Shown: piece by piece, positions 1 to 64,000 of the stretch
Layout of the letters: every line of letters begins with the position of its first letter
Position numbering within the stretch: position 1 is the stretch's first letter
Assembly (NCBI GenBank): GCA_022711115.1
Contig: JAKLFP010000004.1
Coordinates: 112,648 to 176,647 of the forward strand
From: Candidatus Omnitrophota bacterium
GTDB taxonomy: Bacteria > Omnitrophota > Omnitrophia > Omnitrophales > Aquincolibacteriaceae
DNA: 64,000 nucleotides
Direction: 5' to 3'
Made by a program: the position numbers and the translations under genes
The notes under the pieces: generated by a model
What the model saw: only the letters and a program-made list of their open reading frames with translations
The model's database searches: none
What the model was told of the DNA's origin: nothing

Positions 1-252
1 AAAAAGGTTGTGTTCGTTCAAAATCCTTGCGATATGGGGGGCGTGAACGTTTTCATCGGAGGATGTGGGCAAGTCCTTGATGGAAAGGGTCCCGTACCCA
101 AACAGAATCAATGAGACTGAAAAAAAGATAACAAATTTATAAATTTCCTTATTTACTTTCATCATAACCTTATCTTACTGGTGCGCTGCTTCAGAAGCCT
201 TTGGAATGTTAAAAGCCGGCAGATTTCAAAAGGGGATCTCAGCCGGTTCATC

Positions 253-1470
253 TTAAGGGAAAAAAGATCCATCCCACATTAAGAAAATCAAGCATCCGAT
301 GACAACAATGTTAATGGCGTGTGTCATGAGTATGATCCGTTCGGAATCTTTTTCCTTGAATAATAAGAACAGCGAAAAGGGAATGAAGGAATAACGAATT
401 TCGACAAAGGACAACGGCAACAGGAAAAGAATCGCAAAGGGATAGAAAAGATAAAAGGACGGCCGATGCAGGCGTGTGACGCAAAGCGAAAGAACGGCAT
501 AGGCGATCGGCAAAAAGGTCAAGAATCTGTTAAACAAGGACGCCGTCATCATGAACATGATCCAAGTGCGTATGAAGCGGCCAAACCGGTTGTAAGGGTG
601 ATCCGCGTTGAAAAATAAATAATAAACGAGGAATAATTCAATCAGGATGAGCCACATGATCTTGTTTTGCTTCAGAAACGCGACAATTTTTGGAAAATTC
701 CTTAGATTTAGAGGCAGGAAGAAAAAAAAGAAAAGGAAAAGCGAAAAAAAGATATTGCCGCAAGTCAGAGTTAAGAAATGATGCGCTTTATCGCCGATAA
801 TGAGGCCTTTATTCAAAATAGCGAAGGCAACAAGCAAAATGGCCGCGAGAAAGAAAAAGAAGAATTTTGGCATCCATCGTTTGATATCCCGCCACCGGTA
901 TTGGGGATAATAATTCTGGAAATAAACAAGCAACCCGATGAAAGCAAGCCAAATGATATTGTTTTGTCGGACGAAAAGACTCAGGATGCCGAACATACCG
1001 GAAAGCCAAAGCCGCTTGTTGAGCGCGGCCCAAAGAGCCAGGAAAACATAAAACATAGAATAAATGTCCGTATAGACCAAAAAGAAGAATGGAAAAAATA
1101 ACGGGAAAAAAAGAAAAAGGAGGGATTTCTGTATCGCGGAGTCTCGATCGACTTTATTTGCCAGCATGAAAAAAATGACAAAACAGAGAAAGGAAAGCAG
1201 GGCGGTCAGGGTGCGCATCGAGATAAAATCAGAGACATGACACAACTTCATCAATAGCGCCATCGACCAATGATATCCCGGCAGATAAGGGCAATGGGTC
1301 GGGAATAGATTCGTGCCGCCTAAAATATCGGAAATGATAGGGGCATGGACCGTTTCGTCAGCGCTCATCGCGATGTTTTTCATCAGGAAGAAACCGCTGA
1401 TGAACACAAGCACGACCAATGTTCCCCAAAAGGCGATTGTTTGATTATCTTTTGATGGCTCAAATTTCAT
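253..1470 (-). CDS. ALG10/DIE2-family (GT59-like) GT-C membrane glycosyltransferase, paralog A
   Basis: 405 aa, polytopic. Motifs ADETVH...CPYLPGYHW, FPLFFPFFFLVYTDIYSMFYVFLALW, VRQNNIIWLAF, NKGLIIGDKAHH, HPYNRFGRF and EIRYSFIPF align with the eukaryotic ALG10 motifs I recall (DEIFH..PGLY, FPTLYFFNFLYYTEAGSMFF, FRQTNIIWAVF, NGGIVIGDRSSHE, NRHYTFY, EFRYFILPY). Confidence 0.6.
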   Translation of the reverse strand: MKFEPSKDNQTIAFWGTLVVLVFISGFFLMKNIAMSADETVHAPIISDILGGTNLFPTHCPYLPGYHWSMALLMKLCHVSDFISMRTLTALLSFLCFVIFFMLANKVDRDSAIQKSLLFLFFPLFFPFFFLVYTDIYSMFYVFLALWAALNKRLWLSGMFGILSLFVRQNNIIWLAFIGLLVYFQNYYPQYRWRDIKRWMPKFFFFFLAAILLVAFAILNKGLIIGDKAHHFLTLTCGNIFFSLFLFFFFFLPLNLRNFPKIVAFLKQNKIMWLILIELFLVYYLFFNADHPYNRFGRFIRTWIMFMMTASLFNRFLTFLPIAYAVLSLCVTRLHRPSFYLFYPFAILFLLPLSFVEIRYSFIPFSLFLLFKEKDSERIILMTHAINIVVIGCLIFLMWDGSFFP

Positions 1471-1544
1471 AAGGTTTTTTTTGTTTCAAAAAGCCCCGTT
1501 CGTGATGACAGACCCGTTTTAAGTTAAGCATTTAATTTTTTAAA

Positions 1545-2765
1545 CTACGGAAAAAAAGTTCCATGCAAAATAAGATAAATGACGCAAATATTCGGGACAA
1601 TATAAGTTGCGAGTGTAAAAAGCGTGATATTTTCCGGATCCTTTTGTTTGAAAAGAATAAAAAAAGCCAAGGGAATGAAAAGATACCGGATTTCGATGAC
1701 CGGGAGCGGAAGTAAAAACAAGATCGAGAACGGATACAAAAGGTAATAGGATTTGCGTTGCAACGGGGTGACGCAAAGCGAAAGCACCGAATAAACGATA
1801 GGGATGAATGCCGCGGCCTTAACAAGTATGGACGGTGAAGTCATCCAGAAAATAAACCAGTTATGCAGAAAACGGGCAAATCCGTTGTAGTAATGGGTTG
1901 ATTGGAAAAAGAAAAAATAAATCATGGTGATTTCGATTAAAATAAGCCAGAGCATGATACTGCGTTTTAAATGGGATATGATCTTAAAGAAATTCGAAAG
2001 ATTTAAAGGCAGAAAAAGGAAAAAGAAAATAAAAAGCGCCAGAAATATATTGCCGCCATTGAAAGTTACATAATGATATTTTCGGTCTCCGAGAATAAAA
2101 CCCTTATTCCAGATAACGAACGCGATCATCAAGGCCGCTGCAAGAAAGAAAAAAAAGAACTTGGGCATCCATCGTTTGATGTCTTGCCAACGGTATTGCG
2201 GGTAATAATTCTGGAAGTAAGCAAGCCATCCGATAAAAGCAAGCCAGATAATATTATTTTGGCGGACCATGAGGCTGAGAATGCCGAAGATGCCGGAAAG
2301 CCAAAGACGTTGATTGAGCGCAGCCCCTAGGGCTAGAAAAACATAAAACATGGCGTAAATATCCGTATAGATCACAAAAAAGAACGGAAAGAAAACAGGG
2401 GATAAAAGAAACAATAAGGATTTTTGGATGGAGGAGCGAGCATCGATCTTTTTTGCCAGCATAAAGAAAGCCAGGACGCAAAGAAAAGAAAGGGCTGTGC
2501 TTAAAAAACGGATACTGTCACCATGATCACTGCGGATCAACCAGCTTAAAATGGCCGTTGACCAATGGTAGCCGGGCAAGTAAGGACAGCGGCTGGGGAA
2601 GAAATTTTTACCTTCAAGGATCTCCATGATCTGCATGTGATGGCAGTATTCATCGGCGAGGTGAAGCATGTTTTTTACCGCAAGGTAACCACCGGTAAAA
2701 ACAACGAAAGCAAAAACGAAAAAGGCAACGGTTTTGTAGGTCTCTTTTTTTTCTATGGGCATCAT
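1545..2765 (-). CDS. ALG10/DIE2-family GT-C membrane glycosyltransferase, paralog B (tandem to A)
   Basis: 406 aa, roughly 55-60% identical to paralog A by eye. Same motif set: ADEYCH, CPYLPGYHW, YTDIYAMFYVFLAL, RQNNIIWLAF, NKGFILGDRKYH, EIRYLFIPL. Confidence 0.6.
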   Translation of the reverse strand: MMPIEKKETYKTVAFFVFAFVVFTGGYLAVKNMLHLADEYCHHMQIMEILEGKNFFPSRCPYLPGYHWSTAILSWLIRSDHGDSIRFLSTALSFLCVLAFFMLAKKIDARSSIQKSLLFLLSPVFFPFFFVIYTDIYAMFYVFLALGAALNQRLWLSGIFGILSLMVRQNNIIWLAFIGWLAYFQNYYPQYRWQDIKRWMPKFFFFFLAAALMIAFVIWNKGFILGDRKYHYVTFNGGNIFLALFIFFFLFLPLNLSNFFKIISHLKRSIMLWLILIEITMIYFFFFQSTHYYNGFARFLHNWFIFWMTSPSILVKAAAFIPIVYSVLSLCVTPLQRKSYYLLYPFSILFLLPLPVIEIRYLFIPLAFFILFKQKDPENITLFTLATYIVPNICVIYLILHGTFFP

Positions 2766-3231
2766 TTTTGTTCTATCAGAAGAGACTTTCGGGACGATGG
2801 GTAAGTAATGTTCAAAGTTTTATCAGAAATTCGTGTAAAACAACAAATCCATTATTCAATTTTAGAATCGTATAAAATCTTTTGAAAGATTTTATCCGTC
2901 TTTAGTGAATATGTCCACAAAATCACAGTTCGAATGAATAGGATTTCGGAAAAGGGCGTTTCAATTTTAAAACCTTTGTGACATAATAAACTTCGTAAAA
3001 TTTGATTCCACCCGGCGGAAAAATGAACGTCATTGTAAAACGTCATTGTAAAATCATGAGGTCTTTTGCTGAAACGGGAATTTGAATGCGTCCAGCTAAA
3101 GATCGAGAGGTCGAAGGCGCATAAGTCGATCTCGTTAGTGCGCGATTCTCATCGATCATGGAATGGGGAGCTCCGAAAAATATGAATCTTACCTTAAAGC
3201 CTTGTCCGCGACTGTCTCCACGATACAGGCA

Positions 3232-3663
3232 ATGAATCGATTTTATTGGAAAAAAATAATTTTCAGGACTTTTCTCGGGGTCATTCTTAATGTTGTTTTT
3301 ATCTTGATAGACCATAACAGCGCTTTCCCTGCCGAAGATGTCTCCGGACTCATCGCTCAAGGTGAAACGTTTCTGGCTCAAGGAGATTTTAAGCAAACTT
3401 GGGCGGTGGCGAAAAAAATTCTGACTGAGGACCCCCAAAATTTAACCGGTTATCGTCTTGCCTTGATTTATTTCATCAACATCGGAAACGAAACAGGTTT
3501 TTATAAAATGATCAGAGAAGCAAAAAAACATGGCGTTTCAGATCTGGCGATCGATGAAATTGCCTTGCAGCTCTTATTTTTGGCGGATCAACAGCAGCAA
3601 GCCTATTACAGATTATATGAGTATGAAATGAAGTGGCGTGAAACTTATGATCCCGCTTATTAA
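3232..3663 (+). CDS. small membrane-anchored TPR-like protein
   Basis: In-frame ATG at 3232 followed by a hydrophobic anchor (FRTFLGVILNVVFILI) and a TPR-like helical region. Overlaps the start of the downstream membrane protein gene. Confidence 0.35.
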   Translation: MNRFYWKKIIFRTFLGVILNVVFILIDHNSAFPAEDVSGLIAQGETFLAQGDFKQTWAVAKKILTEDPQNLTGYRLALIYFINIGNETGFYKMIREAKKHGVSDLAIDEIALQLLFLADQQQQAYYRLYEYEMKWRETYDPAY

Positions 3664-5395
3664 AAGATCTTTTTTTCGTACGCCGCTTGCCGTTTACACC
3701 CTGGCTGTGACTTTTATTTTTGTCTTGGGTTTTTTTATTCATTATGGGCGGGAAGCCCGTCATTCAAAATCTTGGCAGTATGTGATGTCGGACGACCAAC
3801 TGGTCTACTGGAGTATTGCCAAGGGCAGAATGATGTCGCCCCGCTGTGATGGAAATCCTTATTATTACGAAGAGCAGGGCACTCGGAATATCATCCCTTT
3901 TACTACGGCTGAAGTCATAGGGCTCGTCTCTAAATATACAAAAATCCCTCTCGAGTGGTTTTTCCCATTATGGCAAATTCTCATGCCGCTTTTTGTTTGG
4001 TTTGTTATTGCCGTTTGTTGCTGGAAATTATGGAACTATCCTCTCAGTGTCAGTGCCGCAGCAGCCTTGCTCCTTCTTCTGGGCACCCTATTCTGTCCCT
4101 GGCCGGGTATCCACACGACCTTGTTCAGGTTTTCAAGACCTCTGGATGGAATCGCGCCCATTTTTTTGTGGATCTCTCTGATCTATAAGGGAGATCCGGG
4201 CAATAAAAAACATCATATCGCGATCATCATGACAGCGGCCTTAACGTTATGGTTACAACCTTTTTATGCTGTTTTCTGTTTATGGATCACGGTTTTTGAA
4301 TACATGAGTTCCATCGCCCAAAGGGGAGGTTTTTTAAAACATCGGCTTTATTTCCATGCCTTGGGAAGCAGTCTTGTTTCCGGACTTATTTTTGCGGACT
4401 ATGCCTTTCATGGTAAAAATATCACGGCCGCGTATTTGCCCACAAGGGATGCCCCGGGAGGTGCGCCCCTTTTTTGCCTTCTCATGACGCTCCTCATGTT
4501 GATCGTCGTTGTATCCGTTGTGATTTTCTTTTATGTTTGCTTGAAAAAGGAAGTCTCGCCGCTCGATCGTTTGATGACCGCATGGACTTTTTTTGGAGTT
4601 CTGATTTACGCAACGTTAAAACCGCTATCGGAATTAACCATCCATATGCTGTACTTTGCGCCTGTCATGATATTGTCTTCAGCTGGGTGGATTCATGAAA
4701 AAATTTCTATATTAAAAGGAACGCGCTATTTTTCTTTTTTTAGCCGTGCGGTTGTTATTCTTTCGGTTTTTTTTCTTGCGGCGGCATTGATTTCCAAGAA
4801 AAACTTTTTCAGTCTAGAGAGTCGCCACTATTTTGTTTATATCCCACAATATTTTTTCATCATGCTCTTTTCTTTTTGGCTTTCCGCAAGGTTCCATCTT
4901 ATAAAAACGTGGGTGATGCAGAAAAAAACTGTTTGCGGCATCATACTTCTGCTTGCCGTGGCGGGATTTTGGAAAATGCCCCTGTCTCTTTGGAATCGTG
5001 ATTTTTCCTTTGGCGGGGGATACCAGTGGCTTAAAGCACATGCGCAGCAAAACGATGTCGTTCTGACGGCGTCATTTAAATGCATGTACAGCGAATATCT
5101 GTTTTATAAAACAGGATTGAAGTCCTATTTTACCGATCATGGACAAGCATCTGAATTTCGAAGAACCCCGAAGGCTTTTCGGATCAATTTTGTCAATGGG
5201 TTGTTATTGGGTTTGTTGGATCACATGCCCCATTATGGCAGTTTACCGCTTGCCCAAAAGCTCCGCTTTTTCAAGCTGGACTATGTGTTAATTCCCAAAC
5301 CAAGTCCTTTTCTTGAGGAGGTCACGACCCAGCTGAAGGGGCATCTACAGGAAGTTTATCAGGATCAGAAATGTCTGCTGTGGAAAGTTATCTGA
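3638..5395 (+). CDS. large polytopic membrane protein with a C-terminal soluble domain, possibly GT-C-like, family unassigned
   Basis: 585 aa: about 400 aa with many TM helices, then about 150 aa hydrophilic C-terminus. SDDQ in the first loop. The true start may be the ATG at 3647. Confidence 0.55.
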   Translation: MKLMIPLIKRSFFRTPLAVYTLAVTFIFVLGFFIHYGREARHSKSWQYVMSDDQLVYWSIAKGRMMSPRCDGNPYYYEEQGTRNIIPFTTAEVIGLVSKYTKIPLEWFFPLWQILMPLFVWFVIAVCCWKLWNYPLSVSAAAALLLLLGTLFCPWPGIHTTLFRFSRPLDGIAPIFLWISLIYKGDPGNKKHHIAIIMTAALTLWLQPFYAVFCLWITVFEYMSSIAQRGGFLKHRLYFHALGSSLVSGLIFADYAFHGKNITAAYLPTRDAPGGAPLFCLLMTLLMLIVVVSVVIFFYVCLKKEVSPLDRLMTAWTFFGVLIYATLKPLSELTIHMLYFAPVMILSSAGWIHEKISILKGTRYFSFFSRAVVILSVFFLAAALISKKNFFSLESRHYFVYIPQYFFIMLFSFWLSARFHLIKTWVMQKKTVCGIILLLAVAGFWKMPLSLWNRDFSFGGGYQWLKAHAQQNDVVLTASFKCMYSEYLFYKTGLKSYFTDHGQASEFRRTPKAFRINFVNGLLLGLLDHMPHYGSLPLAQKLRFFKLDYVLIPKPSPFLEEVTTQLKGHLQEVYQDQKCLLWKVI

Positions 5396-5517
5396 GGGGA
5401 GGATTTCCTGCAGGAAGCTTTTTGATAAGGCGTTTTTAATTTAACAAGGATCCGGATTATTTTATGCGGCATGACTTTTAGATATGATTAGTAGTGTAAA
5501 AATCTTTTTATCACAGA

Positions 5518-6645
5518 GTGTCAACCAAGGTTTTGCTCTTTATGGGAAATAAAAAGATACTTTTCCTCTCGTTTTCACGTAGTCCATGGATTTTGTTTTT
5601 CAAATATCTTGTTTTTTCCATCCTCCCGTTTGTGCTTTTGTTATTTGTCAGCGAAGTGGTCCTGCGGGTTTTAAATTTTAGATATTCCGATACACCTCTG
5701 GTCATCCAGTCCCAGCCTGAAACGACCTCGGTTCTGAATTTTTCCCGGTATTTCAAAGAAAATCCGGACAGTACTTTTGTAAAAGACAAACTCCTTTTTT
5801 GGACCCAGAGGCCTTATTGGGAAGATCAGTATGTTTTGGAGAAGCCTCGCGGGATCACGCGCATCATGACTCTCGGATGTTCCTGCACGCATGGGTGTGA
5901 CAATATGAAAAATTCTTATCCCAATTACATGGATGAAATTCTTGAAATACAATTCCCTGACAGTTATCAGGTCATTAACGCCGGCGCCAGCGGCTATTCT
6001 TCCTATCAGGGATTGCAGGTGCTCAGGCATGTGATCCTGAAGTATCAACCCGAGATCGTGACTATTTTTTTTGGATGGAATGACCATTGGTTTGCAAGCA
6101 AGCCCGATCATTTGGTGCGCGTGAAAGAGGATTGGGAGGTCAGTCTGATTAATTTTCTGGAAAAATGCAGAACTTATCAGGCTTACCACTGGATGATCGC
6201 TCAATTGAAAGAAAAAGTTTTTAAAACGACGAAAACAGGTCCCTCGCGTACCTTTCGTGTGCCGCAGGAGAAATATAAAGCTAACTTGAACGCCATGGTG
6301 GATTTTTGTCAAAGCCATAATATCAAGCCGGTATTGATGACAGCACCGTTTGATGCATCGCAGTTGGCAGGGCACGGGCCAACCTTTTTCTGTTTTAATT
6401 CTTATGAAGATCTGGTGAAAACCCATATGGCTTATAACCATATTGTGCGGGAAGTAGGCGCGTCTCGGCAGGTTCCGGTGATCGATCTCGAAAGGGTGTT
6501 TTTTCAACTAGAAAAGAAACAATCGGCGCCCTATTTTACGGACGGCATTCATTTATCCTCCGTGGGTTGCCCGCTCGCGGCAAGTTTCATCGTTGAAAAA
6601 CTGAGGGAATTTGCTCTTCTCAAAGATCCTCCCGTCAAAAATTAA
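5518..6645 (+). CDS. membrane-anchored SGNH/GDSL-family hydrolase
   Basis: N-terminal TM segment. SGNH blocks: I (RIMTLGCSCTHG), III (GWNDHW), V (DGIHLS). Confidence 0.7.
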   Translation: MSTKVLLFMGNKKILFLSFSRSPWILFFKYLVFSILPFVLLLFVSEVVLRVLNFRYSDTPLVIQSQPETTSVLNFSRYFKENPDSTFVKDKLLFWTQRPYWEDQYVLEKPRGITRIMTLGCSCTHGCDNMKNSYPNYMDEILEIQFPDSYQVINAGASGYSSYQGLQVLRHVILKYQPEIVTIFFGWNDHWFASKPDHLVRVKEDWEVSLINFLEKCRTYQAYHWMIAQLKEKVFKTTKTGPSRTFRVPQEKYKANLNAMVDFCQSHNIKPVLMTAPFDASQLAGHGPTFFCFNSYEDLVKTHMAYNHIVREVGASRQVPVIDLERVFFQLEKKQSAPYFTDGIHLSSVGCPLAASFIVEKLREFALLKDPPVKN

Positions 6646-6647
6646 AG

Positions 6648-6671
6648 GCCCTGTAATTTTTCTTTCAGGGC
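6648..6671. terminator. weak hairpin between convergent genes
   Basis: GCCCTG-12 nt-CAGGGC directly after the SGNH stop. No clean T-run follows. Confidence 0.25.
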
Positions 6672-6759
6672 TACTTGATTCCGGGTCTATCCACCATTTT
6701 TGTCACTGCATCGCGCTCTTTTTCTGACAGAAAGAATACTGGATTTCTCCGGTTGATCT

Positions 6760-8055
6760 TTAAGGGAAAAAACGGAGTGCCATCGGGGTTGACAAAGCTG
6801 CGATCAAACAACCCGTCAGTGTGAGGTTGGTAGCCAGGGTCGCAAGCGTTATTTCTTCGGAAGGAGGTTCCATAAAGAGGATGAAAAAAGCGATGGGAAT
6901 AAAAAGATAGCGGGGTTCGATGACGACGATCGGGGACAGAAACAAAAACGTAAACGGATAAAGGAGATAAAAAGATCTTCGTTCTAAGCGTGTGACGCAA
7001 AGGGAAAGGAGACTATAACCTATCGGTAAAAAGGTGAGCATTTTGCTCCAGAGGGCAGGGTTCCTCATCCACTCGAGGAGCCAGTTGTGGAGAAAACGCT
7101 GGAACCAGCTTTGCACAGTGTTGTAAAGGTGATTGGCTTTAAAACAAAAAAGATATAATAAAAAAGTCACGATCAAAATGGGAATGATCCATCGGTTCCG
7201 TTTCAAGAGCGCGAGGATTTTGGGGGCGTTAAAAAGATTTTGAGGAAGAAAAAGAAAAAAGAAAAGAAAAAGCAATAAAAAAAAGTTATCGAGTGAAAAA
7301 CCTAGCGGGTGATGAGCTTTGTCGCCGAGGATGAATCCTTTATTCCAGATCACAAAGACTGCGACTAAAAACAGGGCGAAAAAGAAGAAGAAAAATTTTG
7401 AGATCCATTGCCTGACGTCTTTCCACTTGTACTGCGGGTAGTAATCTTCAATATAGACAAGTGCGACGATAAATCCAAGCCAAAAGATATTATTTTGTCG
7501 GATCATGAGGCTGAGAATGCCGAAGAAACCGGAAAGCCACAGGCGCCGTTTGATCGCGAATAAAAGAGCCAGGAAAAGATACATCAGGGAATAGATGTCT
7601 GTATAAATCAAAAAGAAATAGGGAACAAAAAGCGGCGAGAAAAGAAAAAAAGTGGCTTTTGCCGCGGTGGAATTTCTATCCAGGGTTTTTACGAGAAAAA
7701 AATAGACGACAAAACTAGCAAATGAAAGGATCGTGGATAAAAGCCGTAGCATGGTCGGAAAGAAGTATAGAGCCACGGGCGAAGCAAGCGGTAAAAGCTC
7801 AGTCGATCCCGGTCCCCTGAAATGAGTCAGCCAATATAAAAGAGCCACGGTCCAGTGATAGCCCGGTAAATAGGGGCAGAGTTTTGGGAAACGATCAGTG
7901 CCATCCAGAATTCCGAGGATCATCCGACTGTGGCAGGGCTCGTCGGCAATAGCTGGTAGGAGTTTGAAAAATAAAAAAAAGCAGGACATAAAAATAACCA
8001 GTGCTGAAAAAAGGAAAAGAAAATCCGGGGAAAGGCCTTTAGCTTTTGGTAACAT
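6760..8055 (-). CDS. ALG10/DIE2-family GT-C membrane glycosyltransferase, paralog C (more divergent)
   Basis: 431 aa. Motifs ADEPCH, CPYLPGYHW, YTDIYSLMYLFLAL, RQNNIFWLGF, NKGFILGDKAHH, EPRYLFIPIAFF. Confidence 0.6.
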   Translation of the reverse strand: MLPKAKGLSPDFLFLFSALVIFMSCFFLFFKLLPAIADEPCHSRMILGILDGTDRFPKLCPYLPGYHWTVALLYWLTHFRGPGSTELLPLASPVALYFFPTMLRLLSTILSFASFVVYFFLVKTLDRNSTAAKATFFLFSPLFVPYFFLIYTDIYSLMYLFLALLFAIKRRLWLSGFFGILSLMIRQNNIFWLGFIVALVYIEDYYPQYKWKDVRQWISKFFFFFFALFLVAVFVIWNKGFILGDKAHHPLGFSLDNFFLLLFLFFFLFLPQNLFNAPKILALLKRNRWIIPILIVTFLLYLFCFKANHLYNTVQSWFQRFLHNWLLEWMRNPALWSKMLTFLPIGYSLLSLCVTRLERRSFYLLYPFTFLFLSPIVVIEPRYLFIPIAFFILFMEPPSEEITLATLATNLTLTGCLIAALSTPMALRFFP

Positions 8056-8353
8056 GATTTCTCATAAGGCGTTTCAAAATCACCAATATCATCTGGATTG
8101 TCATTGCTTCAAAAAATAGGCACCTAAAATTTAAAAAAGTATAAAACCTCCCGTGATGTTCCACAAGCAGAATTTGATTTAAAGGGGCGTTGCGATGGGA
8201 GGGTAAAGAAAAGGTCGGCGGCTTTGGAAACAGCCGGAATCGGAGGTTCCTATTTTCAGATCTCTGTGACATAATGGTTTTCAGAAATTTTATTTCATGC
8301 CGTTCAAACGTTACTTTTAGAAACCCTTCAACATCTGTTTACAGGAGGTTCCA

Positions 8354-9397
8354 ATGTATCCGACGAAAGCTTACGCAGCCGAAAGCGCTGTAAAACCTTT
8401 AGGCCCTTTCGAGTTCAACCGGCGTGCGGTGGGGCCAAACGATATCCTGATAGACATTCATTTCTGCGGCATCTGCCATTCGGATATTCACCAGGTCCGT
8501 GACGAATGGGGGCATTCCTTGTACCCGATGGTCCCGGGACATGAAATCGTGGGCATCATAGCTCAAGTAGGGGCTCAAGTGAAAAAATTCAAACCTGGCG
8601 ATAGAGTCGGAGTCGGGTGTCTCGTAGAATCCTGTCGGGAGTGTCCGGAATGCAAAGAAGGATATGAACAATATTGTCCTCAGCCGGTTTTCACCTATAA
8701 TTGCAAGGAAAAAGACGGTAAAACTCTGACCCAAGGAGGGTATTCAACCCGGATCGTTGTCAACGAGGATTTTGTTCTTCGCCTGCCTGAAAATCTTCCC
8801 ATGAATGCCACAGCACCGCTTCTTTGTGCCGGTATCACGACTTATTCCCCCCTTCGCCACTGGAAAGCGGGTCCTGGGAAAAAGGTGGGTGTGATCGGTC
8901 TGGGTGGTCTCGGACATATGGCGGTCAAGATCGCAAAGGCCATGGGAGCGGAGGTATCTGTGCTCAGTCGATCACGTAAAAAGGAGACCGACGCCAAACG
9001 TCTCGGTGCGGATCACTACTGTGCGACGGCGGAAGCAGGAACCTTCGAGAAACTGGCGAAGACTTTTGACCTTATCATCTGCACGGTTTCGGTGGATGTT
9101 GATTGGAATCAGTATCTCAATACTCTCAAACGCGACGGAACGATGGTGGTGGTCGGTGTGCCCCCCAAGTCTCCGACCGTGAATGCTGCCAATCTTATCT
9201 TTGGCCGCCACAGTTTGGCGGGGTCACTGATCGGCGGGATCCGGGAAACGCAGGAGATGCTGGATTTTTGCGGCAAGCACAATATCGTTTCTGATATCGA
9301 AATGATTCCTATCCAGAAAGTCAATGAAGCCTATGAGCGCGTGATCAAGGGGGATGTGAAATTCCGTTTCGTGATTGACATCGCATCCTTGAAATAA
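8354..9397 (+). CDS. zinc-dependent alcohol dehydrogenase, cinnamyl-alcohol/NADP-dependent family
   Basis: GICHSDIH...PGHEIVG catalytic Zn motif. Structural-Zn CxxC cluster (CRECPEC). GLGGLGHMAVK Rossmann motif. Confidence 0.9.
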   Translation: MYPTKAYAAESAVKPLGPFEFNRRAVGPNDILIDIHFCGICHSDIHQVRDEWGHSLYPMVPGHEIVGIIAQVGAQVKKFKPGDRVGVGCLVESCRECPECKEGYEQYCPQPVFTYNCKEKDGKTLTQGGYSTRIVVNEDFVLRLPENLPMNATAPLLCAGITTYSPLRHWKAGPGKKVGVIGLGGLGHMAVKIAKAMGAEVSVLSRSRKKETDAKRLGADHYCATAEAGTFEKLAKTFDLIICTVSVDVDWNQYLNTLKRDGTMVVVGVPPKSPTVNAANLIFGRHSLAGSLIGGIRETQEMLDFCGKHNIVSDIEMIPIQKVNEAYERVIKGDVKFRFVIDIASLK

Positions 9398-9829
9398 GTT
9401 ACCGGACACTGTCGAGGATAACATTCACTATCGATTGAAAACAGACCTTAGAGGAAAGCCGAGAAATCAAATTGAGGCAACTCCTTGAGAGGGCTTTTTT
9501 TCAGCGTAGTTAATTTTATTCTATGGATGACATTTGAATCGAATGAATCTTCTTGAGATGTATCCCATCAAGCCGAAGATCAAAACAATACTAATATGTT
9601 TATTTTAATAAAGCTAAGCGCTTGAATAGAACAAAAAATTATAAATTGCTATAAATTATAATTTTAAAAAGTAAATGGGATAGGTTATAGTTTTAACATA
9701 AGGAAACAAAAGAAATAAAGCCATTTAAAACAGATGCGTAGAAAGGGATTCATTTTAAATTTTGGCACGAGGGTTAATTACGAGAATGATATGAAAACAA
9801 TGGGCGTTGGAAAGGAGTCTTTGATTTTT

Positions 9830-10279
9830 ATGAAAAAATGGAGAAACCACAAAAAAGGTTTTACGCTTGTCGAAATTCTCATCGTAATAGTCATTTTAGC
9901 TGTTCTAGCGTCCATGATCCTTCCTAGATTAACAGCTCAGCCGGAAACTGGATATATTGCGGAAGCCCAAAATGTATTGGGTTTCGTACGCTCGGCTTTA
10001 GTCATGAATATAGACTCCGCAGGCGGGACGTGGCCGACTTTAAGCAATGCGGATTTCCAGAATGCGGCGACCATGTTATCGCATAACTTACGGCCTGTTG
10101 TCAGTACGAACTGGAGTTTTAGCTGTGGTCAAACGAGCGGCGGGTTTTGTATGGCAACACGATTGGGCACAGGCAGTCATGCCGGCGCTTCGATCATTTT
10201 GAATCAAACAGGTAGTTTTAGCTGTGCTGGAACTAATCCCTACACGCTCATTGACGCTGCCAAGGGTTGCAAGTCGTAG
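9830..10279 (+). CDS. type IV pilin / pseudopilin-like protein (N-terminal methylation motif)
   Basis: MKKWRNHKKGFTLVEILIVIVILAVLASMILP is a prepilin leader plus conserved hydrophobic helix. RBS AAAGGAG lies 12 nt upstream. The tracked ORF begins earlier at 9734. Confidence 0.75.
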   Translation: MKKWRNHKKGFTLVEILIVIVILAVLASMILPRLTAQPETGYIAEAQNVLGFVRSALVMNIDSAGGTWPTLSNADFQNAATMLSHNLRPVVSTNWSFSCGQTSGGFCMATRLGTGSHAGASIILNQTGSFSCAGTNPYTLIDAAKGCKS

Positions 10280-10301
10280 GAATATGAGAGTTGGCTTTGG
10301 G

Positions 10302-11420
10302 TTAATGATTTGGAAGTGTCGTTTCTTTTTTTGTGGCGGTGGTGACAGTTTTTGGGATAGCTGGGAGGGTGAAATAAAAAATCGAGCCCTTTGCAGGTTC
10401 GGCAGTCTTAGGGCGGTGACCAGACTCGGCGGAATTTTGAGGCGGGGATTCGACCCAAAGGCGTCCGTGATAACGTTCAATGATTTTTTGGCAGGTTGCG
10501 AGTCCGATTCCCGTGCCCGGATATTTTTTTGAGGTCGGTAATTTTTCAAACATGAGAAAGATTCTCTTCTGGGCTTCCTTTGGGATACCGATCCCGTTGT
10601 CACGAACAGAAAAAAGCCATTCCTTTCCCTTCCGGACTGCGGCAATATGGATGCGCGGTTCTTGCTCACAATACTTCAGGGCGTTGCCGATCAGATTTTG
10701 GAAAAGCAATCCGATGAGCCCGGGCTGAACCGCCAGACAGGGGAGAGGATCGACGACAATCGTCGCTTTCTTTTCCGCGATCTCAAAGGAAAAAGTCTCA
10801 AGCGTTTCCTTTACGATTTTTTCAAGATCAACGAGGGATACGGGAAGATCCCTGTTTCCGACTCTCGCATAGTCCAAAAGCTCCGTGATCATGGTTGTCA
10901 TGCGATTCACATTCTTCTGTATGTTCTCGGCAATATCCTTCGTTTCAAGATCCGAACTATTTTGGAACCTTTCATCGAGCAACTGCGCGTATCCGAGAAT
11001 GTTGGTCGTCGGTGACTGCAGTTCGTGCGCGGCATGAAGAGCGAACTGCTCAAGTTCTTGGGACCTTTTTTTAAGATTCTCTTCGCGATCGCGTAGGGCG
11101 AGAGTCATCCAGCAAATGGCGCAAAAACTCGCGAGGCAGATCATGCCGTTCCAGACCATCGAGACTTTAAGTTCCGCTTGTCCCATATCCCATTGCTTCA
11201 AAAACCACAATACAAAACATAAAATCACCATGGGCCAGGAAGCATATTTTCCGAAACGCCATGCCATCACGGCGATGTAGGGGAAATAAAAAATGTAGAA
11301 AGAGATGTTTGCTTTGACAAAGACATCCAGGGAAAAAATCACGAGGGTGCAGAAAAAGATAAGAAAAACGACGAGGACTTCCGATATTTTGAGATTTTTC
11401 AAGGCTGATGCGGTATCCAA
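10302..11420 (-). CDS. membrane sensor histidine kinase (HisKA + HATPase_c)
   Basis: H-box HELQSPTTNILGYAQLL. N-box GNALKY. G-boxes DNGIGIP and GTGIGLATCQKII. N-terminal TM helices. No cognate response regulator adjacent. Confidence 0.85.
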   Translation of the reverse strand: MDTASALKNLKISEVLVVFLIFFCTLVIFSLDVFVKANISFYIFYFPYIAVMAWRFGKYASWPMVILCFVLWFLKQWDMGQAELKVSMVWNGMICLASFCAICWMTLALRDREENLKKRSQELEQFALHAAHELQSPTTNILGYAQLLDERFQNSSDLETKDIAENIQKNVNRMTTMITELLDYARVGNRDLPVSLVDLEKIVKETLETFSFEIAEKKATIVVDPLPCLAVQPGLIGLLFQNLIGNALKYCEQEPRIHIAAVRKGKEWLFSVRDNGIGIPKEAQKRIFLMFEKLPTSKKYPGTGIGLATCQKIIERYHGRLWVESPPQNSAESGHRPKTAEPAKGSIFYFTLPAIPKTVTTATKKETTLPNH

Positions 11421-11659
11421 GGCCTGTTCCCTCTATGACTATAGTATGAACACCTCTTCGGTGCTGTCAACGAAAATAGAAGAAAGGATCGTGATCGAAC
11501 AGAATAGGCTCTTTCCAAAATGAATCATAATGCGCTGAGGGGGAGCTTCGTTCGTCATCAAAAGATTGTCCAGGTGCTTTGCCCGGTTTTAAAACACGCC
11601 TAGCCAGGTTATTCTGACAGGAGTATAATGCTTGCACTTTAAAGGAGTTTTTTCAACTT

Positions 11660-12181
11660 ATGCGTAAACACTTTTTCGAGTGGTCTATTTTTTGTCTCTT
11701 CTTCCTTCCTCTTTCCGTTTACGCCCAGTCCGAATCATCCCGTACGAGTCAAGTCTATTTCTCCCCCCAGGGCGGTTGCACAGGAGCCATTGTCGAAGCT
11801 TTAAGTGAGGCTAAGTCCTCCATCTTTGTCCAGGCCTTCTCGTTCACCTCGAATACCATTGCCGACGTTCTTATCCAGGCCCATAAGAGGGGCGTCAAAG
11901 TTGAAGTCATTGTGGATAAAAGACGGAAACGTGAAAATAAGAAGATCCTGAGGCGCTTGGTTGGGGCGGGGATCTCTGTGGCGCTTGATGGAGAACATAA
12001 AAAGGCGCATAACAAAGTCATGATCATTGATGGGAAGACGGTCATCACGGGCTCTTTTAATTTCACCAAAGAGTCGGAAAAAAAGAATGCCGAGAACCTT
12101 TTGATCCTCGACGATGAAGCTTTGGCGAGGGAATATACGGACAACTGGCAAAAACACCGAGAACATTCGAAGCCATTATAA
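11660..12181 (+). CDS. secreted PLD-family (HKD) endonuclease, Nuc-like
   Basis: Signal peptide. Single HKD motif HNKVMIIDGKTVITGSFNFT. Size typical of Nuc. Confidence 0.8.
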   Translation: MRKHFFEWSIFCLFFLPLSVYAQSESSRTSQVYFSPQGGCTGAIVEALSEAKSSIFVQAFSFTSNTIADVLIQAHKRGVKVEVIVDKRRKRENKKILRRLVGAGISVALDGEHKKAHNKVMIIDGKTVITGSFNFTKESEKKNAENLLILDDEALAREYTDNWQKHREHSKPL

Positions 12182-12281
12182 CGATAATGGCGCCAGGTAC
12201 CATTTAACATCTAACAATCCACTAACCATCAACGAGGTCGGCGAGCAATGGGGTCGGCCGGCATTCTCAAGGAGGTAGACG

Positions 12282-13076
12282 ATGAAGTTCTCAAAAAACA
12301 TTATGGTGGCCCTCGCTTTTTTTGTGATCGTCGGTATTTCACTGGCTCCAGCAGTCTTTGCGGCGTGCTGTGACGGTAAAACCAAAAGTTCTCCGCTTCG
12401 CATCGAAAAAAATATGCCTCCTCAGATCGTTATCGGAAAACCCTATGCTTACACGATCCGTGTTACCAACCAGTCCGAGTGTCTGATGAATGATGTTTCT
12501 GTGGTGGAAACATTGCCTGCGACGTATGATCTGAGCACGGCATCGCCGGAAGCCTCCAGCGTGTCGGGAAGGGTCGCTCAATGGGATTTTGGTTCTTTGA
12601 AAGCCGGTGAATCCAAAACGATCAACATCAACGGCAGCGCGAAGTCCGTCGGCTCGTTTGTGTCGTGCACCAAGGTATTCCACAGCCAGACCCTTTGTTT
12701 CGGTCCCGAATTGGCCATGCCGGCGATCCTGCTTGAGGTGGTTGATACGGAAGATCCCGTTCAGGTCGGCGGGATGGAAAAATTCTACGTGACTGTGACC
12801 AACCAGGGGAATGCTGAAGATACAAACATTGTCGTGAAGCTGGACTTTGAGGCGAACTTCGATTATGCGTCATCCGCGGGGCCGACCCGGGCAAAGAGCG
12901 AATCGGCAAAATCCGTGGAATTTTCGCCGTTGCCGACGCTTGGCGCCGGTCAAAAAGCCACTTGGGGGATTGTGGTCAAAGCCCTTTCCGAGGGAGATCA
13001 CCGTACGGCGGTCAAAGTGACCAGCGATGCGATCCAGCGTTCGGTGGATGAAACCGAAGCGACACGAGTTTATTGA
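12282..13076 (+). CDS. secreted protein with two DUF11/CARDB-like repeats
   Basis: Signal peptide. Repeats ...YAYTIRVTNQSECLMNDVSVVETLP... and ...FYVTVTNQGNAEDTNIVVKLDF... Confidence 0.55.
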   Translation: MKFSKNIMVALAFFVIVGISLAPAVFAACCDGKTKSSPLRIEKNMPPQIVIGKPYAYTIRVTNQSECLMNDVSVVETLPATYDLSTASPEASSVSGRVAQWDFGSLKAGESKTININGSAKSVGSFVSCTKVFHSQTLCFGPELAMPAILLEVVDTEDPVQVGGMEKFYVTVTNQGNAEDTNIVVKLDFEANFDYASSAGPTRAKSESAKSVEFSPLPTLGAGQKATWGIVVKALSEGDHRTAVKVTSDAIQRSVDETEATRVY

Positions 13077-13262
13077 TCCCTTAACAGTACCGGGTACCGA
13101 GGGGACAGGTCTAACGAGATTAACGTGTCCCTTTTGCACCCGGTACCATTTACTTTGAACAAGGGTTTTACGGTCAATTTATATGAGTTTATAAGTCATA
13201 CGATTGTATAAAGAAAGGGGACAAAGGCTCTTTATACCAATTAAGATGAAAGGAATATATCC

Positions 13263-14252
13263 ATGAAGAATGCTTACAAAATTTTTCCTATGGTTATGTT
13301 AACACTATCACTTTTTGTCACAAATGGCTATTCCGTAGGCTCGGGTAAAGAAGAGCTAGAAAAAGTATACGATCTGCTAATTAAAGGAAAATATGATGAA
13401 GCTACTATAAAATGTACGAATCTAATCCAAGCGAATCCCAACAACGCCGAAGCATTTTTCTATCGAGGACTCTCTAATTATAAAAAGAATCAATCAGATG
13501 AGGCTGTGACTGATTTTAGCAAAGCAATAGCAATTAACCCTGCAATGGAAAAAGCCTATCTCGATCGAGGCATAATTTACAGAGAAAAAAAGAATTTTGA
13601 AAGCGCAAAAGCTGATTTTAACAAAGTTATTGAACTCGATCCCCAAAATGCTGATGCCTATGTTGAAATAGGCAACATCTTTCTTCTGGTTGAAGATTCT
13701 GCGCAAAAAGCGATAGAAAATTACACGAAAGCCATTGAGCTTAACCCCAAACCGAGTCGCATTATTGGTAATGCTTATAACGATCGTGGTCGGGCATTTG
13801 CGAAGATCGGAAACCTAAAGCAAGGACTCAAAGATTGTAACATGGCAATAGAGATTAACCCTCAAGATGCAACGACTTATGATAATCGGGGACTTATTTA
13901 TTGGGCGATGGGGGAATTAGATAAAGCTATTGCAGATTTCAATCAAGCCATCAAACTTGATGCGAAACATGCAAGGGCCTATTACCGACTCGGGCGGGTT
14001 TATGCGCAAAAATCAGATCTGGATTCTGAAATCCGATATTTGGGCAAAGCAATAGATATTAACTCCAAATATGCTAAGGCATATTATTGGCGGAGTATTG
14101 CTTACCGTCAGAAAGGATTAAGCGGACAGGCGGATGTAGATTACAAAAAAGCTGTTGAATTGGATCCTAGTTATGCCACCAAAGATAGTTATGCCAAGGG
14201 ATCCCCGCCCGCCTTTCCCGCATATACAGTTGATGATCTAGTTGCTTCTTAA
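13263..14252 (+). CDS. secreted tetratricopeptide-repeat protein
   Basis: Signal peptide, then at least 8 canonical TPR units (A..YY.RG..Y......A..D...A..L.P). AT-rich codon usage. Confidence 0.85.
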   Translation: MKNAYKIFPMVMLTLSLFVTNGYSVGSGKEELEKVYDLLIKGKYDEATIKCTNLIQANPNNAEAFFYRGLSNYKKNQSDEAVTDFSKAIAINPAMEKAYLDRGIIYREKKNFESAKADFNKVIELDPQNADAYVEIGNIFLLVEDSAQKAIENYTKAIELNPKPSRIIGNAYNDRGRAFAKIGNLKQGLKDCNMAIEINPQDATTYDNRGLIYWAMGELDKAIADFNQAIKLDAKHARAYYRLGRVYAQKSDLDSEIRYLGKAIDINSKYAKAYYWRSIAYRQKGLSGQADVDYKKAVELDPSYATKDSYAKGSPPAFPAYTVDDLVAS

Positions 14253-14506
14253 ATTCTGAAAATCGTACCACTCTCCTCGGGGGTGGACTCATGGCTTTGA
14301 GGCGGTATCGGAGCGTCAAAGGTTCGACAGGGAGAAGGCGAGGTTATTTGAAGAAAGATATTAAATATAACGCCATGAAAAAATATTCGTCCACCAGGCT
14401 CCTTCCGTAATTCCGGCATTTATTTCTGTAGATTTTTCCCTCCAATCCGTCCAGCATGACACATATTAATCATCCGCGATGAAGTTCTTAAATCAGAGGT
14501 GAACGC

Positions 14507-14764
14507 ATGAGTGAGCAAAAAACTCCTGACCCTATCATAGAGAAACTCAACGAACTCGACCATGACCTTGGTGTCTTGATATTTCATTTTTGTTCATACC
14601 AACTTGCAATGACGAAACTCTTGGCAGAAAAAGGAATTGCGCATCCTGCGGAACTTGAAAAGTTTGAGGTAGAGGCTAAGAGGGAAGTGAGACAGCGACG
14701 CGATAATGCGATATTTAAAAGAATGGTGAAAGATTTTATGCCTAAAGATACAGAGACAAAATAA
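14507..14764 (+). CDS. hypothetical protein
   Basis: 85-aa ORF with an RBS-like GAGGTG upstream. No recognizable motif. Confidence 0.35.
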   Translation: MSEQKTPDPIIEKLNELDHDLGVLIFHFCSYQLAMTKLLAEKGIAHPAELEKFEVEAKREVRQRRDNAIFKRMVKDFMPKDTETK

Positions 14765-14766
14765 AG

Positions 14767-14949
14767 ATGAGTTTCAGACAGATCATTGCAAACGTATTCG
14801 GGAAGTCTAGTGATCAAAAAGACGCGTATTTGTCGTCGAAACTGAGGGGATCCTACAGGATTCTAGGAATAAAGCCTGGCGCACCCGTCTCTGCGGTCGA
14901 AGTCGCGTATAAGGCCCCGAAACAGCGGTTGGTCGCGGATTTAGAGTAA
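14767..14949 (+). CDS. hypothetical small protein, possible J-domain-like fragment
   Basis: SYRILGIKPGAPVSAVEVAYK resembles the start of a DnaJ J-domain. The ORF stops at the edge of repeat copy A. Confidence 0.25.
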   Translation: MSFRQIIANVFGKSSDQKDAYLSSKLRGSYRILGIKPGAPVSAVEVAYKAPKQRLVADLE

Positions 14950-15050
14950 AAACGGTATCGGTTCTGAAAGTGCCGGGTTAAAGAACATAAAAAAGGCTAG
15001 CATTTTAAATCTGCTGGCCCTTTTGCGTCTGCCAGCAGGTACGTGCCACC
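14948..15050 (+). repeat. ~100-bp palindromic repeat element, copy A
   Basis: About 85% identical to 16984-17080. Contains GCTAGCA-loop-TGCTGGC followed by CCTTTTGCG (terminator-like), plus an alternative pairing CTGCTGGC...GCCAGCAG. Confidence 0.7.
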
Positions 15051-15418
15051 GAACGAATTTGAGGAAAACTGGCTGAAGTAGCAGGAAGCGCGACCGGCTT
15101 TGGAATTGGTCTAGCGGTTGTCCACATGTTAACATTGTCCACAAAGAAATAAAAAAGAACCAAAAAAGAAAGAAAAGGCTTCGAATAATCTTCTTTTTCT
15201 TTCAATTCTTTCTGTCCAGCCCCTTGGGTGCAACTCAATTAATATAGTAAATAATAGCAAATAATAACTTTCTATTGTCAAAATATATTTTAAAAGTTAC
15301 ATTTTTAATATACTTAAAAATAGTTAAGAAATGTATTTAAGAATCAGCTTTATTAAAAAATGTGAAGATAATTTGAAAAAATGGAAATAAAAATCAAATT
15401 GAAAAGGAAGATCGCAAA

Positions 15419-16495
15419 ATGAAAACGAAAAGAGAATTAATGGGTTTTTTTTTCGGTGTAGTTGCAGTAATCCTTCTGAGTGCACTCATCGTACCTGTGT
15501 CGTTTGCGGCAACTCAGCCGACGTCGACTGGCGAACAGCTTCAGCCTGAAAAGCCCATCGACACGGCGAGTCCCGACACTTCCACACAGAACACACAGCA
15601 AGCGTTGAAAGATGCCGTAAGCCAGGCCAACAGCCTTGATTTGCAGGCAACAACTCTGACGGCGCCTAGTGCGCAATCGACGACGGTCACGGAAATCTCA
15701 CCGACCGATTCAAGGCAGGTCACACTGGCCGCCGCGAACACAGTTCCAATTTATCAATTTAAATATAAAAATCCACCGATTGATGTCCTCTATCATCCCA
15801 CTCAAGATTTATTTGATAACTTTTGTCCATTGAAACTTCGGCAATTAGCAGTTTCTCCTCTATATGTGTTTGATGTAGTGAATCTTATTCTTAAAAACAT
15901 CCCACCCCCAGTAGAGATGCTTAAAGCAGCGCAAGAGATTATGGGGAACTTAATGCTTAGGCTAGAGGAAGTGATTAAGCGGGTGGAAGGCTATATAGCT
16001 CAGCAGGAGAATAATATTACTTTGTGGACAACGATGTATGATGCGGAAAAAAGTGCTGTTGCATCAGGTGGCGCTTTTACCATGGCTGATAGCGCTTGGC
16101 TTCAGAATTATAGAAATGCGATGTATGTTTCTTACCAAAATTCCCTGAATGATTTCAGTTACGGGTATAAACAAAGTACTGCCATCTTAACTGTTGATGG
16201 CAAAATGGAAATTAAACAGGATGCATGGAAAAATATGGATAATACAATAGGTAACATTTATTGGTTGCCAATGAAAAGTTATCTCGATAGCTTGGTCAGG
16301 GCGCCAGAAGCAGTAATGTTAGAGGTTCAGATACAAGGTGCTAATCACGCCTTGGATGCTGCTCGAAAGTTCTTGAAAGAGCTAACTGATTTACGCAAAA
16401 CCTATGCGAACATAATAAACGCATTGATTTATAGACAGCAAATAAAAATTGCACCAGATGCCAATGTGATAATCACACCACCAGTTGTCGAATAA
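15419..16495 (+). CDS. secreted hypothetical protein (island cargo)
   Basis: N-terminal TM/signal. S/T/Q-rich linker, then a 250-aa domain of unknown function. AT-rich. Lies between the two repeat copies. Confidence 0.55.
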   Translation: MKTKRELMGFFFGVVAVILLSALIVPVSFAATQPTSTGEQLQPEKPIDTASPDTSTQNTQQALKDAVSQANSLDLQATTLTAPSAQSTTVTEISPTDSRQVTLAAANTVPIYQFKYKNPPIDVLYHPTQDLFDNFCPLKLRQLAVSPLYVFDVVNLILKNIPPPVEMLKAAQEIMGNLMLRLEEVIKRVEGYIAQQENNITLWTTMYDAEKSAVASGGAFTMADSAWLQNYRNAMYVSYQNSLNDFSYGYKQSTAILTVDGKMEIKQDAWKNMDNTIGNIYWLPMKSYLDSLVRAPEAVMLEVQIQGANHALDAARKFLKELTDLRKTYANIINALIYRQQIKIAPDANVIITPPVVE

Positions 16496-16587
16496 TTACG
16501 CCCAGTGAACTCATGAACAGGGTTGAAATGCGATTACTGAAGCGAAGTTGATTTATAAGGCTTGTTTGAAAAAACGAGCTTTTTGTT

Positions 16588-17019
16588 TTGTTAAGTGGTC
16601 CGCTAATCATAGCTTGTAACTTGCCCCGGTTTTTTACGGATGATAAGTATTTGAGGATCGAAAAGGCTGCCGAAGGCCATCCGCTTTACCCCATGATCGT
16701 TACCGCTCGCTATACTGGGCTCCGTTTGCGGGAATTGATACACCTTGAATGGCAAGATTTTGATTGGGAAAAGAAAATTGTCCGGGTTGAGAATAAACCG
16801 CAATACGGCCACACCGTAAAGAATTATCAAGTCCGAGTAGTGCCTGTATCGGATGAATTGACGGATAAGCTACTGCCCTATATCAAGCGCGAAGGAATTT
16901 GCTTCCCGGTCTATAACACTGTGGAGAAATATTCGGGCGAAGGGTCGAAGCGGTCCATTAAGAATATTTTTGGAAAACGGTACCGGTTCTGTAATGAAAG
17001 TGCTTGGTTAAAGAAATAA
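16588..17019 (+). pseudogene. tyrosine-recombinase (phage integrase family) fragment
   Basis: TARYTGLRLRELIHLEWQDFDWEKKIVRV...RVVPVSDEL matches the integrase catalytic-core box I region. The N-terminal domain and the C-terminal HxxR...Y region are both missing. Confidence 0.5.
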
Positions 17020-17080
17020 AAAAAGCCAGCATTTTTAATCTGCTGGCCTTTTTGCGTTTGCTAGCGGGTACTTGTGTACC
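16984..17080 (+). repeat. ~100-bp palindromic repeat element, copy B
   Basis: GCCAGCA-tttttaatc-TGCTGGC-CTTTTTGCG perfect hairpin plus T-run. Overlaps the 3' end of the integrase fragment. Confidence 0.7.
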
Positions 17081-17333
17081 AATGTGCAAGTATTACGTCG
17101 TCGGAGCTTAATGTCAGCTCCGTACGGCTTCTCGCAATCATTGCCTCGAATAAAAAAGCCTGGTTTTTTGGACGGGGACTCTTATTGAAGAATTGGTAGC
17201 GTGGGCTGTACTCATGCCCTGTGGCATCAGTATCACGCCGTGAGGGCTTTGAGCCCTCTACGGCTTCAGCCCCCGACAACATCAAAAAAAAACCCGACAG
17301 GGCGGAAGCCCTATCGGGTTATGAATGAACTTA

Positions 17334-18654
17334 CTGGCACACTGTTTACACTTTATACCGGACACATAGGTTACACTTTTTTGTCTTATTTTAAAGTGCT
17401 TTTTCTAAAATGAGCCCAAACGGATCTTCTTTGGGAGCGAATTTTCCGCTGGCTTCATCGAAAAATCCAAGGTCATACTCCTTAAAAGAAACCTCCCAGA
17501 TCCCATCCTCCACTAACCGAATTCCCACGGGTTGATTCGCCAAAGCGCAGCTGATATGAATCTTTAGATTCTTTATACAGATTCTGCCACAATGGGTCAC
17601 AAGCATTGTTTTGTCGTGGCCAGGGTAGGTGATATCGGGAAGCCCTCGATAAGGGGTTTGAGATTTTTGATATAAATCGCCCGGGCATTTCATTCCAAGG
17701 GCTTGGTGCGGCCTTTCGAAATTGTACTCCTTCATAAACCGATAAAACTTTTCTTGTTGCTGCAGAAAGCCGAATGCCGGAGGCTGTGTTGCTTCCAGCT
17801 TGAGCGTTCGGTGCATTCTCTCATGCCGACCGTTTTGTTGGGGGCATCCTGGCTCGATCCTCTCGAGTTGAATCCCTAACCGGATCCACCAAACCGAAAG
17901 TTTTGTTAATCCCCAGGCCGAATTCCCGGATGCGAACGGGATCCCATGATCGCTTCGAATGGCCCCGGGAAGGCCATATTCCTTGAAGGTCTCCTCAAAT
18001 ACCCTATAAGCGGTCGTTTCTCGGGTGCTTGTAAGGGCTTCACAGTTAATTAAAAATCGGGTCGCAAAATCAGAAATCGTCAGCGGGTAGCAATAAACCT
18101 TCTTCCCTAATTTAAACTCACCTTTAAAATCAACACACCACAGGTCATTAGCCCCTTTCGGATTGGAAAGATATGTTGCCGTCGCTCGGTAGGGGGATCT
18201 TTGCCTCCGTTTCTTGACAAGATCATGCCGGTCTAATATTTCATGAACTGTGCTAACAGCGGGTAGTTTGATTTCGGGGTGGCGTTTGGAAACTAATTCG
18301 CGGATTTTAGGAGCGCCCCAGTTTGGTTTTTCCCTTTTAAAGCGAACGATCAATTGCTCGATCTCGAAGGGAAGCTGATTGGGATGCTTATGTGGAGCTC
18401 TCGATCGATCAAAAAGGGCCACCGAACCAAACTCATGGTAACGTTTCCAGAGTTTGTATCCGGTGACCCTTGACATTCCAAATTCCCGGCACAATGGCGC
18501 CATCTTTTCGCCTGACAAAAGACGGCCGATAAATTTCGTTCGTTCATCCATCACACATGTCTCCTTCCATGGCATATGCGCCCCCTTTGTTAGGTTCGAT
18601 ATGCCTGAAAGTGTAAACTATGTGCTCAGAATGAACTGTAAACCATGTGCCCGG
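17334..18654 (-). mobile_element. IS481-family-like insertion sequence (~1.3 kb) with compound terminal inverted repeats
   Basis: Left end 17334-17376 (CTGGCACACTGTTTACAC..CCGGACACATAGGTTACAC). Its reverse complement matches the right end 18611-18654 (GTGTAAACTATGTGCTCAG..TGTAAACCATGTGCCCGG). Encloses a DDE transposase gene. Confidence 0.7.
17391..18575 (-). CDS. DDE transposase (HTH + rve integrase core), IS481-like
   Basis: N-terminal HTH (FGMSRVTGYKLWKRY). DDE triad candidates WCVDFKGEF, IRSDHGIPF, NGRHERMHRTLK. Confidence 0.8.
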   Translation of the reverse strand: MPWKETCVMDERTKFIGRLLSGEKMAPLCREFGMSRVTGYKLWKRYHEFGSVALFDRSRAPHKHPNQLPFEIEQLIVRFKREKPNWGAPKIRELVSKRHPEIKLPAVSTVHEILDRHDLVKKRRQRSPYRATATYLSNPKGANDLWCVDFKGEFKLGKKVYCYPLTISDFATRFLINCEALTSTRETTAYRVFEETFKEYGLPGAIRSDHGIPFASGNSAWGLTKLSVWWIRLGIQLERIEPGCPQQNGRHERMHRTLKLEATQPPAFGFLQQQEKFYRFMKEYNFERPHQALGMKCPGDLYQKSQTPYRGLPDITYPGHDKTMLVTHCGRICIKNLKIHISCALANQPVGIRLVEDGIWEVSFKEYDLGFFDEASGKFAPKEDPFGLILEKAL

Positions 18655-18668
18655 AATTTACCGAAACG

Positions 18669-18744
18669 GGTGGGCGACGGGAATTGAACCCGCAACCCCA
18701 AGATCCACAATCTTGTGCTCTAACCAAATTGAGCTACGCCCACC
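18669..18744 (-). tRNA. tRNA-His (GTG)
   Basis: Reverse complement GGTGGGCGTAGCTCAATTTGGTTAGAGCACAAGATTGTGGATCTTGGGGTTGCGGGTTCAATTCCCGTCGCCCACC. Extra 5' G(-1) paired to discriminator C. Anticodon loop TTGTGGA. Canonical T-arm GGTTCAATTCC. Confidence 0.9.
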
Positions 18745-18983
18745 ATGATTCTCATTGATTAAAAAAGAACAAAGAAATCATGGTTGTCTTGGCTTGCCAT
18801 CATGAAAATAAAAAAAAGAGCCAGGACACCACGGTATTCTTGGAGAAAGGCATTATAGCGAAAAAAAGGTTTAAGGGAAGGAAGAAAGCAACGTCCGAAG
18901 AATGGTCCTAATTTCTCCTTCATCTAATGCTAATTGGGGCTATAATGCATCATGTATTTCAACTTTAGGCAAGGAGATCTCAT

Positions 18984-19187
18984 ATGAAAGCATTTTGGGT
19001 TGGGCTCTTGGTGCTGGTGATGGTCATTGTTCTTTCCGGGATCGGGATTCTTTTGTTGCCGCTTTTTTTGGTGCTTGGTATTTTTCTTCGTCTGGTGGTA
19101 GGTCTGTTTGTTCTTATTTTTGTGATCTGGGCGGTAGGGCAGGTCACGCTTCTTTTGATCGAATTGCTTTCGGCGAAACCCAAATAG
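18984..19187 (+). CDS. small hydrophobic membrane protein
   Basis: 67 aa, two predicted TM helices. No motif. Located in the mobile-element remnant. Confidence 0.3.
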   Translation: MKAFWVGLLVLVMVIVLSGIGILLLPLFLVLGIFLRLVVGLFVLIFVIWAVGQVTLLLIELLSAKPK

Positions 19188-19205
19188 CCAAAGAGGCCCG
19201 AGTCT

Positions 19206-19469
19206 ATGCAACGGCTTATGACAGCCAAGCAGGTCAGTGAGCTTATTGAGGTCAAACCCTCCACGATTTATCAGTGGGTGCATCTTGGGCTTATCCCTTA
19301 TGTGAAGCTCGGGAAATGTGTCCGTTTCAAAAAAGCCGAACTTTTCCGTTGGATCGATAAAAACCTCCGCAAAGAGCGTGTCTCGTTCAAATCCGTAGAA
19401 CGCACGCTTGGTAAACATCCCTCTGCGAAACAAAAAGAGATCTTTGATTTGTTCGGTAAGGAGTCTTAG
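19206..19469 (+). CDS. AlpA/excisionase-family HTH DNA-binding protein
   Basis: MTAKQVSELIEVKPSTIYQWVHLGLIPYVKLGKCVRFKKAELFRWI is the typical AlpA/Xis-like helix-turn-helix. Confidence 0.6.
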   Translation: MQRLMTAKQVSELIEVKPSTIYQWVHLGLIPYVKLGKCVRFKKAELFRWIDKNLRKERVSFKSVERTLGKHPSAKQKEIFDLFGKES

Positions 19470-19533
19470 CCGGCCAGGGAACAGGTAGTTGCTTCCAGTC
19501 GGTTAAGAGGTTTATAATAATGCCGTAAATGAA

Positions 19534-19773
19534 ATGCCGAAAACATGGTGGTTTCGGTTTGGTTTGCACCTGAGGAGGTGTGCCATGACAGAACCCCAAA
19601 GGCATAAGCTGGTTGTCAGTAGTGCGGTGACCGTGCTTGTATGCCTGATAGGTTATGTGATGATCTTCGGATTTCATTCATTCGATGCCAAGGCTTTGAT
19701 CGTGATGGCCGGTTTTTTTGGCATGGCGTGGAAGATTTCGACGATCAAGAAAAAACAAAGCCCGCTGATTTAA
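19534..19773 (+). CDS. small membrane protein
   Basis: 79-aa ORF with two hydrophobic helices. The start may be the internal Met (MTEPQ...). Confidence 0.25.
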   Translation: MPKTWWFRFGLHLRRCAMTEPQRHKLVVSSAVTVLVCLIGYVMIFGFHSFDAKALIVMAGFFGMAWKISTIKKKQSPLI

Positions 19774-19968
19774 AAAAAATTCCTCAGTGGTAGTGCTCAG
19801 ACAGAAAGTTTTTTCCAACATTATAAAGCAGTTTACTGATCCTTTCCCTTGTAAAACCCTGAGCCATTCAGTACACTACACATTCTATTCCGGCTTTAAA
19901 TTTTTTTCGAAGGAATAGTTGAGTTTAATCCCATTTTTGATTTGTAAAAATTAAGAGGTTTTAGATTT

Positions 19969-21079
19969 ATGAAAGAGGAAATTGATGCGCTGACGGACCG
20001 GTTGACGGATCTCAAGGAAAAACTCCGAGAGATAAGGGGGTACCTTTGACCTGGAGTCCTTGGAAAAAGAAATTGCGTCCATCAATCAAAAAATGGCTAG
20101 GGCTGATTTCTGGGATCGTCAGCAGGATGCCCAGGCTACGGTTGAAAGACTGAAAACTCTCAAAAAAATTGTGGATCCCTGGCATAAAGCCAATCATGCC
20201 GCCAGTGATCTTGTCGAGTTGCTCGGCATGATGGATGAACATCAGGCGGAATCCCTTGCGGAATTTCAGCAGGATGTCGCGAAGCTTGCCAGGGAAGTCG
20301 AACTTCTGGAATTCCAACGCCTTCTCTCCGATCCTTTTGATCCCAATAACGCCATCGTCAGTATTAATGCCGGAGCCGGCGGAACGGAGGCTTGTGATTG
20401 GGCCCAAATGCTTTTTCGCATGTATAGCCGATGGACGGAACAGCATGATTGCACCATGCAGATGATCGATATGATGCAGGGTGAAGAAGCAGGGATTAAG
20501 AGCGTCACCTTTTTGGTGCAGGGCAGTTATGCTTATGGTTATCTCAAGGCTGAATCCGGCGTGCACCGGCTTGTCCGCATCTCTCCTTTTGATGCGAACA
20601 AGCGCCGCCACACTTCTTTCGCTTCGGTCGATGTGATCGCGGAAGTGGATGACGTCCCCGAAATCGAAATTAAAGATGCCGATATCCGGATCGACGCGTA
20701 CCGTGCAGGAGGCGCGGGCGGGCAGCATGTGAACAAGACTTCGAGTGCGATCCGCATTACGCATCTTGCGACAGGGATTGTGACGCAGTGCCAAAATGAA
20801 AGGTCGCAATTCCAGAACAAACAAGTGGCGCTGAAAGTTTTAAAAGCCAGACTTTTTGAAAGATTGCGCCAGGAAAAGGAAGCGGCGCTTTCCACAAAAT
20901 ACGGGCCCAAAAAAAAGATCGAGTGGGGCTCTCAAATACGTTCCTATGTTTTTCATCCTTATACCATGGTCAAGGATCATCGTACCGACTATGAAACGTC
21001 GAACGGCCAGGCCGTGATGGACGGTGATTTGGACGCTTTTATTGAAACTTATTTAAAACAGAACGTGACAAAGAGTTAA
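19969..21079 (+). CDS. prfB: peptide chain release factor 2 with programmed +1 frameshift
   Basis: Frame 0 runs ATG 19969 ... AGG GGG TAC CTT TGA (stop at 20047-20049). Shifting +1 reads CTT-(T)-GAC and continues as [14 protein letters not shown] into the 20060 ORF. SD-like AGGGGG sits before the CUU UGA C slippery site, as in E. coli. GGQ motif GGQHVNKT. Confidence 0.9.
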
Positions 21080-21096
21080 ATCGCAAGGAAAACTCC

Positions 21097-23781
21097 ATGA
21101 TTAATTTGATATTGCAAAAGATATTCGGCACGCAGAATGCGCGCACGCTAAAAAAGATTTGGCCGATTGTGGCGCAGGTCAATGCCTTCGAACCGGCGGT
21201 TCAAAAGCTCACAGACGGTGAACTTCGTGCCAAGACCGATGAATTCAGGAAACGTTTGGCAGACGGTCAAACGCTTAATGATATTCTTCCCGAGGCATTT
21301 GCCGTAGTACGCGAGGCATCCAAACGCACGACCAAAATGCGGCATTTCGATACGCAGATCCTCGGTGGTATTGTGCTTCATCAGGGCAAGATCGCGGAGA
21401 TGTCCACCGGCGAGGGGAAAACGCTTGTGGCTACGTTGCCCGTTTATTTGAATGCGCTCGAAGGGAAGGGTGTGCATCTTGTAACGGTGAACGATTATTT
21501 AGCCAAGCGTGACCGAAACTGGATGGGACCCATTTACGAATTCCTCGGGCTTACGGTTGGTGTAATCCAGCATGATATTCCCCAGGAAGAACGGCAGGCT
21601 GCTTATGCCGCGGACATCACATACGGAACAAACAATGAATTTGGGTTCGACTACCTTCGCGATAACATGGTCACCAGTCTTGAAATGCGCGTGCAGCGGC
21701 CGCTTCATTACGCGATCGTGGACGAAGTCGACTCGATCCTGATCGATGAGGCTCGGACGCCGCTCATTATTTCCGGCCCGGCAGAAGAATCAACGGACAA
21801 ATATTATAAAGCCCAGCGTGCGGCTCTTTCGCTCCAAGGTCACCGGATTACCAAGGAGGAGGTCGATCCCGAATGGAAAGCAAAGCTGGAACAAATTAAA
21901 AAGGAATGCGATTACATCGCGGATGAAAAAGCCAAGACCATACGGCTGACGGAATCTGGGGAAACCAAAGCCGCGCGGATCATGGGTGTCGCCAATATGC
22001 ACGATTCGGACACCGTGGCCGAGCGTCATCACGTTATCACCGCTTTGCGCGCGAAGGAGTTTTTCGAGCGTGATGTGGATTATGTGGTCAAGGATGACGA
22101 GATTTTGATTGTTGATGAATTCACGGGGCGACTGATGCCGGGGCGCCGTTTTTCGGACGGTCTCCATCAAGCGCTCGAAGCCAAGGAGAATGTGGAAATT
22201 CAACGCGAGAACCAGACGCTTGCCACGATCACTTTTCAGAATTATTTCCGCATGTACAAGAAGCTTGCCGGCATGACGGGTACGGCCGCGACCGAGGCCG
22301 TGGAATTCGACAAAATTTATAAACTAGATGTGGTGGTGGCCCCGACAAACCGCCCCTGTATTCGAGACGATCACGCGGATTGCATCTACCGTACCGAAAA
22401 AGAAAAATTCGACGCCGTGGTGCGTGAAATTGTGGAGATTCATAAAGAAGGCCGTCCGGTGCTGGTGGGGACCATCTCAATCGAAAAGTCCGAGCGCTTG
22501 AGTCGCATGCTCCAGAAGATCAATCTGCCGCATACCGTGCTCAACGCCAAGTACCACGAAAAAGAAGCTGAGATCGTGGCGCAGGCCGGGCAACCCGCGG
22601 TCGTGACAATCGCGACGAATATGGCAGGCCGCGGTACTGATATCGTGCTTGGGCCGGGGATCGCGGAAAAGGGAGGTCTTGCGGTGATCGGCACGGAGCG
22701 GCATGAGGCGCGGCGTATCGACAATCAGTTGCGAGGTCGGTGCGGCCGCCAGGGCGATCCCGGTTCTTCGAAATTTTTCATTTCTCTCGAAGACGAACTC
22801 ATGCGGCTTTTCGGTTCGGATCGCATTTCGGTTTTAATGCAGAGGATGGGGATGCAGGAAGGCGATGAGATCCAGCACCCGCTGATCAGCCGGGCCATGG
22901 AAACGGCACAGAGACGTGTGGAAGCTCATAACTTTGATATCCGCAAACATCTTCTGGAATATGATGACGTCATGAACCGTCAGCGCGAATTGATCTATGG
23001 CGAGCGCGATCTCGTGCTCAAAGGAAACTACGAAGAACTAAAGAAACATTTATTTGCGATGTTCGAAAATGTCGTCGAAAACATGGCGGTGACTTATGTG
23101 AATCCGGATATCCGCGAAGAAGAGAAAGATCCCGAAGGGTTCATCACGGCTCTCGGAGAGCGGTTTGGCGTAAATTTTCGTGAATGTGTGGACCAAAATC
23201 TGGACAGCATCGATGCTCTTCTTGAGGCTATCGAAAAAAAGATCCAAGAAGCATTTCAGACGCGCGAACAATCGTTCGGTTCCGAGCGGATGCAGTACCT
23301 TTTGAAATTTATTTTACTTCAAGTGCTCGACACGAAATGGAAAGAACACCTTTATGGATTGGATAATCTCCGTGAGGGGATCGGTTTACGGGCCTACGGG
23401 CAGCGCGATCCGCTGGTAGAATACAAGCGCGAGGCTTTCAATATGTTCGATCAGATGACGGACAGCGTCAAAGAAGAAGCCGTGGATCTTCTGTTCCGGG
23501 TGCAGGTGGTTCATGAAACCAAAACAATGAGTGCGGTCGATGCCCAAAAAGCCCAATTTCTTCATCCCGAATCGCAAAGCCTTGCTGAAAGCAAACCCGC
23601 GAAACTTGACCGAGGTTTGAGGAACATGGGGGAACCGTCGGGATTTGCCGCGCGAAATGAAGCCCCGGACAATCGAGCGCCGGAACCGATCCGGCGTGCA
23701 GCCGAAAAGGTCGGCCGTAATGATCCCTGCCCTTGCGGGAGCGGCAAAAAATATAAAAAGTGTTGCGGGGCCAATGGCTAA
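21097..23781 (+). CDS. secA: preprotein translocase ATPase SecA
   Basis: 894 aa. DEAD-like motor motifs. C-terminal zinc-binding [14 protein letters not shown]. Confidence 0.95.
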
Positions 23782-25336
23782 AAATATGCCGGCGTTTGCT
23801 TTTTTAAAAAAGCCGGTTTTTCTTTCCTTCCTTTCCGGTCTTCTGCTTACTTTTTCTTTTCCGAATTTCTCATTCGGTTTTCTTGCCTGGCTGGCTTTTG
23901 TCCCGCTGTTGCTTGCGATCCGGCGCGCCCAAACGGATTTTCAGGCGCTCCGCTGTGGTTTCGTCACCGGGATCACTTTTTTTGGATCCTCGATGCACTG
24001 GATGACTCATGTGACGTTTGTGGGCTGGCTTTTGCTGATCTTGATGGAATCCATTTACTTTATCCTGTTCGCTTGGTGTGTTTTCTTACCGCACAGGGTA
24101 CGAATGCCCCGAGCTGTCATTCTTGTATGGATCGCATTGTCATGGAGTGCCACGGAATGGTTGCGTTCTGAAATGCCGGTGTTCGGCTTCGGATGGAATC
24201 TGCTCGCGTATTCGCAATCTTTTTATCTTACACTGATCCAATCTGCCAATTGGGCAGGCGCGTATGGTCTCGGCTTTTTGATGATGATTGTGAACGTCTG
24301 TGCTGCGGAGCTCTTGAGCCCTCGGCAAAAGAAAGTCAAGGGAGCGGCCGCAGCATTTTTTTCGGTGATCGCTTTGATCTTCATAGTTCTTTTTACTTAT
24401 GGCCAGAAAAGTCTGGCGGATGAGAAAAAACCCGAGGAGTTTTTGCGTATTTCGGTATTGCAAGGAAATATCCCCCAGTCGGTCAAGTGGGAGCTTATCG
24501 CTAAAGAAAAGATTCTTGAGATTTATGAAAAACTCACGCAGCTGGCCGCAACAGAACAGCCGGATTTGATCATTTGGCCCGAGGCCTCGTTTCCCGGCTA
24601 TTTCAACAGAGATCTTCAGTCCGAAAAGATCCAGCAGCTGGCAAGGGAAGTTCAGACACCTCTCCTGGTCGGTGCTCTCGAATGGGAAAGTCGTGAAGAA
24701 GCTTATAACAGTGCTTATTTTTTGGACAAAAAGGGGGTGGTCACTCAACGCTATGACAAACTCCGCCTCGTTCCGTTCGGCGAATACATCCCGCTACAAT
24801 TTCTCTTCGGATGGCTGACTCCGATTGCGAATGCGCTCGGGATCAGTGATTTCAGCGCCGGAAAGGATCTGGTTGTTTTCAAGTGGGCGCGGGAATCCTG
24901 GCCATTCGGGGTTTTAATCTGTTTTGAGGATGTTTTCAGTGATCTTGCCCGCCGTTACGCCGATCGCGGTGCCGTATTTTTGGCCGTGATCACGAATGAT
25001 GCCTGGTTCGGGAAGACCGGAGCGCCTTTTCAGCATCTTCAGGCTTCGATTTTCCGCGCCGTGGAAAATGGTCTTCCCGTTGTCCGATCTGCGAATACAG
25101 GTGTTTCGGCTTTTATTTCCTATCAAGGAGAGGTTCTTTCGACCGTAAAAGATAAACAGGGGAAAGAAATTTTTATGATGGGACAAACATTTGTGGATTT
25201 GCCGCTTATCACCCAGCGGACTTTTTTCCGTCAGGGGGGGTATCTTTTTTCTTGCATGGCCTTTACTTTATGGATTATTTTAGGAATCATCTTCTGGATC
25301 CGGAGCGGAATTTTTAAAAAAGGAATGCTTTTATGA
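23774..25336 (+). CDS. lnt: apolipoprotein N-acyltransferase
   Basis: N-terminal multi-TM domain. CN-hydrolase domain with LIIWPE, K ([10 protein letters not shown]) and C (VLICFE) catalytic residues. ATG 23774 overlaps the secA stop by 8 nt; the tracked ORF begins at 23645. Confidence 0.85.
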
Positions 25337-25524
25337 AAATCATAAAACTTTTATTTACGGCTTTCTTTTTTGTTTTATTTTTTCAGGGTTGCGTACGCGT
25401 GGCAGGCACGGCCGGCTATTGGCATCAGGGAGCAGAGGATGCCGAACCCAAAGTCAAACAAGTGGGTTTTGATACGCAAAATCTCATTCCGGCGGCTCCA
25501 CCCTCTGCGGATATCAAGATATAA
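25333..25524 (+). CDS. small putative lipoprotein
   Basis: [20 protein letters not shown] has a lipobox-like FQGC. 63 aa. Confidence 0.35.
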   Translation: MKIIKLLFTAFFFVLFFQGCVRVAGTAGYWHQGAEDAEPKVKQVGFDTQNLIPAAPPSADIKI

Positions 25525-25645
25525 CGGTCCAATCTCCGGAGTTGGGATGCGCAAGGATGCTTGAGGCTGGTTTGATGATGGTGCTTTCGATGCAAGTCAA
25601 AAATGATAAAAATAGTTTGCCGTTCTTAATAAGTTGCCCAACCGT

Positions 25646-27619
25646 TTATAAACGGTTTTGAGAAAGTTCCGCGTTATTTATTTTACTCCACTCTTGAGAT
25701 AATCGTTTGGCCCTGTCCCATTCCTGCATTTGTTCCAGTTTCTCAAGTTGTTTTTGAGCGGCGGTGACGTTACCTGTTTGGGCATAAGCTTCACCGAGGT
25801 CATAAATCATTTCCGCATTATGAGGATCCAGCGAGCAAGCCTTCTGAAGAAGGTTGATGGCTTTTTCGAATTCTTTGCGGCCTCGAGCTATTAACCCGAG
25901 ATTATAGTAAGCAGGAGATAAAAAAGGGTTGATCTTTATGGCTGCTTCAAGATTTGTGACGGCCTCAGCGATATTTCTCTTTCGGATATTAAAGATTCCT
26001 AAATTGACATAAGCAATGTAATAAGTCGGGAACTTCTGTATAGCTTTCTGGAGTATTTCAATCGCAAGATCCTGTTGGCCCATCGCGTCGTAGAGAAGTC
26101 CTAAATTGTTGTACGAGTCATAAAATTCGGGATCCGATTCGATGGCTTTTTGATAGAGAGGCAAGGCTTTTTCGAAATTTCCGCTTTGATGAAACAAGGT
26201 AGCAAGATTGAAATAGCTAATGGCAAAGTGAGGATCTTTTTCCAGGGCCTTCTCGTAAGACTCTTTGGCTCTTATGGGGTCATGCAAGCTGTGATAGAAG
26301 TAATTCCCCAAATTGTTGTAAGGTCTTGCTTTATTCGGCGATTTTTTAATGACATCTTCCCACAGCAACTGTTCCGACCCCCAAATATGATTGCGGGTGT
26401 AGGCCATGCACGAAAAGATCATAACGACCAGAGAACCCGCCACCATAAAGTAAGACGCCTTCTCTAAAAAAGAAAATAGGCCGATCCCTAGCAGTAATGC
26501 GCATCCGACAAGGGGAAGATACATGCGGTGTTCGAAAATGACGTCCTCAAGCGGGATGACGGATGATTCAACGCTCAAGGTTAGAAAGAACCAGAAGATC
26601 GAAAATGTGATAAAACGGTTTTTTTTGATCGTCCCAAGGGCTGCTGCCAATAACGTCCCCAGCAAAAATAAGCAAGCCAAAGTTTTTGGCTCCCACAAAG
26701 AATGTGCTGTCGGGTAGTCATAATCAAAATTCTGATTCACCGGCAGGAGGAAGAGACGCAGATAGGTGCATAAAACGTTAAGTTCCGTTAAAAAGTAATC
26801 GCCGCGTGGGAGTGCCTTTATGCGGATGGGAAGAAAGTTTTTGGAGTGAATGTTGTAGCTGGCGGCTTCTGAATGAACAAAATAGGGGATAATGGCCATA
26901 GTGGCTAAAAAGGGGATCAGGCGAAGAAGATTCTTTTTGGAAAAATCAAAAAACAGAAACTCAACCAACAAAAGAGCCAAAGGCAATGTAAAAGCAGTTT
27001 CTTTGCAAAACATGGCCGCAAGATTCATTCCAAAGGCCATTCCGTAATGGATCTTGTTTTGAGTCAGTCTTGCTTTGAGGTAAAAAATAATGGTTCCCAA
27101 ATAGAAAAAAGCAGTTAGGGAGGTCATGCGCTGAACAATGTAGGTTACCGATTGGGTTTGGAGCGGGTGCGACAGGAAAATTAAGGAACTGAAGGCTGCC
27201 AGAAAATATCCCGCTTTTTCAGGGTATTTTCCTTTCATTTTAGGGGTTATCAGGAGAAGCGAGATGAGAAAGTAAACCCAAATGGAGTTCAGTAGATGCA
27301 CCGCCAGATTGAAAAGGTGGTAGCCCCACACCTGATCCTTGCCCAGAGCATGATTGATTGCAAAGGACACAAAAGGAAGAAATCGGATTTTGTTATTCGA
27401 AGACCAGATCGCAGGAATGTCCCATGTCTTATAAAGGGAGATATTTTGTTTGATGTTCATACTGTCATCAAACAGGAAGGGAACATGCCAGGTATTGGAA
27501 TAAATCAGGAGCCCGAGAATGAAAATGGCAAAGCATAATAATGGAAACTTATTTTTAAAAATAAATTCCGGTATTTTTTTTTCATTTCGTGATGCGGAAG
27601 TCATTCGTTTTGTCATCAT
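25646..27619 (-). CDS. TMTC-like polytopic membrane protein (GT-C/PMT_2-like N-domain + C-terminal TPR array)
   Basis: About 400 aa with roughly 10 TM helices and an FDD motif after TM1, then at least 7 TPR repeats. This architecture matches eukaryotic TMTC O-mannosyltransferases and bacterial DUF1736-TPR proteins. Confidence 0.65.
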   Translation of the reverse strand: MMTKRMTSASRNEKKIPEFIFKNKFPLLCFAIFILGLLIYSNTWHVPFLFDDSMNIKQNISLYKTWDIPAIWSSNNKIRFLPFVSFAINHALGKDQVWGYHLFNLAVHLLNSIWVYFLISLLLITPKMKGKYPEKAGYFLAAFSSLIFLSHPLQTQSVTYIVQRMTSLTAFFYLGTIIFYLKARLTQNKIHYGMAFGMNLAAMFCKETAFTLPLALLLVEFLFFDFSKKNLLRLIPFLATMAIIPYFVHSEAASYNIHSKNFLPIRIKALPRGDYFLTELNVLCTYLRLFLLPVNQNFDYDYPTAHSLWEPKTLACLFLLGTLLAAALGTIKKNRFITFSIFWFFLTLSVESSVIPLEDVIFEHRMYLPLVGCALLLGIGLFSFLEKASYFMVAGSLVVMIFSCMAYTRNHIWGSEQLLWEDVIKKSPNKARPYNNLGNYFYHSLHDPIRAKESYEKALEKDPHFAISYFNLATLFHQSGNFEKALPLYQKAIESDPEFYDSYNNLGLLYDAMGQQDLAIEILQKAIQKFPTYYIAYVNLGIFNIRKRNIAEAVTNLEAAIKINPFLSPAYYNLGLIARGRKEFEKAINLLQKACSLDPHNAEMIYDLGEAYAQTGNVTAAQKQLEKLEQMQEWDRAKRLSQEWSKINNAELSQNRL

Positions 27620-27739
27620 GCTCCCTGGTGCGGAGCGCTCGTATGAACGTTGCTCCGGTCTTGTGTATCGCTTTTGGTCATGAACTGCCGCGTGAGGGTG
27701 ATTTTAACCGAAAGTTAAGATGACTGGAAATATTAAAAA

Positions 27740-28498
27740 TTAAATAAGAGAAAGACCGCCGTCGGCAATGAGCACTTGCCCGACGATCCAGGAAGATTCC
27801 GGAGAACAGAGGAAAGCGACGACGCGGGCAAGGTCTTCGGGTTTTCCGATCCGGCCGGCCGGGGTGCGTTTCAAGACTTCTGTTTTAAAAGTATCAAAAA
27901 AGGGAAAGGCTTTTAAGGCGTCTGTATCCACTAGACCGCCCGAGACACCATTCACACGGATGCCTTTGGGCATCAGTTCCACACCCAAATAACGGATCAT
28001 GCCTTCTAAGGCCGCTTTTGAAATTCCGATGGCACCGTAATTGGGAATATAGCGGTGAGATCCCAAACTTGAAATAGCGATGATGGAACCCTCTTTTTTG
28101 GGCTCCATGATCGGAATGACTTTTTGGACCAAGGAAAGAAAGGCTTTTGTGTTGATATTGAACGAAAGGTCCCACTGATTCATTTTGAGTCGATGGACAG
28201 GTTTGAACGCGCCGAGAGCCGCGTTATGAATCAGAATGTCGATCGTCCCGAAGGTTTTAAGAACATTTTCAATCAAAGCGGGATGGGCATCAAAATCGCC
28301 GACATTAGTTTGAAAAATATCGGTTTTGACGCCCTTAGCTTGGATTTCTTCCGCAGTCTTTTTTGCAGCTTCTTCATTTTGAAGATAATTGATCGCGATA
28401 TTCACCCCTTCCTCTGCAAGACGAAGGGCCGTAGCCTTGCCGATACCGCGTGATGCTCCCGTAATGAGAGCCGTTTTGCCTTTCAGATGCGTTTTCAT
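27740..28498 (-). CDS. SDR-family enoyl-ACP reductase, FabL-like
   Basis: TGASRGIGKA cofactor motif. Y-x6-K catalytic spacing (YGAIGISK), typical of FabI/FabL rather than FabG. SSLGS.RY..NY...G.SKAALE...RYL.VEL.PK.I.VN.VSGG..DTDALK.FP closely follows B. subtilis FabL. Start taken at MKTHLKGK. Confidence 0.65.
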   Translation of the reverse strand: MKTHLKGKTALITGASRGIGKATALRLAEEGVNIAINYLQNEEAAKKTAEEIQAKGVKTDIFQTNVGDFDAHPALIENVLKTFGTIDILIHNAALGAFKPVHRLKMNQWDLSFNINTKAFLSLVQKVIPIMEPKKEGSIIAISSLGSHRYIPNYGAIGISKAALEGMIRYLGVELMPKGIRVNGVSGGLVDTDALKAFPFFDTFKTEVLKRTPAGRIGKPEDLARVVAFLCSPESSWIVGQVLIADGGLSLI

Positions 28499-28622
28499 GA
28501 GCGATAAGATATCAGAAAAGATCAAAAATCGAAATAAAAACTTAGAGTCATTCATAAAAGTCAATCATTTCAATAAAACCCCATAATGTTCAAAGGAGTT
28601 TTTTAGGGCACAAGAACTTATC

Positions 28623-29345
28623 GTGGTTCATCGTTTTTATCGAGTTTTCAAAAAAGAAGCTTTGGGCAAAAAGATAGCATGTGCTATAATTTCCTGCCCA
28701 AAAGCAGAACTTAATGTGAATTCTATCTATCAGGGACTACGGTCTTTTCAGCGCAAAATACTGGATGGTTTGGTACGGCACTTTGCCCATCATGCATTGG
28801 AATTAAGAGCTGAAAAATTTACCAGGCTTTTTGAAAATCAGATACCCGAAAGAAGCCGGATCTTGGATCTGGGCGGGGGTTGGGGTTTTTATGCAGAGCC
28901 TCTCAAACAAAGGGGCCATGAGCATTTGATCCTGGATGTCGTGAAACCAGGGTATCAAAAAGCCCCTGTGGTGCTCTATGAGGGCACAAAGATCCCGTTT
29001 CCGGATCAAAGTTTTGATGTGACGCTTCTTGTGACCATGCTTCATCATGTGGACGATCCGGAAAGCCTTTTTCGTGAAGTTTATCGCGTGACCAGAAAAA
29101 AAGTCGTGGTGATCGAAGATCTTTATCATCATGCGGTTGGTCGTTTGTGGACCATAGGCCGTGATCGGCTTTTAAATATGGAATTTATGAGTCATCCGCA
29201 TCAATTTCGGAAACATGATGAGTGGCTTGTTTTTTTTCAGAAACAGAAATTCGCAATACTTGATTTTAAATCGGCCTATACTTGGTTGTCGGGTTTCCGT
29301 ATCTTGAACGGCGTTTATATTTTGGAACCAAATAAAAATTTATGA
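28623..29345 (+). CDS. class I SAM-dependent methyltransferase
   Basis: Motif I ILDLGGGWGFYA. Motif II acidic LDVV. Methyltransf_11-like size. Confidence 0.7.
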   Translation: MVHRFYRVFKKEALGKKIACAIISCPKAELNVNSIYQGLRSFQRKILDGLVRHFAHHALELRAEKFTRLFENQIPERSRILDLGGGWGFYAEPLKQRGHEHLILDVVKPGYQKAPVVLYEGTKIPFPDQSFDVTLLVTMLHHVDDPESLFREVYRVTRKKVVVIEDLYHHAVGRLWTIGRDRLLNMEFMSHPHQFRKHDEWLVFFQKQKFAILDFKSAYTWLSGFRILNGVYILEPNKNL

Positions 29346-29749
29346 CAACGCTCGCGATCGAAAAAGTGCTCTGGGTCAAGGAAGGCGAGGGAATTGCGGC
29401 TTGCGGTAAAATCCCTGCTGATTCGGAATTTTTTAAAGATCATTTTCCGGCTTTTCCGGTTCTTCCGGGTGTTTTAGCGCTTGAAATGCTCAAGCAGACC
29501 GCGGAGCGCTATCTGGATTCTATGGGGGAGCAACGCGGGCAGCACTATTTTTTAAAACAGATTCGCGCGACACGTTTTACAAAGTACCTCCGTCCCGGAG
29601 ACGAATGGGAAAGCAGATTGACGCTTTTACAGTATTCGGACGAAGAAACGGTTTGGGATGCAAAATTATTGCACCATCAGGAAGTGGCAGTTTCGGCGAA
29701 ATTAATTTTGGCTAAAGTTAAGAATCCGCAATCATCAGCATTATCCTAG
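29342..29749 (+). CDS. hot-dog fold beta-hydroxyacyl-ACP dehydratase, FabZ-like
   Basis: DHFPAFPVLPGVLALEMLKQ matches the FabZ HFPGNPVMPGVL..E..AQ active-site region. Start overlaps the MT stop (ATGA). Confidence 0.65.
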   Translation: MTTLAIEKVLWVKEGEGIAACGKIPADSEFFKDHFPAFPVLPGVLALEMLKQTAERYLDSMGEQRGQHYFLKQIRATRFTKYLRPGDEWESRLTLLQYSDEETVWDAKLLHHQEVAVSAKLILAKVKNPQSSALS

Positions 29750-29765
29750 GAGGAGAAAGAGAATC

Positions 29766-30173
29766 ATGGAAAACGAGCTTTTTGTAAAAGTTCAGCAGAC
29801 ATTAGCCGGAGCCTTGGGTGTGGAACAAAGTGAAATCACCCCTGAAGCATCCCTTAAGCGCGATCTCGGTGCCGAATCGATAGACTTTATTGACATTATT
29901 TTTCGGCTTGAAAAAACTTTTGATATCAAAATCCCGAGCGGCGATCTCTTTCCCAGCCATCTGCTGAATGACGAGAAGTTCGTTAAAGAGGGGATAATCA
30001 CCGCAGAAGGACTCAACGAGCTCCGCACGAAACTCCCTTATCTCGAATTAGGTGAATTTTCCAAAGACCCGCAAATTACCAAGCTGGCGGATCAATTCAC
30101 CGTCAATATGATACTTCGTTATCTTCAGGATCGTTTAGGCAAGCATTCCTGCTCTGATCAATGCTGCTCGTAA
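29766..30173 (+). CDS. acyl carrier protein with an unusual ~55-aa C-terminal extension
   Basis: DLGAESIDFIDI carries the phosphopantetheine-attachment Ser. 135 aa against about 78 for canonical ACP. Cys-rich tail HSCSDQCCS. Confidence 0.65.
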   Translation: MENELFVKVQQTLAGALGVEQSEITPEASLKRDLGAESIDFIDIIFRLEKTFDIKIPSGDLFPSHLLNDEKFVKEGIITAEGLNELRTKLPYLELGEFSKDPQITKLADQFTVNMILRYLQDRLGKHSCSDQCCS

Positions 30174-30547
30174 AGCAACAACACGCTGCGCTAAAGGGCG
30201 TTGGCGTTGATCTCATTTCCTGCTTGCGAATCAAACAATTCCTAGCGCGTCATGGTGATTATGTTCGTGCGCGATTTCTGAATGCCTCCGAACGCCGTTC
30301 TTTCAAGCGATTGTCTTTACAGAACTTTGCCGAACTTTTTACGGCGAAGGAGGCTTTCTTTAAAGCCTGCGGGGAAGCATGGATGGGGCTTGAGGGGTTT
30401 CAGGGTATGCGCATGAAACGGCGGAGTGGTGATTTTTTTGAAATGGAATGGCGTCCCGCCAGACACTCAAAAGTGATTTATCGCGGAGAAGGCCATTTTT
30501 TCCGTAGCGGTGATCTTGTCGGCGCGCAAGCGATGATCTGGAAATAA
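30161..30547 (+). CDS. AcpS-type 4'-phosphopantetheinyl transferase (holo-ACP synthase-like)
   Basis: GVGVDLISCLRI (compare AcpS GIGTDIVEI.R) and KEAFFKA (compare KEAVSKA). 128 aa. Confidence 0.6.
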   Translation: MLLVKQQHAALKGVGVDLISCLRIKQFLARHGDYVRARFLNASERRSFKRLSLQNFAELFTAKEAFFKACGEAWMGLEGFQGMRMKRRSGDFFEMEWRPARHSKVIYRGEGHFFRSGDLVGAQAMIWK

Positions 30548-30548
30548 T

Positions 30549-30986
30549 ATGCGCTGGCTTCTTCTGGATAAAGTCCTCTCGATTCACAAAGGTAAAAAAG
30601 CGATTGCCTCTTCTAAAGTTCCCCAGGCTCCTTATAGTTCCGAGATCCTCCTTGTCGAAATGATGGCACAAGCCGGTGGTTTGCTTGTGGGTGCCGAGAG
30701 CGATTATCAGAAAGATCTTATTTTTGCCAAAATCGAAAATGTGACTTTTACGGAAATGCCGAAATCCGGGACGCCGATTCAAATCGAAACTTGGGCCGAC
30801 GGCCTTGGCCCGGACGGCGGTTGGTTGGAAGGCCATGTGACTTGTGCGGAGGGGGTTTTGGCTAAAGGAAAATTTCTGCTGATGACCGTGGGGCGCCTTA
30901 TCCCTGAGCACGCGAGTTCCATTACGTTTCATGAGGCTTTTATGAATTATTTCAAAGTTCGTGAAAAAATTTTTGTGGAATCATGA
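30549..30986 (+). CDS. second hot-dog fold dehydratase-like protein
   Basis: 145 aa. LLVEMMAQAGGLL core typical of FabA/FabZ/ApeI-like hot-dog proteins. Confidence 0.5.
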   Translation: MRWLLLDKVLSIHKGKKAIASSKVPQAPYSSEILLVEMMAQAGGLLVGAESDYQKDLIFAKIENVTFTEMPKSGTPIQIETWADGLGPDGGWLEGHVTCAEGVLAKGKFLLMTVGRLIPEHASSITFHEAFMNYFKVREKIFVES

Positions 30987-32269
30987 GCGCGAAACGCCGG
31001 GTGGTTATCGCGGGATTGGGCGCTATTACGGCCTGTGGCAAAGGGTGGGAGCCTTATTGGAATGCCGCGATTCAAGGTCGCTCTGCCATTGTCAGTGCCA
31101 AACCGCTCAACCTCGGCAACTTTCCGTTTAAAAATGCCGGCATGATTCCTGATTTTGACGCGAAGGAATTCGTTGAGAATCGAAAATCGATCAAGGTGAT
31201 GTCGCGAGAAATTCAGCTGGCTGTGGGGGCCAGCCGTCTGGCTCTTCGGGATGCGAAACTTTCTCCGGAGAATTACGATCCGACGCGCATTGGAGTGACT
31301 CTCGGAACCGGGATCATCAATAATGATCTCGATGAGATCGGTATCGGTTTTCGGAATAGTTTGGATGAATCCGGGCATTTTTCCATGAATAAATTCGGAC
31401 AGGAAGGTATCCGGTCGCTTTTCCCTCTTTGGTTTTTGAAATATCTTCCGAACATGCCTGCTTGTCATGTTTCGATGGTGAACCAGCTTCGCGGTCCGAA
31501 CAACACCGTGACAACTTCTTCTGCGGCAAGCACCCAAGCGATCGGAGAAGCCTATCATGTGATTGAACGAGGTGATGCGGATGTGATGCTCGCGGGAGGG
31601 ACGGATTCTAAGCTCAATGCCATGGGCATTTCCCGGTTGCACCTTCTCGGATTTTTGTCTCAGCATGAAGATGCCCCCGAGAAAGTTTATTGCCCCTTTG
31701 ATGAAAAGCATGATGGGATTGTACTCGGAGAAGGTGCGGGCATTATGGTGCTGGAGTCTTTGGAAAGTGCGAAAAGGCGCGGGGCGAATATTTATGCCGA
31801 AATCATTGGCTATGGTTCTTCTTCGGATTTTAATTATGACCCGCGCGATGCGGATGATTTTACGGGCAAGCGTGTAGCCATCCGGCGAGCCCTTGAAGAT
31901 GCCGGACTTGAGCCCGAGGACGTGAATGTGATCGTTGCAAACGGAAGCGGGATCCCCCAGGAGGATGTCCAGGAATCGCTTGCGATCCAATCTTTTTACG
32001 GACAAACTTTCGGAAAGCTTCAAGTCACCGCAGTGAAACCTGTGACAGGGCATCTGGTCTATGGGTCAGGGAGTGTGGAGGCAATGGTCGCTGCCTTAAC
32101 CACCAAGAAAAAACTGATCCCTCCGGTCATCAATCTTGTAAAGCCGGATTCGAATTGCCCATTGCCTTTTGTTATCGGGAAGACAAAATCCTGTGAAGTG
32201 AAGGTAGCGGTTATCAATACATTCGGTTTTGGCGGGCAAAATGCATCCTTGGTGTTTCAACATGTCTAA
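30983..32269 (+). CDS. ketosynthase-like chain-length-factor partner (KS-beta, non-canonical active site)
   Basis: Thiolase fold. At the FabF ATACTSG position it has TTSSAAS (Cys to Ser). HGTGT is replaced by ANGSG. Second His retained (GHLVYGSGSVE). Confidence 0.75.
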   Translation: MSAKRRVVIAGLGAITACGKGWEPYWNAAIQGRSAIVSAKPLNLGNFPFKNAGMIPDFDAKEFVENRKSIKVMSREIQLAVGASRLALRDAKLSPENYDPTRIGVTLGTGIINNDLDEIGIGFRNSLDESGHFSMNKFGQEGIRSLFPLWFLKYLPNMPACHVSMVNQLRGPNNTVTTSSAASTQAIGEAYHVIERGDADVMLAGGTDSKLNAMGISRLHLLGFLSQHEDAPEKVYCPFDEKHDGIVLGEGAGIMVLESLESAKRRGANIYAEIIGYGSSSDFNYDPRDADDFTGKRVAIRRALEDAGLEPEDVNVIVANGSGIPQEDVQESLAIQSFYGQTFGKLQVTAVKPVTGHLVYGSGSVEAMVAALTTKKKLIPPVINLVKPDSNCPLPFVIGKTKSCEVKVAVINTFGFGGQNASLVFQHV

Positions 32270-33560
32270 GCGACGCGTGGTTGTGACAGGTATGGGTGCT
32301 GTGACGCCATTGGGCAACAATCTCAAGGATACTTGGCTGCGTATCACGCAGGGAAAATCCGGGATAGGTCCGATCACGCTTTTTGACGCAAGCCGTTTTC
32401 CGACGCGAATCGCGGGAGAGGTGAAAGGATTTCCTTTCGAGAAGTGGGTGGAGCACGACCCGCCGCTTGCTTGCGCGACACGAAGCACATTTTTCGCGCT
32501 TCAAGCCGCTGCGGAAGCTTATAAAGACGCCGGGCTCAGGCCTTTTTGTGTGAATCCGAACCGTTTTGGCATTTATTTCGGGGCGGGGGACAGCGGTATT
32601 GATTTCGAACCTTTTCTAAAAACTCTTTTACCGTCTTTTACGACAAGTGGCAGCGAAATTATTGATAAAGAAAAATATCTGGTGAATTCCAGTCAGCATA
32701 TGAGCGCTCTCCGTGAATTGGAAAGCCAGCCTTTTATGACCGTGACCCACCTGACGCGTCTTTTCGATATCCGGGGACCTGTTTCTAATTGTCTGACAGC
32801 TTGCGCGGCATCTTCCCAAGCGATTGGCGAAGCTTTTGAATGGCTCAGGCGCGGGGATGCAGATGTGATCATGGCCGGAGGAACGCATTCCATGATCTAT
32901 CCGATGGGAGTGGCGGGTTTCAGTTTGTTGACGGCGCTTTCCACGCGCAATGATGCGCCGGAAAAGGCATCCCGGCCTTTTGATAAAAAACGTAATGGTT
33001 TTGTAATCGGTGAAGGTTCCGGTGTTTTAATTCTTGAGGATTTGGATCATGCGCTCCATCGTCAGGCCCAGATTTACGGTGAAATCGTGGGGTATGGTTC
33101 CACTGCCGATGCTTACCGGCTTACGGATATGGACCCGGAAGGCAAGGGAGCTTCCCGGGCTATGGAGATTGCACTTGAAAAAGGCGGGCTTGGGCCTGAG
33201 AATGTGGACTATATCAATGCGCATGGCACATCAACGGTAGTGAATGATTCTCTCGAAACGTTGGTGATCAAAAAAGTGATGAAAGAATATGCGCCGAAGA
33301 TCCCGGTCAGCTCGACAAAATCCATGTTAGGCCATATGATCGCAGCGGCGGGGGGCGTGGAAGCGGCGTTTTGCTTTTTAGCGATGCGCGACTCAATCCT
33401 TCCGCCGACCATCAACTACGAAGAACCGGATCCCGATTGCGATCTGGATTATGTTCCCAATATGGCACGGCGTGCGGAAATTGCTGTGACACTGTCGAAC
33501 TCTTTTGGATTCGGCGGACAGAATATTTGTTTAGCGATGAGGAAATACAATGGCAAATAA
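32262..33560 (+). CDS. beta-ketoacyl-ACP synthase (KS-alpha, FabF/FabB-like)
   Basis: Active-site Cys in LTACAASSQAIGEA. HGTST present. Second His GHMIAAAGGVEA. Start ATG 32262 overlaps the CLF stop (ATGTCTAA). Confidence 0.85.
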   Translation: MSKRRVVVTGMGAVTPLGNNLKDTWLRITQGKSGIGPITLFDASRFPTRIAGEVKGFPFEKWVEHDPPLACATRSTFFALQAAAEAYKDAGLRPFCVNPNRFGIYFGAGDSGIDFEPFLKTLLPSFTTSGSEIIDKEKYLVNSSQHMSALRELESQPFMTVTHLTRLFDIRGPVSNCLTACAASSQAIGEAFEWLRRGDADVIMAGGTHSMIYPMGVAGFSLLTALSTRNDAPEKASRPFDKKRNGFVIGEGSGVLILEDLDHALHRQAQIYGEIVGYGSTADAYRLTDMDPEGKGASRAMEIALEKGGLGPENVDYINAHGTSTVVNDSLETLVIKKVMKEYAPKIPVSSTKSMLGHMIAAAGGVEAAFCFLAMRDSILPPTINYEEPDPDCDLDYVPNMARRAEIAVTLSNSFGFGGQNICLAMRKYNGK

Positions 33561-34644
33561 ATTGATTTTTATGACTGGTGCAACCGGAGTTCTCGGTCAA
33601 GACCTGATCAAAGAACTTCTTGAAACGACAGATGCGGATATCGCGATCCTTGCGCGTGCGAAAAACAGAAAATCTCATGATGAACGCGTTAGAAAGATTC
33701 TCAAATCAATCGGATTGGATGCTCATATGGGAAAGCGCATCCGTGTTGTGGAAGGTGATGTGACGCAGCATAAGTTCGGGATTACCAAAGAAAATCTTGC
33801 CTTTCTCGAAAAAGAAGCAAAGGTTTTTTATCATATTGCTGCGCTTACGGCGCTCAACGGTACCGAGAAGGAGTGCCAGCAAATCAATGTGGGGGGCACG
33901 CAGCACGCACTGGAACTGGCATGGGATCTTCGCAAGAAAGGCAAGCTGGAGCGGTTCGTTTATTTCAGTACCGCATTCGTGGCCGGCAGTGTCTGGCAAC
34001 ATTGTTCGAAGGAGGATGAATTGCCGGAAAAACCGAAGTTTGCAAATTACTATGAATCCAGCAAGTACCAGGCTGAAAGCAGGGTTCGCGAATCCATGGC
34101 GAAAGGGTTGCCGGTGACGATCATCCGGCCGAGTATTGTGGTCGGACATTCCGAGACCGGTGAAGTTTCGGATTTTAACGTGATCTATCCGTTTTTTAAA
34201 TTGTTCGCTCACGGGGCCATTTCAAAATTACCGACGCATGTTGAAAACACATTTAATATTGTCCCCATTGATTTTGTGATTAAGGCAACGGCCACGATCG
34301 TAAAAAATCCTAAAAGCATCAATAAAACCTTTCATTTAGTATCTCCTCATCCTCCTTCGATCGGCATGCTTTTGAAACTGGCAAAAGATGAATACCCGAA
34401 AGTGCCATCGATCGAAGTGATGGATATCAAGGATTTTCAAAAAACAAAATTGAACGCGCAGGAACAAATGGTTTTTACGATTATGGAGCCTTATCTCGGC
34501 TACTTGAACGGGGACCTGACCTTTGACATGAGTAATACCCGGGAGATTCTTCGCGGGACTAAGGTTTTACTTCCAAAGACCGATTATAAATTTCTTAAGA
34601 CAATGATTCATTATGCTGTGAAAGCGGGCTATCTAGTCATCTGA
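33550..34644 (+). CDS. stand-alone thioester reductase domain protein (NAD_binding_4 / fatty acyl reductase-like)
   Basis: FMTGATGVLGQDL (GxTGxxG). YYESSKYQAESRV (YxxSKxxAE). Length and motif spacing match terminal R domains. Confidence 0.75.
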   Translation: MANKLIFMTGATGVLGQDLIKELLETTDADIAILARAKNRKSHDERVRKILKSIGLDAHMGKRIRVVEGDVTQHKFGITKENLAFLEKEAKVFYHIAALTALNGTEKECQQINVGGTQHALELAWDLRKKGKLERFVYFSTAFVAGSVWQHCSKEDELPEKPKFANYYESSKYQAESRVRESMAKGLPVTIIRPSIVVGHSETGEVSDFNVIYPFFKLFAHGAISKLPTHVENTFNIVPIDFVIKATATIVKNPKSINKTFHLVSPHPPSIGMLLKLAKDEYPKVPSIEVMDIKDFQKTKLNAQEQMVFTIMEPYLGYLNGDLTFDMSNTREILRGTKVLLPKTDYKFLKTMIHYAVKAGYLVI

Positions 34645-34673
34645 TTTTTTGGCCCATAACGGAGGTAGGTGCG

Positions 34674-35033
34674 ATGAAAAAAACAATGATGTCGATTTTG
34701 CTTCTGGCGATTTTCGGAATGTTCACTTCTTTTGCGATGGCGGAGTCTTCTTATGATCTGGATCCGGCGTCTCCGGTTGAGCAATTGGATGATACGGTTT
34801 CCAGCAATGCCCCTGCGGCTACGGTGAGCGATACGATGAATGCCGAGGACACGACAGTTCAGAGTGAAGTGGAGAAGAAGGAAAAGAAAGAGAAAAAAGA
34901 GAAGAAAGAAAAAAAAGGAAAAAAGAAAGAAACAAAGAAAAAAGCCAAATCCGCCAAGAAGAGCATGAAAAAAGCCGGCAATACCGGTATGAGCGCGAAG
35001 GCACATAAGGCGAAAAAGCAACAGGTTCAATAA
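34674..35033 (+). CDS. secreted lysine-rich low-complexity protein
   Basis: Sec signal (…SFAMA-ESS), acidic middle, then KEKKEKKEKKEKKGKKKETKKKAKSAKK tail. Last gene of the operon before a strong terminator. Confidence 0.5.
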   Translation: MKKTMMSILLLAIFGMFTSFAMAESSYDLDPASPVEQLDDTVSSNAPAATVSDTMNAEDTTVQSEVEKKEKKEKKEKKEKKGKKKETKKKAKSAKKSMKKAGNTGMSAKAHKAKKQQVQ

Positions 35034-35056
35034 GATAAGACAGTTTAATTTTATGA

Positions 35057-35099
35057 GAGGCGTTGTTTCAAGCGTTTGCTTGGAGCAACGCCTTTTTTT
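35057..35099. terminator. rho-independent terminator (bidirectional position)
   Basis: GGCGTTG-20 nt-CAACGCC followed by TTTTTTTG. Sits between convergent genes. Confidence 0.8.
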
Positions 35100-35102
35100 G
35101 AT

Positions 35103-36335
35103 TTAACGCCAATGGGTGGGGCGCTTTAGGATCGCCATTTGCAAGGCATCCAAAAGGATCATGAAGAGGATCAGGGCTGCGAAGGGATGAAGAAAGGCGT
35201 AAGCTTTTTTTGCTTTGACGATACTGTAAGCCTTCCATGCGGTGGCGAACATAATTCCCAGAATCGCGAGGGTAAGAACCATGGGAACAGAAAGGGCAGT
35301 TGTTTTGGCGAGTAAGCAGATGAATGCGATGAAGGGAAAGACAGAAAAAAAGAAGACGCTTAAAGCACATCTCAAAAGAGGCAACGGTTTTTGCTCAAAA
35401 CCATGGAGAAAGATTCTTCGCCAGCCTCGCCAGATCGAGCCATAGGAGTCATACATTCGAGTGCCGTAAATATCCATCCCAAAGGCACAGATTCCGCGGG
35501 CGCCTATTTTTTTGGTTTTCTTCATAAGAGCAAAATCCTCCAGAAATGCTTCTTTAACGGAAGCGTGGCCGCCCATTTTTTGATAATGCTCCTTACGAAT
35601 GAGCATGTATTGTCCGTTGCCGAAGTAAACCCTGGATTTCGGATCATTGATCTTTTGAACCGGAAACCACAAGCCGGTATAGCCCATGGCGCATGGCTGC
35701 ATTAAAAATTCCCAGAAACTGTCCGCCAGGCAGCGCGGAAGAAGCGTTAAAAGATCCACCCCATTTTTTTCCGCGAAGGCAACTGCCGCAGTCACGCTTC
35801 CGGGTTGGTGGCGTGTGTCCGCATCCGTAAAAAGGAGCCAGTCGCCCCCAGCGTAATAGATGCCGAGATGAAGTGCGAAGTTCTTGCCGGTCCAGCCGCC
35901 GGGCGTCTGCGGCGTGTTCAGGTATTTAAGCCGGATATTCGGATCTGTTGGGAGATCACCCAAAGCAATTTGTTGTGCGCCGAGAGATTTCAAAATATCT
36001 TCGGTCTTATCCTGGGAACAATTATTAATGACAAGGATCTCGTCTCCGTCATGCAATTGAGGCAGGAGAGATTGAACACAATCTCCGATATTTTTTTCTT
36101 CATTTTTGGCCGGAATTAAAACCGTAACTTTCCCAACGCGGGGTTCCTGGTCCTGACAAGTGAGCCTGGGAGCCTGTTTGAGCTCCGAGAGGGCACGCCA
36201 GCTTCGATAGACCCATCCGGCAAGAATGATGAGGAACACTAAGGATGAAAGGAGTCGTAACGTTTCCATATTATTTGGAATCATAACATAAAGGTCAAAC
36301 AGACAAAGCAAAATATCCGTAAACAACGAAGTCAT
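35103..36335 (-). CDS. membrane-anchored GT2-family glycosyltransferase (DPM1/ALG5/GtrB-like catalytic core, HpnI-like topology)
   Basis: N-terminal TM pair. VLIPAKNEEKNIGDC...ILVINNCSQD. DAD motif FTDADTRH. C-terminal TM helices with SIWRGWRRIF ((Q/R)xxRW-like). Confidence 0.75.
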   Translation of the reverse strand: MTSLFTDILLCLFDLYVMIPNNMETLRLLSSLVFLIILAGWVYRSWRALSELKQAPRLTCQDQEPRVGKVTVLIPAKNEEKNIGDCVQSLLPQLHDGDEILVINNCSQDKTEDILKSLGAQQIALGDLPTDPNIRLKYLNTPQTPGGWTGKNFALHLGIYYAGGDWLLFTDADTRHQPGSVTAAVAFAEKNGVDLLTLLPRCLADSFWEFLMQPCAMGYTGLWFPVQKINDPKSRVYFGNGQYMLIRKEHYQKMGGHASVKEAFLEDFALMKKTKKIGARGICAFGMDIYGTRMYDSYGSIWRGWRRIFLHGFEQKPLPLLRCALSVFFFSVFPFIAFICLLAKTTALSVPMVLTLAILGIMFATAWKAYSIVKAKKAYAFLHPFAALILFMILLDALQMAILKRPTHWR

Positions 36336-36540
36336 TAAGCTCTTAGAATGTTATGTCGAATTATTATGCGGATTGAAAGCAGATGACAGGGAGGATTCCC
36401 GCTTTCATGCTTAATCCGTTGGCAGATGGTTTCTTTATCTTTCTATTGACGATCAAAATGGTCGGAATTATAGTTTTTCAGCTTTATCATGATCAGCATA
36501 GTGGGACTTAAACAAATATTCCAAAGAAAGCCGAAATCGC

Positions 36541-37353
36541 ATGGAACGAAAAATATTAGTTGTGGATGATGAGCCGGATATTGTCGAACTCATTGAGGCA
36601 GTGCTCAATGAGCATGGGTTCGAAGTCTTTACAGCCCATAACGGCAAGGACGCTCTTGAGGTTGCCAGGCGTGAAAAGCCGGATCTGATCATTTCCGATA
36701 TTTGTATGCCGGGTCTTTCCGGATATGAATTTTGGAAGGCCCTCAAGGACCTCAAGCTTGGGAATGCGGGTGAGATTCCCGTGCTCATTATTTCCGCGCA
36801 TGGCGACATGCAATCCTTTTTTGATTCTTGGGGCATTTGTGGTTTTCTTGCCAAACCTTTTAATGAACAGGAGTTGATGGTAAAAGTCCTAGAAGTTATC
36901 GGCCCGGAGGCAGAAAAAAAAGCGGAAATGATGGAAAAAATCGCGAAAAGAAAGAAGATCCTTATTCGCAGCATTCAAGATTTTTCGGTTAAAAAGCTTA
37001 CCTCCTTTTTGGAATCTCAAGGACATACGGTGATGCATGCCTATGATGAAAATGAAACGATCGCCGTGGCCCAGAAGTTTTTACCCGATTTTGTTTTCAA
37101 TCAATATTTGGAAGATACGCCGGCGTCTGATAGCGAGAAAATTTTAGAGGGACTTGCCGCGATTACTCCTCCCCAAAAAATCGAATATGCGGTTTTTTGT
37201 CTGGAACCTCTTACGGTGGAGGCAAAGAAAAACGTTCCGGAACCTCATCCCGTCTTCAGTTATGTCAATTCCGAATGGCTCATTCATATGGTAGAGCGTT
37301 TTATCGCGCAGCAAGGCGAAAAAAAAGACGTTTCAGAAGAAAAAAATAAGTGA
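36541..37353 (+). CDS. response regulator, receiver domain only (second half is a degenerate REC-like domain)
   Basis: ILVVDDEPDIVELIEAV...PDLIISDICMPGLSGYEF...LISAHGD is a canonical CheY-like REC. No DNA-binding output domain. Confidence 0.7.
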   Translation: MERKILVVDDEPDIVELIEAVLNEHGFEVFTAHNGKDALEVARREKPDLIISDICMPGLSGYEFWKALKDLKLGNAGEIPVLIISAHGDMQSFFDSWGICGFLAKPFNEQELMVKVLEVIGPEAEKKAEMMEKIAKRKKILIRSIQDFSVKKLTSFLESQGHTVMHAYDENETIAVAQKFLPDFVFNQYLEDTPASDSEKILEGLAAITPPQKIEYAVFCLEPLTVEAKKNVPEPHPVFSYVNSEWLIHMVERFIAQQGEKKDVSEEKNK

Positions 37354-37498
37354 TCCTTAAAATTCCCCTTGGCTGCGCGACTTTCTTTCAGGATATCGTG
37401 TTTATTAACCGAAAGCCCAAGCGGCAAAAAGCCATCGATCAGTTTCGAGGATGTTTTTTAAATTGAAACCGAATTTTTAAAATAAACGGTAAAGGGAC

Positions 37499-38248
37499 AT
37501 GAGAACCGAACAAGATCTTTACGTGGAAACGGGATACCGTATCTTGCATGAAGACGACTTTTTTTTCGTCGTAGATAAGCCTTCGCCGCTGCCCGTGCAT
37601 CCGGTGGGACGTTTTAAGGAAAAAAACCTGCTAAGCCTTCTTAAAAGAGATTTGGTTTCATGTCGCGGGGAGTTGCGGATCGTGAACCGTCTTGATTCTG
37701 AGACGAGCGGTCTTGTGATGGTCGCGAAGTCAAGTTCTGTTGCCGGGAAATTGGGAATTCTTTTTGAAAGAAGACAAGTGAGGAAGGAGTATTATACCGT
37801 AGTTTTCGGTGTGCCGATAGAAAAGGAAGGGACGATCGCAATGTCTCTCGGGACCAAGATCGAGAGGGGGCACAATATCCGAATGCCGGATCCCGACGGG
37901 GAAAAGGCTCAGACGGATTTTCAAGTTCTAAGGAGTTTTGGCGATTATTCCTTACTCAAAGTGATCCCGCGGACAGGGCGGACGCATCAAATCCGGGCCC
38001 ATCTTGCGTACTTGGGGCATCCGGTCGTCGGAGACAAAGTCTACATTGATGCAGCGATCTTTGAACGTTACATTCATGACGGTTGGCAGGAGGACATGCG
38101 GTCTGTGGTCAAAGCTGAAAGGCTTCTTTTACACGCCTCTTTGCTGGCATTCCAACATCCCGTCACCGGTGAAGACCTGAAATTTACGGCTGAGATTCCA
38201 CCTTGTTTTGATGTATTTTTGGATCAAGCAATGAGCCGAATTGCATAA
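37499..38248 (+). CDS. RluA-family pseudouridine synthase
   Basis: HRLDSETSGLVMVAK catalytic Asp motif. GRTHQIRAHLA motif III. Confidence 0.85.
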   Translation: MRTEQDLYVETGYRILHEDDFFFVVDKPSPLPVHPVGRFKEKNLLSLLKRDLVSCRGELRIVNRLDSETSGLVMVAKSSSVAGKLGILFERRQVRKEYYTVVFGVPIEKEGTIAMSLGTKIERGHNIRMPDPDGEKAQTDFQVLRSFGDYSLLKVIPRTGRTHQIRAHLAYLGHPVVGDKVYIDAAIFERYIHDGWQEDMRSVVKAERLLLHASLLAFQHPVTGEDLKFTAEIPPCFDVFLDQAMSRIA

Positions 38249-38340
38249 GCTGTCAAGAAAGTCAACGGCCAGACGGTCTTGCATTGCTGCTTGTTCAAAT
38301 GGGTTAAAGTCGGCCTTTTGGGGGAGGCGAAGTCAGAAAA

Positions 38341-38754
38341 TTGATGAATGAGAAAACGAAAATATTTTTCCGGTTCTGGATGCCCGTTTTTTTGTGGATG
38401 ACGTTTATTTTTTTTCTGTCGTCATTTCAAGGTTCGGAGATTCTTGATTTGCCCATTCCTTTTTTTCATAAGGTCGTCCATTTTTTTGAATACTCAATTC
38501 TCGGAATCCTATGGCTCCGGCTTCTTGGGTATCGGCGAGACAAGCGAGGTGTTTTTGGGGCCTCCGTTTTTGCGCTGATCCTGACCTCTGGTTTTGCCAT
38601 GACCGATGAATGGCACCAAACATTTGTACCCGGAAGATCCGGCAGTATCGAGGATGTTGGCTGGGATATGATTTGTGCTTTTATGGGTATTTTTCTATAT
38701 GCGCTAGACAGGTTTTTTTGTATCTTTCAAAAAGCAAATGACATGACTACATAA
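38341..38754 (+). CDS. VanZ-like family membrane protein
   Basis: DEWHQTFVPGRSGSIEDVGWD matches the VanZ signature (DExHQ.F.PGR......D). Four TM helices. Confidence 0.6.
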   Translation: MMNEKTKIFFRFWMPVFLWMTFIFFLSSFQGSEILDLPIPFFHKVVHFFEYSILGILWLRLLGYRRDKRGVFGASVFALILTSGFAMTDEWHQTFVPGRSGSIEDVGWDMICAFMGIFLYALDRFFCIFQKANDMTT

Positions 38755-39018
38755 AATGTGCCATTTTTAGTATATCAATGCTGCCAATGGTTTATTGTAT
38801 AGGATGATGCCTGCGTTTCATTGACCCCGTTAGAAAACTAACATATAATAGTTATTCTAAATATCTTAAACCATTGAGCAATAAGGAATAAGGATCACTA
38901 TCGCCTTTTTTGTCTTCCTGAGCAAAGCGGAAAATCTGAAATAAAGATCCCACGAGAGCCAGAAGAGAGAACAATCTCGAAATTAACAGGCGACTGTTGG
39001 AATAAGGGTGAAATATCA

Positions 39019-40422
39019 ATGAGTAAATACGTGTACGGACAAAGATTTCTTCCTAAGGATTCCTTGGAAGAATTGCATGCTGATTTTCAGGAGCACCGGA
39101 AGGTACGTGTGGCTGGCCGTTTAATGACGCGCCGGGACATGGGAAAAAGTACGTTTGGGGATCTGAAAGATGAGAGCGGCCGTTTTCAGATTTATGCCAA
39201 AAAAGACGTGCTAGGCGAAGAAAATTACAAGGCATTCAAAGATCTTTCTCTTGGGGATATCATCGGGGTGGAAGGGGAACTTTTTAATTCTAAGACCGGC
39301 GAGCATACGATCAAGGTTGAAAAGTTCGAGCAGCTTTCTAAGATCGTTCGCACCTTACCCGAAAAATGGCACGGATTGAAAGATGTGGAAACCCGCTACC
39401 GTCAACGTTACGTGGACTTGATTGCCAACGATGAGGTACGCAAGACATTCAAAATGCGCAGTCGGATCATCCGTGAGATTCGCACCTTTTTGGATGAACG
39501 GGGCTTTATGGAAGTGGAAACGCCGATGATGCAACCGCTCGCCGGAGGTGCGCGCGCCAAACCCTTCGTGACGCATCATCACACGCTTCACACGGATCTT
39601 TATCTGCGTGTGGCCCCGGAACTTTATCTCAAACGTCTTCTCGTGGGTGGGTTCGAAAATGTTTATGAAATTAATCGGAATTTCCGCAATGAAGGAATTT
39701 CGGTTCGGCATAATCCGGAGTTCACCATGCTGGAACTTTATCAGGCCTACGCGGATTACACGGACATGATGAATATTACGGAATCCATGATCCAGCATCT
39801 GGTGAAAATGCTTTATGGCAAGGATGAAATTCCTTACGGTGATAAAGTCTTAAATTTTAAAACGCCTTGGAAACGCGTTTCGTTTTATGGTGCGCTTCAG
39901 GAAGCAACCGGCATTGATTTTCGGAAGGCCAATGTCCGGGAAGCTGCGAAAAAACTTCATATCGAATGCGATGAGGATATGGAAGATATCGATGTTTTGA
40001 ACGAGATTTTCGGGGAAAAGGTCGAGAAAGATCTTTGGGATCCAACCTTTGTCATCGATTATCCGACCGTGATGACGCCACTTGCGAAAGCGAAAGCGGA
40101 AGATGCGGAGCTTGTCTATCGTTTCGAACTTTTCGTAGCGAAGATGGAGATCGCGAACGCGTTCTCGGAATTGAACGATCCGTCGGTCCAGCGACAGCGT
40201 TTGACCGATCAAAAGGAACTGATTGGAGAGAGTAAGGAAATTGACGAAGATTTTTTAGCGGCCTTGGAGTACGGGATGCCGCCCGCAGGCGGACTTGGGA
40301 TCGGCATTGATCGTTTGATCATGCTTCTTACAAATCAGGTTTCCATTCGAGACGTGATCTTGTTTCCTCAGCTTAAGCCCGAGAAAAAAGTGTCCGGGCC
40401 AGCAGATACAGAACTTCCGTAA
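39019..40422 (+). CDS. lysS: lysyl-tRNA synthetase, class II
   Basis: OB-fold N-domain. Class II motifs FRNEGISVRHNPEFTMLELYQAY and GLGIGIDRLIMLL. Confidence 0.95.
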   Translation: MSKYVYGQRFLPKDSLEELHADFQEHRKVRVAGRLMTRRDMGKSTFGDLKDESGRFQIYAKKDVLGEENYKAFKDLSLGDIIGVEGELFNSKTGEHTIKVEKFEQLSKIVRTLPEKWHGLKDVETRYRQRYVDLIANDEVRKTFKMRSRIIREIRTFLDERGFMEVETPMMQPLAGGARAKPFVTHHHTLHTDLYLRVAPELYLKRLLVGGFENVYEINRNFRNEGISVRHNPEFTMLELYQAYADYTDMMNITESMIQHLVKMLYGKDEIPYGDKVLNFKTPWKRVSFYGALQEATGIDFRKANVREAAKKLHIECDEDMEDIDVLNEIFGEKVEKDLWDPTFVIDYPTVMTPLAKAKAEDAELVYRFELFVAKMEIANAFSELNDPSVQRQRLTDQKELIGESKEIDEDFLAALEYGMPPAGGLGIGIDRLIMLLTNQVSIRDVILFPQLKPEKKVSGPADTELP

Positions 40423-40431
40423 GGAGTTTTC

Positions 40432-41739
40432 ATGAATTTCGAATTATTTATCGCATACAGACATTTAACAAGGCGGAGAAAAACCGGCTTTATCTCCATC
40501 ATTTCGCTTATTACGGTTGTAGGCATCGCGATCGGAGTGGCAGCTCTGATTATTGTGCTTTCGGTGATGACGGGTTTTGATAATGAGTTGAAGCGTAAAA
40601 TCGTGAGTGTCCAACCTCATTTGCGCATTGAAAAAATTGACGGGATCGAGGACGCGCCAGGGGACATCCAAAAGATCTTAGCCCACAAAATTCCGACCTT
40701 GAAATCTGTCGCCAGGATCATCGAAAAACAGGCAATCCTCCGAAGTAACCATGGCGCTCAGGGGATTGTGATTATGGGGATTGATACCCAGAATGAAGAT
40801 TTAACCTTTTATCAAAAAAATCTGGTGTCCGGTACGCTGGGTTTTCAGGATTCAGTTTATTCCGAGACTAAACGTAGTTGGTGGTTCAAAAAAACGACTC
40901 AGAAATCAAGTGTTTCCAGCATTATGATCGGAGATATCTTGGCGAGTCGGCTGAATGTGCAAGTCGGAGATGTGATTTATCTTGTGACGCCGGAACCTGA
41001 AAAACGGAATCTGCTTTTACCGCTTCCGGTAAATGTGAAAACCTGGCCAGTGATGGTCCGGGGGGTTTTCCATGTCGGGATGGTGGATGCCGATACGCAA
41101 CTGGCGCTTCTTAATCTCGAGACGGCGCAAAAATTTTATAACATGAACGGCAAGGTCATGGGGCTCGATTTGCGTTTTGAAAAGGTGGATGAAGCGGAGA
41201 AATGGAAATGGGTTCTCGCGGGTGATTTCTCGAATCAATATTTTTTGCGTTCATGGTATGACATGAATCAGCATTTTTTTCAGGCGTTGAAAGTGGAAAA
41301 GACCCTGCTGAGCATTTTGCTTTCCTTGATTATTGTGGTTGCGGCACTAAACATCATCTCCACTTTGATTATGGTTTCGATGGAAAAAACGAAGGATATC
41401 GGTATTTTGCGCGCTCTCGGCGCAACAAAGGGTGCGATTCGGAGGATTTTTCTGATCGAGGGGATTAATTACGGATTTTGGGGGCTTGTCATTGGCATCG
41501 GGCTTGGATTGATGGGTGCCTTCCACATTAACGATGTTTCAAATTTTATAAGAGACACATTCGGCTTCGAACTTTTCCCCAAAGATATCTATATTTTTGA
41601 CAAAATTCCCGCGGAGGTGCAATCGGGAGATGTCATCATGGTCGCTTTTTTCGCTTTTCTCATTGCGGTCTTTGCGGCTTTTTATCCGGCGCATCGTGCA
41701 GCCAATCTTGATCCCGTGGAGGCGCTGCGTTATGAATAA
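40432..41739 (+). CDS. lipoprotein-release ABC permease LolC/LolE family (FtsX-like)
   Basis: MacB/FtsX topology. N-terminus FELFIAYRHLTRRRK...SIISLITVVGIAIGVAALI. C-terminal permease helices. Confidence 0.85.
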   Translation: MNFELFIAYRHLTRRRKTGFISIISLITVVGIAIGVAALIIVLSVMTGFDNELKRKIVSVQPHLRIEKIDGIEDAPGDIQKILAHKIPTLKSVARIIEKQAILRSNHGAQGIVIMGIDTQNEDLTFYQKNLVSGTLGFQDSVYSETKRSWWFKKTTQKSSVSSIMIGDILASRLNVQVGDVIYLVTPEPEKRNLLLPLPVNVKTWPVMVRGVFHVGMVDADTQLALLNLETAQKFYNMNGKVMGLDLRFEKVDEAEKWKWVLAGDFSNQYFLRSWYDMNQHFFQALKVEKTLLSILLSLIIVVAALNIISTLIMVSMEKTKDIGILRALGATKGAIRRIFLIEGINYGFWGLVIGIGLGLMGAFHINDVSNFIRDTFGFELFPKDIYIFDKIPAEVQSGDVIMVAFFAFLIAVFAAFYPAHRAANLDPVEALRYE

Positions 41740-42433
41740 TGGCGATCGGCCGATTCTTGCGTCCTTTGACCTGAAGAAAAATTATGAAATGGAATCCGGT
41801 AAGCTCGAGGTGCTTCGGGGGGTGACGTTGGAAATCCGGAAAGGAGAGATGGTTTTTGTGACGGGAAAATCGGGCTCGGGAAAATCGACGCTTTTGCATC
41901 TCTTAGGCGGATTAGACCGGCCTTCGGGGGGGCAGATTCTTTTTGAAGACGAAGACCTGGCCGAAAAATCAGAGAAACAACTTGCAAAAATGAGGAGCCG
42001 TCGGATCGGTTTTGTGTTCCAATTCTATCATCTGTTGCCGGAACTTACGGTTTATGAAAACGTGCTGCTTCCGTCTTTGATCGCAAAGAAACAGGACCGG
42101 CCTTGGATCAAAGAAGTTCTGAAACGCGTCAAACTTTGGAGCCGGCGAACCCATTTTCCTTCAGAACTTTCGGGAGGTGAAAAACAGCGCGCGGCCATTG
42201 CCCGCGCCTTGGTCAATCGGCCCGAAATTGTTCTGTGTGATGAGCCGACCGGAAATCTCGATGAAGAAACAGCCGCTTCAGTCATGGAATTGCTCAGTGA
42301 GCTTCACAAAATGGAACTCCAGTCTTTTTTAATTGTGACGCATGATGAAGAAATGGCCAAGCGGGGGAATCGAACGCTTCGTTTGCACGAAGGGATTCTG
42401 GTTCCACCCGAAAAGACTTTTTCAGCGGTTTAA
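41732..42433 (+). CDS. lolD: lipoprotein-release ABC ATPase LolD
   Basis: Walker [10 protein letters not shown]. Signature LSGGEKQR. Walker [12 protein letters not shown]. Start ATG 41732 overlaps the lolC stop. Confidence 0.9.
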
Positions 42434-42470
42434 AACTTTTTCTACCAACGGGGAGCATTTGAAATAGGAG

Positions 42471-43382
42471 ATGACTATGGAATTACAAATTTATATCGAC
42501 GGTAAATGGTATCCGAAAAGTGAAGCCAAAATATCAATTTTTGATCATGGTCTTCTTTATGGGGATGGTGTGTTTGAAGGGATAAGGGCCTATAACGGCC
42601 TTGTCTTTAAACTGGAGGAACATTTGCAGCGGCTTTGGGAATCTGCGCACACGATTATGCTGACGATCCCGGTGGATGTGAAAACCATGAGAACAGCGAT
42701 TGTAGAGACTCTTCGCAAAAATAAATTATTGGATGCGTACATCCGCGTTGTGGTGACACGGGGTGTGGGTGATCTCGGACTTTCACCATGGCTCTGTAAA
42801 AAAGCTACGGTTTTTATTATTACAGACAAAATCACGCTTTATCCGAAAAGCCTTTATCAGAAAGGTTTGGAAATTATTACCGTGCCGACGGTGCGGAATC
42901 TCCCGGAGGCCGTAAATCCATCGATTAAAAGTCTCAATTATCTCAATAATATCATGGCAAAGATCGAAGCCAAGAACGGTGGTTGTATGGAAGCACTTAT
43001 GCTCAATCACCAGGGGTATGTGACGGAATGTACCGGGGACAATGTGTTTATGATCAAAAAAATCGGCAAAGGGCATACGGTCAAAGATCACGTGCTTTTG
43101 ACGCCGCCGACTTATCTGGGTGCGCTTAAGGGCATCACTCGCCAAGCGATCCTCGAGATTGCGGCGAAGATCAAACTGCCTTTTGAAGAACGAATCCTGA
43201 CGCGGCATGACCTTTTCAATGCGGAGGAAGTTTTTTTGACCGGGACTGCGGCCGAAGTGATTCCGGTTGTAAAGATCGACGGACGCAAGATTGGAGAAGG
43301 GCAACCGGGCAAGATTACAAACCTGTTGCTCAAGGATTTTCATGAATTAACGCATAAAGACGGTGCGCGTTACAGCCTTTAA
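42471..43382 (+). CDS. class IV aminotransferase (branched-chain amino acid / D-amino acid aminotransferase family)
   Basis: FDHGLLYGDGVFEGIRAY, EVFLTGTAAEVIPV. 303 aa. Confidence 0.8.
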   Translation: MTMELQIYIDGKWYPKSEAKISIFDHGLLYGDGVFEGIRAYNGLVFKLEEHLQRLWESAHTIMLTIPVDVKTMRTAIVETLRKNKLLDAYIRVVVTRGVGDLGLSPWLCKKATVFIITDKITLYPKSLYQKGLEIITVPTVRNLPEAVNPSIKSLNYLNNIMAKIEAKNGGCMEALMLNHQGYVTECTGDNVFMIKKIGKGHTVKDHVLLTPPTYLGALKGITRQAILEIAAKIKLPFEERILTRHDLFNAEEVFLTGTAAEVIPVVKIDGRKIGEGQPGKITNLLLKDFHELTHKDGARYSL

Positions 43383-43403
43383 ATTGAGGCTAGAAAAACT
43401 CTT

Positions 43404-43925
43404 ATGATCTGCAATGTCTGCGGTACCAAAGAAGCAACGATTCATCTGACCGAAGTGATGAATGGTCAGATGTCTGAAGTCCATATTTGTGAATCTTGCG
43501 CGGAAGAAAAGGGCACTGAATTTAAAACCTATTTTAATTTCGGAGATCTTCTGGCGGGAGTTCCGGGTATCGAAGGGCTGATGGAAGGTGTGGGCAAAAA
43601 AACACCGCTGGTATGCAAGGATTGCGGGATGACTTATGAAGAGTTTGGCAAGAGCGGTCGCTTGGGTTGTGCGGAATGCTATCAGGCTTTTCAAAAACCT
43701 CTCGTGGCATTGATCAAACAAGTGCAGCGGGCGAATTATCATGTAGGGAAAAAGCCATCCCGGATTGCCAAAGATGTCAGGAATGTTCATGACCTGAGAC
43801 AACTTCAGGAAAAGCTCCGGAAAAGCATTCAGATGGAACAATTTGAAGAAGCTGCGCGTTTGAGGGATGCCATCAAACAGGCCGAGGAAAAAACGAAAAA
43901 AGGGAAAAAGACAAAAGATGAGTGA
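43404..43925 (+). CDS. mcsA: McsA-like protein-arginine-kinase activator (zinc fingers + UVR domain)
   Basis: Four CxxC pairs (CNVC..CESC..CKDCG..CAEC). C-terminal UVR motif EQFEEAARLRDAIK. Collinear with B. subtilis McsA. Confidence 0.85.
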   Translation: MICNVCGTKEATIHLTEVMNGQMSEVHICESCAEEKGTEFKTYFNFGDLLAGVPGIEGLMEGVGKKTPLVCKDCGMTYEEFGKSGRLGCAECYQAFQKPLVALIKQVQRANYHVGKKPSRIAKDVRNVHDLRQLQEKLRKSIQMEQFEEAARLRDAIKQAEEKTKKGKKTKDE

Positions 43926-44982
43926 GGTCGATCGATTTCTTAATCAACCGGTGAATTGGTTGAAATCCACAGGTCCGGAAAGTGATGTGGTCATCAGCTC
44001 GCGTTTGCGCATGGCGAGGAATTTGAAAACGTTTCATTTTTCAGGGCGCCTGGTGGCTGAAAAACGAGCGGACCTGATCCGGGAAGTTGGTGATGTGGTG
44101 AGAAACTCCAACTTTCTCAAAAAGGCATCTTATATTTTGGTGGATGGACTTTGCGAACTCGACCGGCAATTTCTCTTAGAACGGCATCTTGTCAGTCGGG
44201 AACTGATTGCCGAGGAAGGCAAATGTGCGGTTGCGATCACACCGGATGAAATGGTCAGTCTGATGGTGATCGAGGAAGATCATCTCCGGCTTCAGGTTTT
44301 TCAGTCTGGCCTTAATCTTTTGGAAACATGGCGGATCGCGGATGAAATCGATACGGAGCTTGAGAAAAAACTGGAATTTGCGTTCGATGCGACCCTCGGC
44401 TATTTGACAGCTTGTCCCACGAATGTCGGCACCGGTCTCCGGGCCTCATGCATGCTTCACCTGCCAAGCCTTGTACTGACGAAACAAGTGCATAAGGTGC
44501 TGCAGGCTTTATCTAAGCTGAATCTTGCGGTGAGGGGACTTTATGGCGAAGGGACGCAGGCAAGCGGCAATTTCTTCCAGTTTTCGAATCAGATCACCTT
44601 GGGACAGCCGGAAGAAGAAGTCATCAATAATCTAGAAGGAGTGATCCGTCAGGTCATTACACATGAACGCGAAGCCCGGGAATATCTCAAGAAAAAAAGA
44701 AAATCAAAAATGGAAGATCAAATATGGCGTGCCCTGGCGGCTTTAAAGGCAGCGCGTCTGATGTCGTCTTCCGAAGCCATCCAGTTGCTTTCACTTGTGC
44801 AGGTCGGCGTGGACGTCGGGATTCTTCAAGGGCAAGTGACCCATACGGACCTGAATCAGCTTTTTCTTTTGATCCAACCGGCTCATTTGCAGAAGACAAA
44901 TGGCAAGGAACTGAATACGACGGATCGTGATGCTTTTCGCGCCGATCGTATCCGGGAATATTTTTCTAAGGTTGTTCTTTAA
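43918..44982 (+). CDS. mcsB: protein arginine kinase McsB (ATP:guanido phosphotransferase)
   Basis: Phosphagen-kinase signature CPTNVGTGLRAS. Start ATG 43918 overlaps the mcsA stop by 8 nt. Confidence 0.9.
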   Translation: MSEVDRFLNQPVNWLKSTGPESDVVISSRLRMARNLKTFHFSGRLVAEKRADLIREVGDVVRNSNFLKKASYILVDGLCELDRQFLLERHLVSRELIAEEGKCAVAITPDEMVSLMVIEEDHLRLQVFQSGLNLLETWRIADEIDTELEKKLEFAFDATLGYLTACPTNVGTGLRASCMLHLPSLVLTKQVHKVLQALSKLNLAVRGLYGEGTQASGNFFQFSNQITLGQPEEEVINNLEGVIRQVITHEREAREYLKKKRKSKMEDQIWRALAALKAARLMSSSEAIQLLSLVQVGVDVGILQGQVTHTDLNQLFLLIQPAHLQKTNGKELNTTDRDAFRADRIREYFSKVVL

Positions 44983-45008
44983 ATCCAATGCAGCGGGAGG
45001 CGGAAGTT

Positions 45009-46697
45009 ATGAAAAAGTTTTTTGGCGTCTTCGCACTAGTTATTTTGTCCCATGGCAGTGTCTTTGCGGAGGATATCGAGGCTCAATCCCGTATCAGCCA
45101 AGTGACGGTTTATTCGTCGAGCGCTTTTGTAACCCGCTCGGCCAAGATCCCTCTGCCGCCAGGGGATAGCCGTGTTATTTTTGCCAATATCATTCCGGAC
45201 ATCGATGAGAATTCCTTGAGGGTTAAAGGAAAAGGTTCCGCCGAGGTAAAAATACTTGGGGCCCAAGTGAAACGGGCATATACCGAAGAGGCTCCTGCGG
45301 AAAGAGTCCAGCAGCTTCAGGCTCAAATTCAGAGTATGGAAGACCAGCATGCGAAGCTTGACAATGAAAAACTAGTTCTTACCGAGGAAAAACAATATCT
45401 CGATTCCGTGCGTCTCTATGCAAACCAGCAGATCCCAAAGGATCTGGTGACCAAAATGCCTCCGGCGCAGGAACTTGAAGCAACACTGAATTTTCTGGGT
45501 GTGAAATTAAGAGCAAATTTTGATCGAGGACAGGAGATCGACATTGCGCTTCGTGAAGGCCGGAAAAAACTTGACGCACTCAAGCGGCAACTAGGGGAAA
45601 TCTCGGGTTCAAGCAGGAACGTCAAACGTTCGATCGTCGTCGAGATCGAAGCTGCTAAGGCGGGCGATCTCGAGTTTGAAGTTTCTTATATGGTAAACGG
45701 AGCATCTTGGAATGCAGTTTATGATGCACGGACTGATTTTGAGAGGTCCGAGGTCGAACTTGTTTCTCATGCAGTGGTACGGCAAAGTTCCGGAGAAAAT
45801 TGGGAAGATGTGGCGTTGGTGCTTTCCACAGCCCAAGTCTCGGTCAGCGGGAAAATGCCGGATGTGAATTCCTGGTTTATCCGTCCCTATCAACCCCCAG
45901 TGCCTCTTCAGCGTAATAAGATGTATGCCGACAAATCGGAGCACCTTATGTCGATGGAAAGTGCCGTTGGCGTAGCAGGTTCTGCGCCGGCAGCATTGGC
46001 TGTCCATGTTCCCGAGAAGAGAGCTGTTGCGGAGAATCTTTACGCTATGGCGGAAGCCAAAGGTGTTTCCGTATCCTACAAGTTGACTCGGACAGCAACG
46101 ATCAAAACCGATGGAACGGATCACAAATTGCCTGTTTCTTCTCAAATATTAAAGGCAAGCTTTGAGTATTCCGCCTATCCTCGCATAACGCCTTTGGCGT
46201 ATCTCAGGAGTCTTGTGACCAATGCCAAAGACTTGCAACTGCTCGGGGGCCATGTGAATGTATTTTTTGAAGGGGATTTTGTCGGAACTTCCTGGATCGA
46301 AAGCATTGCCCCTGGCCAGGAATTCGATCTTTATATGGGGTCGGATGAGAATGTAAAAATCAAGCGGGAACTGCTAGAAAAGAAGGCCGATGATGTTCTG
46401 TTGGGCGGGATTCCGTCTCCGAATCGAAAAATGATTTATAAATACAAGCTTACGGCCGAAAATTATAAAACCAACGCCATCAAGATGCACCTTTTTGAAG
46501 CGATTCCTGTTTCCGAAGATGAGCGGATTAAGGTCAAAGTGACCCAACTCAGTGTAGAGCCGAAGCAAAAGGACTGGAAAGATAAAAAAGGGATTTGGCG
46601 ATGGGAACTTCAATTGGAACCAAAGGCAAAGCAGGAAATTTTTTATACATGTACCGTGGAATTTCCGCGGGATATGCGTGTGGAAGGACTTGAGTAA
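45009..46697 (+). CDS. secreted coiled-coil protein, possibly DUF4140/DUF4139 (MuiA-like) family
   Basis: Signal peptide. N-terminal beta-rich region (VTVYSSSAFVTRSAKIPLP), long coiled coil, C-terminal beta-rich domain. Family assignment is from recollection only. Confidence 0.45.
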   Translation: MKKFFGVFALVILSHGSVFAEDIEAQSRISQVTVYSSSAFVTRSAKIPLPPGDSRVIFANIIPDIDENSLRVKGKGSAEVKILGAQVKRAYTEEAPAERVQQLQAQIQSMEDQHAKLDNEKLVLTEEKQYLDSVRLYANQQIPKDLVTKMPPAQELEATLNFLGVKLRANFDRGQEIDIALREGRKKLDALKRQLGEISGSSRNVKRSIVVEIEAAKAGDLEFEVSYMVNGASWNAVYDARTDFERSEVELVSHAVVRQSSGENWEDVALVLSTAQVSVSGKMPDVNSWFIRPYQPPVPLQRNKMYADKSEHLMSMESAVGVAGSAPAALAVHVPEKRAVAENLYAMAEAKGVSVSYKLTRTATIKTDGTDHKLPVSSQILKASFEYSAYPRITPLAYLRSLVTNAKDLQLLGGHVNVFFEGDFVGTSWIESIAPGQEFDLYMGSDENVKIKRELLEKKADDVLLGGIPSPNRKMIYKYKLTAENYKTNAIKMHLFEAIPVSEDERIKVKVTQLSVEPKQKDWKDKKGIWRWELQLEPKAKQEIFYTCTVEFPRDMRVEGLE

Positions 46698-46737
46698 TGC
46701 TTATTTTTTATCATAGGACTAGATCCGGAGGTTAAAA

Positions 46738-49194
46738 ATGTTTGATCGTTTTACAGAAAGAGCACGCAAAGTCATTATCCTCGCCAAGGAAGAGGCAAAA
46801 AGATTTAATCACGATTATATCGGGACGGAACATATTCTGCTTGGACTCATCAAGGAAGGGGAAAGTGTTGCCGCAGCTGTTCTTCAGAACCTAGGCCTTT
46901 CGCTTGACACAATCCGTTTGGAAGTTGAAAAACTCGTTCAGTTTGGTCCCAGTACGGTTGTTTCCGGAGATATCCCTTTTACGCCGAAGGCTAAAAAAGT
47001 GATAGAACTCGCCATGGATGAAGCGCGTCGTCTCGGACACAACTATATCGGGACAGAACATTTACTTCTTGGACTCATCAAAGAAGGTGAGGGTGTGGCC
47101 AGCCATGTGCTGATGAATGTCGGGCTTGATCTCAATAAAGTCCGGGCCGAGGTGATTAAACTTTTAGGGTCGACGACCCCGAGCGGAGAACCCGGGATGC
47201 CTCCTCCGGGAATGGGACCCGGCGGCGGAAGTAAAGCTAAAACAAAGACGCCGGCTCTGGATGCTTTTGGCCGGGATTTGTCCCAACTTGCGCGCGAAGG
47301 GAAATTGGACCCGGTGGTGGGTCGAGCGGATGAAATTGAACGCGTGATCCAGATTTTGGCACGGCGCACCAAAAATAACCCGGTTCTTTTGGGTGAAGCG
47401 GGTGTCGGAAAAACGGCGATCGTGGAAGGTTTAGCGCAAAAAATCATTGCAGGCGATGTGCCGGAGATCCTGATCGATAAGCGCATTGTGGTATTAGATC
47501 TTGCGCTGATGGTGGCCGGAACGAAATACCGCGGTCAGTTCGAAGAACGTATCAAGGCCGTGATGGATGAAATCCGTCGCACGGATAACGTCATGATTTT
47601 TATTGATGAGTTGCATACACTTGTCGGTGCCGGAGGCGCGGAAGGAGCAATCGATGCGTCGAATATTTTAAAACCGTCACTTTCCCGAGGCGAAATTCAA
47701 TGCATCGGGGCCACAACGCTTGATGAATACCGGAAATATATCGAAAAAGACGCGGCCTTGGCGCGCCGGTTTCAGACCGTGGTGGTGGATCCGCCGTCCG
47801 TCGATGATACGATTCAGATTTTGAAAGGATTGCGGGATAAATATGAGGCGCATCACCGTGTTAAGATTACGGATGAAGCCTTGGCGGCTGCCGCAAAACT
47901 TTCGGACCGCTATATTGCCGGCCGTTTTCTTCCGGACAAAGCGATCGATATCATCGATGAAGCGGCTTCGCGCGCCAGGTTATCCGTAACAACCCTGCCG
48001 AAGGATTTAAAAAAAGTGGAAACCGAGATCGAATCGTTGCGTCGGGAAAAGGAAGCTTCCATCAAAGCGCAGGATTTTGAAAAAGCCGCCAGGATGCGTG
48101 ACGAAGAACGCAAGGCCAAGGAAGAACTCCAGAGAATGAAAAAAAGCTGGAAGGAATCCAAATCTGAAGTGGAGATTCAGGTCAATGAAGAAGACATTGC
48201 CTTTGTGGTTTCAAAGTGGACCGGTGTGCCGCTGGCCCGGCTGGAAGAAAAAGAAACAGCGCGGCTTCTGAAAATGGAAGAAGAGTTGCACCAGGCGGTT
48301 ATCGGCCAGGATGAGGCGATTCGCGCGATTTCGAATGCGGTTCGCCGTTCCCGTTCCGGTCTTCGCAACCCGCGCCGTCCCATCGGGACTTTCATCTTTT
48401 TGGGACCTACGGGCGTTGGCAAGACGCTCCTCGCCCGCGCTTTGGCCTCTTTCATGTTTGGAGACGAGGATGCGGTGATTACAGTGGATTGTTCCGAATA
48501 TAGCGAGAAGTTCAATGTATCGCGGCTTGTGGGAGCCCCTCCTGGATATGTTGGCTATGAGGAAGGTGGGCAGCTGACGGAAAAAGTGAGACGCCGCCCT
48601 TATTCCGTGGTGCTTTTGGATGAAATTGAAAAAGCTCACCCGGATGTTTTTAACATTCTTCTCCAATTGATGGAAGAAGGGCGTTTGACGGATTCGTTCG
48701 GCCGCAAGGTGGACTTTCGCAACACACTTCTGATCATGACCTCCAATGTCGGTGCGGATCTCATCCGGAAACAGGGGGATTTAGGTTTCCAACCGCAAAA
48801 AGAGGAAATGAATTATGAAAGATTGAAGCAGAAACTCTTGGACGAGACGAAGAAGGTTTTTCGTCCGGAATTTTTAAATCGTGTAGATGATATCATCGTG
48901 TTTCATCCTTTGTCGCGGCAGGATCTTGAGCAGATCATCCATATTGAATTGAAAGAAGTCATGGATCGGCTCAAAGATAAGAAGATGGATATTACGCTGT
49001 CCGACGAAGTTCTTAAATTCCTTATTGATCAAGGGTATGACCCTGTTTTTGGGGCTCGTCCGCTGAAACGGACGATCCAGCGTTATATAGAAAACGTTCT
49101 TGCAGAGGAAATCCTTGAAGGAAAATTTCAGGAAGGCGATAAAATACGGGCGGAACTTCGGGGCGAAAGAGTTGTCTTCGAAAAGGCGACATAA
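46738..49194 (+). CDS. clpC: ATP-dependent Clp protease ATP-binding subunit ClpC
   Basis: Two Clp_N repeats. Two AAA+ modules (GEAGVGKTA, GPTGVGKT). Middle UVR motif QDFEKAARMRDEE diagnostic of ClpC. Confidence 0.95.
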   Translation: MFDRFTERARKVIILAKEEAKRFNHDYIGTEHILLGLIKEGESVAAAVLQNLGLSLDTIRLEVEKLVQFGPSTVVSGDIPFTPKAKKVIELAMDEARRLGHNYIGTEHLLLGLIKEGEGVASHVLMNVGLDLNKVRAEVIKLLGSTTPSGEPGMPPPGMGPGGGSKAKTKTPALDAFGRDLSQLAREGKLDPVVGRADEIERVIQILARRTKNNPVLLGEAGVGKTAIVEGLAQKIIAGDVPEILIDKRIVVLDLALMVAGTKYRGQFEERIKAVMDEIRRTDNVMIFIDELHTLVGAGGAEGAIDASNILKPSLSRGEIQCIGATTLDEYRKYIEKDAALARRFQTVVVDPPSVDDTIQILKGLRDKYEAHHRVKITDEALAAAAKLSDRYIAGRFLPDKAIDIIDEAASRARLSVTTLPKDLKKVETEIESLRREKEASIKAQDFEKAARMRDEERKAKEELQRMKKSWKESKSEVEIQVNEEDIAFVVSKWTGVPLARLEEKETARLLKMEEELHQAVIGQDEAIRAISNAVRRSRSGLRNPRRPIGTFIFLGPTGVGKTLLARALASFMFGDEDAVITVDCSEYSEKFNVSRLVGAPPGYVGYEEGGQLTEKVRRRPYSVVLLDEIEKAHPDVFNILLQLMEEGRLTDSFGRKVDFRNTLLIMTSNVGADLIRKQGDLGFQPQKEEMNYERLKQKLLDETKKVFRPEFLNRVDDIIVFHPLSRQDLEQIIHIELKEVMDRLKDKKMDITLSDEVLKFLIDQGYDPVFGARPLKRTIQRYIENVLAEEILEGKFQEGDKIRAELRGERVVFEKAT

Positions 49195-49212
49195 AGTAGA
49201 GAGTTCGTTCCC

Positions 49213-51135
49213 ATGCATTTTACCCTGAAAATCATTTTGCTTATTTTCATCCTTGCGTTTCTGCTGGGTGCATTTTTTTTAAATACACTTCTTGCGCGCA
49301 TAGCCTCCTCCGAGGAATTCAGGCATTTTGCGGAACAGAAAGTGGGCGAGTACCTGAAGGCCAAGGTCAATATTGGTGAGATACGTCCGTATCGTTTTAA
49401 CCAGATTGCAATCGATAAAATCATCATTGAAACGCCTTCGGTTCAGGGCGCTTCTCAGTTTGTTCACATTGAACGGTTGTTTTTTCGCTACCATTGGAAT
49501 CAACTTTGGAACCGGCGTTTTGACGCACCTGCAGGCGTTGTTTTAAAAAACCCCGCAATCCTGATCGATCAGAATCACTTCCCCTACCATTTTTTTGAAA
49601 ATGGTAATCCCAAAACCGCAGGACTTACCATGCCTTCGCTCGATTTTAAAGGCGGTGAAATCCGTTACCTTCTCCCTTCAGTGAATAAGGAAATTTTGCT
49701 GACGGAGGTAGCGGGGAAAATGATGCCGGCTTTGGACCAAACAGTCCAGGTCGATGTCCGTGCCAAAGTCTCCGGTTTTTTGAAGGGGACCGTGCGTATT
49801 TGCGGGACGATTCAATCGAACAAAAGCTCTCATAACCTTAGTATGGAACTGGAAGATATGAGTTTTTCAAATGATATCCCGGTGCCTTTGACGGAAATGA
49901 AGGGAAAAGTCCGGTGGGTGGATCAGGATCTTTTTTTCGATGATCTTCAGGCAAACCTGCACGGTTGGCAGACCGCACTGACAGGTTCGTTTTTGAATCA
50001 CCAAGGACAGCCAGCAATCACGCTGCATGCGAGAGTCGGCAAGGGAACTCCATGGTTCAAACTAGACTTTTCGTTAAATCTTCTCGAGAGAAAATTCGAA
50101 GGAGTTTTTCAACCCGCAGCCGGGACGGCGTCCAATTTTAGGGGGAATGTGTTTCGTAAGGGAAAAAAGTTTCTGATGGAGTCTTTTTGGGTGGATCCCG
50201 GTTACCATGGACGCGGGGAGTGGGATTTTGCGACCGGAAATTACGAACTCATTTTTGAAAAAGGGACAAAAAGATTGGCGGTACACTCTAATTTGAGGGG
50301 ATTGGAGTTTGTGCTTTATTTTCATTTGGATCACTGGCGCGTCTTGGGTCTTGATCTGGTAACGCAAGGAAAGCTTTTTCTTCGCCACCTGACACCGCAT
50401 TGGCGCAGCAAAGAACTGCTTTTTAGGGGCAATTTTGAAACGGATTATTTTATTTTGGAGAGGCAGCCCTTTGAAGATTTAAAAGGAACATTTGAATTAA
50501 GTCCGTACGGTATAACGAATCTTCGTACTTCGTGGGGGACGGCGTTTCAAATGGCTGGGCAGGTGGTTTTTCTTGGCAAAAAACCGAAGATAAAATGCCT
50601 TCTGCGTGTTTCCGATTTTAATTTAGGATTGGTCCATGAATTTGCTTCCAAGCCGCTGCCGAAAGAACTGGGCGGATTTCTGGACGGGAAGTTATCCATC
50701 GAAGGGGAAATGAATAAGCCTGAAATTACGGGCACTTTTAATGTCCAAGACGGAAAATGGGGACGGCTGCGTTATGATCGTGGTATCATTCGCTTTCGCG
50801 GATTTCCACCCTACTTTCCGATGGAAGGTTCTAAGATCCTCAAAGGGCGGAGTACTTTTTTTCTAACGGGTGCGATTGATTTGAAGCTTGACAACGTTTT
50901 TGCGGGCGTAAAAATAGAGACGCCGGATCACTTGGTGATCTGGAAAGGTCTGGAGGCCACTCTTCATGAAGCAGACAGAAGCGTGGAACTGAACCGTTCA
51001 AAGCTGGGGAAGTGGGGGGAGTTATCTGTTTTTGAGGCGGAGACTCATGAAAGTAATGCGACAGAAAAAACAGGAGGATTAAAAGACTCTGAAGACGAAA
51101 ACGTGGTACAATTCGGACCCAAATTAAAATTTTAA
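49213..51135 (+). CDS. AsmA-like / TamB-like envelope protein (N-terminal TM anchor, beta-rich)
   Basis: 640 aa. Single N-terminal TM, then a long beta-rich domain. Starts 19 nt after clpC. Assignment is by architecture only. Confidence 0.4.
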   Translation: MHFTLKIILLIFILAFLLGAFFLNTLLARIASSEEFRHFAEQKVGEYLKAKVNIGEIRPYRFNQIAIDKIIIETPSVQGASQFVHIERLFFRYHWNQLWNRRFDAPAGVVLKNPAILIDQNHFPYHFFENGNPKTAGLTMPSLDFKGGEIRYLLPSVNKEILLTEVAGKMMPALDQTVQVDVRAKVSGFLKGTVRICGTIQSNKSSHNLSMELEDMSFSNDIPVPLTEMKGKVRWVDQDLFFDDLQANLHGWQTALTGSFLNHQGQPAITLHARVGKGTPWFKLDFSLNLLERKFEGVFQPAAGTASNFRGNVFRKGKKFLMESFWVDPGYHGRGEWDFATGNYELIFEKGTKRLAVHSNLRGLEFVLYFHLDHWRVLGLDLVTQGKLFLRHLTPHWRSKELLFRGNFETDYFILERQPFEDLKGTFELSPYGITNLRTSWGTAFQMAGQVVFLGKKPKIKCLLRVSDFNLGLVHEFASKPLPKELGGFLDGKLSIEGEMNKPEITGTFNVQDGKWGRLRYDRGIIRFRGFPPYFPMEGSKILKGRSTFFLTGAIDLKLDNVFAGVKIETPDHLVIWKGLEATLHEADRSVELNRSKLGKWGELSVFEAETHESNATEKTGGLKDSEDENVVQFGPKLKF

Positions 51136-51283
51136 AGATTCTTGTGCTCGTTTTCATTTAATAGCTTCACAAAAGCGGCAATGTTAACTTGTGCATCGTC
51201 GTTATCGGCATCAAGGCCGAAACGATAAATGCCTGAGCAAAAAACTTGGTAAATTCGGTTTCAACTCAATCGTAAGGAATGGT

Positions 51284-52096
51284 ATGTCTCATTTTAAAGA
51301 TCTGAAAAGATACGTCTCAGTTCGCGAATGGTTTGAAAAATTCGGTGTTTTATGCCTTCGGTTTTTTAAAAATGCAGGCGGCATTTCGATTCTTTTTTGC
51401 GATACCTGTTTCTTGCTTTGGATCAAGGGTTTTCGCTGGAATACGACGCTGGACCAAATGAACAAAATCGGGGTGATGTCTCTTCCGCTTGTTTTTTTGA
51501 CGTCCCTTTTTACCGGCATGGTGCTTGCTTTGCAAGGGGCCTATCAGCTCAGGTTGTTTGCGGCCCAGCAATTCACCGCCGATCTCGTGGCGCTTTCGAC
51601 GGTTCGCGAATTGGGGCCGGTGCTTACCGCCATGGTCGTTGCCGGGCGCGTCGGTGCTTCGATTGCGGCAGAACTTGGTACGATGAAAGTCACGGAACAA
51701 ATTGATGCTTTGAAGGCCCTGGCGGCCAATCCCGTACAGTACCTTGTGATCCCGCGGTTTGTGGCCGGATTTACCATGCTTTTTGTTTTGACCGTCTATG
51801 CAGATTGGATTGGCATGTTCGGTGGCTATCTGATCTCCGTTTTTAAGCTTGGCATGAGTTCCTCCCAATATATCAAAAGAAGCTTTCATGCGATGTTGGT
51901 TAAAGACGTGATCACGGGACTCATTAAGGCTTTTTTCTTCGGGGGGATCATCTCTGTGGTTGGCTGTTATTTCGGTTTTCAAGCCCGCGGCGGGGCCGAA
52001 GGCGTTGGGCGCGCGACAACTTTGGCAGTGGTTGTTTCTTTGATTATGGTGATTGCATTTGACGCATTATTTACCGCGATTTTTTATTTCGTTTAA
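51284..52096 (+). CDS. mlaE: MlaE-family ABC permease
   Basis: VRELGPVLTAMVVAGRVGASIAAELGTMKVTEQIDAL is the MlaE/Ttg2B signature. RBS AGGA precedes ATG 51284. Confidence 0.85.
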   Translation: MSHFKDLKRYVSVREWFEKFGVLCLRFFKNAGGISILFCDTCFLLWIKGFRWNTTLDQMNKIGVMSLPLVFLTSLFTGMVLALQGAYQLRLFAAQQFTADLVALSTVRELGPVLTAMVVAGRVGASIAAELGTMKVTEQIDALKALAANPVQYLVIPRFVAGFTMLFVLTVYADWIGMFGGYLISVFKLGMSSSQYIKRSFHAMLVKDVITGLIKAFFFGGIISVVGCYFGFQARGGAEGVGRATTLAVVVSLIMVIAFDALFTAIFYFV

Positions 52097-52107
52097 GTGA
52101 GAGGCTG

Positions 52108-52875
52108 ATGATTCAAATCCAAGGCGTGCATAAATGGTTCGGGACGAATCATGTCCTTCGGGGTGTTGACCTGACCATTAAAGATGGAGAAACGTTGGTG
52201 ATCATCGGGCGTTCTGGCTGCGGGAAAAGTGTCCTTCTGAAACATATTATGGCGATCCTGGAGCCGGATGAAGGTGACATCAAGATCGATGGCCATTCCA
52301 TGTTCTCCATGCTGCCTACGGAACAGGATCAATTCCGTTTGCAGCTCGGTATGTTGTTTCAAGGCGCCGCACTTTTTGATTCATTAACCGTCTGTGAGAA
52401 TGTCGGGTTTTCGCTTTTTGAACACACAAACTTATCTGAAGATATTATCGTCCAGAAGGTTCGCGAAAAATTAAGTCTTGTGGGATTACAGGGTATTGAA
52501 GAGCATAAGCCCGCGAGTCTTTCGGGAGGTATGAAAAAAAGGGTTGGTTTAGCACGGGCGATTTGCAATGAACCTAAGATTATTCTTTATGATGAACCGA
52601 CCACGGGTTTGGATCCGATCAATGCGGACGTCATCAATGACTTGATCCTCCGGATGCAGGCGCAACTGCAAGTGACTTCGATCGTAGTGACGCATGACAT
52701 GATAAGCGCCTATAAGGTGGCGGACCGGATTGCCATGCTTTATGAAGGCCGGATCATCGGTGTCGGGACGTCCGATGAAATCAAAAATTCCGAGGATCCC
52801 ATTATTCAGCAATTCATTACCGGATCAGCCAAAGGGCCGATCACGGATAGGCATCAAGAAACGGAGCCATTATGA
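52108..52875 (+). CDS. mlaF: MlaF-family ABC ATPase
   Basis: Walker A GRSGCGKS. LSGGMKKRVGLARA. Walker B ILYDEPTTGLD. Confidence 0.9.
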   Translation: MIQIQGVHKWFGTNHVLRGVDLTIKDGETLVIIGRSGCGKSVLLKHIMAILEPDEGDIKIDGHSMFSMLPTEQDQFRLQLGMLFQGAALFDSLTVCENVGFSLFEHTNLSEDIIVQKVREKLSLVGLQGIEEHKPASLSGGMKKRVGLARAICNEPKIILYDEPTTGLDPINADVINDLILRMQAQLQVTSIVVTHDMISAYKVADRIAMLYEGRIIGVGTSDEIKNSEDPIIQQFITGSAKGPITDRHQETEPL

Positions 52876-53672
52876 AAAAGAAAACAAATGAGACGGCGGT
52901 GGGTGTTTTTGTGGTGGTGGGTTTTATCTTACTGACGATGGTAGTGTTTTTTATCAGTGGCGCCTATTTCGTCCGGCCGGGTTACAAAATCAATGTGATG
53001 TATTCCTTTGTCAGTATCCTTGACAAAGGAGCTCCGGTGCGAATGGCCGGGGTTCGCGTCGGTGAAGTGAGTAAAGTGGATCTTATGTATGACGTGAAAA
53101 AACAAATCACACGCGTGAAGGTCAAACTTTTTATTGAAAAGGGCATTGAAATCAGGGAAAATTATGATTTCATGATCCAAGGCACGCACGTTTTGAGCGA
53201 GCCGCATATCGAAATCAAGCCAAAGCCGGGGAATTTTCCCGTCTTGCGCAAAGGCGCTACCGTGGAAGGCGTGAACTTGGTTGCGGTGGAGGAGCTTATT
53301 GACAGGGCCCATGAGATCTTAAGCTCTCTTTCGGCAATCATGAACAAAGCCAAAACAGAAATCGGCAGTGACAAGACCATGCAGGATCTGAAGGTTATGA
53401 TCACTAATTTTTCGGAATTGAGCGTGGCCCTAAATGATTCCCTGAAGGGGGCCCATGGAAACGTGAAGCAGAGTCTTCAAAACATCGACGCCTCGAGTGC
53501 TTCGCTAAGTGCTATTCTCAGTCATGTTGAAAAAGGGGAAGGGACGGTTGGAAAGTTGCTGGTGAAGGATGATCTGTATAACGAAATGGATGCACTAGTA
53601 AAGGATGTTCGTGCGCATCCTTGGAAACTCTTAAAAAAGGATTCAACGAAGAAGAGGTTTCTCTTCTTTTAA
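52872..53672 (+). CDS. mlaD: MlaD / MCE-domain protein
   Basis: N-terminal TM, then an MCE domain (…VRMAGVRVGEVSKVDL…). Confidence 0.8.
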   Translation: MKKKTNETAVGVFVVVGFILLTMVVFFISGAYFVRPGYKINVMYSFVSILDKGAPVRMAGVRVGEVSKVDLMYDVKKQITRVKVKLFIEKGIEIRENYDFMIQGTHVLSEPHIEIKPKPGNFPVLRKGATVEGVNLVAVEELIDRAHEILSSLSAIMNKAKTEIGSDKTMQDLKVMITNFSELSVALNDSLKGAHGNVKQSLQNIDASSASLSAILSHVEKGEGTVGKLLVKDDLYNEMDALVKDVRAHPWKLLKKDSTKKRFLFF

Positions 53673-53802
53673 TATAAAACGATGAATATAAATACTGCGT
53701 TTTTAAACTTTTGTAGGTTCGCAGTAGGGTCCCGCGGGTCCTTTCAATTATGGAAACGCGGTGCTTACTATTTATTCTTACTAAATCAAAGGAGTCACTA
53801 TC

Positions 53803-54942
53803 ATGATTTTTGTCATACGGATTCTATTTATATTAGGTTGTACCGCGTTTGGTTATATTTCACAAATGCCTCGGCTTACGGCACTTCAAATCTCTCATGC
53901 GGGATGGATCGCAAGCGCCTTGGGGTTGGCGATTGGCGTCCTTTTTGTTTTATTTGATATCTTTTTCAAACAGTTCACTGTCCGTAACATCCTTTCCGTC
54001 ATTTTGGGATTGGGGATTGGTCTTTTAACCCACCGTCTTCTCATGATTGTTGTTGCCTATGCCAACGTTCCGGCAGAGCCCATGAGTAATATCGTTTTAG
54101 CTTCTGCGATCATTTTCGCATATTTGGGAATCATCACGGTTTTGCGCGGTCAGGATGAGTTTACCCTCATGATTCCGTTTGTCCGGCTTGATTCCAAAGG
54201 CCCCGGCGAGGAATTGATCTTATTGGATACAAGCGTTATCATCGATGGACGTATCGCGGACATTGCGAATACCTATTTTCTTTCCGGTAAATTGATTCTT
54301 CCCAGGTTCGTGTTGAAGGAGTTGCAGCTTATTGCGGATTCTTCAGATCCTTTGAAGCGCAATCGCGGCCGAAGAGGGCTTGATGTGCTGAATGCAATTC
54401 AATCCAATCCCAACATCCAGGTCAAGATCCATGAACTGGATTTTCCGGAATTCAATACCGTGGATGCAAAACTGGTCAAAATGGGGCAGGTGCTTCAGGC
54501 CAAGGTTTTTACGAATGATTACAATCTTAACAAGGTCGCGGAGCTCCAGGGAGTGAAGGTCCTCAATATTAATGATCTTGCGAATGCCTTGAAACCGGTG
54601 GTCATGCCGGGTGAGGAAATGGAAATTAAGATCCTCAAGGAAGGGAAGGAACACGAGCAAGGAGTTGCCTATCTGGATGACGGGACGATGGTGGTGGTGG
54701 ACAATGGGAAGCGCCGTTTGGGCCATGCGGTCAAAGTCACGATTACGAGCGTTTTGCAAACGCAGGCCGGCCGTATGATTTTTGCGAAGCTTTCTGATGA
54801 TGGTGACCATCGCCAGGATCGCGGAGAGCGTTGGCGCGATAAAGGACATGATCCAAGGCGTCAGCGTAATGGTCACGATCGCCCCAATCATCAGAACTAT
54901 CCGAATCCATCGAGTTTTCAGGGCCAAGAGGGAGGGAGGTGA
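53803..54942 (+). CDS. YacL-like membrane PIN-TRAM domain protein
   Basis: N-terminal TM helices. PIN domain ([13 protein letters not shown]...). C-terminal TRAM-like beta domain. Highly charged Arg/Asp/His-rich tail. Sits upstream of ispDF, as B. subtilis yacL does. Confidence 0.7.
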
Positions 54943-55057
54943 GCCCCGTTGAAAATTCAACGGACCTCCTATGGAAATATCCTTAGTCGAGCATCCACGC
55001 GGTTTTGAGCAGTTTCTTATCTGTTCAAGTGATACAAATTTCCAACAGGGTAGATGA

Positions 55058-56281
55058 ATGCGGATCTCCCTTGTTATCCCGGCAGCCGGGTTAGGCAGTC
55101 GTTTTTACCAGAGTCTTTCGGGATGGCAGCCTTTTGGAAAAACAGTTTCAAAAGCGGGAGTTCCTTCTCAGTCCAAGCTCTTTTGTGTTTTAAATGGGGA
55201 ACCGATACTGCTCCGAACCCTTAAAGCATTTGATAAAATTCCTCAGATAAAAGAGATTTTGCTCGTCCTAAGTCCGGAAATGCGTCCGGAAGTGGGCAAG
55301 TGGATGCATGCTTTCCAAAAATCAAGAATCAAACTGATTTCCGGCGGAAAAACCCGTGCGGAATCCGTGTGGCATGCGTTGAGAAAAGCTTCGCCACGAA
55401 GCGACTGGGTCATGGTTCATGACGGGGCTCGTCCTCTCATTTCTTCTAAAGCGGTCAAAGATGTTTTGAGGGCTTCAAAGGGCTGGGACGGAGTGATCCT
55501 TGCAAAGAAAGTGGTTCCGACCATCAAAAAAGTTTTGACCGCGGACGGTCGCATTCAGGAGACCGTGGACCGGAACATGCTTTTTGAGGCCGAAACGCCG
55601 CAGTTGATCCGCCGGGATTTATTGTTCAAGGCGTACACCCAGCATCCCAAAGCGCTTCAGGTGACGGATGAGGCGAGTCTTTTGGAAATGGTTGGTGCCC
55701 GAGTTCGTGTGGTAGCGCATGATGGTTGGAATCCCAAACTGACGACACTGCAGGATTTACTGTTGGCAAAAGCGATGTTGGAAAAAGACCCTGCGCCTCA
55801 AGTTCGAGTCGGGATCGGATTCGACACGCACCGGCTGGTTAAAGGCCGTAAGCTTTATTTGGGAGGCATCGTGGTACCATCCCCCAAAGGTTCTCTTGGG
55901 CATTCGGATGGAGATGCCCTTCTTCACGCGATCGCGGACGCGATACTCGGAGTGATCGGAGCGGGCGATATCGGCGAATGGTTCTCTGACCGCAATCCGA
56001 AGTTTAAAAACATTCGCAGCACCAGAATCCTTAAAACGATTCTTGGCGAAGCGAGGCGGCGAGGTTGGGAGCCTTATCACGTAGACACTAATATTATTTT
56101 ACAGTCGCCGAAGCTTGGACCTTATAAACAAAAAATCAGGAAGAGCGTGACTCACTGTCTCAAAATACCGGAAAAAGATGTTTCTATCAAAGCTCGGACT
56201 CGAGAAGGACTGGGACCCGAAGGAAAAGGGTTGGCGGTAACTTGCGAGGCTGTGGTGAGTATGAGAAAGGTTGAGGGATGA
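55058..56281 (+). CDS. ispDF: bifunctional 2-C-methyl-D-erythritol 4-phosphate cytidylyltransferase / 2,4-cyclodiphosphate synthase
   Basis: N-terminal IspD (VIPAAGLGSRF...) with an ~18-aa insertion after the GxGxR loop. C-terminal IspF (GIGFDTHRL...GHSDGDALLHAI). Confidence 0.9.
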   Translation: MRISLVIPAAGLGSRFYQSLSGWQPFGKTVSKAGVPSQSKLFCVLNGEPILLRTLKAFDKIPQIKEILLVLSPEMRPEVGKWMHAFQKSRIKLISGGKTRAESVWHALRKASPRSDWVMVHDGARPLISSKAVKDVLRASKGWDGVILAKKVVPTIKKVLTADGRIQETVDRNMLFEAETPQLIRRDLLFKAYTQHPKALQVTDEASLLEMVGARVRVVAHDGWNPKLTTLQDLLLAKAMLEKDPAPQVRVGIGFDTHRLVKGRKLYLGGIVVPSPKGSLGHSDGDALLHAIADAILGVIGAGDIGEWFSDRNPKFKNIRSTRILKTILGEARRRGWEPYHVDTNIILQSPKLGPYKQKIRKSVTHCLKIPEKDVSIKARTREGLGPEGKGLAVTCEAVVSMRKVEG

Positions 56282-57708
56282 TCAGACTTCATAATACGCT
56301 TTCGGGAAAATCGGAAGAATTCAAGCCGCTCCAAGCCAACGAAGTCACGCTTTATACCTGCGGGCCGACGGTCTACAACTACGCGCATATCGGCAATTTC
56401 CGGACATTTGTGTTCGAAGACCTGCTTCGCCGCTTTCTTGAGTTGAAAGGTTTCAAGGTCAAGCACGTGATGAATATTACGGATGTGGATGATAAAACTA
56501 TCACGGGCGCGGCCAAAGAAAAGAAAACACTTCAGGAATACACCGCTTTTTATACGCAGGCTTTTCTGGAAGATATGAAAACGCTGAACATGCTTTCGCC
56601 AACGCTTCAGCCGCACGCGACGGATTCCATTCCTGATATGATTGCGCTCATTGATCAACTCATAAAAAAAAGCATTGCTTATCAAGCGGAAGACAAATCG
56701 ATTTATTATCGCGTTTCCAAATTCGAACGCTACGGCAGTCTTTCCAAAAAAAAACTGGACGGCAATATCGCCGGCGCGCGCGTGGCTGTGGATGAATATG
56801 AAAAGGAAGAAGGCGCAGATTTTGTGCTTTGGAAAGCGGCCAAAGAAGGGGAGCCGTCCTGGGATTCTCCGTGGGGTAAAGGCCGTCCTGGGTGGCATAT
56901 CGAGTGTTCCGCGATGTGCATGCGGCATCTCGGAGAAACGATCGATATTCACGCCGGCGGTGAAGACCTTGTGTTCCCGCATCACGAAAACGAGATCGCG
57001 CAATCCGAGGCGGCGACCGGAAAACCGTTCGTGAATTACTGGCTCCACGCAAAGCATCTTCTCGTGAATAATGAAAAAATGTCCAAATCCAAAGGCAATT
57101 TCTTCACGCTCCGTGATCTTCTGGCCAAAGGCTATGACCCCATGGCCATCCGTTACACGCTCTTGTCCGTTCATTACCGTCATTCGCTTAACTTTACTCT
57201 GGAAAGTTTAAAAGAAGCCCGGGAAATCATTGAGAAATTAGATAATTGTTTCTGGGCTTGCGTCAGCCGACTCGGACGAACTTCTTATCCTGCATGTGAT
57301 CCGACTTATTGGCAGAACATGATTTGCGGCCCTGCTTTTGATGAGATGACGAAGTGGATGGGAGATGACTTGAATGTCTCTGCCGTTTTCGCCGAGTTCT
57401 TTGAGATTGTCACTGAAATTAATAAAAATTTGGATAAAATGGACGAACAGGGGTTGAAAGCGTGTATTGAATTTTTTAAAACGGCAGACCGCTTGTTTGG
57501 TTTTGATATCGCGTTCCTTGAATCTATCCCTCGGGATGTTGTGAAAAAACTCAAACAGTATTCGGATGCTCGAAAAGAAAAGAACTTTGCAGGTTCGGAT
57601 GCATTGCGTAAGGAGATCGAAAAACTTGGCTGGCTTGTCAAGGACGGCCGCCCTGGCGAACCCTCCACCGTCAAAAAAATCCGAAGGACTTGGGATATTA
57701 AAAAATGA
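56278..57708 (+). CDS. cysS: cysteinyl-tRNA synthetase
   Basis: HIGN (AHIGNFRT) and KMSKS (KMSKSKGN) class I motifs. Zn-binding Cys. Confidence 0.95.
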   Translation: MIRLHNTLSGKSEEFKPLQANEVTLYTCGPTVYNYAHIGNFRTFVFEDLLRRFLELKGFKVKHVMNITDVDDKTITGAAKEKKTLQEYTAFYTQAFLEDMKTLNMLSPTLQPHATDSIPDMIALIDQLIKKSIAYQAEDKSIYYRVSKFERYGSLSKKKLDGNIAGARVAVDEYEKEEGADFVLWKAAKEGEPSWDSPWGKGRPGWHIECSAMCMRHLGETIDIHAGGEDLVFPHHENEIAQSEAATGKPFVNYWLHAKHLLVNNEKMSKSKGNFFTLRDLLAKGYDPMAIRYTLLSVHYRHSLNFTLESLKEAREIIEKLDNCFWACVSRLGRTSYPACDPTYWQNMICGPAFDEMTKWMGDDLNVSAVFAEFFEIVTEINKNLDKMDEQGLKACIEFFKTADRLFGFDIAFLESIPRDVVKKLKQYSDARKEKNFAGSDALRKEIEKLGWLVKDGRPGEPSTVKKIRRTWDIKK

Positions 57709-58322
57709 AAAAAGGGTATTTCATCACATTCGAAGGCGCGGAAGGGAGCGGGAAGAGTACGCAGATACGTAATGCTGTTGCATTTCTCAAGAAACAAGGC
57801 TATTCCGTGTTGATGCTGCGGGAACCGGGCGGGACGCGGATCAGCGAGGCTATCCGGAGCATTCTTCTCAATAAAGAGCTGACCGAAATGGCGGATGTGA
57901 CGGAACTCTTGCTTTATTTGGCGGCAAGGGCCCAGATCGTCCGCGAAAAAATCCTGCCGGCGCTCAAAAAAGGAAAAGTCGTGATCTGCGACCGTTTTGA
58001 GGATTCGACGTGGGCTTATCAAGGATTCGGCCGCAAGATCCCGATCCCAGCGATCGAACAGGCAAGCCGGCTGGTGCGCGGCAACTTGAAGCCGGATCTG
58101 ACTTTTGTTCTGGACGTGGATACAACCCAAGGGCTCAAACGAGGCGGACGGCATGACCGGATCGAACGTGAGGCGCTTAGCTTTCACAGACGTGTGCGCC
58201 AAGGTTTTTTGACGCTTGCCAAGAAAAACCCGAATCGTATGGTGGTATTGGACACCGGCAAACCGCTGGAGTGGGTCACTCAAAAAGTACGGGAAAGGCT
58301 TGAACGTGTTTTTGGCAAATAA
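57705..58322 (+). CDS. tmk: thymidylate kinase
   Basis: P-loop FEGAEGSGKSTQ. DRF motif (CDRFEDS). Start overlaps the cysS stop (ATGA). Confidence 0.9.
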   Translation: MKKGYFITFEGAEGSGKSTQIRNAVAFLKKQGYSVLMLREPGGTRISEAIRSILLNKELTEMADVTELLLYLAARAQIVREKILPALKKGKVVICDRFEDSTWAYQGFGRKIPIPAIEQASRLVRGNLKPDLTFVLDVDTTQGLKRGGRHDRIEREALSFHRRVRQGFLTLAKKNPNRMVVLDTGKPLEWVTQKVRERLERVFGK

Positions 58323-59169
58323 TACACAGAAATTAGCAGCCCGCATCCTTGAGGCGCATATCAAGGAAAACCGTGTCGCATCGTCCTATATATTCAGCGG
58401 CCGCGAAGAGAATTCCATCACGGCCGAGATGGACACGGATCAGGGGAGTGCAGACATCAAAGAAACCTTTGCGGTCGCGTTTGCGTGCGCCCTGGAAAAT
58501 GGAGCAAAGAAACTTTTCGGATTTGAGGATTCCTTGATTTTACAGCGGATTTGCAATCGCAATTATCCGGATGTTCGTTGGCTCGGAGAAGACCGGGACG
58601 CGCGCTCGATTAAAATCGAAGCCGTGCGCGAGGTGATTCAGTGGGCGTATCGGAAGCCGTACGAAGGATCTTGGAAAATCTGTATGGTCGTGAAGGCCGA
58701 GCGCCTTACGGAAGAGGCCGCAAACGCGTTTCTAAAAACCTTGGAAGAACCGCCTGAACGTACGGTTTTTTGTCTTCTGGTAGAAGAGAAGGGGCACCTT
58801 TTGGAGACGATCCAGTCCCGTTCCTTTGAAATCCGTCTCATGGCTGCGGCAGTTCAACCGACGCATGCGGGCCTTAGTTCTTTGGAGGCTTTGCCGGTTC
58901 GCGAGATCTTTGAAACGTACGCGACTCTGCCGCGGGAAGAGGCCAAACAAAAACTGGACGGGCTCATGTCCTTATCACGTGAAAAAATCTATGAGCTTGC
59001 ATCAGAAAAGAAGGATCCAGCCGAAAATATCCAGCGATGGATCGAAGCCATGGACTTACTTTATGATTCCAAAGCCGCGCTGGATATGAATGTGAACCAG
59101 AAGCTGATGGCCACGCGCTTGGCCATGCGTCTCCGGCGGCTATTTCCGTCCCAGAAAGTGTTTATGTGA
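58305..59169 (+). CDS. holB: DNA polymerase III delta-prime subunit-like
   Basis: Sits downstream of tmk, as in many genomes. AAA+-like fold with a degenerate Walker A (SSYIFSGREENS). Start GTG/TTG is uncertain; the tracked ORF begins at 58216. Confidence 0.55.
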
Positions 59170-60698
59170 TGACAAAGACGTATTATTTGACAACGCCAAT
59201 CTACTATGTGAACGGCAAACCGCATATCGGGCATGCCTACACGAGCATTTTGTGCGACACGTTCGCACGCTTTCACCGGATGCTTGGAGAGCCGGTATTT
59301 TATATTACCGGGACGGATGAACACGGGATCAAGGTCCAGAAAGCCGCGCAGGAACAGAAAAAAGAGCCGAGGGCCTTTGTGGACGAGATCGTGCCGCAGT
59401 TCAAGGAGCTATGGCGCGTGATGGGGATCCAATATGACTATTTCATTCGTACGACCGACGACGATCATAAAAAAGTAGTTCAAAAAATTTTGGCGGACCT
59501 CGAAAAAAAAGGGGATATCTATAAAGCCAAGTATCAGGGTTGGTATTGCACGCCGTGCGAATCGTTCTGGACGGAATTGCAGCTCAAAGACGGAAAGTGT
59601 CCGGATTGTAATCGCGCGGTGGATCGACTTGAAGAGGAAAATTATTTTTTCAAGCTTTCCAAATACCAGGCATGGCTCATCCAGTACATCGAAGATCATC
59701 CCGCATTTATCCAGCCGGAATACCGGAAAAATGAAGTGCTCGGTTTTCTCAAGGAACCGCTCGAAGATCTTTGCATCACGCGGCCCAAGGCCCGTCTTAC
59801 ATGGGGGATCGAATATCCCGGCTCAAAAGACCATGTGGTTTATGTGTGGTTTGACGCGCTTGTCAATTATGTGACCGGTGCCGGGTATCTTCAGGATGAT
59901 AAGAAATTCAAATCGCTTTGGCCCGCGGATATCCATCTTGTGGGGAAAGATATCCTTCGCCAGCACGCCGTGTTTTGGCCGATCATGCTCAAAACCATGG
60001 GTGTGGAAATGCCGAAACTCGTGTTTGCGCACGGCTGGTGGCGGATTGGAGGCGCGAAGATGTCGAAGTCGGTCGGGAATGTCGTGGATCCAATCGCGAT
60101 CGTTCAGAAATACGGCAGCGATGTGCTCCGTTATTTTCTGTTAAACGAAGTGACGCTCGGTCTGGACGGTACTTATTCCGAGGATCTCTTGGCGGAGCGT
60201 TACTCAAGCGATCTTGCGAACAGCCTCGGAAATCTTTGGCACAGGACAGCTTCCATGATCGAAAAATATTTTGAAGGGAAGGTTCCGCAGGGGAAGCAGG
60301 AAAGCCGTTTTTATGATCCCAAGGGCTTGTGGGAGGATGTTTCAAAGGCGATCCTTTCCTATGACCCGCGTGAGGCCGTGGCTCGGATTTGGGCCGTCAT
60401 TACCCGGGCCAATCAGCGTGTGGAAGAAACAAAGCCTTGGATCCTGGCCAAAGACGTTTCGAAAAAAGGAGAACTGGCGGACGTGCTTTTTAATTTGGCA
60501 GACAGTGTGGCTCATGTGGCGGTCCTGTTGCAGGCATTCATGCCGGACACTGCGCACAAAATGCTGAACCGGTTGAAAATGACTCATGGCGAGACAATCG
60601 GTCATGTGTCTGAATTTTGCAAGCCGCTTGTCACTGCGGGAACCGTTCTCGAAAAAGGAGAGCCGCTTTTTCCTCGGTTTGAAGAGAAAAAGTCATGA
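59166..60698 (+). CDS. metG: methionyl-tRNA synthetase (short form, no C-terminal tRNA-binding domain)
   Basis: HIGH motif (PHIGHAYT). KMSKS (KMSKSVGN). Zn knuckle CTPCE...CPDC. Confidence 0.95.
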   Translation: MMTKTYYLTTPIYYVNGKPHIGHAYTSILCDTFARFHRMLGEPVFYITGTDEHGIKVQKAAQEQKKEPRAFVDEIVPQFKELWRVMGIQYDYFIRTTDDDHKKVVQKILADLEKKGDIYKAKYQGWYCTPCESFWTELQLKDGKCPDCNRAVDRLEEENYFFKLSKYQAWLIQYIEDHPAFIQPEYRKNEVLGFLKEPLEDLCITRPKARLTWGIEYPGSKDHVVYVWFDALVNYVTGAGYLQDDKKFKSLWPADIHLVGKDILRQHAVFWPIMLKTMGVEMPKLVFAHGWWRIGGAKMSKSVGNVVDPIAIVQKYGSDVLRYFLLNEVTLGLDGTYSEDLLAERYSSDLANSLGNLWHRTASMIEKYFEGKVPQGKQESRFYDPKGLWEDVSKAILSYDPREAVARIWAVITRANQRVEETKPWILAKDVSKKGELADVLFNLADSVAHVAVLLQAFMPDTAHKMLNRLKMTHGETIGHVSEFCKPLVTAGTVLEKGEPLFPRFEEKKS

Positions 60699-61471
60699 AT
60701 TTGCCCGGGTTAACGGACACCCACCTTCATCTGCACTTTCCTCAATATGATGCGGATCGTGCCGAGGTGATTCAGCGTGCTTTAAAAAACGGATTTTCTT
60801 TTCTCATCAATATCGGCACGGATCTCGAAGATTCCCGGAGGGCGATTGCCATCGCGGAAGAATATCCAGAAGTTTATGCCGCGGTCGGTTATCACCCGCA
60901 TGAGACGAAAACCGCCAATCCCGAGGATCTGGAGGAGCTCGCGAAGCTTCTCGCGCATCCCAAGGTTGTGGCGATCGGCGAGGTGGGACTCGATTATTTT
61001 CATGATCACTCGCCGCGGGATGTTCAGGAAAAACTCTTCCAGACGTTTCTGGATTGGTGCAAGCAATATCAAAAACCCATCATCATCCATTGCCGTGATG
61101 CCTACGCTGATCTTTTACGGACTCTCCGAGGAACAGGACAGACGTCTTTTCGAGGCGTGCTCCATTGTTTTTCTTCAACGGCTGAAACAATGATGCAATT
61201 CTTGGAGTTGGGGTTTTATATCGCCTTTGGGGGCGCTTTGACCTATAAGAAAAATGACAGTTTGCGGGAAGCTTGCAGGCTTTGTCCCGAAGACCGGCTT
61301 CTTTTAGAAACGGATGCGCCTTATCTGGCACCTCAATCGAAACGCGGGCAGCGGAATGAGCCGCTTTTTATGATGGAAACCGCGGAATTTGCGGCGGGAT
61401 TGCGAGGAGTTTCTACGGAAAAAGTTGCGGCATCGACCACAGTGAATGCGAAAAGACTTTTCGGTTTATGA
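60695..61471 (+). CDS. tatD: TatD-family metal-dependent deoxyribonuclease
   Basis: DTHLHL N-terminal motif. GEVGLDY, HCRDA, ETDAPYL. Confidence 0.9.
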   Translation: MNLPGLTDTHLHLHFPQYDADRAEVIQRALKNGFSFLINIGTDLEDSRRAIAIAEEYPEVYAAVGYHPHETKTANPEDLEELAKLLAHPKVVAIGEVGLDYFHDHSPRDVQEKLFQTFLDWCKQYQKPIIIHCRDAYADLLRTLRGTGQTSFRGVLHCFSSTAETMMQFLELGFYIAFGGALTYKKNDSLREACRLCPEDRLLLETDAPYLAPQSKRGQRNEPLFMMETAEFAAGLRGVSTEKVAASTTVNAKRLFGL

Positions 61472-62556
61472 TCAAAGATATCTGTCATTTCTTCAAGACG
61501 GAGAAAAAATATTTTTGGCTCCTTCTCGCCATTTTTTCCTTTTATGCCTTTTTCCTATTTGGATCCCAATCCAGGAATCATCATGCCAAGTTGCTTCCTT
61601 CCAAAGAAATCGTGAAATTTAACCAAACCGAACAAAAGTGGGATGCTGAGATGAGCCGGGAACAAGGATTTGCGGAGTTTGCGAGACGCCAGCCTCGCTT
61701 AGCATTCCTTTTTGAAATTATGGTCCTCTTTTTTGCCGGGGGTTTTTTGGTCGGGTGCGTCATCGATGTCCTGTTTTTGGCAAGCGCCTCATTTCGCGGC
61801 CGGTGGGAATCCCGTAGCCCGCCGGGGGACTCGCCGAAGACTTTTTCGATTCTTTTGAAGGTGGTAATACTTTTTGTTTTCTGGGGAATTGCCTTGAGCT
61901 TTCTGATGGGAATTATCGAAACGGTTTTTCCCAAAGGGGTCTCGGAGAATTTTTTTATGATCTTGCATACGCTGATCATGAACCTCGTCTGTTTTTATTT
62001 TATGATCCGATTCGTGAAGCATTCCGGCGGTAAGTGGCAGGATCTCGGGCTCAGCATTCCGGATTCCGGACTTTTTCGTGAGGTTTGGATGGGCATTGTC
62101 GGTTATTTTAGTGTGCTTCCGGTGTTTTTGATTTCGCTGGTTATTTTGTTCGTGATCGCCAATATGCTTCACTATGAACCTCCGGCGCATCCAATCGTAA
62201 ATGTTTTTTTAGAGGAAGAGAAACGGTCCCCGTTATTGATGGTTGCTTCAATTCTTTTAGGGACGTTGATCGGCCCGATTTTTGAGGAGATTTTTTTTCG
62301 TGGCCTCTGCTATCCCATTCTCAAGAATAGGTGGGGAAAATTCTGGGGGATGGTGCTGAGCGCCGCTTTTTTTGCCGGGATCCACTATTCGGGATTCGTA
62401 TTCTGGCCGATTTTTATTCTTGGGATCGCATTGGCTTATCTTTATGAAAAACGCCGTTCCCTGATCGCCCCCATGACATTTCATGTCGTCAACAATACGA
62501 TTTTCATATTCTACTTTTTCTTAATCAAGCAAGTGATAGGTGTGAAACTTCCTTAA
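61468..62556 (+). CDS. CPBP-family (CAAX/Abi) intramembrane metalloprotease
   Basis: EExxxR motif (FEEIFFRGL). FxxxH (FFAGIHY). Terminal HVVNN motif. Confidence 0.75.
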   Translation: MIKDICHFFKTEKKYFWLLLAIFSFYAFFLFGSQSRNHHAKLLPSKEIVKFNQTEQKWDAEMSREQGFAEFARRQPRLAFLFEIMVLFFAGGFLVGCVIDVLFLASASFRGRWESRSPPGDSPKTFSILLKVVILFVFWGIALSFLMGIIETVFPKGVSENFFMILHTLIMNLVCFYFMIRFVKHSGGKWQDLGLSIPDSGLFREVWMGIVGYFSVLPVFLISLVILFVIANMLHYEPPAHPIVNVFLEEEKRSPLLMVASILLGTLIGPIFEEIFFRGLCYPILKNRWGKFWGMVLSAAFFAGIHYSGFVFWPIFILGIALAYLYEKRRSLIAPMTFHVVNNTIFIFYFFLIKQVIGVKLP

Positions 62557-62558
62557 AA

Positions 62559-63155
62559 ATGATTGTTACTATTCTTTTGCTTCTGATAGCCATAACTATT
62601 CATGAGGTGGGCCATGGCTATGTCGCGCACCGGTTGGGAGACGACACGGCCAAGCGCCATGGAAGGTTGACGCTTAACCCGCTTCGGCATATCGATCCTT
62701 TTTGGACCGTCCTTTTGCCCGTGATGCTTTTTATGGCGACAAAGGGGAGCTTTATTTTCGCCATGGCAAAACCGGTTCCCGTTGATTTTTCCCAACTCAG
62801 GAATCCTCGCCGGGACATGGTCTGGGTGGCATTGGCGGGGCCTTTGACCAATATTTTACTTGCGACTGCGCTTGCCTTCTTGTTTCAAATTACCAATAAT
62901 AATGTGTATGTGCTTTACGGGGTCTACATGAATCTGGGGCTTGCGCTTTTTAACCTCGTTCCAATCCCGCCGCTTGACGGTTCCAGGGTTCTGGCGGGCA
63001 TGCTGCCGGCCCGCTGGGTCTTGCCGTACTTGAGACTGGAACGTTTCGGTTTTCTTTTGGTGGTGCTGTTTTATATGTCGGGTTTATTAATGCAATGGGT
63101 GGTCAGCGGCATGAATTTTTTCTGCTATCTGTTACAGATCCCAACGCTAACATAG
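62559..63155 (+). CDS. site-2 protease family (M50-like) membrane zinc metalloprotease
   Basis: HExxH in the first TM (IHEVGHGY). Conserved LNP motif. Polytopic, 198 aa. Confidence 0.7.
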   Translation: MIVTILLLLIAITIHEVGHGYVAHRLGDDTAKRHGRLTLNPLRHIDPFWTVLLPVMLFMATKGSFIFAMAKPVPVDFSQLRNPRRDMVWVALAGPLTNILLATALAFLFQITNNNVYVLYGVYMNLGLALFNLVPIPPLDGSRVLAGMLPARWVLPYLRLERFGFLLVVLFYMSGLLMQWVVSGMNFFCYLLQIPTLT

Positions 63156-63176
63156 GGGAGATTCCCTGAGGAGTTT

Positions 63177-64000
63177 ATGCAAAATCTCAAAGTTCCGTTC
63201 TCGCCGCTTCATTTTCAAAATGATACGCTTTATCTTCTCGATCAGCGGAAGTTGCCTTTGCGTGAGGTCTGGGTCAGGTGCCGGGATTCCAGGGCCGTTT
63301 GGCAAGCCATCCGGACCATGGTCGTTCGGGGCGCGCCGGCAATCGGAGTAACGGCGGGTTATGGACTTTATCTCGGGATACGTACCTTCCAGGGCAATCG
63401 GAGAGCTTTTTGCCGGAAATTAGTCGAGCAAGCTAAGTATCTTGATTCTTCGAGGCCCACGGCCCGCAATTTGGCGTATGCGGTGGAACGGATCGTCAAA
63501 AAAGTTAACGCAAGCGAAGAATCCAATGTTCTTCGGTTGAAACGCAGGGTTCTGGAAGAAGCCCGCAACATCCATCAAGAGGATATTCTTATCAGTCGCA
63601 ATATCGGGAAATACGGTTCACGTCTTTTTAAAAAAGGAGATTGCATTTTGACACATTGTAACGCCGGCGGTTTGGCGACTTCAGGATACGGGACAGCGCT
63701 TGCGGTGTTTTATGCCATGAAGGAAAAGGGTATTTCTTTCTCAGTTCTCGTGGATGAAACAAGACCGCTTCTGCAAGGCGCGCGGTTGACGGCTTGGGAA
63801 CTTCAAAAGAGCAAAATCCCATCAACGCTCATCTGCGATAATATGGCGGCAAGTCTGATGCGCGCCGGGAAAGTCAACGGAGTTGTTGTGGGCGCGGACC
63901 GTATTGCCATGAACGGCGATACGGCCAACAAGATCGGGACGTATGGCGTTGCGGTGCTGGCGCACCATCACGGCATTCCGTTTTATATTGCGGCACCCAG
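63177..64000 (+). CDS. mtnA: S-methyl-5-thioribose-1-phosphate isomerase, truncated at the window end
   Basis: Not in the ORF track because it runs off the end. LDQRKLP, VRGAPAIGV, SRPTARNL, GADRIAMNGDTANKIGTYGVAVLA. The last motif discriminates MtnA from eIF2B-like paralogs. Confidence 0.8.
   Translation, partial: MQNLKVPFSPLHFQNDTLYLLDQRKLPLREVWVRCRDSRAVWQAIRTMVVRGAPAIGVTAGYGLYLGIRTFQGNRRAFCRKLVEQAKYLDSSRPTARNLAYAVERIVKKVNASEESNVLRLKRRVLEEARNIHQEDILISRNIGKYGSRLFKKGDCILTHCNAGGLATSGYGTALAVFYAMKEKGISFSVLVDETRPLLQGARLTAWELQKSKIPSTLICDNMAASLMRAGKVNGVVVGADRIAMNGDTANKIGTYGVAVLAHHHGIPFYIAAP

Follow-up and report, generated by a model that had tools for sequence, protein, structure and literature searches.

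ALG10/DIE2 is the Dol-P-Glc:Glc2Man9GlcNAc2-PP-Dol alpha-1,2-glucosyltransferase. Enzymes of this type are expected to use a lipid-phosphate-monosaccharide donor (PMC10920833), and their topology, in which the motifs are placed in non-cytoplasmic loops, comprises about 13 TM helices (PMC6801728). The ER-lumen ALG glycosyltransferases, ALG10 among them, have been described as eukaryote-only, with no prokaryotic homologues by BLAST (Lombard 2016, PMC4973528). In GT-C assembly lines, such as ALG3/9/12 and ALG6/8/10 of the ER lumen or mycobacterial EmbA-C and AftA-D, paralogous GT-C enzymes build or extend one glycan stepwise from lipid-phosphate sugars (PMC13503287). A three-component logic of periplasmic glycosylation is described for Gtr-like systems (GtrA/GtrB/GtrC, GT136 pentofuranose, ArnC/ArnT), in which a GT2 enzyme loads undecaprenyl phosphate, a flippase exports the product and a GT-C enzyme transfers the sugar outside the cytoplasm (PMC11127046). 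Our literature searches on prokaryotic ALG10/PF04922 and on Omnitrophota glycosylation gave nothing relevant. Here we describe an array of ALG10-family genes in a Candidatus Omnitrophota MAG, part of which lies in the window, i.e. the whole analysed stretch of 64,000 nucleotides, and we compare it with these systems.

Array organisation and family membership

An earlier sequence-only reading of this DNA had proposed five ORFs, and all of them are present (405, 406, 431, 585 and 375 aa) with the positions and strands given in Table 1. The three ALG10-like paralogs among them are real, and the motifs quoted for them are invariant among the three, but this was an undercount, as the genome has six copies and the window cuts the array. 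It holds three whole paralogs and a fraction of a fourth, whose translation (MMKVNKEIYKF...SSDENVHAP) is identical to the start of the 405-aa PF04922 gene L003:7317-8534; two more paralogs of the same genome lie beyond it, outside the window. The six copies are intact ORFs of 49-67% mutual identity and are ancient duplications. Paralogs 2 and 3 share 59-60% identity, with every conserved residue present in paralog 2, while paralog 1 is the most divergent copy, with 49-51% identity (52% to paralog 3 in one comparison) and a first outer loop lengthened by an 18-residue insertion. Outer-face motifs common to the six copies are DE after TM1, YTD, RQNN, N.G...GD..H and E.RY, and the 16 family-conserved positions, the DE pair among them, are kept in each copy.

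Table 1. Features of the array region, in window coordinates
Feature	Position	Strand	Description
Paralog 4, N-terminal 55 codons	1-165	-	ALG10-family, cut by window edge; DE..H motif
Paralog 3	253-1470	-	405 aa, ALG10-family (PF04922/GT59-like) GT-C, 13 TM helices; Pfam 87 bits
Paralog 2	1545-2765	-	406 aa, ALG10-family GT-C; Pfam 79.6 bits
Divergent intergenic region	2766-3162	.	Between minus-strand paralogs and plus-strand 166-aa/585-aa/SGNH genes; from gene layout
166-aa single-TM protein	3163-3663	+	Helical, possibly TPR-like extracytoplasmic domain; stop overlaps start of 585-aa gene
585-aa orphan membrane protein	3638-5395	+	GT-C by predicted fold; C-terminal extracytoplasmic globular domain
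Membrane-anchored SGNH/GDSL hydrolase	5518-6645	+	375 aa; Lipase_GDSL_2 74.5 bits
Paralog 1	6760-8055	-	431 aa, ALG10-family GT-C; Pfam 73.7 bits; conserved residues present

Judging from the gene layout, the divergent intergenic region presumably holds promoters for both directions; a consensus scan (sigma-70) of positions 1-8500 for promoters and terminators gave nothing above shuffled expectation. The array is flanked by housekeeping genes (carbonic anhydrase, PEPCK, MetH, ADH), with no O-antigen or capsule locus. Two kinds of variability were considered and rejected. Strain-level copy-number variation or pseudogenisation had been prompted by discrepant gene calls for L001 and L002, and tblastn found the same five intact tandem copies on each of the four contigs. 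The poly-Phe codons were examined for homopolymer tracts that could drive phase variation, and this idea was dropped as well, the longest run being 8 nt and the FFFFF codons being mixed TTT/TTC.

In terms of sequence family, the three whole array proteins are true DIE2/ALG10 (GT59) members, as the earlier reading had proposed from motifs, because their PF04922 DIE2_ALG10 scores (Table 1) lie far above the gathering cut-off of 27 bits, the match to animal ALG10 spans the full length with the motifs aligned, and the fold is GT-C. The HHalign comparison with animal ALG10 gave 99.9%, E 4.5e-34 and 368 aligned columns, and the motifs DE.FH, YTD/E, RQTN, NGG.V.GD..H and E.RY of ALG10 all line up in it; BLASTP against pika ALG10 reached E 4e-10. 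The proteins have a GT-C fold with approximately 13 TM helices; the conserved acidic motif lies in the first loop outside the cytoplasm, and the motifs as a whole fall on non-cytoplasmic loops, as in eukaryotic ALG10. The GT-C assembly-line enzymes are the top structural matches of this fold, and neither single-sequence nor profile search found a solved ALG10 relative in PDB. Bacterial homologs of only about 405 aa would be useful for structural work on a family without a solved structure.

The bacterial copies differ from the eukaryotic enzyme in several respects. They are only 19-23% identical to it, they are shorter (about 405 versus about 470 aa) and devoid of a charged insertion of around 35 residues in the post-TM6 loop, and they occur as six paralogs in a bacterial inner membrane, whereas eukaryotes have one or two genes acting in the ER. 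Functional orthology should not be assumed. Bacteria are not known to have the acceptor Glc2Man9GlcNAc2-PP-dolichol, which makes the exact ALG10 reaction unlikely there.

To call a bacterial version unusual, as had been done for the triplicated one, is an overstatement: the genomes of at least 78 prokaryotic species carry ALG10-like genes, deeply diverged over many bacterial and archaeal phyla, CPR bacteria included. Prokaryotic homologs score 78-131 bits on PF04922 and several span profile positions 2-391 of 391. Such proteins are already auto-annotated in databases.

The predicted orphan GT-C protein, its partner and the SGNH hydrolase

The 585-aa protein, earlier read as possibly another GT-C, is probably, by its modelled fold, a second GT-C at the array; the model is of modest quality (pLDDT 67.8) and leaves the conserved first outer loop unmodelled. 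The profile check gave no such assignment: in sequence the protein resembles no entry of Pfam, NCBIfam or PDB. The family counts about 60 cluster representatives among 1.84 billion proteins, and no relationship to the ALG10-like family is detectable by HHalign (probability 10%). In combining a modelled GT-C fold with a C-terminal extracytoplasmic domain the protein would resemble AftA, AglB/STT3 and PMT-type enzymes; unlike them, it belongs to a family without sequence similarity to theirs, in which an overlapping gene for a single-TM partner is always present. Here this partner is the 166-aa protein, an ORF absent from the earlier reading, with one TM segment at about residue 30. It is 34-47% identical (E 1e-23 to 1e-38) to small ORFs overlapping the 580-594-aa genes on three other Omnitrophota contigs, and from this conservation it is a partner of the orphan GT-C. 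No Pfam or NCBIfam profile matches it.

The earlier assignment as a membrane-anchored SGNH protein was borne out. The Lipase_GDSL_2 cut-off is 32.9 bits, weak SGNH(AT3-fused) and AlgX matches accompany the main one, and there is a single N-terminal TM segment. By eye, the translation keeps the blocks LGCSCT, AGASG, GWND and DGIH, corresponding to Ser (I), Gly (II), Asn (III) and Asp-x-x-His (V). The enzyme is probably extracytoplasmic. Its gene adjoins the array in this species only, so that its tie to the system is one of position alone.

Donor supply and proposed function

In other genomes, 23 of 78 ALG10-like loci carry an ArnC/GtrB/DPM1-type polyprenyl-phosphate-sugar synthase (GT2), there are two fusions of the two proteins, and related Omnitrophota loci also carry a polyprenyl-phosphate glycosyltransferase. 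Because of these fusions and neighbours, dependence on polyprenyl-phosphate sugars, already proposed from the sequence, is the best reading, and the three-component logic of Gtr-like systems may be extended to the ALG10-like family. The array departs from those systems in that its GT-C belongs to a different, GT59-like sequence family, in that six transferase paralogs take the place of a single serotype-specific one, and in that neither synthase nor flippase is encoded at the array: no polyprenyl-phosphate-sugar synthase was found in the window or roughly 10 kb beyond, and no GtrA, MATE, SMR or other flippase candidate there or in the recurrent neighbour clusters. DAGK_prokar, DUF192, RpiB and the other small genes conserved next to the homologs are a matter of lineage synteny in Peribacteria.

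Two distant window genes had been counted in the same system, and neither appears to belong there. They are separated from the array by some 17 kb, occupied by a transposase and housekeeping genes. The GT2 at 35103-36335 was considered as donor synthase and rejected: it is HpnB/CruG-like, lies among lipid genes and is no polyprenyl-phosphate-sugar synthase. The supposedly TMTC-like protein at 25646-27619 is confirmed only in its C-terminal TPRs; its residues 1-445 gave no Pfam match at E<=0.01, thus no PMT_2, DUF1736 or GT-C profile, and no PDB sequence match, and HHalign links it to neither the ALG10-like nor the 585-aa GT-C family.

On balance, we consider it probable that the array is an extracytoplasmic glycan-decoration cluster using polyprenyl (undecaprenyl)-phosphate sugars on a lipid-linked or LPS-type surface glycan. 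Weighing against this reading are the housekeeping neighbours and the fact that the searches turned up neither a synthase nor a flippase at the array, and no acceptor. An ArnC/GtrB/DPM1-type GT2 encoded outside the window would make the polyprenyl monophosphate sugar at the cytoplasmic face, and each ALG10-like enzyme would move one monosaccharide from it to the acceptor, most likely the surface glycan named above. By analogy with ALG10, an inverting enzyme that uses dolichyl/polyprenyl-phosphate-glucose, the sugar transferred by the bacterial paralogs may be glucose. Acceptor position or linkage would set the paralogs apart, and they would act either in sequence, like ALG6/8/10 or mycobacterial Aft/Emb, or as alternative decorations; in contrast to the assembly lines, sequential action of the six paralogs is here a hypothesis. 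From the orphan GT-C with its 166-aa partner the glycan may receive another sugar, and its O-acyl groups could be removed or transferred by the SGNH enzyme.

Among the alternatives, it is unlikely, though worth weighing, that proteins are glycosylated in place of glycans. As with PMT, TMTC or TfpW, sugars would then pass directly from polyprenyl-phosphate sugars to Ser/Thr residues of type IV pilins, giant adhesins or other secreted or surface proteins, by the action either of the ALG10-like enzymes or of the orphan GT-C and its helical partner. The only characterised family members, the eukaryotic ALG10s, use a lipid-linked oligosaccharide, the pilin and giant ORF are separated from the array by housekeeping genes, the TPR nature of the partner is not confirmed by any profile, and no Ser/Thr-rich acceptor was identified. 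We hold it quite improbable that the cluster modifies lipid A or LPS core with sugars taken from Und-P donors, like ArnT or EptA-type resistance, and so alters surface charge or susceptibility to phage or antimicrobials. No locus examined carries ArnA/B/D-type or Ara4N pathway genes, six paralogs far exceed the need of such a system, and the ALG10 family also occurs in archaea and CPR bacteria, which are not known to have LPS. That some or all paralogs are non-catalytic, either decaying duplicates or scaffold or transport proteins keeping the fold, is hardly credible given the intact ORFs and conserved positions described above; moreover, in the tree individual paralogs have orthologs in other Omnitrophota, a persistence which indicates long-term purifying selection.

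Within the favoured reading, i.e. decoration of a surface glycan from polyprenyl-phosphate sugars, the presence of six copies, together with the orphan GT-C and its partner, suggests that Omnitrophota have an uncharacterised and probably elaborate surface glycan.

Relation to eukaryotic ALG10

Phylogeny had been named as the means of separating vertical inheritance from transfer out of eukaryotes, and nothing in it points to such a transfer. Since the animal ALG10s form one separate long branch apart from the prokaryotic sequences, the tree gives no sign of recent acquisition. A seemingly prokaryotic clade near eukaryotic ALG10, made up of P0094 and some 30 relatives, proteins of roughly 340 aa with 44% identity to vertebrate ALG10, was rejected: they are last exons of animal genes, on gene-poor contigs that also carry a reverse transcriptase. 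A recent horizontal gain of the eukaryotic gene, or contamination by eukaryotic DNA, followed by local amplification, could appeal to the family having been first defined in eukaryotes and to P0094 appearing among the matches to a window protein, and is effectively refuted by the eukaryotic nature of that fragment, by the low identity to animal ALG10 and deep prokaryotic divergence, by scores on an animal ALG10 HMM of 18-88 bits for prokaryotic against 736-856 for animal sequences, and by the source contig itself, which is about 281 kb long, has the dense gene content typical of bacteria and is recovered identically in four independent assemblies.

Across many phyla of bacteria and archaea there is a clear full-length prokaryotic ALG10 branch that shows repeated coupling to DPM1/ALG5-like lipid-sugar synthases, and it offers a concrete start for tracing the origin of the glucosylation arm in eukaryotic N-glycan synthesis. 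A wider proposal is put forward tentatively, as possible rather than probable: prokaryotes, especially ultra-small episymbionts (Omnitrophota, CPR/Peribacteria, DPANN archaea), may own an 'ER-lumen-like' assembly line in which ALG10-family and other GT-C arrays, including the new GT-C family with its single-TM partner, assemble a complex surface glycan step by step, outside the cytoplasm and with polyprenyl-phosphate sugars as donors; the ALG10 step of eukaryotes would descend from the prokaryotic family. If true, this step of N-glycan biosynthesis would be a prokaryotic inheritance and not a eukaryotic invention. Microbulbifer litoralis, Corallococcus praedator and Archangium lansingense are culturable carriers of ALG10-like genes in which function could be tested, and such carriers also occur in Chiayiivirga.

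Composition of the ALG10-like array

The claim that a bacterial locus combines ALG10/GT59-family GT-C glycosyltransferases with another probable GT-C and an SGNH hydrolase holds. All five open reading frames of the sequence-only reading were found where it had placed them. Relative to paralog 3, paralog 2 is 60% and paralog 1 is 52% identical, with the quoted motifs as invariant blocks; the three proteins score 87, 79.6 and 73.7 bits against Pfam PF04922 (DIE2_ALG10; gathering cut-off 27 bits), and none is matched by any NCBIfam model. The observation thus stands, and its ALG10 motifs were correctly identified.

Coordinates of the features discussed (window positions unless a contig is named)
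Feature	Position	Strand	Length
Paralog 4, first 55 residues (translation at window edge)	1-165	-	
Paralog 3, polytopic, ALG10 family	253-1470	-	405 aa
Paralog 2, polytopic, ALG10 family	1545-2765	-	406 aa
Single-TM partner ORF	3163-3663	+	166 aa
585-aa protein	3638-5395	+	585 aa
GDSL/SGNH hydrolase	5518-6645	+	375 aa
Paralog 1, polytopic, ALG10 family	6760-8055	-	431 aa
Type IV pilin-like protein (N_methyl motif)	9734-10279	+	
DUF11 surface-repeat protein	12282-13076	+	
rve/HTH_32 transposase	17391-18575	-	
TPR protein	25646-27619		
Lipid-gene group including the GT2	32229-36335		
GT2, HpnB/CruG-like	35103-36335		
Giant ORF, start (same genome)	L001:18830-21209		8366 aa
Polytopic pair (related Omnitrophota contig)	L086:1703-3643; L086:3682-5607		~640 aa each
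P0061, GT2/ALG10-like fusion (metagenomic)	L006:8001-9986		~660 aa
Thioploca ingrica AP014633.1 gene group	L005:3129-9257		

Profile-profile alignment of 48 prokaryotic homologs with ten animal ALG10 proteins gave 99.9% probability (E 4.5e-34) over 368 columns, which cover residues 31-406 in the former and 30-459 of 472 in the latter. All quoted motifs are paired in it with their animal counterparts: ADE..H with MDEIFH, LPGYHW with LPGLYL, YTD with YTD/E, RQNNIIW with RQTNIVW, NKG.I.GD..HH with NGGIVVGDRSNHE, and EIRY.FIP with EFRYFILP. BLASTP against pika ALG10 returned E 4e-10 and 23% identity across 239 residues.

Three paralogs had been counted, and three are indeed full-length in the window; the genome, however, holds six, the fourth being cut by the window start. 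As same-organism contigs from four independent assemblies show, the array runs on beyond this point with two further copies (PLO78_04760 of a "Candidatus Omnitrophota bacterium" MAG matches paralog 3 exactly). Paralog 1 is followed on the opposite strand by the SGNH, 585-aa and 166-aa genes, and then by five tandem paralogs of 406, 405, 405, 408 and 402 aa, past which lie genes for beta-carbonic anhydrase, PEPCK, a histidine kinase and MetH, and an 8366-aa ORF. The contigs had seemed to differ in the number of copies, which came down to a gap in gene calling: by tblastn, each of the four carries these five tandem copies intact. No homopolymer tract pointing to phase variation was found.

Pairwise identity across the six copies is 49-67%, and 16 family-conserved positions are kept in every one (D38, E39, Y133-T-D135, R168-Q-N-N171, N239, P253, N294, E357, R359, Y360 and P364). 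TM1, outer loops 1 and 4 and TM13 diverge most, while the EL2/TM4-5 core is the most conserved; this pattern is weakly compatible with a common donor and differing acceptors. The model of the ALG10-like protein has 13 predicted hydrophobic helices, with 14 Lys+Arg in loops assigned to the cytoplasm versus 7 in outer loops; all conserved motifs lie on outer loops, the DE pair immediately following TM1. It agrees with the 13-TMD topology proposed for eukaryotic ALG10 (PMC6801728). In CAZy, GT59 is an inverting family with a lipid-phosphate-monosaccharide donor (PMC10920833, Table 1).

Candidate surface proteins are encoded nearby. The giant ORF, which has no Pfam match, starts ~7.6 kb past the end of the array and could be a candidate surface protein and glycosylation acceptor. 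A pilin-like gene lies 1.7 kb from paralog 1, with the DUF11 protein slightly farther; pilins serve as GT-C acceptors in other bacteria.

Genes accompanying the array

The 585-aa protein had been taken as possibly another GT-C. Its predicted fold, in a model of modest quality, favours this assignment; no Pfam or NCBIfam profile matches it. Only 60 relatives emerged when 1.84 billion cluster representatives were searched exhaustively by HMM, and profile comparison detected no kinship with the ALG10-like family. In an alignment of 30 family sequences E78 is invariant, and D53, R164, R167, D170, D310 and H336 are at least 90% conserved. The start of its gene is overlapped by the 166-aa ORF, whose product contains a single TM segment and shares 34-47% identity with small ORFs overlapping homologous large genes on three other Omnitrophota contigs; the two genes form a conserved two-gene module. 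On those contigs the modules are often duplicated, and their neighbours are an ALG10-like gene and one for a GtrB homolog of full length (2.4e-50 to Synechocystis GtrB, two C-terminal TM segments). Sugar epimerases, a split transketolase, methyltransferases, radical-SAM enzymes and a GT9 are encoded there as well; this is a context of surface-glycan biosynthesis. On L086, a related contig, two polytopic proteins (69% identical, 11-13 TM segments, no Pfam match) adjoin a GtrB-like GT2 and orphan GT-C modules, and could represent a further, as yet unclassified family of membrane transferases.

The membrane SGNH hydrolase was confirmed by a Lipase_GDSL_2 match of 74.5 bits, one N-terminal TM segment and intact catalytic blocks. 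Its gene adjoins the array in this species only, and solely from this position we propose it as a putative O-acyl editing enzyme.

Two distant genes, previously counted as parts of the same system, should be left out of it. In the TPR protein the C-terminal TPRs were confirmed and the membrane domain matched nothing in Pfam, PDB and HHalign comparisons; the GT2 resembles HpnB/CruG and has lipid-synthesis genes around it. Both are set apart from the array by genes with no relation to it, among them SecA, Lnt, a release factor and a transposase; the rve/HTH_32 transposase comes after the glycosyltransferase locus and before the SecA/Lnt region. The group of ketoacyl synthase, NAD_binding_4 (fatty acyl reductase-like) protein and GT2 has the look of a locus for lipid glycosylation, of glycolipid or carotenoid/hopanoid type, with no link to the array.

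Prokaryotic distribution and origin

The bacterial occurrence had seemed unusual; with one genome taken per GTDB species, a single-pattern scan detected 78 ALG10-like loci. Their carriers are Omnitrophota, DPANN archaea (Nano-, Woese- and Pacearchaeota), CPR bacteria (Peribacteria, Peregrinibacteria, Gottesmanbacteria, Paceibacterota), Elusimicrobia, Chloroflexi, Planctomycetes, Verrucomicrobia, Vicinamibacterales, Myxococcota (Archangium lansingense, Corallococcus praedator), Gammaproteobacteria (Microbulbifer litoralis, Marinagarivorans, Marinimicrobium, Dokdonella, Chiayiivirga flava, Marinicella sediminis), Thioploca ingrica and Uliginosibacterium. Some members already bear automatic database names such as "alpha-1,2-glucosyltransferase", and our literature search found no paper discussing prokaryotic PF04922 proteins. 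The family is not confined to this genome, but is widespread in prokaryotes and auto-annotated. Alg6/8/10 and Alg3/9/12 were earlier regarded as "unique to eukaryotes", without BLAST-detectable prokaryotic homologues (PMC4973528). The interest of the locus lies in the contrast with this view, in the lack of a solved ALG10 structure, and in the orphan GT-C with its partner.

Horizontal transfer from eukaryotes had been raised as an alternative to vertical inheritance. Neighbour joining places the animal ALG10s on a single long branch separate from all prokaryotic sequences, and an animal ALG10 HMM gives prokaryotic members 18-88 bits versus 736-856 bits for animal sequences. Proteins of ~340 aa, 44% identical to vertebrate ALG10, are in fact last exons, located on eukaryotic contigs that are poor in genes. 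Tree, scores and contig inspection thus lend no support to recent transfer or contamination. The six paralogs share a single Omnitrophota clade, in which orthologs from other contigs of the phylum are interspersed; by this tree, their expansion is therefore old and lineage-specific. The last-exon entries of metagenome catalogues (P0094 and P0110-P0139, loci L090 and L091), whose contigs also carry reverse transcriptase, could be taken for prokaryotic ALG10s.

Donor clues from other genomes

The strongest clue to function comes from gene fusions and neighbourhoods elsewhere in the ALG10-like family. In two metagenomic proteins, P0061 and P0064, an N-terminal GT2 is fused to the ALG10-like domain, its best matches being ArnC (4e-16), GtrB (1.6e-10) and dolichol-phosphate-mannose synthase. 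Directly upstream of the fusion gene lies one for a 776-aa protein that matches PMT_2 weakly. When every ORF up to 6 kb from the 78 loci was clustered, GT2 was the commonest neighbour (23 loci, 16 of them within 2 kb); the representative GT2 matches ArnC (7e-31), DPMS (2e-21) and GtrB (5e-15). Of the 30 members of its cluster, 29 are hit by the PgfS and ArnC models and 20-21 by models for synthases of dolichyl- or polyprenyl-phosphate hexose/HexNAc. PMT/GT39, PMT_2 and GT87/PIG-M-like proteins are other recurrent GT-C neighbours.

Bacterial "three-component" extracytoplasmic glycosylation combines a lipid-sugar synthase with a flippase and a GT-C (PMC11127046). The GT2 fusions and neighbours in other genomes are components of such systems, and their pairing with ALG10-like proteins parallels the logic of eukaryotic ALG5/DPM1 and lumenal ALG enzymes. 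They make use of polyprenyl-phosphate sugars the best-supported reading of how the ALG10-like proteins work. Neither a polyprenyl-phosphate-sugar synthase nor a flippase candidate is encoded in the window or 10 kb beyond; by gene content, the locus is therefore not a self-contained three-component system. To our knowledge no ALG10 acceptor is known in bacteria, so the exact ALG10 reaction should not be assumed.

In Thioploca ingrica, a UbiA-family prenyltransferase, a PMT_2 GT-C, two small ORFs, a GMC/DAO flavoprotein and the ALG10-like gene follow one another in this order. Because this order resembles polyprenyl-phospho-pentofuranose (DPA/Ribf-type) donor pathways, it suggests that the donor sugar differs among family members. 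In six Peribacteria loci (L031, L035, L039, L063, L069, L071) a gap of ~20 nt separates the ALG10-like gene from one for a kinase of the DAGK_prokar family, which includes undecaprenol kinases. This kinase may provide the carrier lipid, or the closeness of the two genes may be simply lineage synteny.

Follow-up and report, generated by a model that had tools for sequence, protein, structure and literature searches.

The region described here surrounds tRNA-His in the genome of an uncultured Omnitrophota bacterium and lies within a 64-kb window (the whole stretch of DNA that was analysed). It contains the following features, with coordinates counted along the window:

13263-14252, plus strand: TPR protein (TPR329; Pfam), GC3 0.32
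14507-14764, plus strand: 85-aa ORF (p85), GC3 0.37
14949-15045, plus strand: direct repeat copy 1, beginning at the stop codon of a 60-aa ORF (p60)
15419-16495, plus strand: orphan gene p358, 358-aa protein with a signal-peptide-like N-terminus
16624-16971 (in ORF 16588-17019), plus strand: tyrosine-integrase fragment, from Pfam and alignment to the integrase of relative L010
16974-17074, plus strand: direct repeat copy 2, beginning exactly at the end of the integrase homology
17291-17320, minus strand: intrinsic terminator, with a stem of 13 pairs and then a T run
17323-17325: target-site duplication GAA, distal copy, from the sequence and junction comparison
17326-18662, minus strand: intact IS481-like insertion sequence (IS), 1337 bp, tips set by aligning the junctions of relatives
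17326-17379: distal IS end, 18-bp sub-repeats at 17337-17354 and 17362-17379
17391-18575, minus strand: transposase (tnp), 394 aa, Pfam HTH_28, HTH_32, rve and rve_3
18608-18662: tRNA-proximal IS end, 18-bp sub-repeats at 18608-18625 and 18633-18650
18663-18665: target-site duplication GAA, tRNA-proximal copy, from the sequence, 3 nt past the discriminator
18668-18743, minus strand: tRNA-His (GTG), ARAGORN; Rfam, 68 bits
18984-19187, plus strand: p67 membrane protein, conserved synteny
19206-19469, plus strand: HTH_17 protein, Pfam HTH_17 and TIGR01764 'excise'
19534-19773, plus strand: p79 membrane protein, upstream of prfB

The tRNA-His gene had been placed on the minus strand in a first-pass annotation made from the sequence alone, and both ARAGORN and Rfam agreed. 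Its G-1 is nucleotide 18744 and its discriminator, C73, is nucleotide 18669 (3' end read from the sequence); CCA is not encoded, the sequence reading ...CACC-CGT. On the 5' side, the order tRNA-His-p67-HTH_17-p79-prfB-secA is shared by about 18 related Omnitrophota genomes, and tRNA-His was found upstream of prfB in 20 relatives. The p67, HTH_17 and p79 products are 50-90% identical to their counterparts, with values for HTH_17 (77-90%) similar to those for prfB (78-88%), and the GC3 of the three genes (0.53-0.59) is core-like; p67 and HTH_17 are absent from at least two relatives (L008 and L020). The comparison indicates that the three are most likely vertically inherited core genes that lie outside any island. 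The HTH gene was rejected as the AlpA excisionase of an island on the basis of its synteny with prfB, its core-like GC3 and an AlpA match of 17.6 bits, which is under the curated cut-off of 21.

The IS is located between tRNA-His and the terminator, downstream of the tRNA gene and with tnp in the same direction. An IS abutting tRNA-His had been annotated before at 17334-18654; the element is indeed present and intact, and its tips are 8 bp further out at each side. The inverted arms (17328-17379 and 18608-18659; 52 nt, 77% complementary) include two copies each of GCACAYWGKTTACACTTT, 25 nt apart. Four matches to this sequence were found in the window versus 0.23 expected, and none of 100 shuffles gave four. 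The compound inverted repeats proposed earlier, with two related 18-bp sub-repeats per end, were found at both ends, and both sub-repeats of the tRNA-proximal end are kept across relatives. These sub-repeats are taken to be putative transposase-binding sites. Only one copy of the IS is visible within the window.

Since the tRNA-proximal GAA is 3 nt past the discriminator, the IS tip is 6 nt past C73. A 3-bp duplication was present in 9 of the 19 junction pairs formed by the window IS and 18 group-1 relatives, and a tenth pair had a 4-bp duplication. Loci with a 3-bp duplication are the window, L089, L090, L092, L093, L094, L096, L098 (judged by eye) and L181. No more than about half of the pairs have a perfect duplication, and it is short and T-rich. 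IS481 elements have 5'-TGT...ACA-3' tips; here, the distal tip reads ...GTACA in the clade and ...GTTCA in the window, and the tRNA-proximal tip reads GGTA..., with TGTAC found in L098 and L099 only. In relatives, a hairpin terminator lies immediately 3' of tRNA-His. The terminator at 17291-17320, located just past the distal IS tip with its stem 5 nt from it, would then be the one that ended tRNA-His before the IS came between them.

The transposase consists of two HTH domains, an RNase-H-like DDE core and a C-terminal beta-barrel (approximately residues 320-381), arranged in the order known from Mu, TnsB and IstA. As expected from the earlier description of a DDE enzyme, residues D149, D209 and E252 are invariant in a 41-sequence alignment, as is K259, seven residues past E. 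An AlphaFold model of moderate confidence (pLDDT 67.8) matched the folds of IstA, TnsB, MuA and retroviral integrases. The best NCBIfam match was IS481 (NF033577; 210.3 bits, E = 4e-62), under the curated cut-off of 224, while the IS3 score was 89.5. Because this is a borderline miss and yet by far the best family, we treated the element as a divergent relative of IS481, in keeping with its first assignment. The 1337-bp element has space for one ORF only.

The 3' side of tRNA-His varies among related genomes. In L010, an intact integrase gene and a Xis-like ORF abut tRNA-His; in L014, L015, L019 and L021, a large serine recombinase is found there; and none of the window genes between 253 and 17019 adjoins tRNA-His in any relative; synteny with relatives is absent on this side. 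These comparisons point to a real integration hot spot. ORF 16588-17019 covers only positions 3-86 of the 172 in the Phage_integrase profile, and the fragment corresponds to residues 164-282 of the intact L010 integrase (about 410 residues; 58% identity), with which it shares position and orientation. It lacks both ends, as had been noticed, and keeps the region of the first catalytic Arg, with the HxxR, His/Trp and Tyr motifs absent. The earlier proposal of a tRNA-His-targeted integrative element that was later inactivated gains from this comparison, which supports the former presence of a tyrosine-integrase element at the tRNA-His 3' end. The direct duplicate of the tRNA 3' end that such an element could have left was not found when 18640-18760 was compared with the 64-kb window using blastn-short (only chance matches, none longer than 14 bp); hence the att boundary cannot be defined, and the remnant has no surviving left boundary. 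The window has no intact integrase gene next to the tRNA-His 3' end and no island-borne excisionase/AlpA regulator, the sole candidate being the core gene 19206-19469 on the tRNA 5' side.

Composition in this flank is atypical, in agreement with what had been suspected: GC3 is 0.32-0.37 in TPR329, p85 and the C-terminal part of p358 compared with 0.49-0.59 in core genes. The p358 gene, described before as an AT-rich gene for a secreted protein, has a Shine-Dalgarno sequence, a downstream terminator and an upstream spacer of 33% GC. Its composition is mosaic (GC3 0.52 in the first 115 codons and 0.36 in the remaining two thirds or so). Searches of two protein libraries returned only p358 itself, and no Pfam or NCBIfam profile matched it. 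TPR329 and p85 have no counterpart beside tRNA-His in relatives and possibly belong to the same accessory stretch.

The two elements of about 100 bp that had been called palindromic are present as a pair; they are, however, direct repeats located at breakpoints, and the palindrome is limited to one terminator-like hairpin in each, GCCAGCA-N9-TGCTGGC. They could be regarded as the attL and attR of a small cassette (p358 plus the integrase piece) separate from the tRNA-linked element, a reading that has some appeal given that they bracket exactly that 2-kb segment, with edges at the p60 stop codon and the end of the integrase homology. Nevertheless, the repeat is what cuts the enclosed integrase short and so cannot be the natural att site of that integrase. 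In addition, the copies are only 83% identical and include indels, each is mostly hairpin, and neither the window nor any of the retrieved loci has a further copy. We consider this cassette doubtful and prefer the decayed tyrosine-integrase element at tRNA-His.

The position of the IS was compared with that of 80 metagenomic relatives and of copies in complete rhizobial replicons. For most surveyed copies, the distance to the 3' end of a tRNA gene (at least 14 identities), a tmRNA gene or a tRNA 3' fragment is constant, and all copies of a subgroup share one orientation. Among the 19 loci of the close subgroup (65-86% identity), 13 have an entire tRNA or tmRNA gene. In 12 of these its 3' end precedes the start of tnp by 89-99 nt (by 93 nt in the window), with L087 as an outlier at 184 nt; the tRNA is interrupted by the contig end in L094 and reduced to a 26-nt 3' fragment in L099. 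Throughout, 6-8 nt separate the discriminator from the IS tip. In the distant subgroup (55-60% identity, 46 evaluable loci), 27 copies have a tRNA gene 38-57 nt past the tnp stop with its 3' end toward the IS, three more represent a longer variant, and six others were judged by eye to have 3' parts of a tRNA or tmRNA; the distance from tip to discriminator is 12-14 nt. Relatives retrieved through different proteins added tRNA-Met at 86 nt (L174-L176) and a truncated tRNA-Leu (L181). Among complete replicons, the copies in Sinorhizobium meliloti pSymB and Rhizobium leguminosarum are at tRNA-Arg(CCG), and those in Rhizobium Q54 and Peteryoungia are at tRNA-Ser. One IS was found at two targets, tRNA-Met in L101 and tmRNA in L102, the copies being 99.4% identical over 1333 bp.

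A recognisable tRNA sequence was not found at L088, L097, L103, L136 and L162. L186-L188 lack an acceptor-like sequence and yet have a T-arm-like box at the usual distance, and the fragment sites L133 and L145 keep the acceptor-like end alone. Fragments beside the IS may have arisen after its arrival, as at the orthologous loci L098 and L099. An empty site, which the first-pass annotation had suggested looking for in related genomes, was not found among them, near-identical strains from at least five samples all sharing the arrangement of the window; the pre-insertion site is thus reconstructed rather than observed.

What the clade recognises could instead be a terminator hairpin or a feature of transcribed stable-RNA 3' ends (a host factor, an R-loop or a paused polymerase), not tRNA sequence. 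The strong stem 5 nt from the window's distal tip, the hairpins shortly past the IS in L087 and L175, the insertion of L088 beside a hairpin with no visible tRNA, and the T-rich target triplets all fit this proposal. It is nonetheless improbable, since the distance to the discriminator is constant (6-8 or 12-14 nt) while a downstream hairpin occurs at varying distances or not at all, and copies also lie beside short tRNA 3' fragments whose transcription as tRNAs is unlikely (L181, L185, L152 and L157). With recognition of the tRNA gene itself as the preferred reading, the transposase, on its own and with no encoded partner protein, would read a DNA feature common to all tRNA genes, the best candidate being GGTTCGAATCC, the box in the T-arm, which lies some 19-25 bp away from the site of insertion.

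Taken together, the locus is, in all probability, made of three layers: a core block, a variable flank with a dead integrase remnant, and a tRNA-end-targeting IS. The first layer (tRNA-His, p67, HTH_17, p79, prfB and secA) would be a vertically inherited block of this Omnitrophota lineage. The second would be the recombination hot spot 3' of tRNA-His, occupied by different elements in different relatives. Here, a tyrosine-integrase element would once have been present, of whose integrase the middle third survives: the orphan secreted-protein cassette would have taken the place of the 5' part, and the repeat of about 100 bp would cut off the 3' part, leaving a remnant that is catalytically dead and has no att repeats. 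In the third, the IS would have transposed later into the 8 nt that separated tRNA-His from its terminator, duplicating GAA and leaving its tip 6 nt past the discriminator with tnp co-directional with the tRNA. Other clade members likewise keep a constant distance to the 3' end of a tRNA, tmRNA or tRNA-like gene, in the orientation of their subgroup.

The features listed in the first-pass annotation (tRNA-His, IS, integrase fragment, secreted-protein gene and repeat pair) are all there, and its interpretation was only partly supported. It had joined both sides of tRNA-His into one decayed tRNA-targeted island (14941-19800), with the HTH gene as an AlpA-type excisionase; on that model, the IS would be a secondary and incidental insertion. 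The region, AT-rich in parts, does contain both a piece of an integrase and an HTH domain of the excisionase family. The HTH gene and the two membrane ORFs beside it, however, keep their synteny with prfB in about 18 genomes, where both their identity and their composition are core-like, and they are on the tRNA 5' side, which is not where elements integrating at the 3' end insert. In addition, the AlpA match is sub-threshold, and the IS position follows a clade-wide rule; a single island is very unlikely. That the IS reached tRNA-His by chance, or through tolerance of variable regions with no target preference, is hardly credible: it does lie at the edge of a variable region as the one copy seen, but relatives occupy the same distance from many tRNA identities and tmRNA on unrelated contigs and in complete genomes, one IS uses two different targets, and a random insertion would land no more than 10 bp from the 3' end of a tRNA about once in 10,000 (a rough estimate). 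In the three-layer reading, the IS adjoins tRNA-His because the whole clade inserts at tRNA 3' ends, a connection missed before, and its position would be a property of the clade and not incidental.

The element resembles the IS481 family in that one ORF, with no frameshift, encodes its DDE transposase, in the HTH domains at the N-terminus of that protein, in its size of about 1.3 kb and in its terminal inverted repeats, and one of its tips fits TG...CA. It differs in an extra C-terminal beta-barrel (about 90 aa) outside the IS481 profile, two binding-site-like repeats per end, and the insertion of its clade at tRNA 3' ends; IS481 itself prefers NCTAGN as target. Its 3-bp duplication is within the family range of 2-15 bp, although not the typical 6 bp (PMC10045372). 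The IS1202 family (ISAjo2-like) nests within the IS481 phylogeny (PMC10045372). Its members are about 1.5 kb long, generate duplications of 5-6, 15-17 or 24-29 bp and target dif/pdif sites, whereas the window IS clade targets tRNA genes; given these targets and a score of 46.9 bits with the ISNCY profile NF033594 (cut-off 250), membership was rejected.

Tn7-like transposons directed by TnsD/TniQ, and type V-K or I-D CRISPR-associated ones, also insert in a specific orientation just downstream of tRNA genes, a safe site (PMC11406308). The modelled transposase fold resembles TnsB, and several transposase-binding repeats per end (putative in the window IS) are common to both. Tn7-like elements, however, need separate TnsC plus TniQ/TnsD or a guide RNA, and each uses one specific tRNA, while the window IS encodes a single protein and its clade uses many tRNAs and tmRNA; with the heteromeric machinery absent and room for one ORF, a Tn7-like assignment was discarded. 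The window flank shares with tyrosine-integrase islands its variable, compositionally odd genes and an integrase gene pointing at the tRNA 3' end, of which L010 has an intact example, but has only a dead middle fragment, with no att repeats, excisionase or far boundary. Eukaryotic tRNA-gene targeters (Dada DNA transposons, and the Ty3 and Dictyostelium TRE retrotransposons) exploit multicopy conserved small-RNA genes as harmless landing sites (PMC3706591). The landing-site strategy is that of the window IS clade, with unrelated transposase families and hosts. The target of Dada elements lies within the RNA gene, and Ty3 and TRE depend on Pol III factors, whereas the window IS inserts just past the gene.

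No paper describing a tRNA-end-targeting IS481-like group was found in the literature searched. While the island remnant is ordinary, a large IS481-like clade that targets tRNA ends is the interesting part of this locus. In the subgroup of the window IS, the insertion site would allow tnp to be transcribed by read-through from the tRNA promoter, and for the clade the tRNA 3' end would be a harmless landing site available in every bacterium.

The tRNA-His gene of the window is followed on its 3′ side by an insertion sequence (IS) that reads in the same direction. The features considered are the following:

18668-18743, minus strand: tRNA-His (GTG), the sole match in an Rfam scan of the window
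17326-18662, minus strand: IS of 1337 bp
17391-18575, minus strand: transposase ORF (tnp), 394 aa
17328-17379 and 18608-18659: inverted-repeat arms of the IS
17320-17291, minus strand: terminator
16588-17019: integrase fragment
14949-15045 and 16974-17074: copies 1 and 2 of a ~100-bp repeat
15419-16495: p358, ORF for a secreted protein
13263-14252 and 14507-14764: TPR329 and p85
18984-19187, 19206-19469 and 19534-19773: p67, HTH_17 and p79, small genes between tRNA-His and prfB
19961-21079: prfB

The first-pass annotation described the IS as bounded by compound inverted repeats and encoding an HTH-rve DDE transposase of the IS481 type, and this description was confirmed. The 52-nt arms are 77% complementary and each contains two copies, 25 nt apart, of an 18-bp motif (four matches in the window versus 0.23 expected). 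The transposase matches HTH_28, HTH_32, rve and rve_3, residues D149, D209, E252 and K259 are invariant in 41 aligned sequences, and the closest family is IS481 (210 bits versus a cut-off of 224). The tips of the IS, set by alignment of the junctions of its relatives, read on the tRNA strand GGTAAATTCC... (18662) and ...AAGTTCA (17326). Outside both tips the same 3 bp are found, TTC on the tRNA strand (GAA at 17323-17325 and 18663-18665). Since the tnp ORF is full length compared with all relatives and both two-part ends are kept, the IS looks intact from its sequence. One tip is located 6 nt past the discriminator base of tRNA-His, the terminator that begins 5 nt past the distal tip (13-pair stem and T run) is the strongest in the region, and in relatives a hairpin terminator is found directly 3′ of tRNA-His. 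These observations indicate that the IS entered a short gap between tRNA and terminator. It would have inserted between them with tnp co-directional with tRNA-His, and the predicted empty site is ...GCCCACCCGTTTCATAACCCGATAGGGC....

Identical sequences of the transposase and neighbouring proteins were found on the JGI metagenome contigs Ga0209507_1000193 and Ga0116241_10000089, the latter including a 16-kb stretch 100% identical to the window. When the transposase, HTH_17, p358 and p67 were looked up as exact proteins, no empty site was identified in near-identical strains; all near-identical contigs that reach the tRNA-His 3′ flank have the same arrangement, and several end within the IS. Breaks inside the IS or tRNA-His occur in several independent assemblies of this population, at the start of loci L004, L005 and L173 (the last two with the identical IS base as first base) and at the end of L169 and L170. 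The sample of L005, ERZ795054, also gave L087, where an 86%-identical IS is located at tRNA-Pro. Related IS copies probably coexist in the community or genome.

A metagenome scan with the transposase produced 80 loci, and at least 8000 protein clusters had E ≤ 1e-20 among the matches listed. In the close subgroup (L086-L104, 19 loci, 65-86% identity), 13 loci contain an entire tRNA or tmRNA, co-oriented with tnp. Its 3′ end precedes the tnp start by 89-99 nt in 12 of the 13 (184 nt in L087; 93 nt in the window). As for the other six loci, the tRNA is cut by the contig end in L094, a 26-nt 3′ fragment of tRNA-Pro is present in L099, the IS itself is disrupted in L091, and no tRNA-like sequence was found at L088, L097 and L103. 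In every tRNA case of this subgroup the IS tip lies 6-8 nt past the discriminator, with or without encoded CCA. Perfect 3-bp duplications were seen in 9 of 19 junction pairs (the window IS and 18 relatives of the close group), and a 4-bp duplication in a tenth.

A more distant subgroup (55-60% identity) has the opposite IS orientation. Of the 46 loci with enough flank, 27 have a tRNA on the opposite strand, 38-57 nt past the tnp stop, and three further loci represent a variant with ~270 nt of extra 3′ sequence. Among the remaining 16, six have 3′ parts of a tRNA or tmRNA that ARAGORN did not call. The tip (TGTCC...) is located 9-11 nt past CCA, and no consistent length of target-site duplication could be read. 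In one sub-lineage (L115, L116, L121, L122, L129 and L139) ~270 nt of extra sequence between tnp stop and IS end are conserved, and the neighbouring tRNA is thereby shifted to ~311-338 nt from the tnp stop.

The targets include tRNAs for Glu, Pro, Lys, Ser, Met, His, Leu, Asn, Arg, Thr, Gly, Asp, Val and Ala, as well as tmRNA. One IS, 99.4% identical over 1333 bp, is found in both L101 and L102, where its targets are tRNA-Met and tmRNA, respectively; a single element thus uses different targets. Loci retrieved via other proteins added a truncated tRNA-Leu (L181) and, in L174-L176, a tRNA-Met at 86 nt. Complete replicons of cultured bacteria also carry such insertions, at tRNA-Ser(CGA) in Rhizobium sp. 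Q54 and Peteryoungia and at tRNA-Arg(CCG) in S. meliloti 1021 pSymB (L183, NC_003078.1 1315327-1316415) and R. leguminosarum pSK03 (L184). In the latter two, both rhizobial megaplasmids, the transposase relative is 58-59% identical, and the tRNA is 68 nt from the match end and 37 nt from the tnp stop, respectively. The pSymB match is limited to residues 24-387, and the PLSDB table has no gene there. Viral contigs contained no transposase relative.

Additional IS ends were present at two loci. A second distal end of ~55 nt stands directly past the complete IS in L100 (~1500-1560), and in L102 (~3520-3540) an 8-nt proximal tip, GGTACATT, follows the complete IS after 3 nt. These solo remnants suggest repeated hits at one tRNA site. 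In L087 (268-440), ~95 extra nt separate tRNA-Pro from the IS, and their last part repeats the tRNA 3′ terminus (CGCCCCGA), which looks like the att scar of another element at that tRNA.

The transposase had no match among PDB sequences. In its predicted model (pLDDT 67.8), two N-terminal helix-turn-helix domains are followed by an RNase-H-like core and by a C-terminal beta-barrel (~residues 320-381). The barrel falls outside the IS481 profile, which spans residues 12-300. The best structural matches were IS21 IstA, ShCAST and Tn7 TnsB, MuA and retroviral integrases, enzymes of a type that binds several sites per end. The rhizobial loci L186-L188, devoid of acceptor-like sequence, still have GGTT(C/T)GA(A/G)TCC; it precedes the tip by 23-24 nt, as it does in true tRNAs. 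Other sites keep only a ...GCGCCA- or ...CCGCCA-like end. In L191 (Rhizobium sp. Pop5 plasmid) a distant-subgroup IS tip lies 10 nt past a 78-nt tRNA-like element (1833-1910), located between rtcB and an "RNA-binding protein" gene. The Rfam match of this element is weak and of tmRNA type (17.8 bits, under the gathering score); the element resembles a Y-RNA-type tRNA mimic. Some of the tRNA fragments beside the IS may post-date insertion, as at the orthologous L098 and L099.

Because a single protein is involved and some sites keep only a T-box or an acceptor-like end, we favour a direct reading of T-arm and acceptor DNA in which the T-arm box (GGTTCGAATCC) would be the main determinant. The main rival is that a terminator or a transcription-linked cue guides insertion. 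Against it, the distance to the tRNA end is constant whereas that to the hairpins is variable. With a single encoded protein and no long non-coding region in the IS, a partner protein or guide RNA is unlikely; a guide within the IS was ruled out for lack of such a region and because only the tRNA core is common to the targets. Chance adjacency is untenable given the clade-wide fixed distance and a roughly estimated probability of ~1 in 10,000 that a random insertion falls within 10 bp of a tRNA 3′ end.

The first-pass annotation placed the IS within an inactivated island targeted to tRNA-His. Species-representative genomes scanned with the prfB product yielded ~30 Omnitrophota loci (55-88% protein identity). 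The window proteins between 253 and 17019 have no counterpart within 10 kb of tRNA-His in any relative, 12 upstream window proteins compared with 33 related loci showed no synteny that could define a left boundary, and none of the left-hand neighbours of tRNA-His in relatives is present in the window. On this side, the tRNA-His flank in relatives contains:

L008, L011, L025: metabolic genes directly adjoining
L007, L023: 3.7-4.9 kb of extra DNA
L014 (173-1994), L015 (1-759), L019 (902-2650), L021 (6954-8774): large serine recombinase (~600 aa, 87-95% mutual identity) abutting the tRNA
L010: small Xis-like ORF, then an intact tyrosine integrase reading into the tRNA 3′ end

In L015 and L021, TTGTT(A/C)CTCCCGG(A/G)CGAACCA is duplicated ~75 nt apart right after tRNA-His. 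Another motif, GGGAATTGAAG(A/G)GAGC, occurs 45-60 nt downstream, after the tRNA-His terminator, in L006, L007, L012, L013, L019 and L034. Its first part is the reverse complement of the tRNA-His T-arm (CTTCAATTCCC); possible readings of the motif are an att-type site and an inverted piece of tRNA.

The integrase fragment covers just the first half of the Phage_integrase catalytic domain. It aligns with residues 164-282 of the L010 integrase at 58% identity and shares the position and orientation of that gene. It lacks ~160 N-terminal residues and the C-terminal part bearing the HxxR, His/Trp and Tyr motifs, and therefore cannot be active. The homology begins just past the p358 terminator and ends 2 bp before repeat copy 2, so each truncation falls at a junction with other DNA. 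A duplicate of the tRNA-His 3′ end, as anticipated for an att boundary, is absent from the 64 kb, and thus no such boundary survives; no att repeat was found in L010 either. Three sequences are compositionally foreign by their low GC3: TPR329 (0.32), p85 (0.37) and, in p358, the C-terminal two thirds (0.36), while p60 (a 60-aa ORF ending at repeat copy 1), the integrase piece and the transposase are not atypical. The left side is a hot spot with a dead remnant, ordinary and small, and the island of the window is reduced to that remnant on the variable 3′ flank.

The p358 gene, first annotated as encoding a secreted protein of unknown function, is an orphan. It had no match in Pfam or NCBIfam and only its self-match among 5.8 billion clustered proteins and 1.84 billion representatives. 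Its GC3 is mosaic, 0.52 in codons 1-115 (signal peptide and Thr/Ser/Gln/Pro-rich linker) and 0.36 in the other 243, which suggests a swapped C-terminal domain. The ~100-bp pair described as palindromic does exist (83% identity, two small indels), but as direct repeats; the palindromic character comes down to one terminator-like, ordinary hairpin in each copy. No further copies were found in the window or in any fetched locus. Farther to the left (253-8055), a GDSL lipase-like gene is found in a cluster with three paralogous genes for glycosyltransferase-like membrane proteins of the DIE2/ALG10 family (253-1470, 1545-2765, 6760-8055).

The right-hand side is core, and the island remnant is smaller than proposed. 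In 20 related loci a minus-strand tRNA-His precedes prfB by ~0.9-2.3 kb, and tblastn of the window proteins recovered the order tRNA-His, p67, HTH_17, p79, prfB, secA in ~18 of them. The HTH gene had been taken for an AlpA/excisionase. It matches HTH_17 and TIGR01764 "excise", but the AlpA match is below threshold. Its identity across relatives (77-90%) is comparable to that of prfB (78-88%), and the GC3 of p67, HTH_17 and p79 (0.53-0.59) equals that of prfB and secA. All three genes lie 5′ of the tRNA, a side not occupied by elements that integrate at 3′ ends. Synteny with prfB, core-like identity and GC3, and position therefore led us to reject the AlpA/excisionase identity: HTH_17 is a core gene for a conserved small DNA-binding protein of this lineage, and the analysis keeps a conserved regulator from being mislabelled. 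The p67-HTH_17 pair is absent in at least two relatives (L008, L020), which is read as loss. HTH_17 and p79 are ~9 kb apart in L026 (2-196, 9462-9662) and ~1.2 kb apart in L023 and L025, versus 65 nt in the window; there may be a second variable spot inside this otherwise conserved block. The prfB gene has the classic programmed +1 frameshift site (AGGGGG TAC CTT TGA C, ~20026-20045), which is why it appears split at 20060 in the ORF list.

Transfer RNA genes are classic landing sites of integrase-borne islands and multi-protein Tn7-like transposons, and IS481 members prefer NCTAGN. The prokaryotic transposons known to insert at tRNA genes belong to the Tn7-like type and depend on TniQ/TnsD or on CRISPR guides (PMC11406308). 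Published IS481 members mostly generate 6-bp duplications (PMC10045372), and the related IS1202 family is a precedent for targeting of a conserved site, dif, at fixed distance and orientation (PMC10132070). The literature found on tRNA-targeting elements concerns Tn7-like elements, integrases, Dada and retrotransposons only. No report of a tRNA-targeting IS of this kind was found in the open full text searched, and a prior description in subscription journals or ISfinder notes is possible. The window IS is an intact member of an apparently undescribed, tRNA-3′-end-targeting branch of IS481-like elements. The broader proposal, which we regard as evenly balanced, is that a very large and widespread clade of single-protein IS481-like elements directly recognises tRNA, tmRNA and tRNA-like genes, probably via the T-arm box at a fixed distance. 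Insertion would be nucleotide-precise and of fixed orientation, 6-8 bp past the discriminator (12-14 bp in the sister subgroup), with no accessory targeting protein or guide RNA, a behaviour undescribed for any IS. If true, a one-gene DDE element would be a third, much simpler solution to finding the 3′ end of nearly any tRNA, and its compact protein, which would recognise a universal, harmless site by itself, could be of interest for genome engineering. It would also help explain assembly breaks and strain variation at tRNA flanks, and would affect island annotation, since an IS beside a tRNA does not by itself imply an island.

Follow-up and report, generated by a model that had tools for sequence, protein, structure and literature searches.

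The gene at positions 25646–27619 (minus strand) of the 64-kb window, the whole stretch of Candidatus Omnitrophota DNA analysed here, encodes a putative bacterial GT-C glycosyltransferase of the TMTC lineage, in which a polytopic membrane domain is followed by a C-terminal tetratricopeptide repeat (TPR) domain. The protein is probably a periplasm-facing GT-C enzyme that uses a lipid-linked sugar and selects its acceptor through the TPR domain. In the ORF listing the coding sequence is complete, running from ATG to TAA, and its 657-residue product is identical to GenBank HOW59922.1, titled 'tetratricopeptide repeat protein [Candidatus Omnitrophota bacterium]'. The full-length AF2 model was predicted with high confidence (pLDDT 92.5, pTM 0.90). 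The GC content of the gene (0.44–0.46) is the same as that of the window around it, and promoter and terminator scans at the gene gave signals no higher than the shuffled expectation. A search of the 64-kb window for a second copy of the family returned none.

Residues 1–414 (26378–27619, minus strand) form the GT-C membrane domain. Two AF2 models (pLDDT 91.2 and 92.5), hydropathy and the positive-inside rule give 11 TM helices and a cytoplasmic N-terminus, the short cytoplasmic loops being enriched in Lys and Arg. The original prediction, made from the letters of the window, had described a membrane domain of ~400 residues, which was confirmed, with about 10 helices, which is corrected here to 11. 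Two large periplasmic loops extend from the domain, EL1 (residues 43–96) and EL4 (residues 253–310), and all of its conserved motifs map to the periplasmic side in the predicted topology. The domain combines the two hallmarks of the GT-C superfamily, a GT-C membrane fold and an acidic motif in the first extracytoplasmic loop.

The odd number of TM helices, together with the N-in orientation, places the TPR array outside the cytoplasm. Six canonical repeats were assigned by Pfam and AF2 to residues 431–630 (25730–26329, minus strand; predicted periplasmic), where the model shows six helix pairs, flanked by an N-cap helix (residues 416–426) and a C-cap helix (residues 634–656). Pfam TPR families scored 85–117 bits on the protein (TPR_17, 117; TPR_1, 105), in strong support of the predicted array; since AF2 shows six canonical pairs, the proposed 'at least 7' repeats exceed this number by one, unless one of the caps is included. 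The region matches consensus TPR and OGT TPR structures. Foldseek, run against the PDB with the full-length model, returned mostly TPR proteins and was uninformative on the membrane domain. Overall, the proposed TMTC1–4 architecture, a polytopic N-domain plus TPRs, agrees with the AF2 models.

The relationship to TMTCs was detected at the level of profiles. An HMM built from 117 bacterial N-domains matched the N-domains of 12 of 12 animal TMTC1–4 sequences with 97–134 bits (hmmsearch), and each match was a single domain covering HMM positions 12–400 of 418. Alignment of the bacterial N-domain with TMTC by hhalign gave a probability of 99.95% and an E-value of 7e-38 over 370 columns, supporting the GT-C candidate that had been proposed; an N-domain of the O-antigen ligase or Wzy type, which the original prediction had named as refuting it, was not seen. 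With the window N-domain alone as query, phmmer reached 46.8 bits against TMTCs. The window protein is ~20% identical to TMTCs and 40–60% identical to its bacterial relatives.

Searches of the isolated N-domain against Pfam, NCBIfam and PDB sequences gave nothing meaningful. PF08409 (DUF1736; gathering threshold 27 bits) had no match at E ≤ 10 to the N-domain or to the loop of residues 246–337 alone, and matched 0 of 45 relatives; TMTCs, as a positive control, scored 94–110 bits. PMT and PMT_2 (PF02366, PF13231) left the window protein unmatched, and 4 of the 45 relatives showed weak PMT_2 matches (best E-value 2.2e-4). DUF2723 matched neither the window N-domain nor the 45 relatives. The lack of a DUF1736 or PMT_2 match in Pfam had also been listed beforehand as refuting the assignment. 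However, both models are poor tests, because PF08409 describes one loop in its eukaryotic form and genuine TMTCs reach PMT_2 only below threshold. A profile of 45 bacterial N-domains searched against 177,635 PDB sequences produced zero matches at E ≤ 10, so that ArnT, Pmt1/2/4, PglB and STT3 were all missed; no TMTC N-domain structure was present in the PDB copy searched.

We then followed the TMTC motifs M1–M7, as defined in PMC7801869, through an alignment of the 117 bacterial relatives and the 12 animal TMTC1–4 sequences (all coordinates on the minus strand). In the TMTC columns, the key residues of M1, M2 (Arg), M3 (Arg), M4, M5 (Asp) and M7 are kept in 100–117 of 117 bacterial sequences. 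F50-D51-D52 (27464–27472) corresponds to M1, the catalytic DD of the first periplasmic loop; D51 is present in 117/117 and D52 in 111/117 relatives, and the pair aligns with the DD of 12/12 TMTCs. The FDD loop motif singled out originally is thus real and no chance tripeptide. M4 is matched exactly (KE(T/Q)xxT) by K206-E-T-A-F-T211 (26987–27004), with K in 116/117, E in 100/117 (Q in 14) and T211 in 116/117 bacterial sequences, and with K, E and T each in 12/12 TMTCs. In TMTC models, M4 binds the donor phosphate and a metal ion (PMC7801869).

Three further motifs, M2, M3 and M5, are each kept in part. R79 (27383–27385) is the Arg of M2 (SHKSYRP), found in 113/117 bacterial sequences and 12/12 TMTCs; the M2 His and Lys and an insert of ~14 residues are missing from the bacterial family in alignment with TMTCs. 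H151-P-L-Q-T-Q-S-V-T-Y-I-V-Q-R164 (27128–27169) corresponds to the TMTC block HPIHTEAVAGIVGR(AD), which contains the M3 Arg. H151, P152 and R164 occur in all 117 bacterial sequences and are common to the 12 TMTCs, while the Asp of the M3 RxD is not kept in the bacterial family. N297-F-D299-Y300-D-Y-P303 (26711–26731), in the TM7–TM8 loop and the Pfam DUF1736 region, aligns with M5 (DW); D299 is Asp in 106/117 (Glu in 7) and in 12/12 TMTCs, and Y300, Tyr in 112/117 relatives, replaces a Trp found in 12/12 TMTCs. M7 (ERxxY), which like M4 supplies phosphate and metal ligands in TMTC models, is represented by E363-H-R365-M-Y367 (26519–26533) with its Arg one residue off: E363, R365 and Y367 are invariant (117/117), Glu and Tyr are shared with 12/12 TMTCs, and the TMTC Arg aligns with H364. 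The M6 PxxP of TM9 was not found, as the TMTC segment PFIPASN aligns with TLSVESS and the prolines are gone. At this position lies E351 (26567–26569), a Glu specific to the bacterial family (117/117) where 11/12 TMTCs have Ala. The missing M2 His and Lys, which lie against mannose in TMTC models, together with the altered M6, suggest that the sugar may not be mannose.

Compared with TMTC1–4 (GT105; PF08409 plus TPR), the window protein shares 11 TM helices, the N-in orientation and a C-terminal TPR domain on the non-cytoplasmic side. The sequence features in common are the DD of M1, the M2 Arg, a TM2 motif YHxxNxxxH, the HPxxT(E/Q)xV...R block with the M3 Arg, KE(T/Q)xxT, the M5 Asp and an M7 of the form E...Y-x-P-x-x-G. 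Beyond the changes in M5, M6 and M7, the window protein differs from TMTCs in two missing segments, NDFWG...SHKS from EL1 and DNPA from EL4. It also carries six TPRs, a smaller number than is usually described for TMTCs. Functionally, the defining activity of TMTCs is O-mannosylation, dependent on Dol-P-Man, of the EC domains of cadherins and protocadherins; neither dolichol nor cadherins are expected here, and the carrier would be undecaprenyl-phosphate rather than dolichyl-phosphate.

By published description, a bacterial precedent is offered by TfpW, the GT-C pilin O-arabinofuranosyltransferase of Pseudomonas aeruginosa. TfpW (646 residues, compared with 657) likewise has a cytoplasmic N-terminus, 11 predicted TM helices, a periplasmic DDx in loop 1 and a C-terminal periplasmic TPR domain. 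Its DDx motif is needed for activity, it places a polyprenyl-phosphate sugar on Ser/Thr of a protein, pilin, and it has a YX6PFX7P motif. Whereas tfpW immediately follows pilA, the gene for its substrate, the window gene has no adjacent pilin gene. The fungal and actinobacterial PMTs (GT39) show no significant sequence match and have one loop occupied by a MIR beta-trefoil domain; in the window protein Pfam detected no MIR domain, and the non-cytoplasmic domain of the model is the C-terminal TPR array. GT-Cs of the ArnT/GtrII type act on lipid A or glycans, lack TPRs and gave no sequence-level match to the family profile. TMEM260 is set apart by the absent DUF2723 match, in a family-model scan only.

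The gene is a typical representative of a huge, poorly annotated bacterial family, which comprises 45,150 clusters at 50% identity and spans many phyla, including Omnitrophota, Planctomycetota, Nitrospirota, Bacteroidota and Thermodesulfobacteriota. Its nearest relatives are Omnitrophota proteins (50–60% identity), followed by proteins of other bacterial phyla (~40%). The 'eukaryote-like' part of the original prediction therefore does not stand: the family is bacterial and no eukaryotic import, and the resemblance reflects common ancestry with TMTC, not a peculiarity of this organism. For the same reason, the description of these enzymes as 'usually associated with ER glycosylation' is misleading. 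NCBI labels the family only 'tetratricopeptide repeat protein', because the 410-residue catalytic domain has no Pfam or NCBIfam model; some JGI annotations call members 'protein O-mannosyl-transferase'. Our search of the literature on bacterial TMTC-like proteins turned up no experimental study, only the TfpW work and one brief reference to prokaryotic homologues.

The neighbourhood of the gene was compared with 79 related loci. As originally noted, lnt (23645–25336, plus strand; LNT_N and CN_hydrolase domains) adjoins the gene, in convergent orientation. The adjacency is incidental, as it occurs in 0 of the 79 loci. Neither lnt nor secA nor the fatty-acyl cluster recurs beside the family gene (0 of the 79 loci), and we dismissed a functional connection with any of them. 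An SDR gene precedes the window gene by 120 bp in the same orientation; a link to this neighbour was likewise dismissed, with an SDR neighbour in one locus of 79. Gene context is not conserved across these loci and hence gives no clue to the acceptor. Tandem sets of 2–6 paralogues occur in 18 of the 79.

Elsewhere in the window, the three ALG10-like genes of the original prediction were verified as DIE2/ALG10 genes (PF04922; 253–1470, 1545–2765 and 6760–8055), scoring 74–87 bits against a cut-off of 27. The supposed 'DPM1-like GT2' (35103–36335), the sole GT2 in the window, instead matches lipid glycosyltransferases of the HpnB/CruG type best, not polyprenyl-phosphate sugar synthases. The DPM1-like label was rejected; across 182 residues, only 22% are identical to the polyprenyl-phosphate-sugar-synthase-type GT2 found beside family genes at other loci. 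Genes for a polyprenyl-phosphate sugar synthase, a GtrA-like flippase, a GtrB-type enzyme or DUF2304 were searched for within the 64-kb window and none was found. Among the 79 related loci, a GT2 of the polyprenyl-phosphate-sugar-synthase type lies within 6 kb of the family gene in 15–21. This GT2 has ~300 residues and C-terminal TM helices, is often co-directional and adjacent, and finds its best NCBIfam matches in AglJ, PpgS, ArnC and Dol-P-hexose transferase; DUF2304 accompanies it in two loci. The three-component arrangement of GtrB-type GT2, flippase and GT-C is accordingly not present in the window and partly present in the family loci. In one related locus (L021), a 1,657-residue SBBP/HYR/CARDB/Fn3 protein is encoded downstream of the family gene, a single anecdote.

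Based on these data, we propose the following model. [quoted passage not shown] By analogy with TMTC, PMT and ArnT, the pocket of these residues would bind a polyprenyl-monophosphate-linked sugar, possibly with participation of a divalent metal; activation of the acceptor hydroxyl would fall to the aspartates of the first loop. The donor, carried in bacteria on undecaprenyl-phosphate, would be made by a cytoplasmic GT2 and then flipped across the membrane. Beside the active site, the periplasmic six-repeat TPR solenoid would select the acceptor, most likely Ser/Thr of proteins in the periplasm or envelope, in line with TMTC and TfpW. We consider catalytic activity very likely and a lipid-linked monosaccharide as donor likely, and we put the chances of a protein acceptor at about even.

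An enzyme of the same class could instead act on a periplasmic glycan or lipid, such as LPS or lipid A, capsule or exopolysaccharide, peptidoglycan or another envelope polymer, an alternative that we regard as possible, if somewhat unlikely. The GT-C would then be the third part of a GtrA/GtrB/GT-C system, and its TPR domain would either hold the polymer or dock on an export machine. Polysaccharides, too, are escorted by TPR domains in bacterial envelopes (BcsC, PgaA and AlgK are examples), so that the TPR domain is no proof of a protein acceptor. However, the nearest sequence relatives of known function are the TMTCs, which are protein O-glycosyltransferases, as are the best structural match, PMT, and the bacterial protein of the same architecture, TfpW. 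The tandem paralogues also resemble diversification of acceptor specificity as in TMTC1–4. Further in the direction of a protein acceptor lies a doubtful extension, in which the whole family would carry out protein O-glycosylation in the periplasm on a wide scale, would be the bacterial ancestor from which the animal TMTCs arose, and would direct the TPRs of its multiple paralogues to beta-sandwich domains of large surface proteins. Candidate targets in that reading would be Ig-, cadherin-, HYR- or Fn3-like domains, paralleling TMTC action on cadherin EC domains.

The remaining alternatives question the assignment itself. Many bacterial Wzy_C proteins have C-terminal TPRs, and PF11846 (Wzy_C_2) reached a marginal 29.1 bits against a cut-off of 28.5; it is nonetheless hardly credible that the N-domain is an O-antigen ligase, a Wzy-type polymerase or a PglL-type O-oligosaccharyltransferase (Wzy_C) with TPRs instead of a GT-C, since the family scan, which found no Wzy_C (PF04932)-type membrane domain, the hhalign match to TMTC and the structural match to PMT all refute this. 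Very improbable, too, is an inactive membrane-anchored TPR scaffold or chaperone that organises envelope assembly without sugar transfer. The bare NCBI annotation and the lack of a donor-synthesis gene in the window would fit such a pseudo-enzyme, and TMTC1 and TMTC2 were themselves first described as ER adapter proteins. However, D51, R164, K206, E363, R365 and Y367 vary little or not at all in 117 relatives that are ~40% identical overall, and this near-invariance of donor- and metal-binding residues indicates selection on the active site; the association of the family with polyprenyl-phosphate-sugar-synthase-type GT2s likewise argues against it. An 11-TM plus TPR architecture is common to TMTC and TMEM260 (PMC10214176), and the weak PMT_2 matches in 4 of 45 members might hint at another eukaryote-type family (TMEM260/DUF2723, PMT/GT39 or ArnT/GT83) or at a recent horizontal gain from a eukaryote. 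Both are most implausible: identity decreases from Omnitrophota through other bacteria to TMTCs, the bacterial clusters are very numerous, the GC content fits the window, DUF2723 and PMT models do not match, and the PDB profile search finds neither PMT nor ArnT.

For the window, these results mean that the gene encodes a normal bacterial GT-C glycosyltransferase and is no sign of eukaryote-like ER glycosylation. For the family, they mean that ~45,000 clusters at 50% identity stand under a bare TPR label, though they are homologous to the human TMTC O-mannosyltransferases. TMTCs are disease genes, mutation of TMTC3 causing cobblestone lissencephaly (cited in PMC7801869), and the bacterial members could be tractable models of TMTC structure and mechanism. 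If the doubtful extension to beta-sandwich targets were true, a major modification of the envelope would be possible in Omnitrophota, a group noted for its giant surface proteins. Collectively, the members of the family suggest that glycosylation in the periplasm may have a large layer still to be explored.

The gene at 25646..27619 on the minus strand runs from ATG to TAA and encodes 657 aa, exactly at the coordinates of the original prediction. Its product, hereafter the window protein, is identical to GenBank HOW59922.1 ('tetratricopeptide repeat protein [Candidatus Omnitrophota bacterium]'), and the GC content of the gene (0.44–0.46) is the same as that of the flanking window. The gene opens with two in-frame ATG codons (MMTK..., window 27610-27625 (-)), and public records differ in the start chosen (657 aa in HOW59922.1, 656 aa in another); the Shine-Dalgarno-like AGGGAG is atypically spaced from both, at 1 nt from the first ATG and 4 nt from the second. 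AlphaFold2 models of the N-domain (pLDDT 91.2, pTM 0.92) and the full-length protein (pLDDT 92.5, pTM 0.90), together with hydropathy, indicated 11 transmembrane (TM) helices; the proposed membrane domain was thus recovered, with 11 helices rather than about 10. An N-cap helix (residues 416–426), six canonical TPR helix pairs (431–630) and a long C-cap helix (634–656) follow. Pfam matches of the full-length protein were to TPR families (TPR_17 117 bits, TPR_1 105 bits, others), all beyond residue ~420, and the expected TPR array therefore exists, with six repeats plus caps instead of at least seven. The K+R counts in the short loops on one membrane side (6, 3, 1, 2, 2, 1) fit a predicted topology that puts the N-terminus in the cytoplasm and the TPR domain in the periplasm. 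The FDD motif is real (F50-D51-D52) and is placed by this topology in the first periplasmic loop.

The N-domains of the animal protein O-mannosyltransferases TMTC1–4 from human, zebrafish and Drosophila were taken from the 'grand alignment' (Additional file 1 of PMC7801869) and compared with bacterial relatives of the window protein (hereafter the family) from a word-indexed search. The window N-domain alone matched the TMTC N-domains at 46.8 bits with phmmer. Profile-profile alignment of the family with TMTC using hhalign gave a probability of 99.95% and an E value of 7e-38 over 370 columns at 20% identity, spanning window residues 23–410. As a specificity control, a profile of 45 family N-domains was searched against 177,635 distinct PDB sequences, including ArnT, Pmt1/2/4, PglB, AglB and STT3; no sequence matched at E<=10. 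The TMTC matches and the empty PDB control together indicate that the family is specifically TMTC-related, not merely a general GT-C group. The core of the original prediction, a TMTC-like GT-C candidate, was therefore borne out by N-domain homology.

The original prediction had named the lack of a DUF1736 or PMT_2 match as grounds for rejection, and the window N-domain (residues 1–428) alone indeed matched neither, giving no meaningful match in Pfam, NCBIfam or PDB sequences. Among the 45 relatives, DUF1736 was matched by none and PMT_2 weakly by four (best E 2.2e-4). With the same tool, TMTC2 and TMTC3 N-domains matched PF08409 (TMTC_DUF1736) at 94–110 bits and reached 19.8–25.4 bits on PMT_2, under its cut-off of 26.1; PF08409 found nothing in residues 246–337 of the window protein, the corresponding loop. 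PF08409 is a 75-position model of a single loop (TM7–TM8) in its eukaryotic form (PMC7801869), so its absence is uninformative on the homology of the other ~340 residues, and the lack of a DUF1736 or PMT_2 match is misleading as a refutation test. An O-antigen ligase or Wzy identity drew one Pfam match, Wzy_C_2 at 29.1 bits, but this match sits at residues 448–536, within the TPR array. PMT (GT39), ArnT (GT83), TMEM260/DUF2723 and Wzy_C ligase identities were rejected by the Pfam, PDB-sequence and fold tests run.

The predicted structure shows a GT-C fold, and the closest structural matches of the model are PMTs. Fold comparison figures were 19.2 for Pmt4, 17.6 for ALG12, 17.3 for Pmt2, 16.8 for AglB, 16.7 for STT3B, 15.8 for ArnT, 15.5 for PglB and 15.0 for AftB, with lower entries down to 8.1 for EmbA. 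When the full-length model was searched with Foldseek through the entire PDB, only TPR proteins were returned (top query-normalised TM-score 0.34), and no solved structure there joined both modules.

Seven TMTC motifs (M1–M7) have been defined around a modelled Dol-P-Man and metal site (PMC7801869). We counted them after aligning 117 bacterial relatives and 12 TMTCs to one HMM. D51 and D52 (117/117 and 111/117 relatives) fall in M1, the DD present in 12/12 TMTCs, so the suggested correspondence with the TMTC catalytic DD holds. M4, KE(T/Q)xxT, is exact as KETAFT: K206 is kept in 116 of the 117 relatives, the E207 position is Glu in 100 and Gln in 14, T211 is kept in 116, and the motif occurs in 12/12 TMTCs. 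M7, ERxxY, is also kept (E363, R365 and Y367 in 117/117, H364 in 115/117; Glu and Tyr in 12/12 TMTCs), with its Arg shifted one residue later than in TMTC. A TM2 block, YHxxNxxxH (residues 100–108), is shared as well: H101, N104 and H108 occur in 117, 116 and 117 relatives and in 11, 12 and 12 of the 12 TMTCs, and the first position, Y100, is Tyr in 103 and Phe in 14 relatives and Phe in 6 and Tyr in 5 TMTCs. Other motifs are retained in part. From M2, SHKSYRP, R79 is Arg in 113/117 relatives and 12/12 TMTCs; the aligned relatives lack both the His/Lys of the motif and a ~14-residue insert. M3, RxD, keeps its Arg (R164, 117/117; 12/12 TMTCs) and the HP..T..V block (H151, P152, T155, V158) but not its Asp. 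The Asp of M5, DW, is kept (D299; Asp in 106 and Glu in 7 relatives, Asp in 12/12 TMTCs), and Y300 is Tyr in 112/117 relatives whereas TMTCs have Trp in 12/12. M6, PxxP, is replaced by TLSVESS, where E351 is Glu in 117/117 relatives; 11/12 TMTCs have Ala. In the topology model, every one of these positions faces the periplasm. Since the motif residues are invariant among relatives only ~40% identical overall, their conservation argues for a working active site, not a degenerate scaffold.

Taken broadly, as a homologous N-domain plus TPR with the same topology, the catalytic DD, M4 and M7, the TMTC lineage includes the window protein. In the strict database sense it is not a TMTC, as PF08409 is unmatched, M6 is missing and only parts of M2, M3 and M5 are kept. 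We prefer the name 'bacterial TMTC-like GT-C' to 'a TMTC'.

The word-indexed search yielded 3,811 relatives among the candidates scored. Exhaustive phmmer over 1.84 billion cluster representatives gave 45,150 matches at E<=1e-3, of which 22,840 reached E<=1e-10 and 6,241 reached E<=1e-30, and a one-genome-per-species scan confirmed at least 587 family loci. The best 79 of these came from Omnitrophota, Planctomycetota, Nitrospirota/Thermodesulfovibrionales, Bacteroidota, Thermodesulfobacteriota/Geobacteraceae/Syntrophales and Anaeromyxobacter. The window protein is 50–60% identical to Omnitrophota relatives and ~40% to those of other phyla. NCBI names relatives 'tetratricopeptide repeat protein', and JGI calls a few 'protein O-mannosyl-transferase'. 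PMC7801869 mentions in passing 'homologues even among prokaryotes'; we found no experimental work on them in the literature. The family is thus bacterial, very large and spread over many phyla; the window protein is one of its ordinary members, and the eukaryotic TMTCs are related to it. 'Eukaryote-like' is therefore the wrong frame, and the protein does not show the ER-type glycosylation that had been hinted at for the organism.

We surveyed the best 79 of the at least 587 loci with flanks of up to 6 kb on each side as the contig allowed. Tandem paralogues (2–6 family genes) occurred in 18. A GT2 of ~300 aa, with TM helices at its C-terminus, recurred in 21 by clustering and 15 by a stricter cut. 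Its top NCBIfam matches, all under equivalog cut-offs, were AglJ, PpgS, ArnC, Dol-P-hexose transferase and PgfS, all polyprenyl-monophosphate sugar synthases. It adjoins a co-directional family gene in loci L028 (twice), L063, L065 and L067, and nearly so in L003. This family-level pairing is what a GT-C using a lipid-linked monosaccharide would predict. Small 3-TM DUF2304 proteins (PF10066; 86 and 92 bits), encoded between GT2 and family gene in L040 (5520-5876 (+)) and immediately after GT2, beside the family gene, in L065 (8746-9117 (+)), may be donor-synthase accessory subunits or flippase-like components. In L021, GT2 and then the family gene come immediately before a 1,657-aa protein (6680-11650 (+)) with SBBP beta-propeller, HYR, CARDB and Fn3-like domains, and in L067 the family gene immediately precedes a Pfam-negative 1,292-aa ORF (7489-11364 (+)); these two anecdotes could be acceptor substrates. 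Beside three family members in L028 lies an 819-aa protein (10358-12814 (+)) with ~8 TM helices and C-terminal TPRs; unmatched by the family HMM at E<=1e-10, it may represent a second, more distant TM-plus-TPR class.

In the window itself, the gene is convergent with lnt (23645-25336, plus strand), which is preceded by secA and the gene for a peptide-chain release factor. Upstream of the family gene, 120 bp away and likewise on the minus strand, is an SDR/FabG-like gene (27740-28564). Beyond it, a divergent lipid cluster comprises a SAM methyltransferase (28623-29345), FabA-like dehydratase (29342-29749), putative ACP (29766-30173), ACPS (30161-30547), hotdog protein (30549-30986), two ketosynthases (30983-32269 and 32229-33560), an NAD_binding_4 'male sterility'-type reductase (33550-34644) and an HpnB/CruG-like membrane GT2 (35103-36335 (-)). 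The content of this compact region (27740-36335) suggests that its product is a glycosylated lipid of the fatty-alcohol, fatty-aldehyde or polyene type. The adjacency to lnt is real here but not a family trait: homologues of lnt, secA, release factor, methyltransferase, FabA, ACP, ACPS, ketosynthase, reductase, the window GT2 and the ALG10-like genes occurred in 0/79 of the best loci (<=6 kb flanks), and an SDR homologue in 1/79. The 64-kb window has no GT2 of the polyprenyl-phosphate-sugar-synthase type. Its single GT2, formerly read as 'DPM1-like', matched HpnB (155 bits) and CruG (138 bits) and is 22% identical to the recurrent GT2 over 182 residues, so that label was dropped.

The three ALG10-like genes are real Pfam matches to DIE2/ALG10 (PF04922) and encode paralogous proteins of ~405–431 aa (253-1470 (-), 1545-2765 (-) and 6760-8055 (-); 87, 79.6 and 73.7 bits, cut-off 27), with the best-scoring stretch only about residues 60–205 in each and no NCBIfam match for any. 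Between them lie an unannotated 585-aa ORF (3638-5395 (+)) and a GDSL/SGNH hydrolase gene (5518-6645), and the region looks like a second, separate GT-C-type cluster. That ORF and those at 49213-51135 (+) (640 aa; its only NCBIfam match, TamB-like, is very weak at 17 bits) and 15419-16495 (+) (358 aa) matched no Pfam family. An IS-type transposase or integrase (17391-18575 (-); rve, rve_3, HTH_32, HTH_28) marks a mobile element. A stand-alone 329-aa TPR-only protein (13263-14252 (+), TPR_1 154 bits) has repeats that cross-match family TPR domains in 72 of the best 79 loci, so TPR-based searches in this genome are easily confounded. On the plus strand, genes for a McsB-like ATP:guanido phosphotransferase (43867-44982), a DUF4140/DUF4139 protein (44988-46697) and a ClpC/ClpB-type AAA+ chaperone (46738-49194) follow one another and resemble a McsB–ClpC module for protein quality control, interrupted by an unusual DUF4139 gene.

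In the models, the conserved acidic, basic and aromatic residues face the periplasm, as does the six-TPR solenoid. We propose that the enzyme would take an undecaprenyl-phosphate-sugar as donor. By analogy with the TMTC models (PMC7801869), K206, R365 and R164 would hold the donor phosphate, and E207 and D299 a metal, with E351 possibly contributing. D51/D52 would activate an acceptor hydroxyl, onto which the sugar is transferred, and the TPR domain would present the acceptor. The sugar need not be mannose, because the part of M2 that touches mannose in the TMTC models is missing.

A glycan or lipid acceptor would accord with the handling of polysaccharides by other TPR domains, with ArnT-type enzymes as close structural neighbours and with a GT2 partner typical of three-component glycan modification systems, yet we consider it rather unlikely. 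A protein acceptor, probably at Ser/Thr, is the favoured reading, to which we would give about an even chance, since TMTCs are the nearest functional relatives, PMTs the top structural matches, and TfpW glycosylates protein. TfpW, a 646-aa enzyme that O-arabinosylates pilin, has 11 TMs, a DDx motif in the periplasm and a TPR at its C-terminus, and is the one bacterial enzyme with the exact architecture of the window protein.

The family exposes an annotation gap: a ~410-residue catalytic domain occurs in tens of thousands of clusters without a Pfam or NCBIfam model. Its sequence relationships raise the possibility that it represents a system for protein O-glycosylation that is widespread in bacteria and from which TMTC descends.
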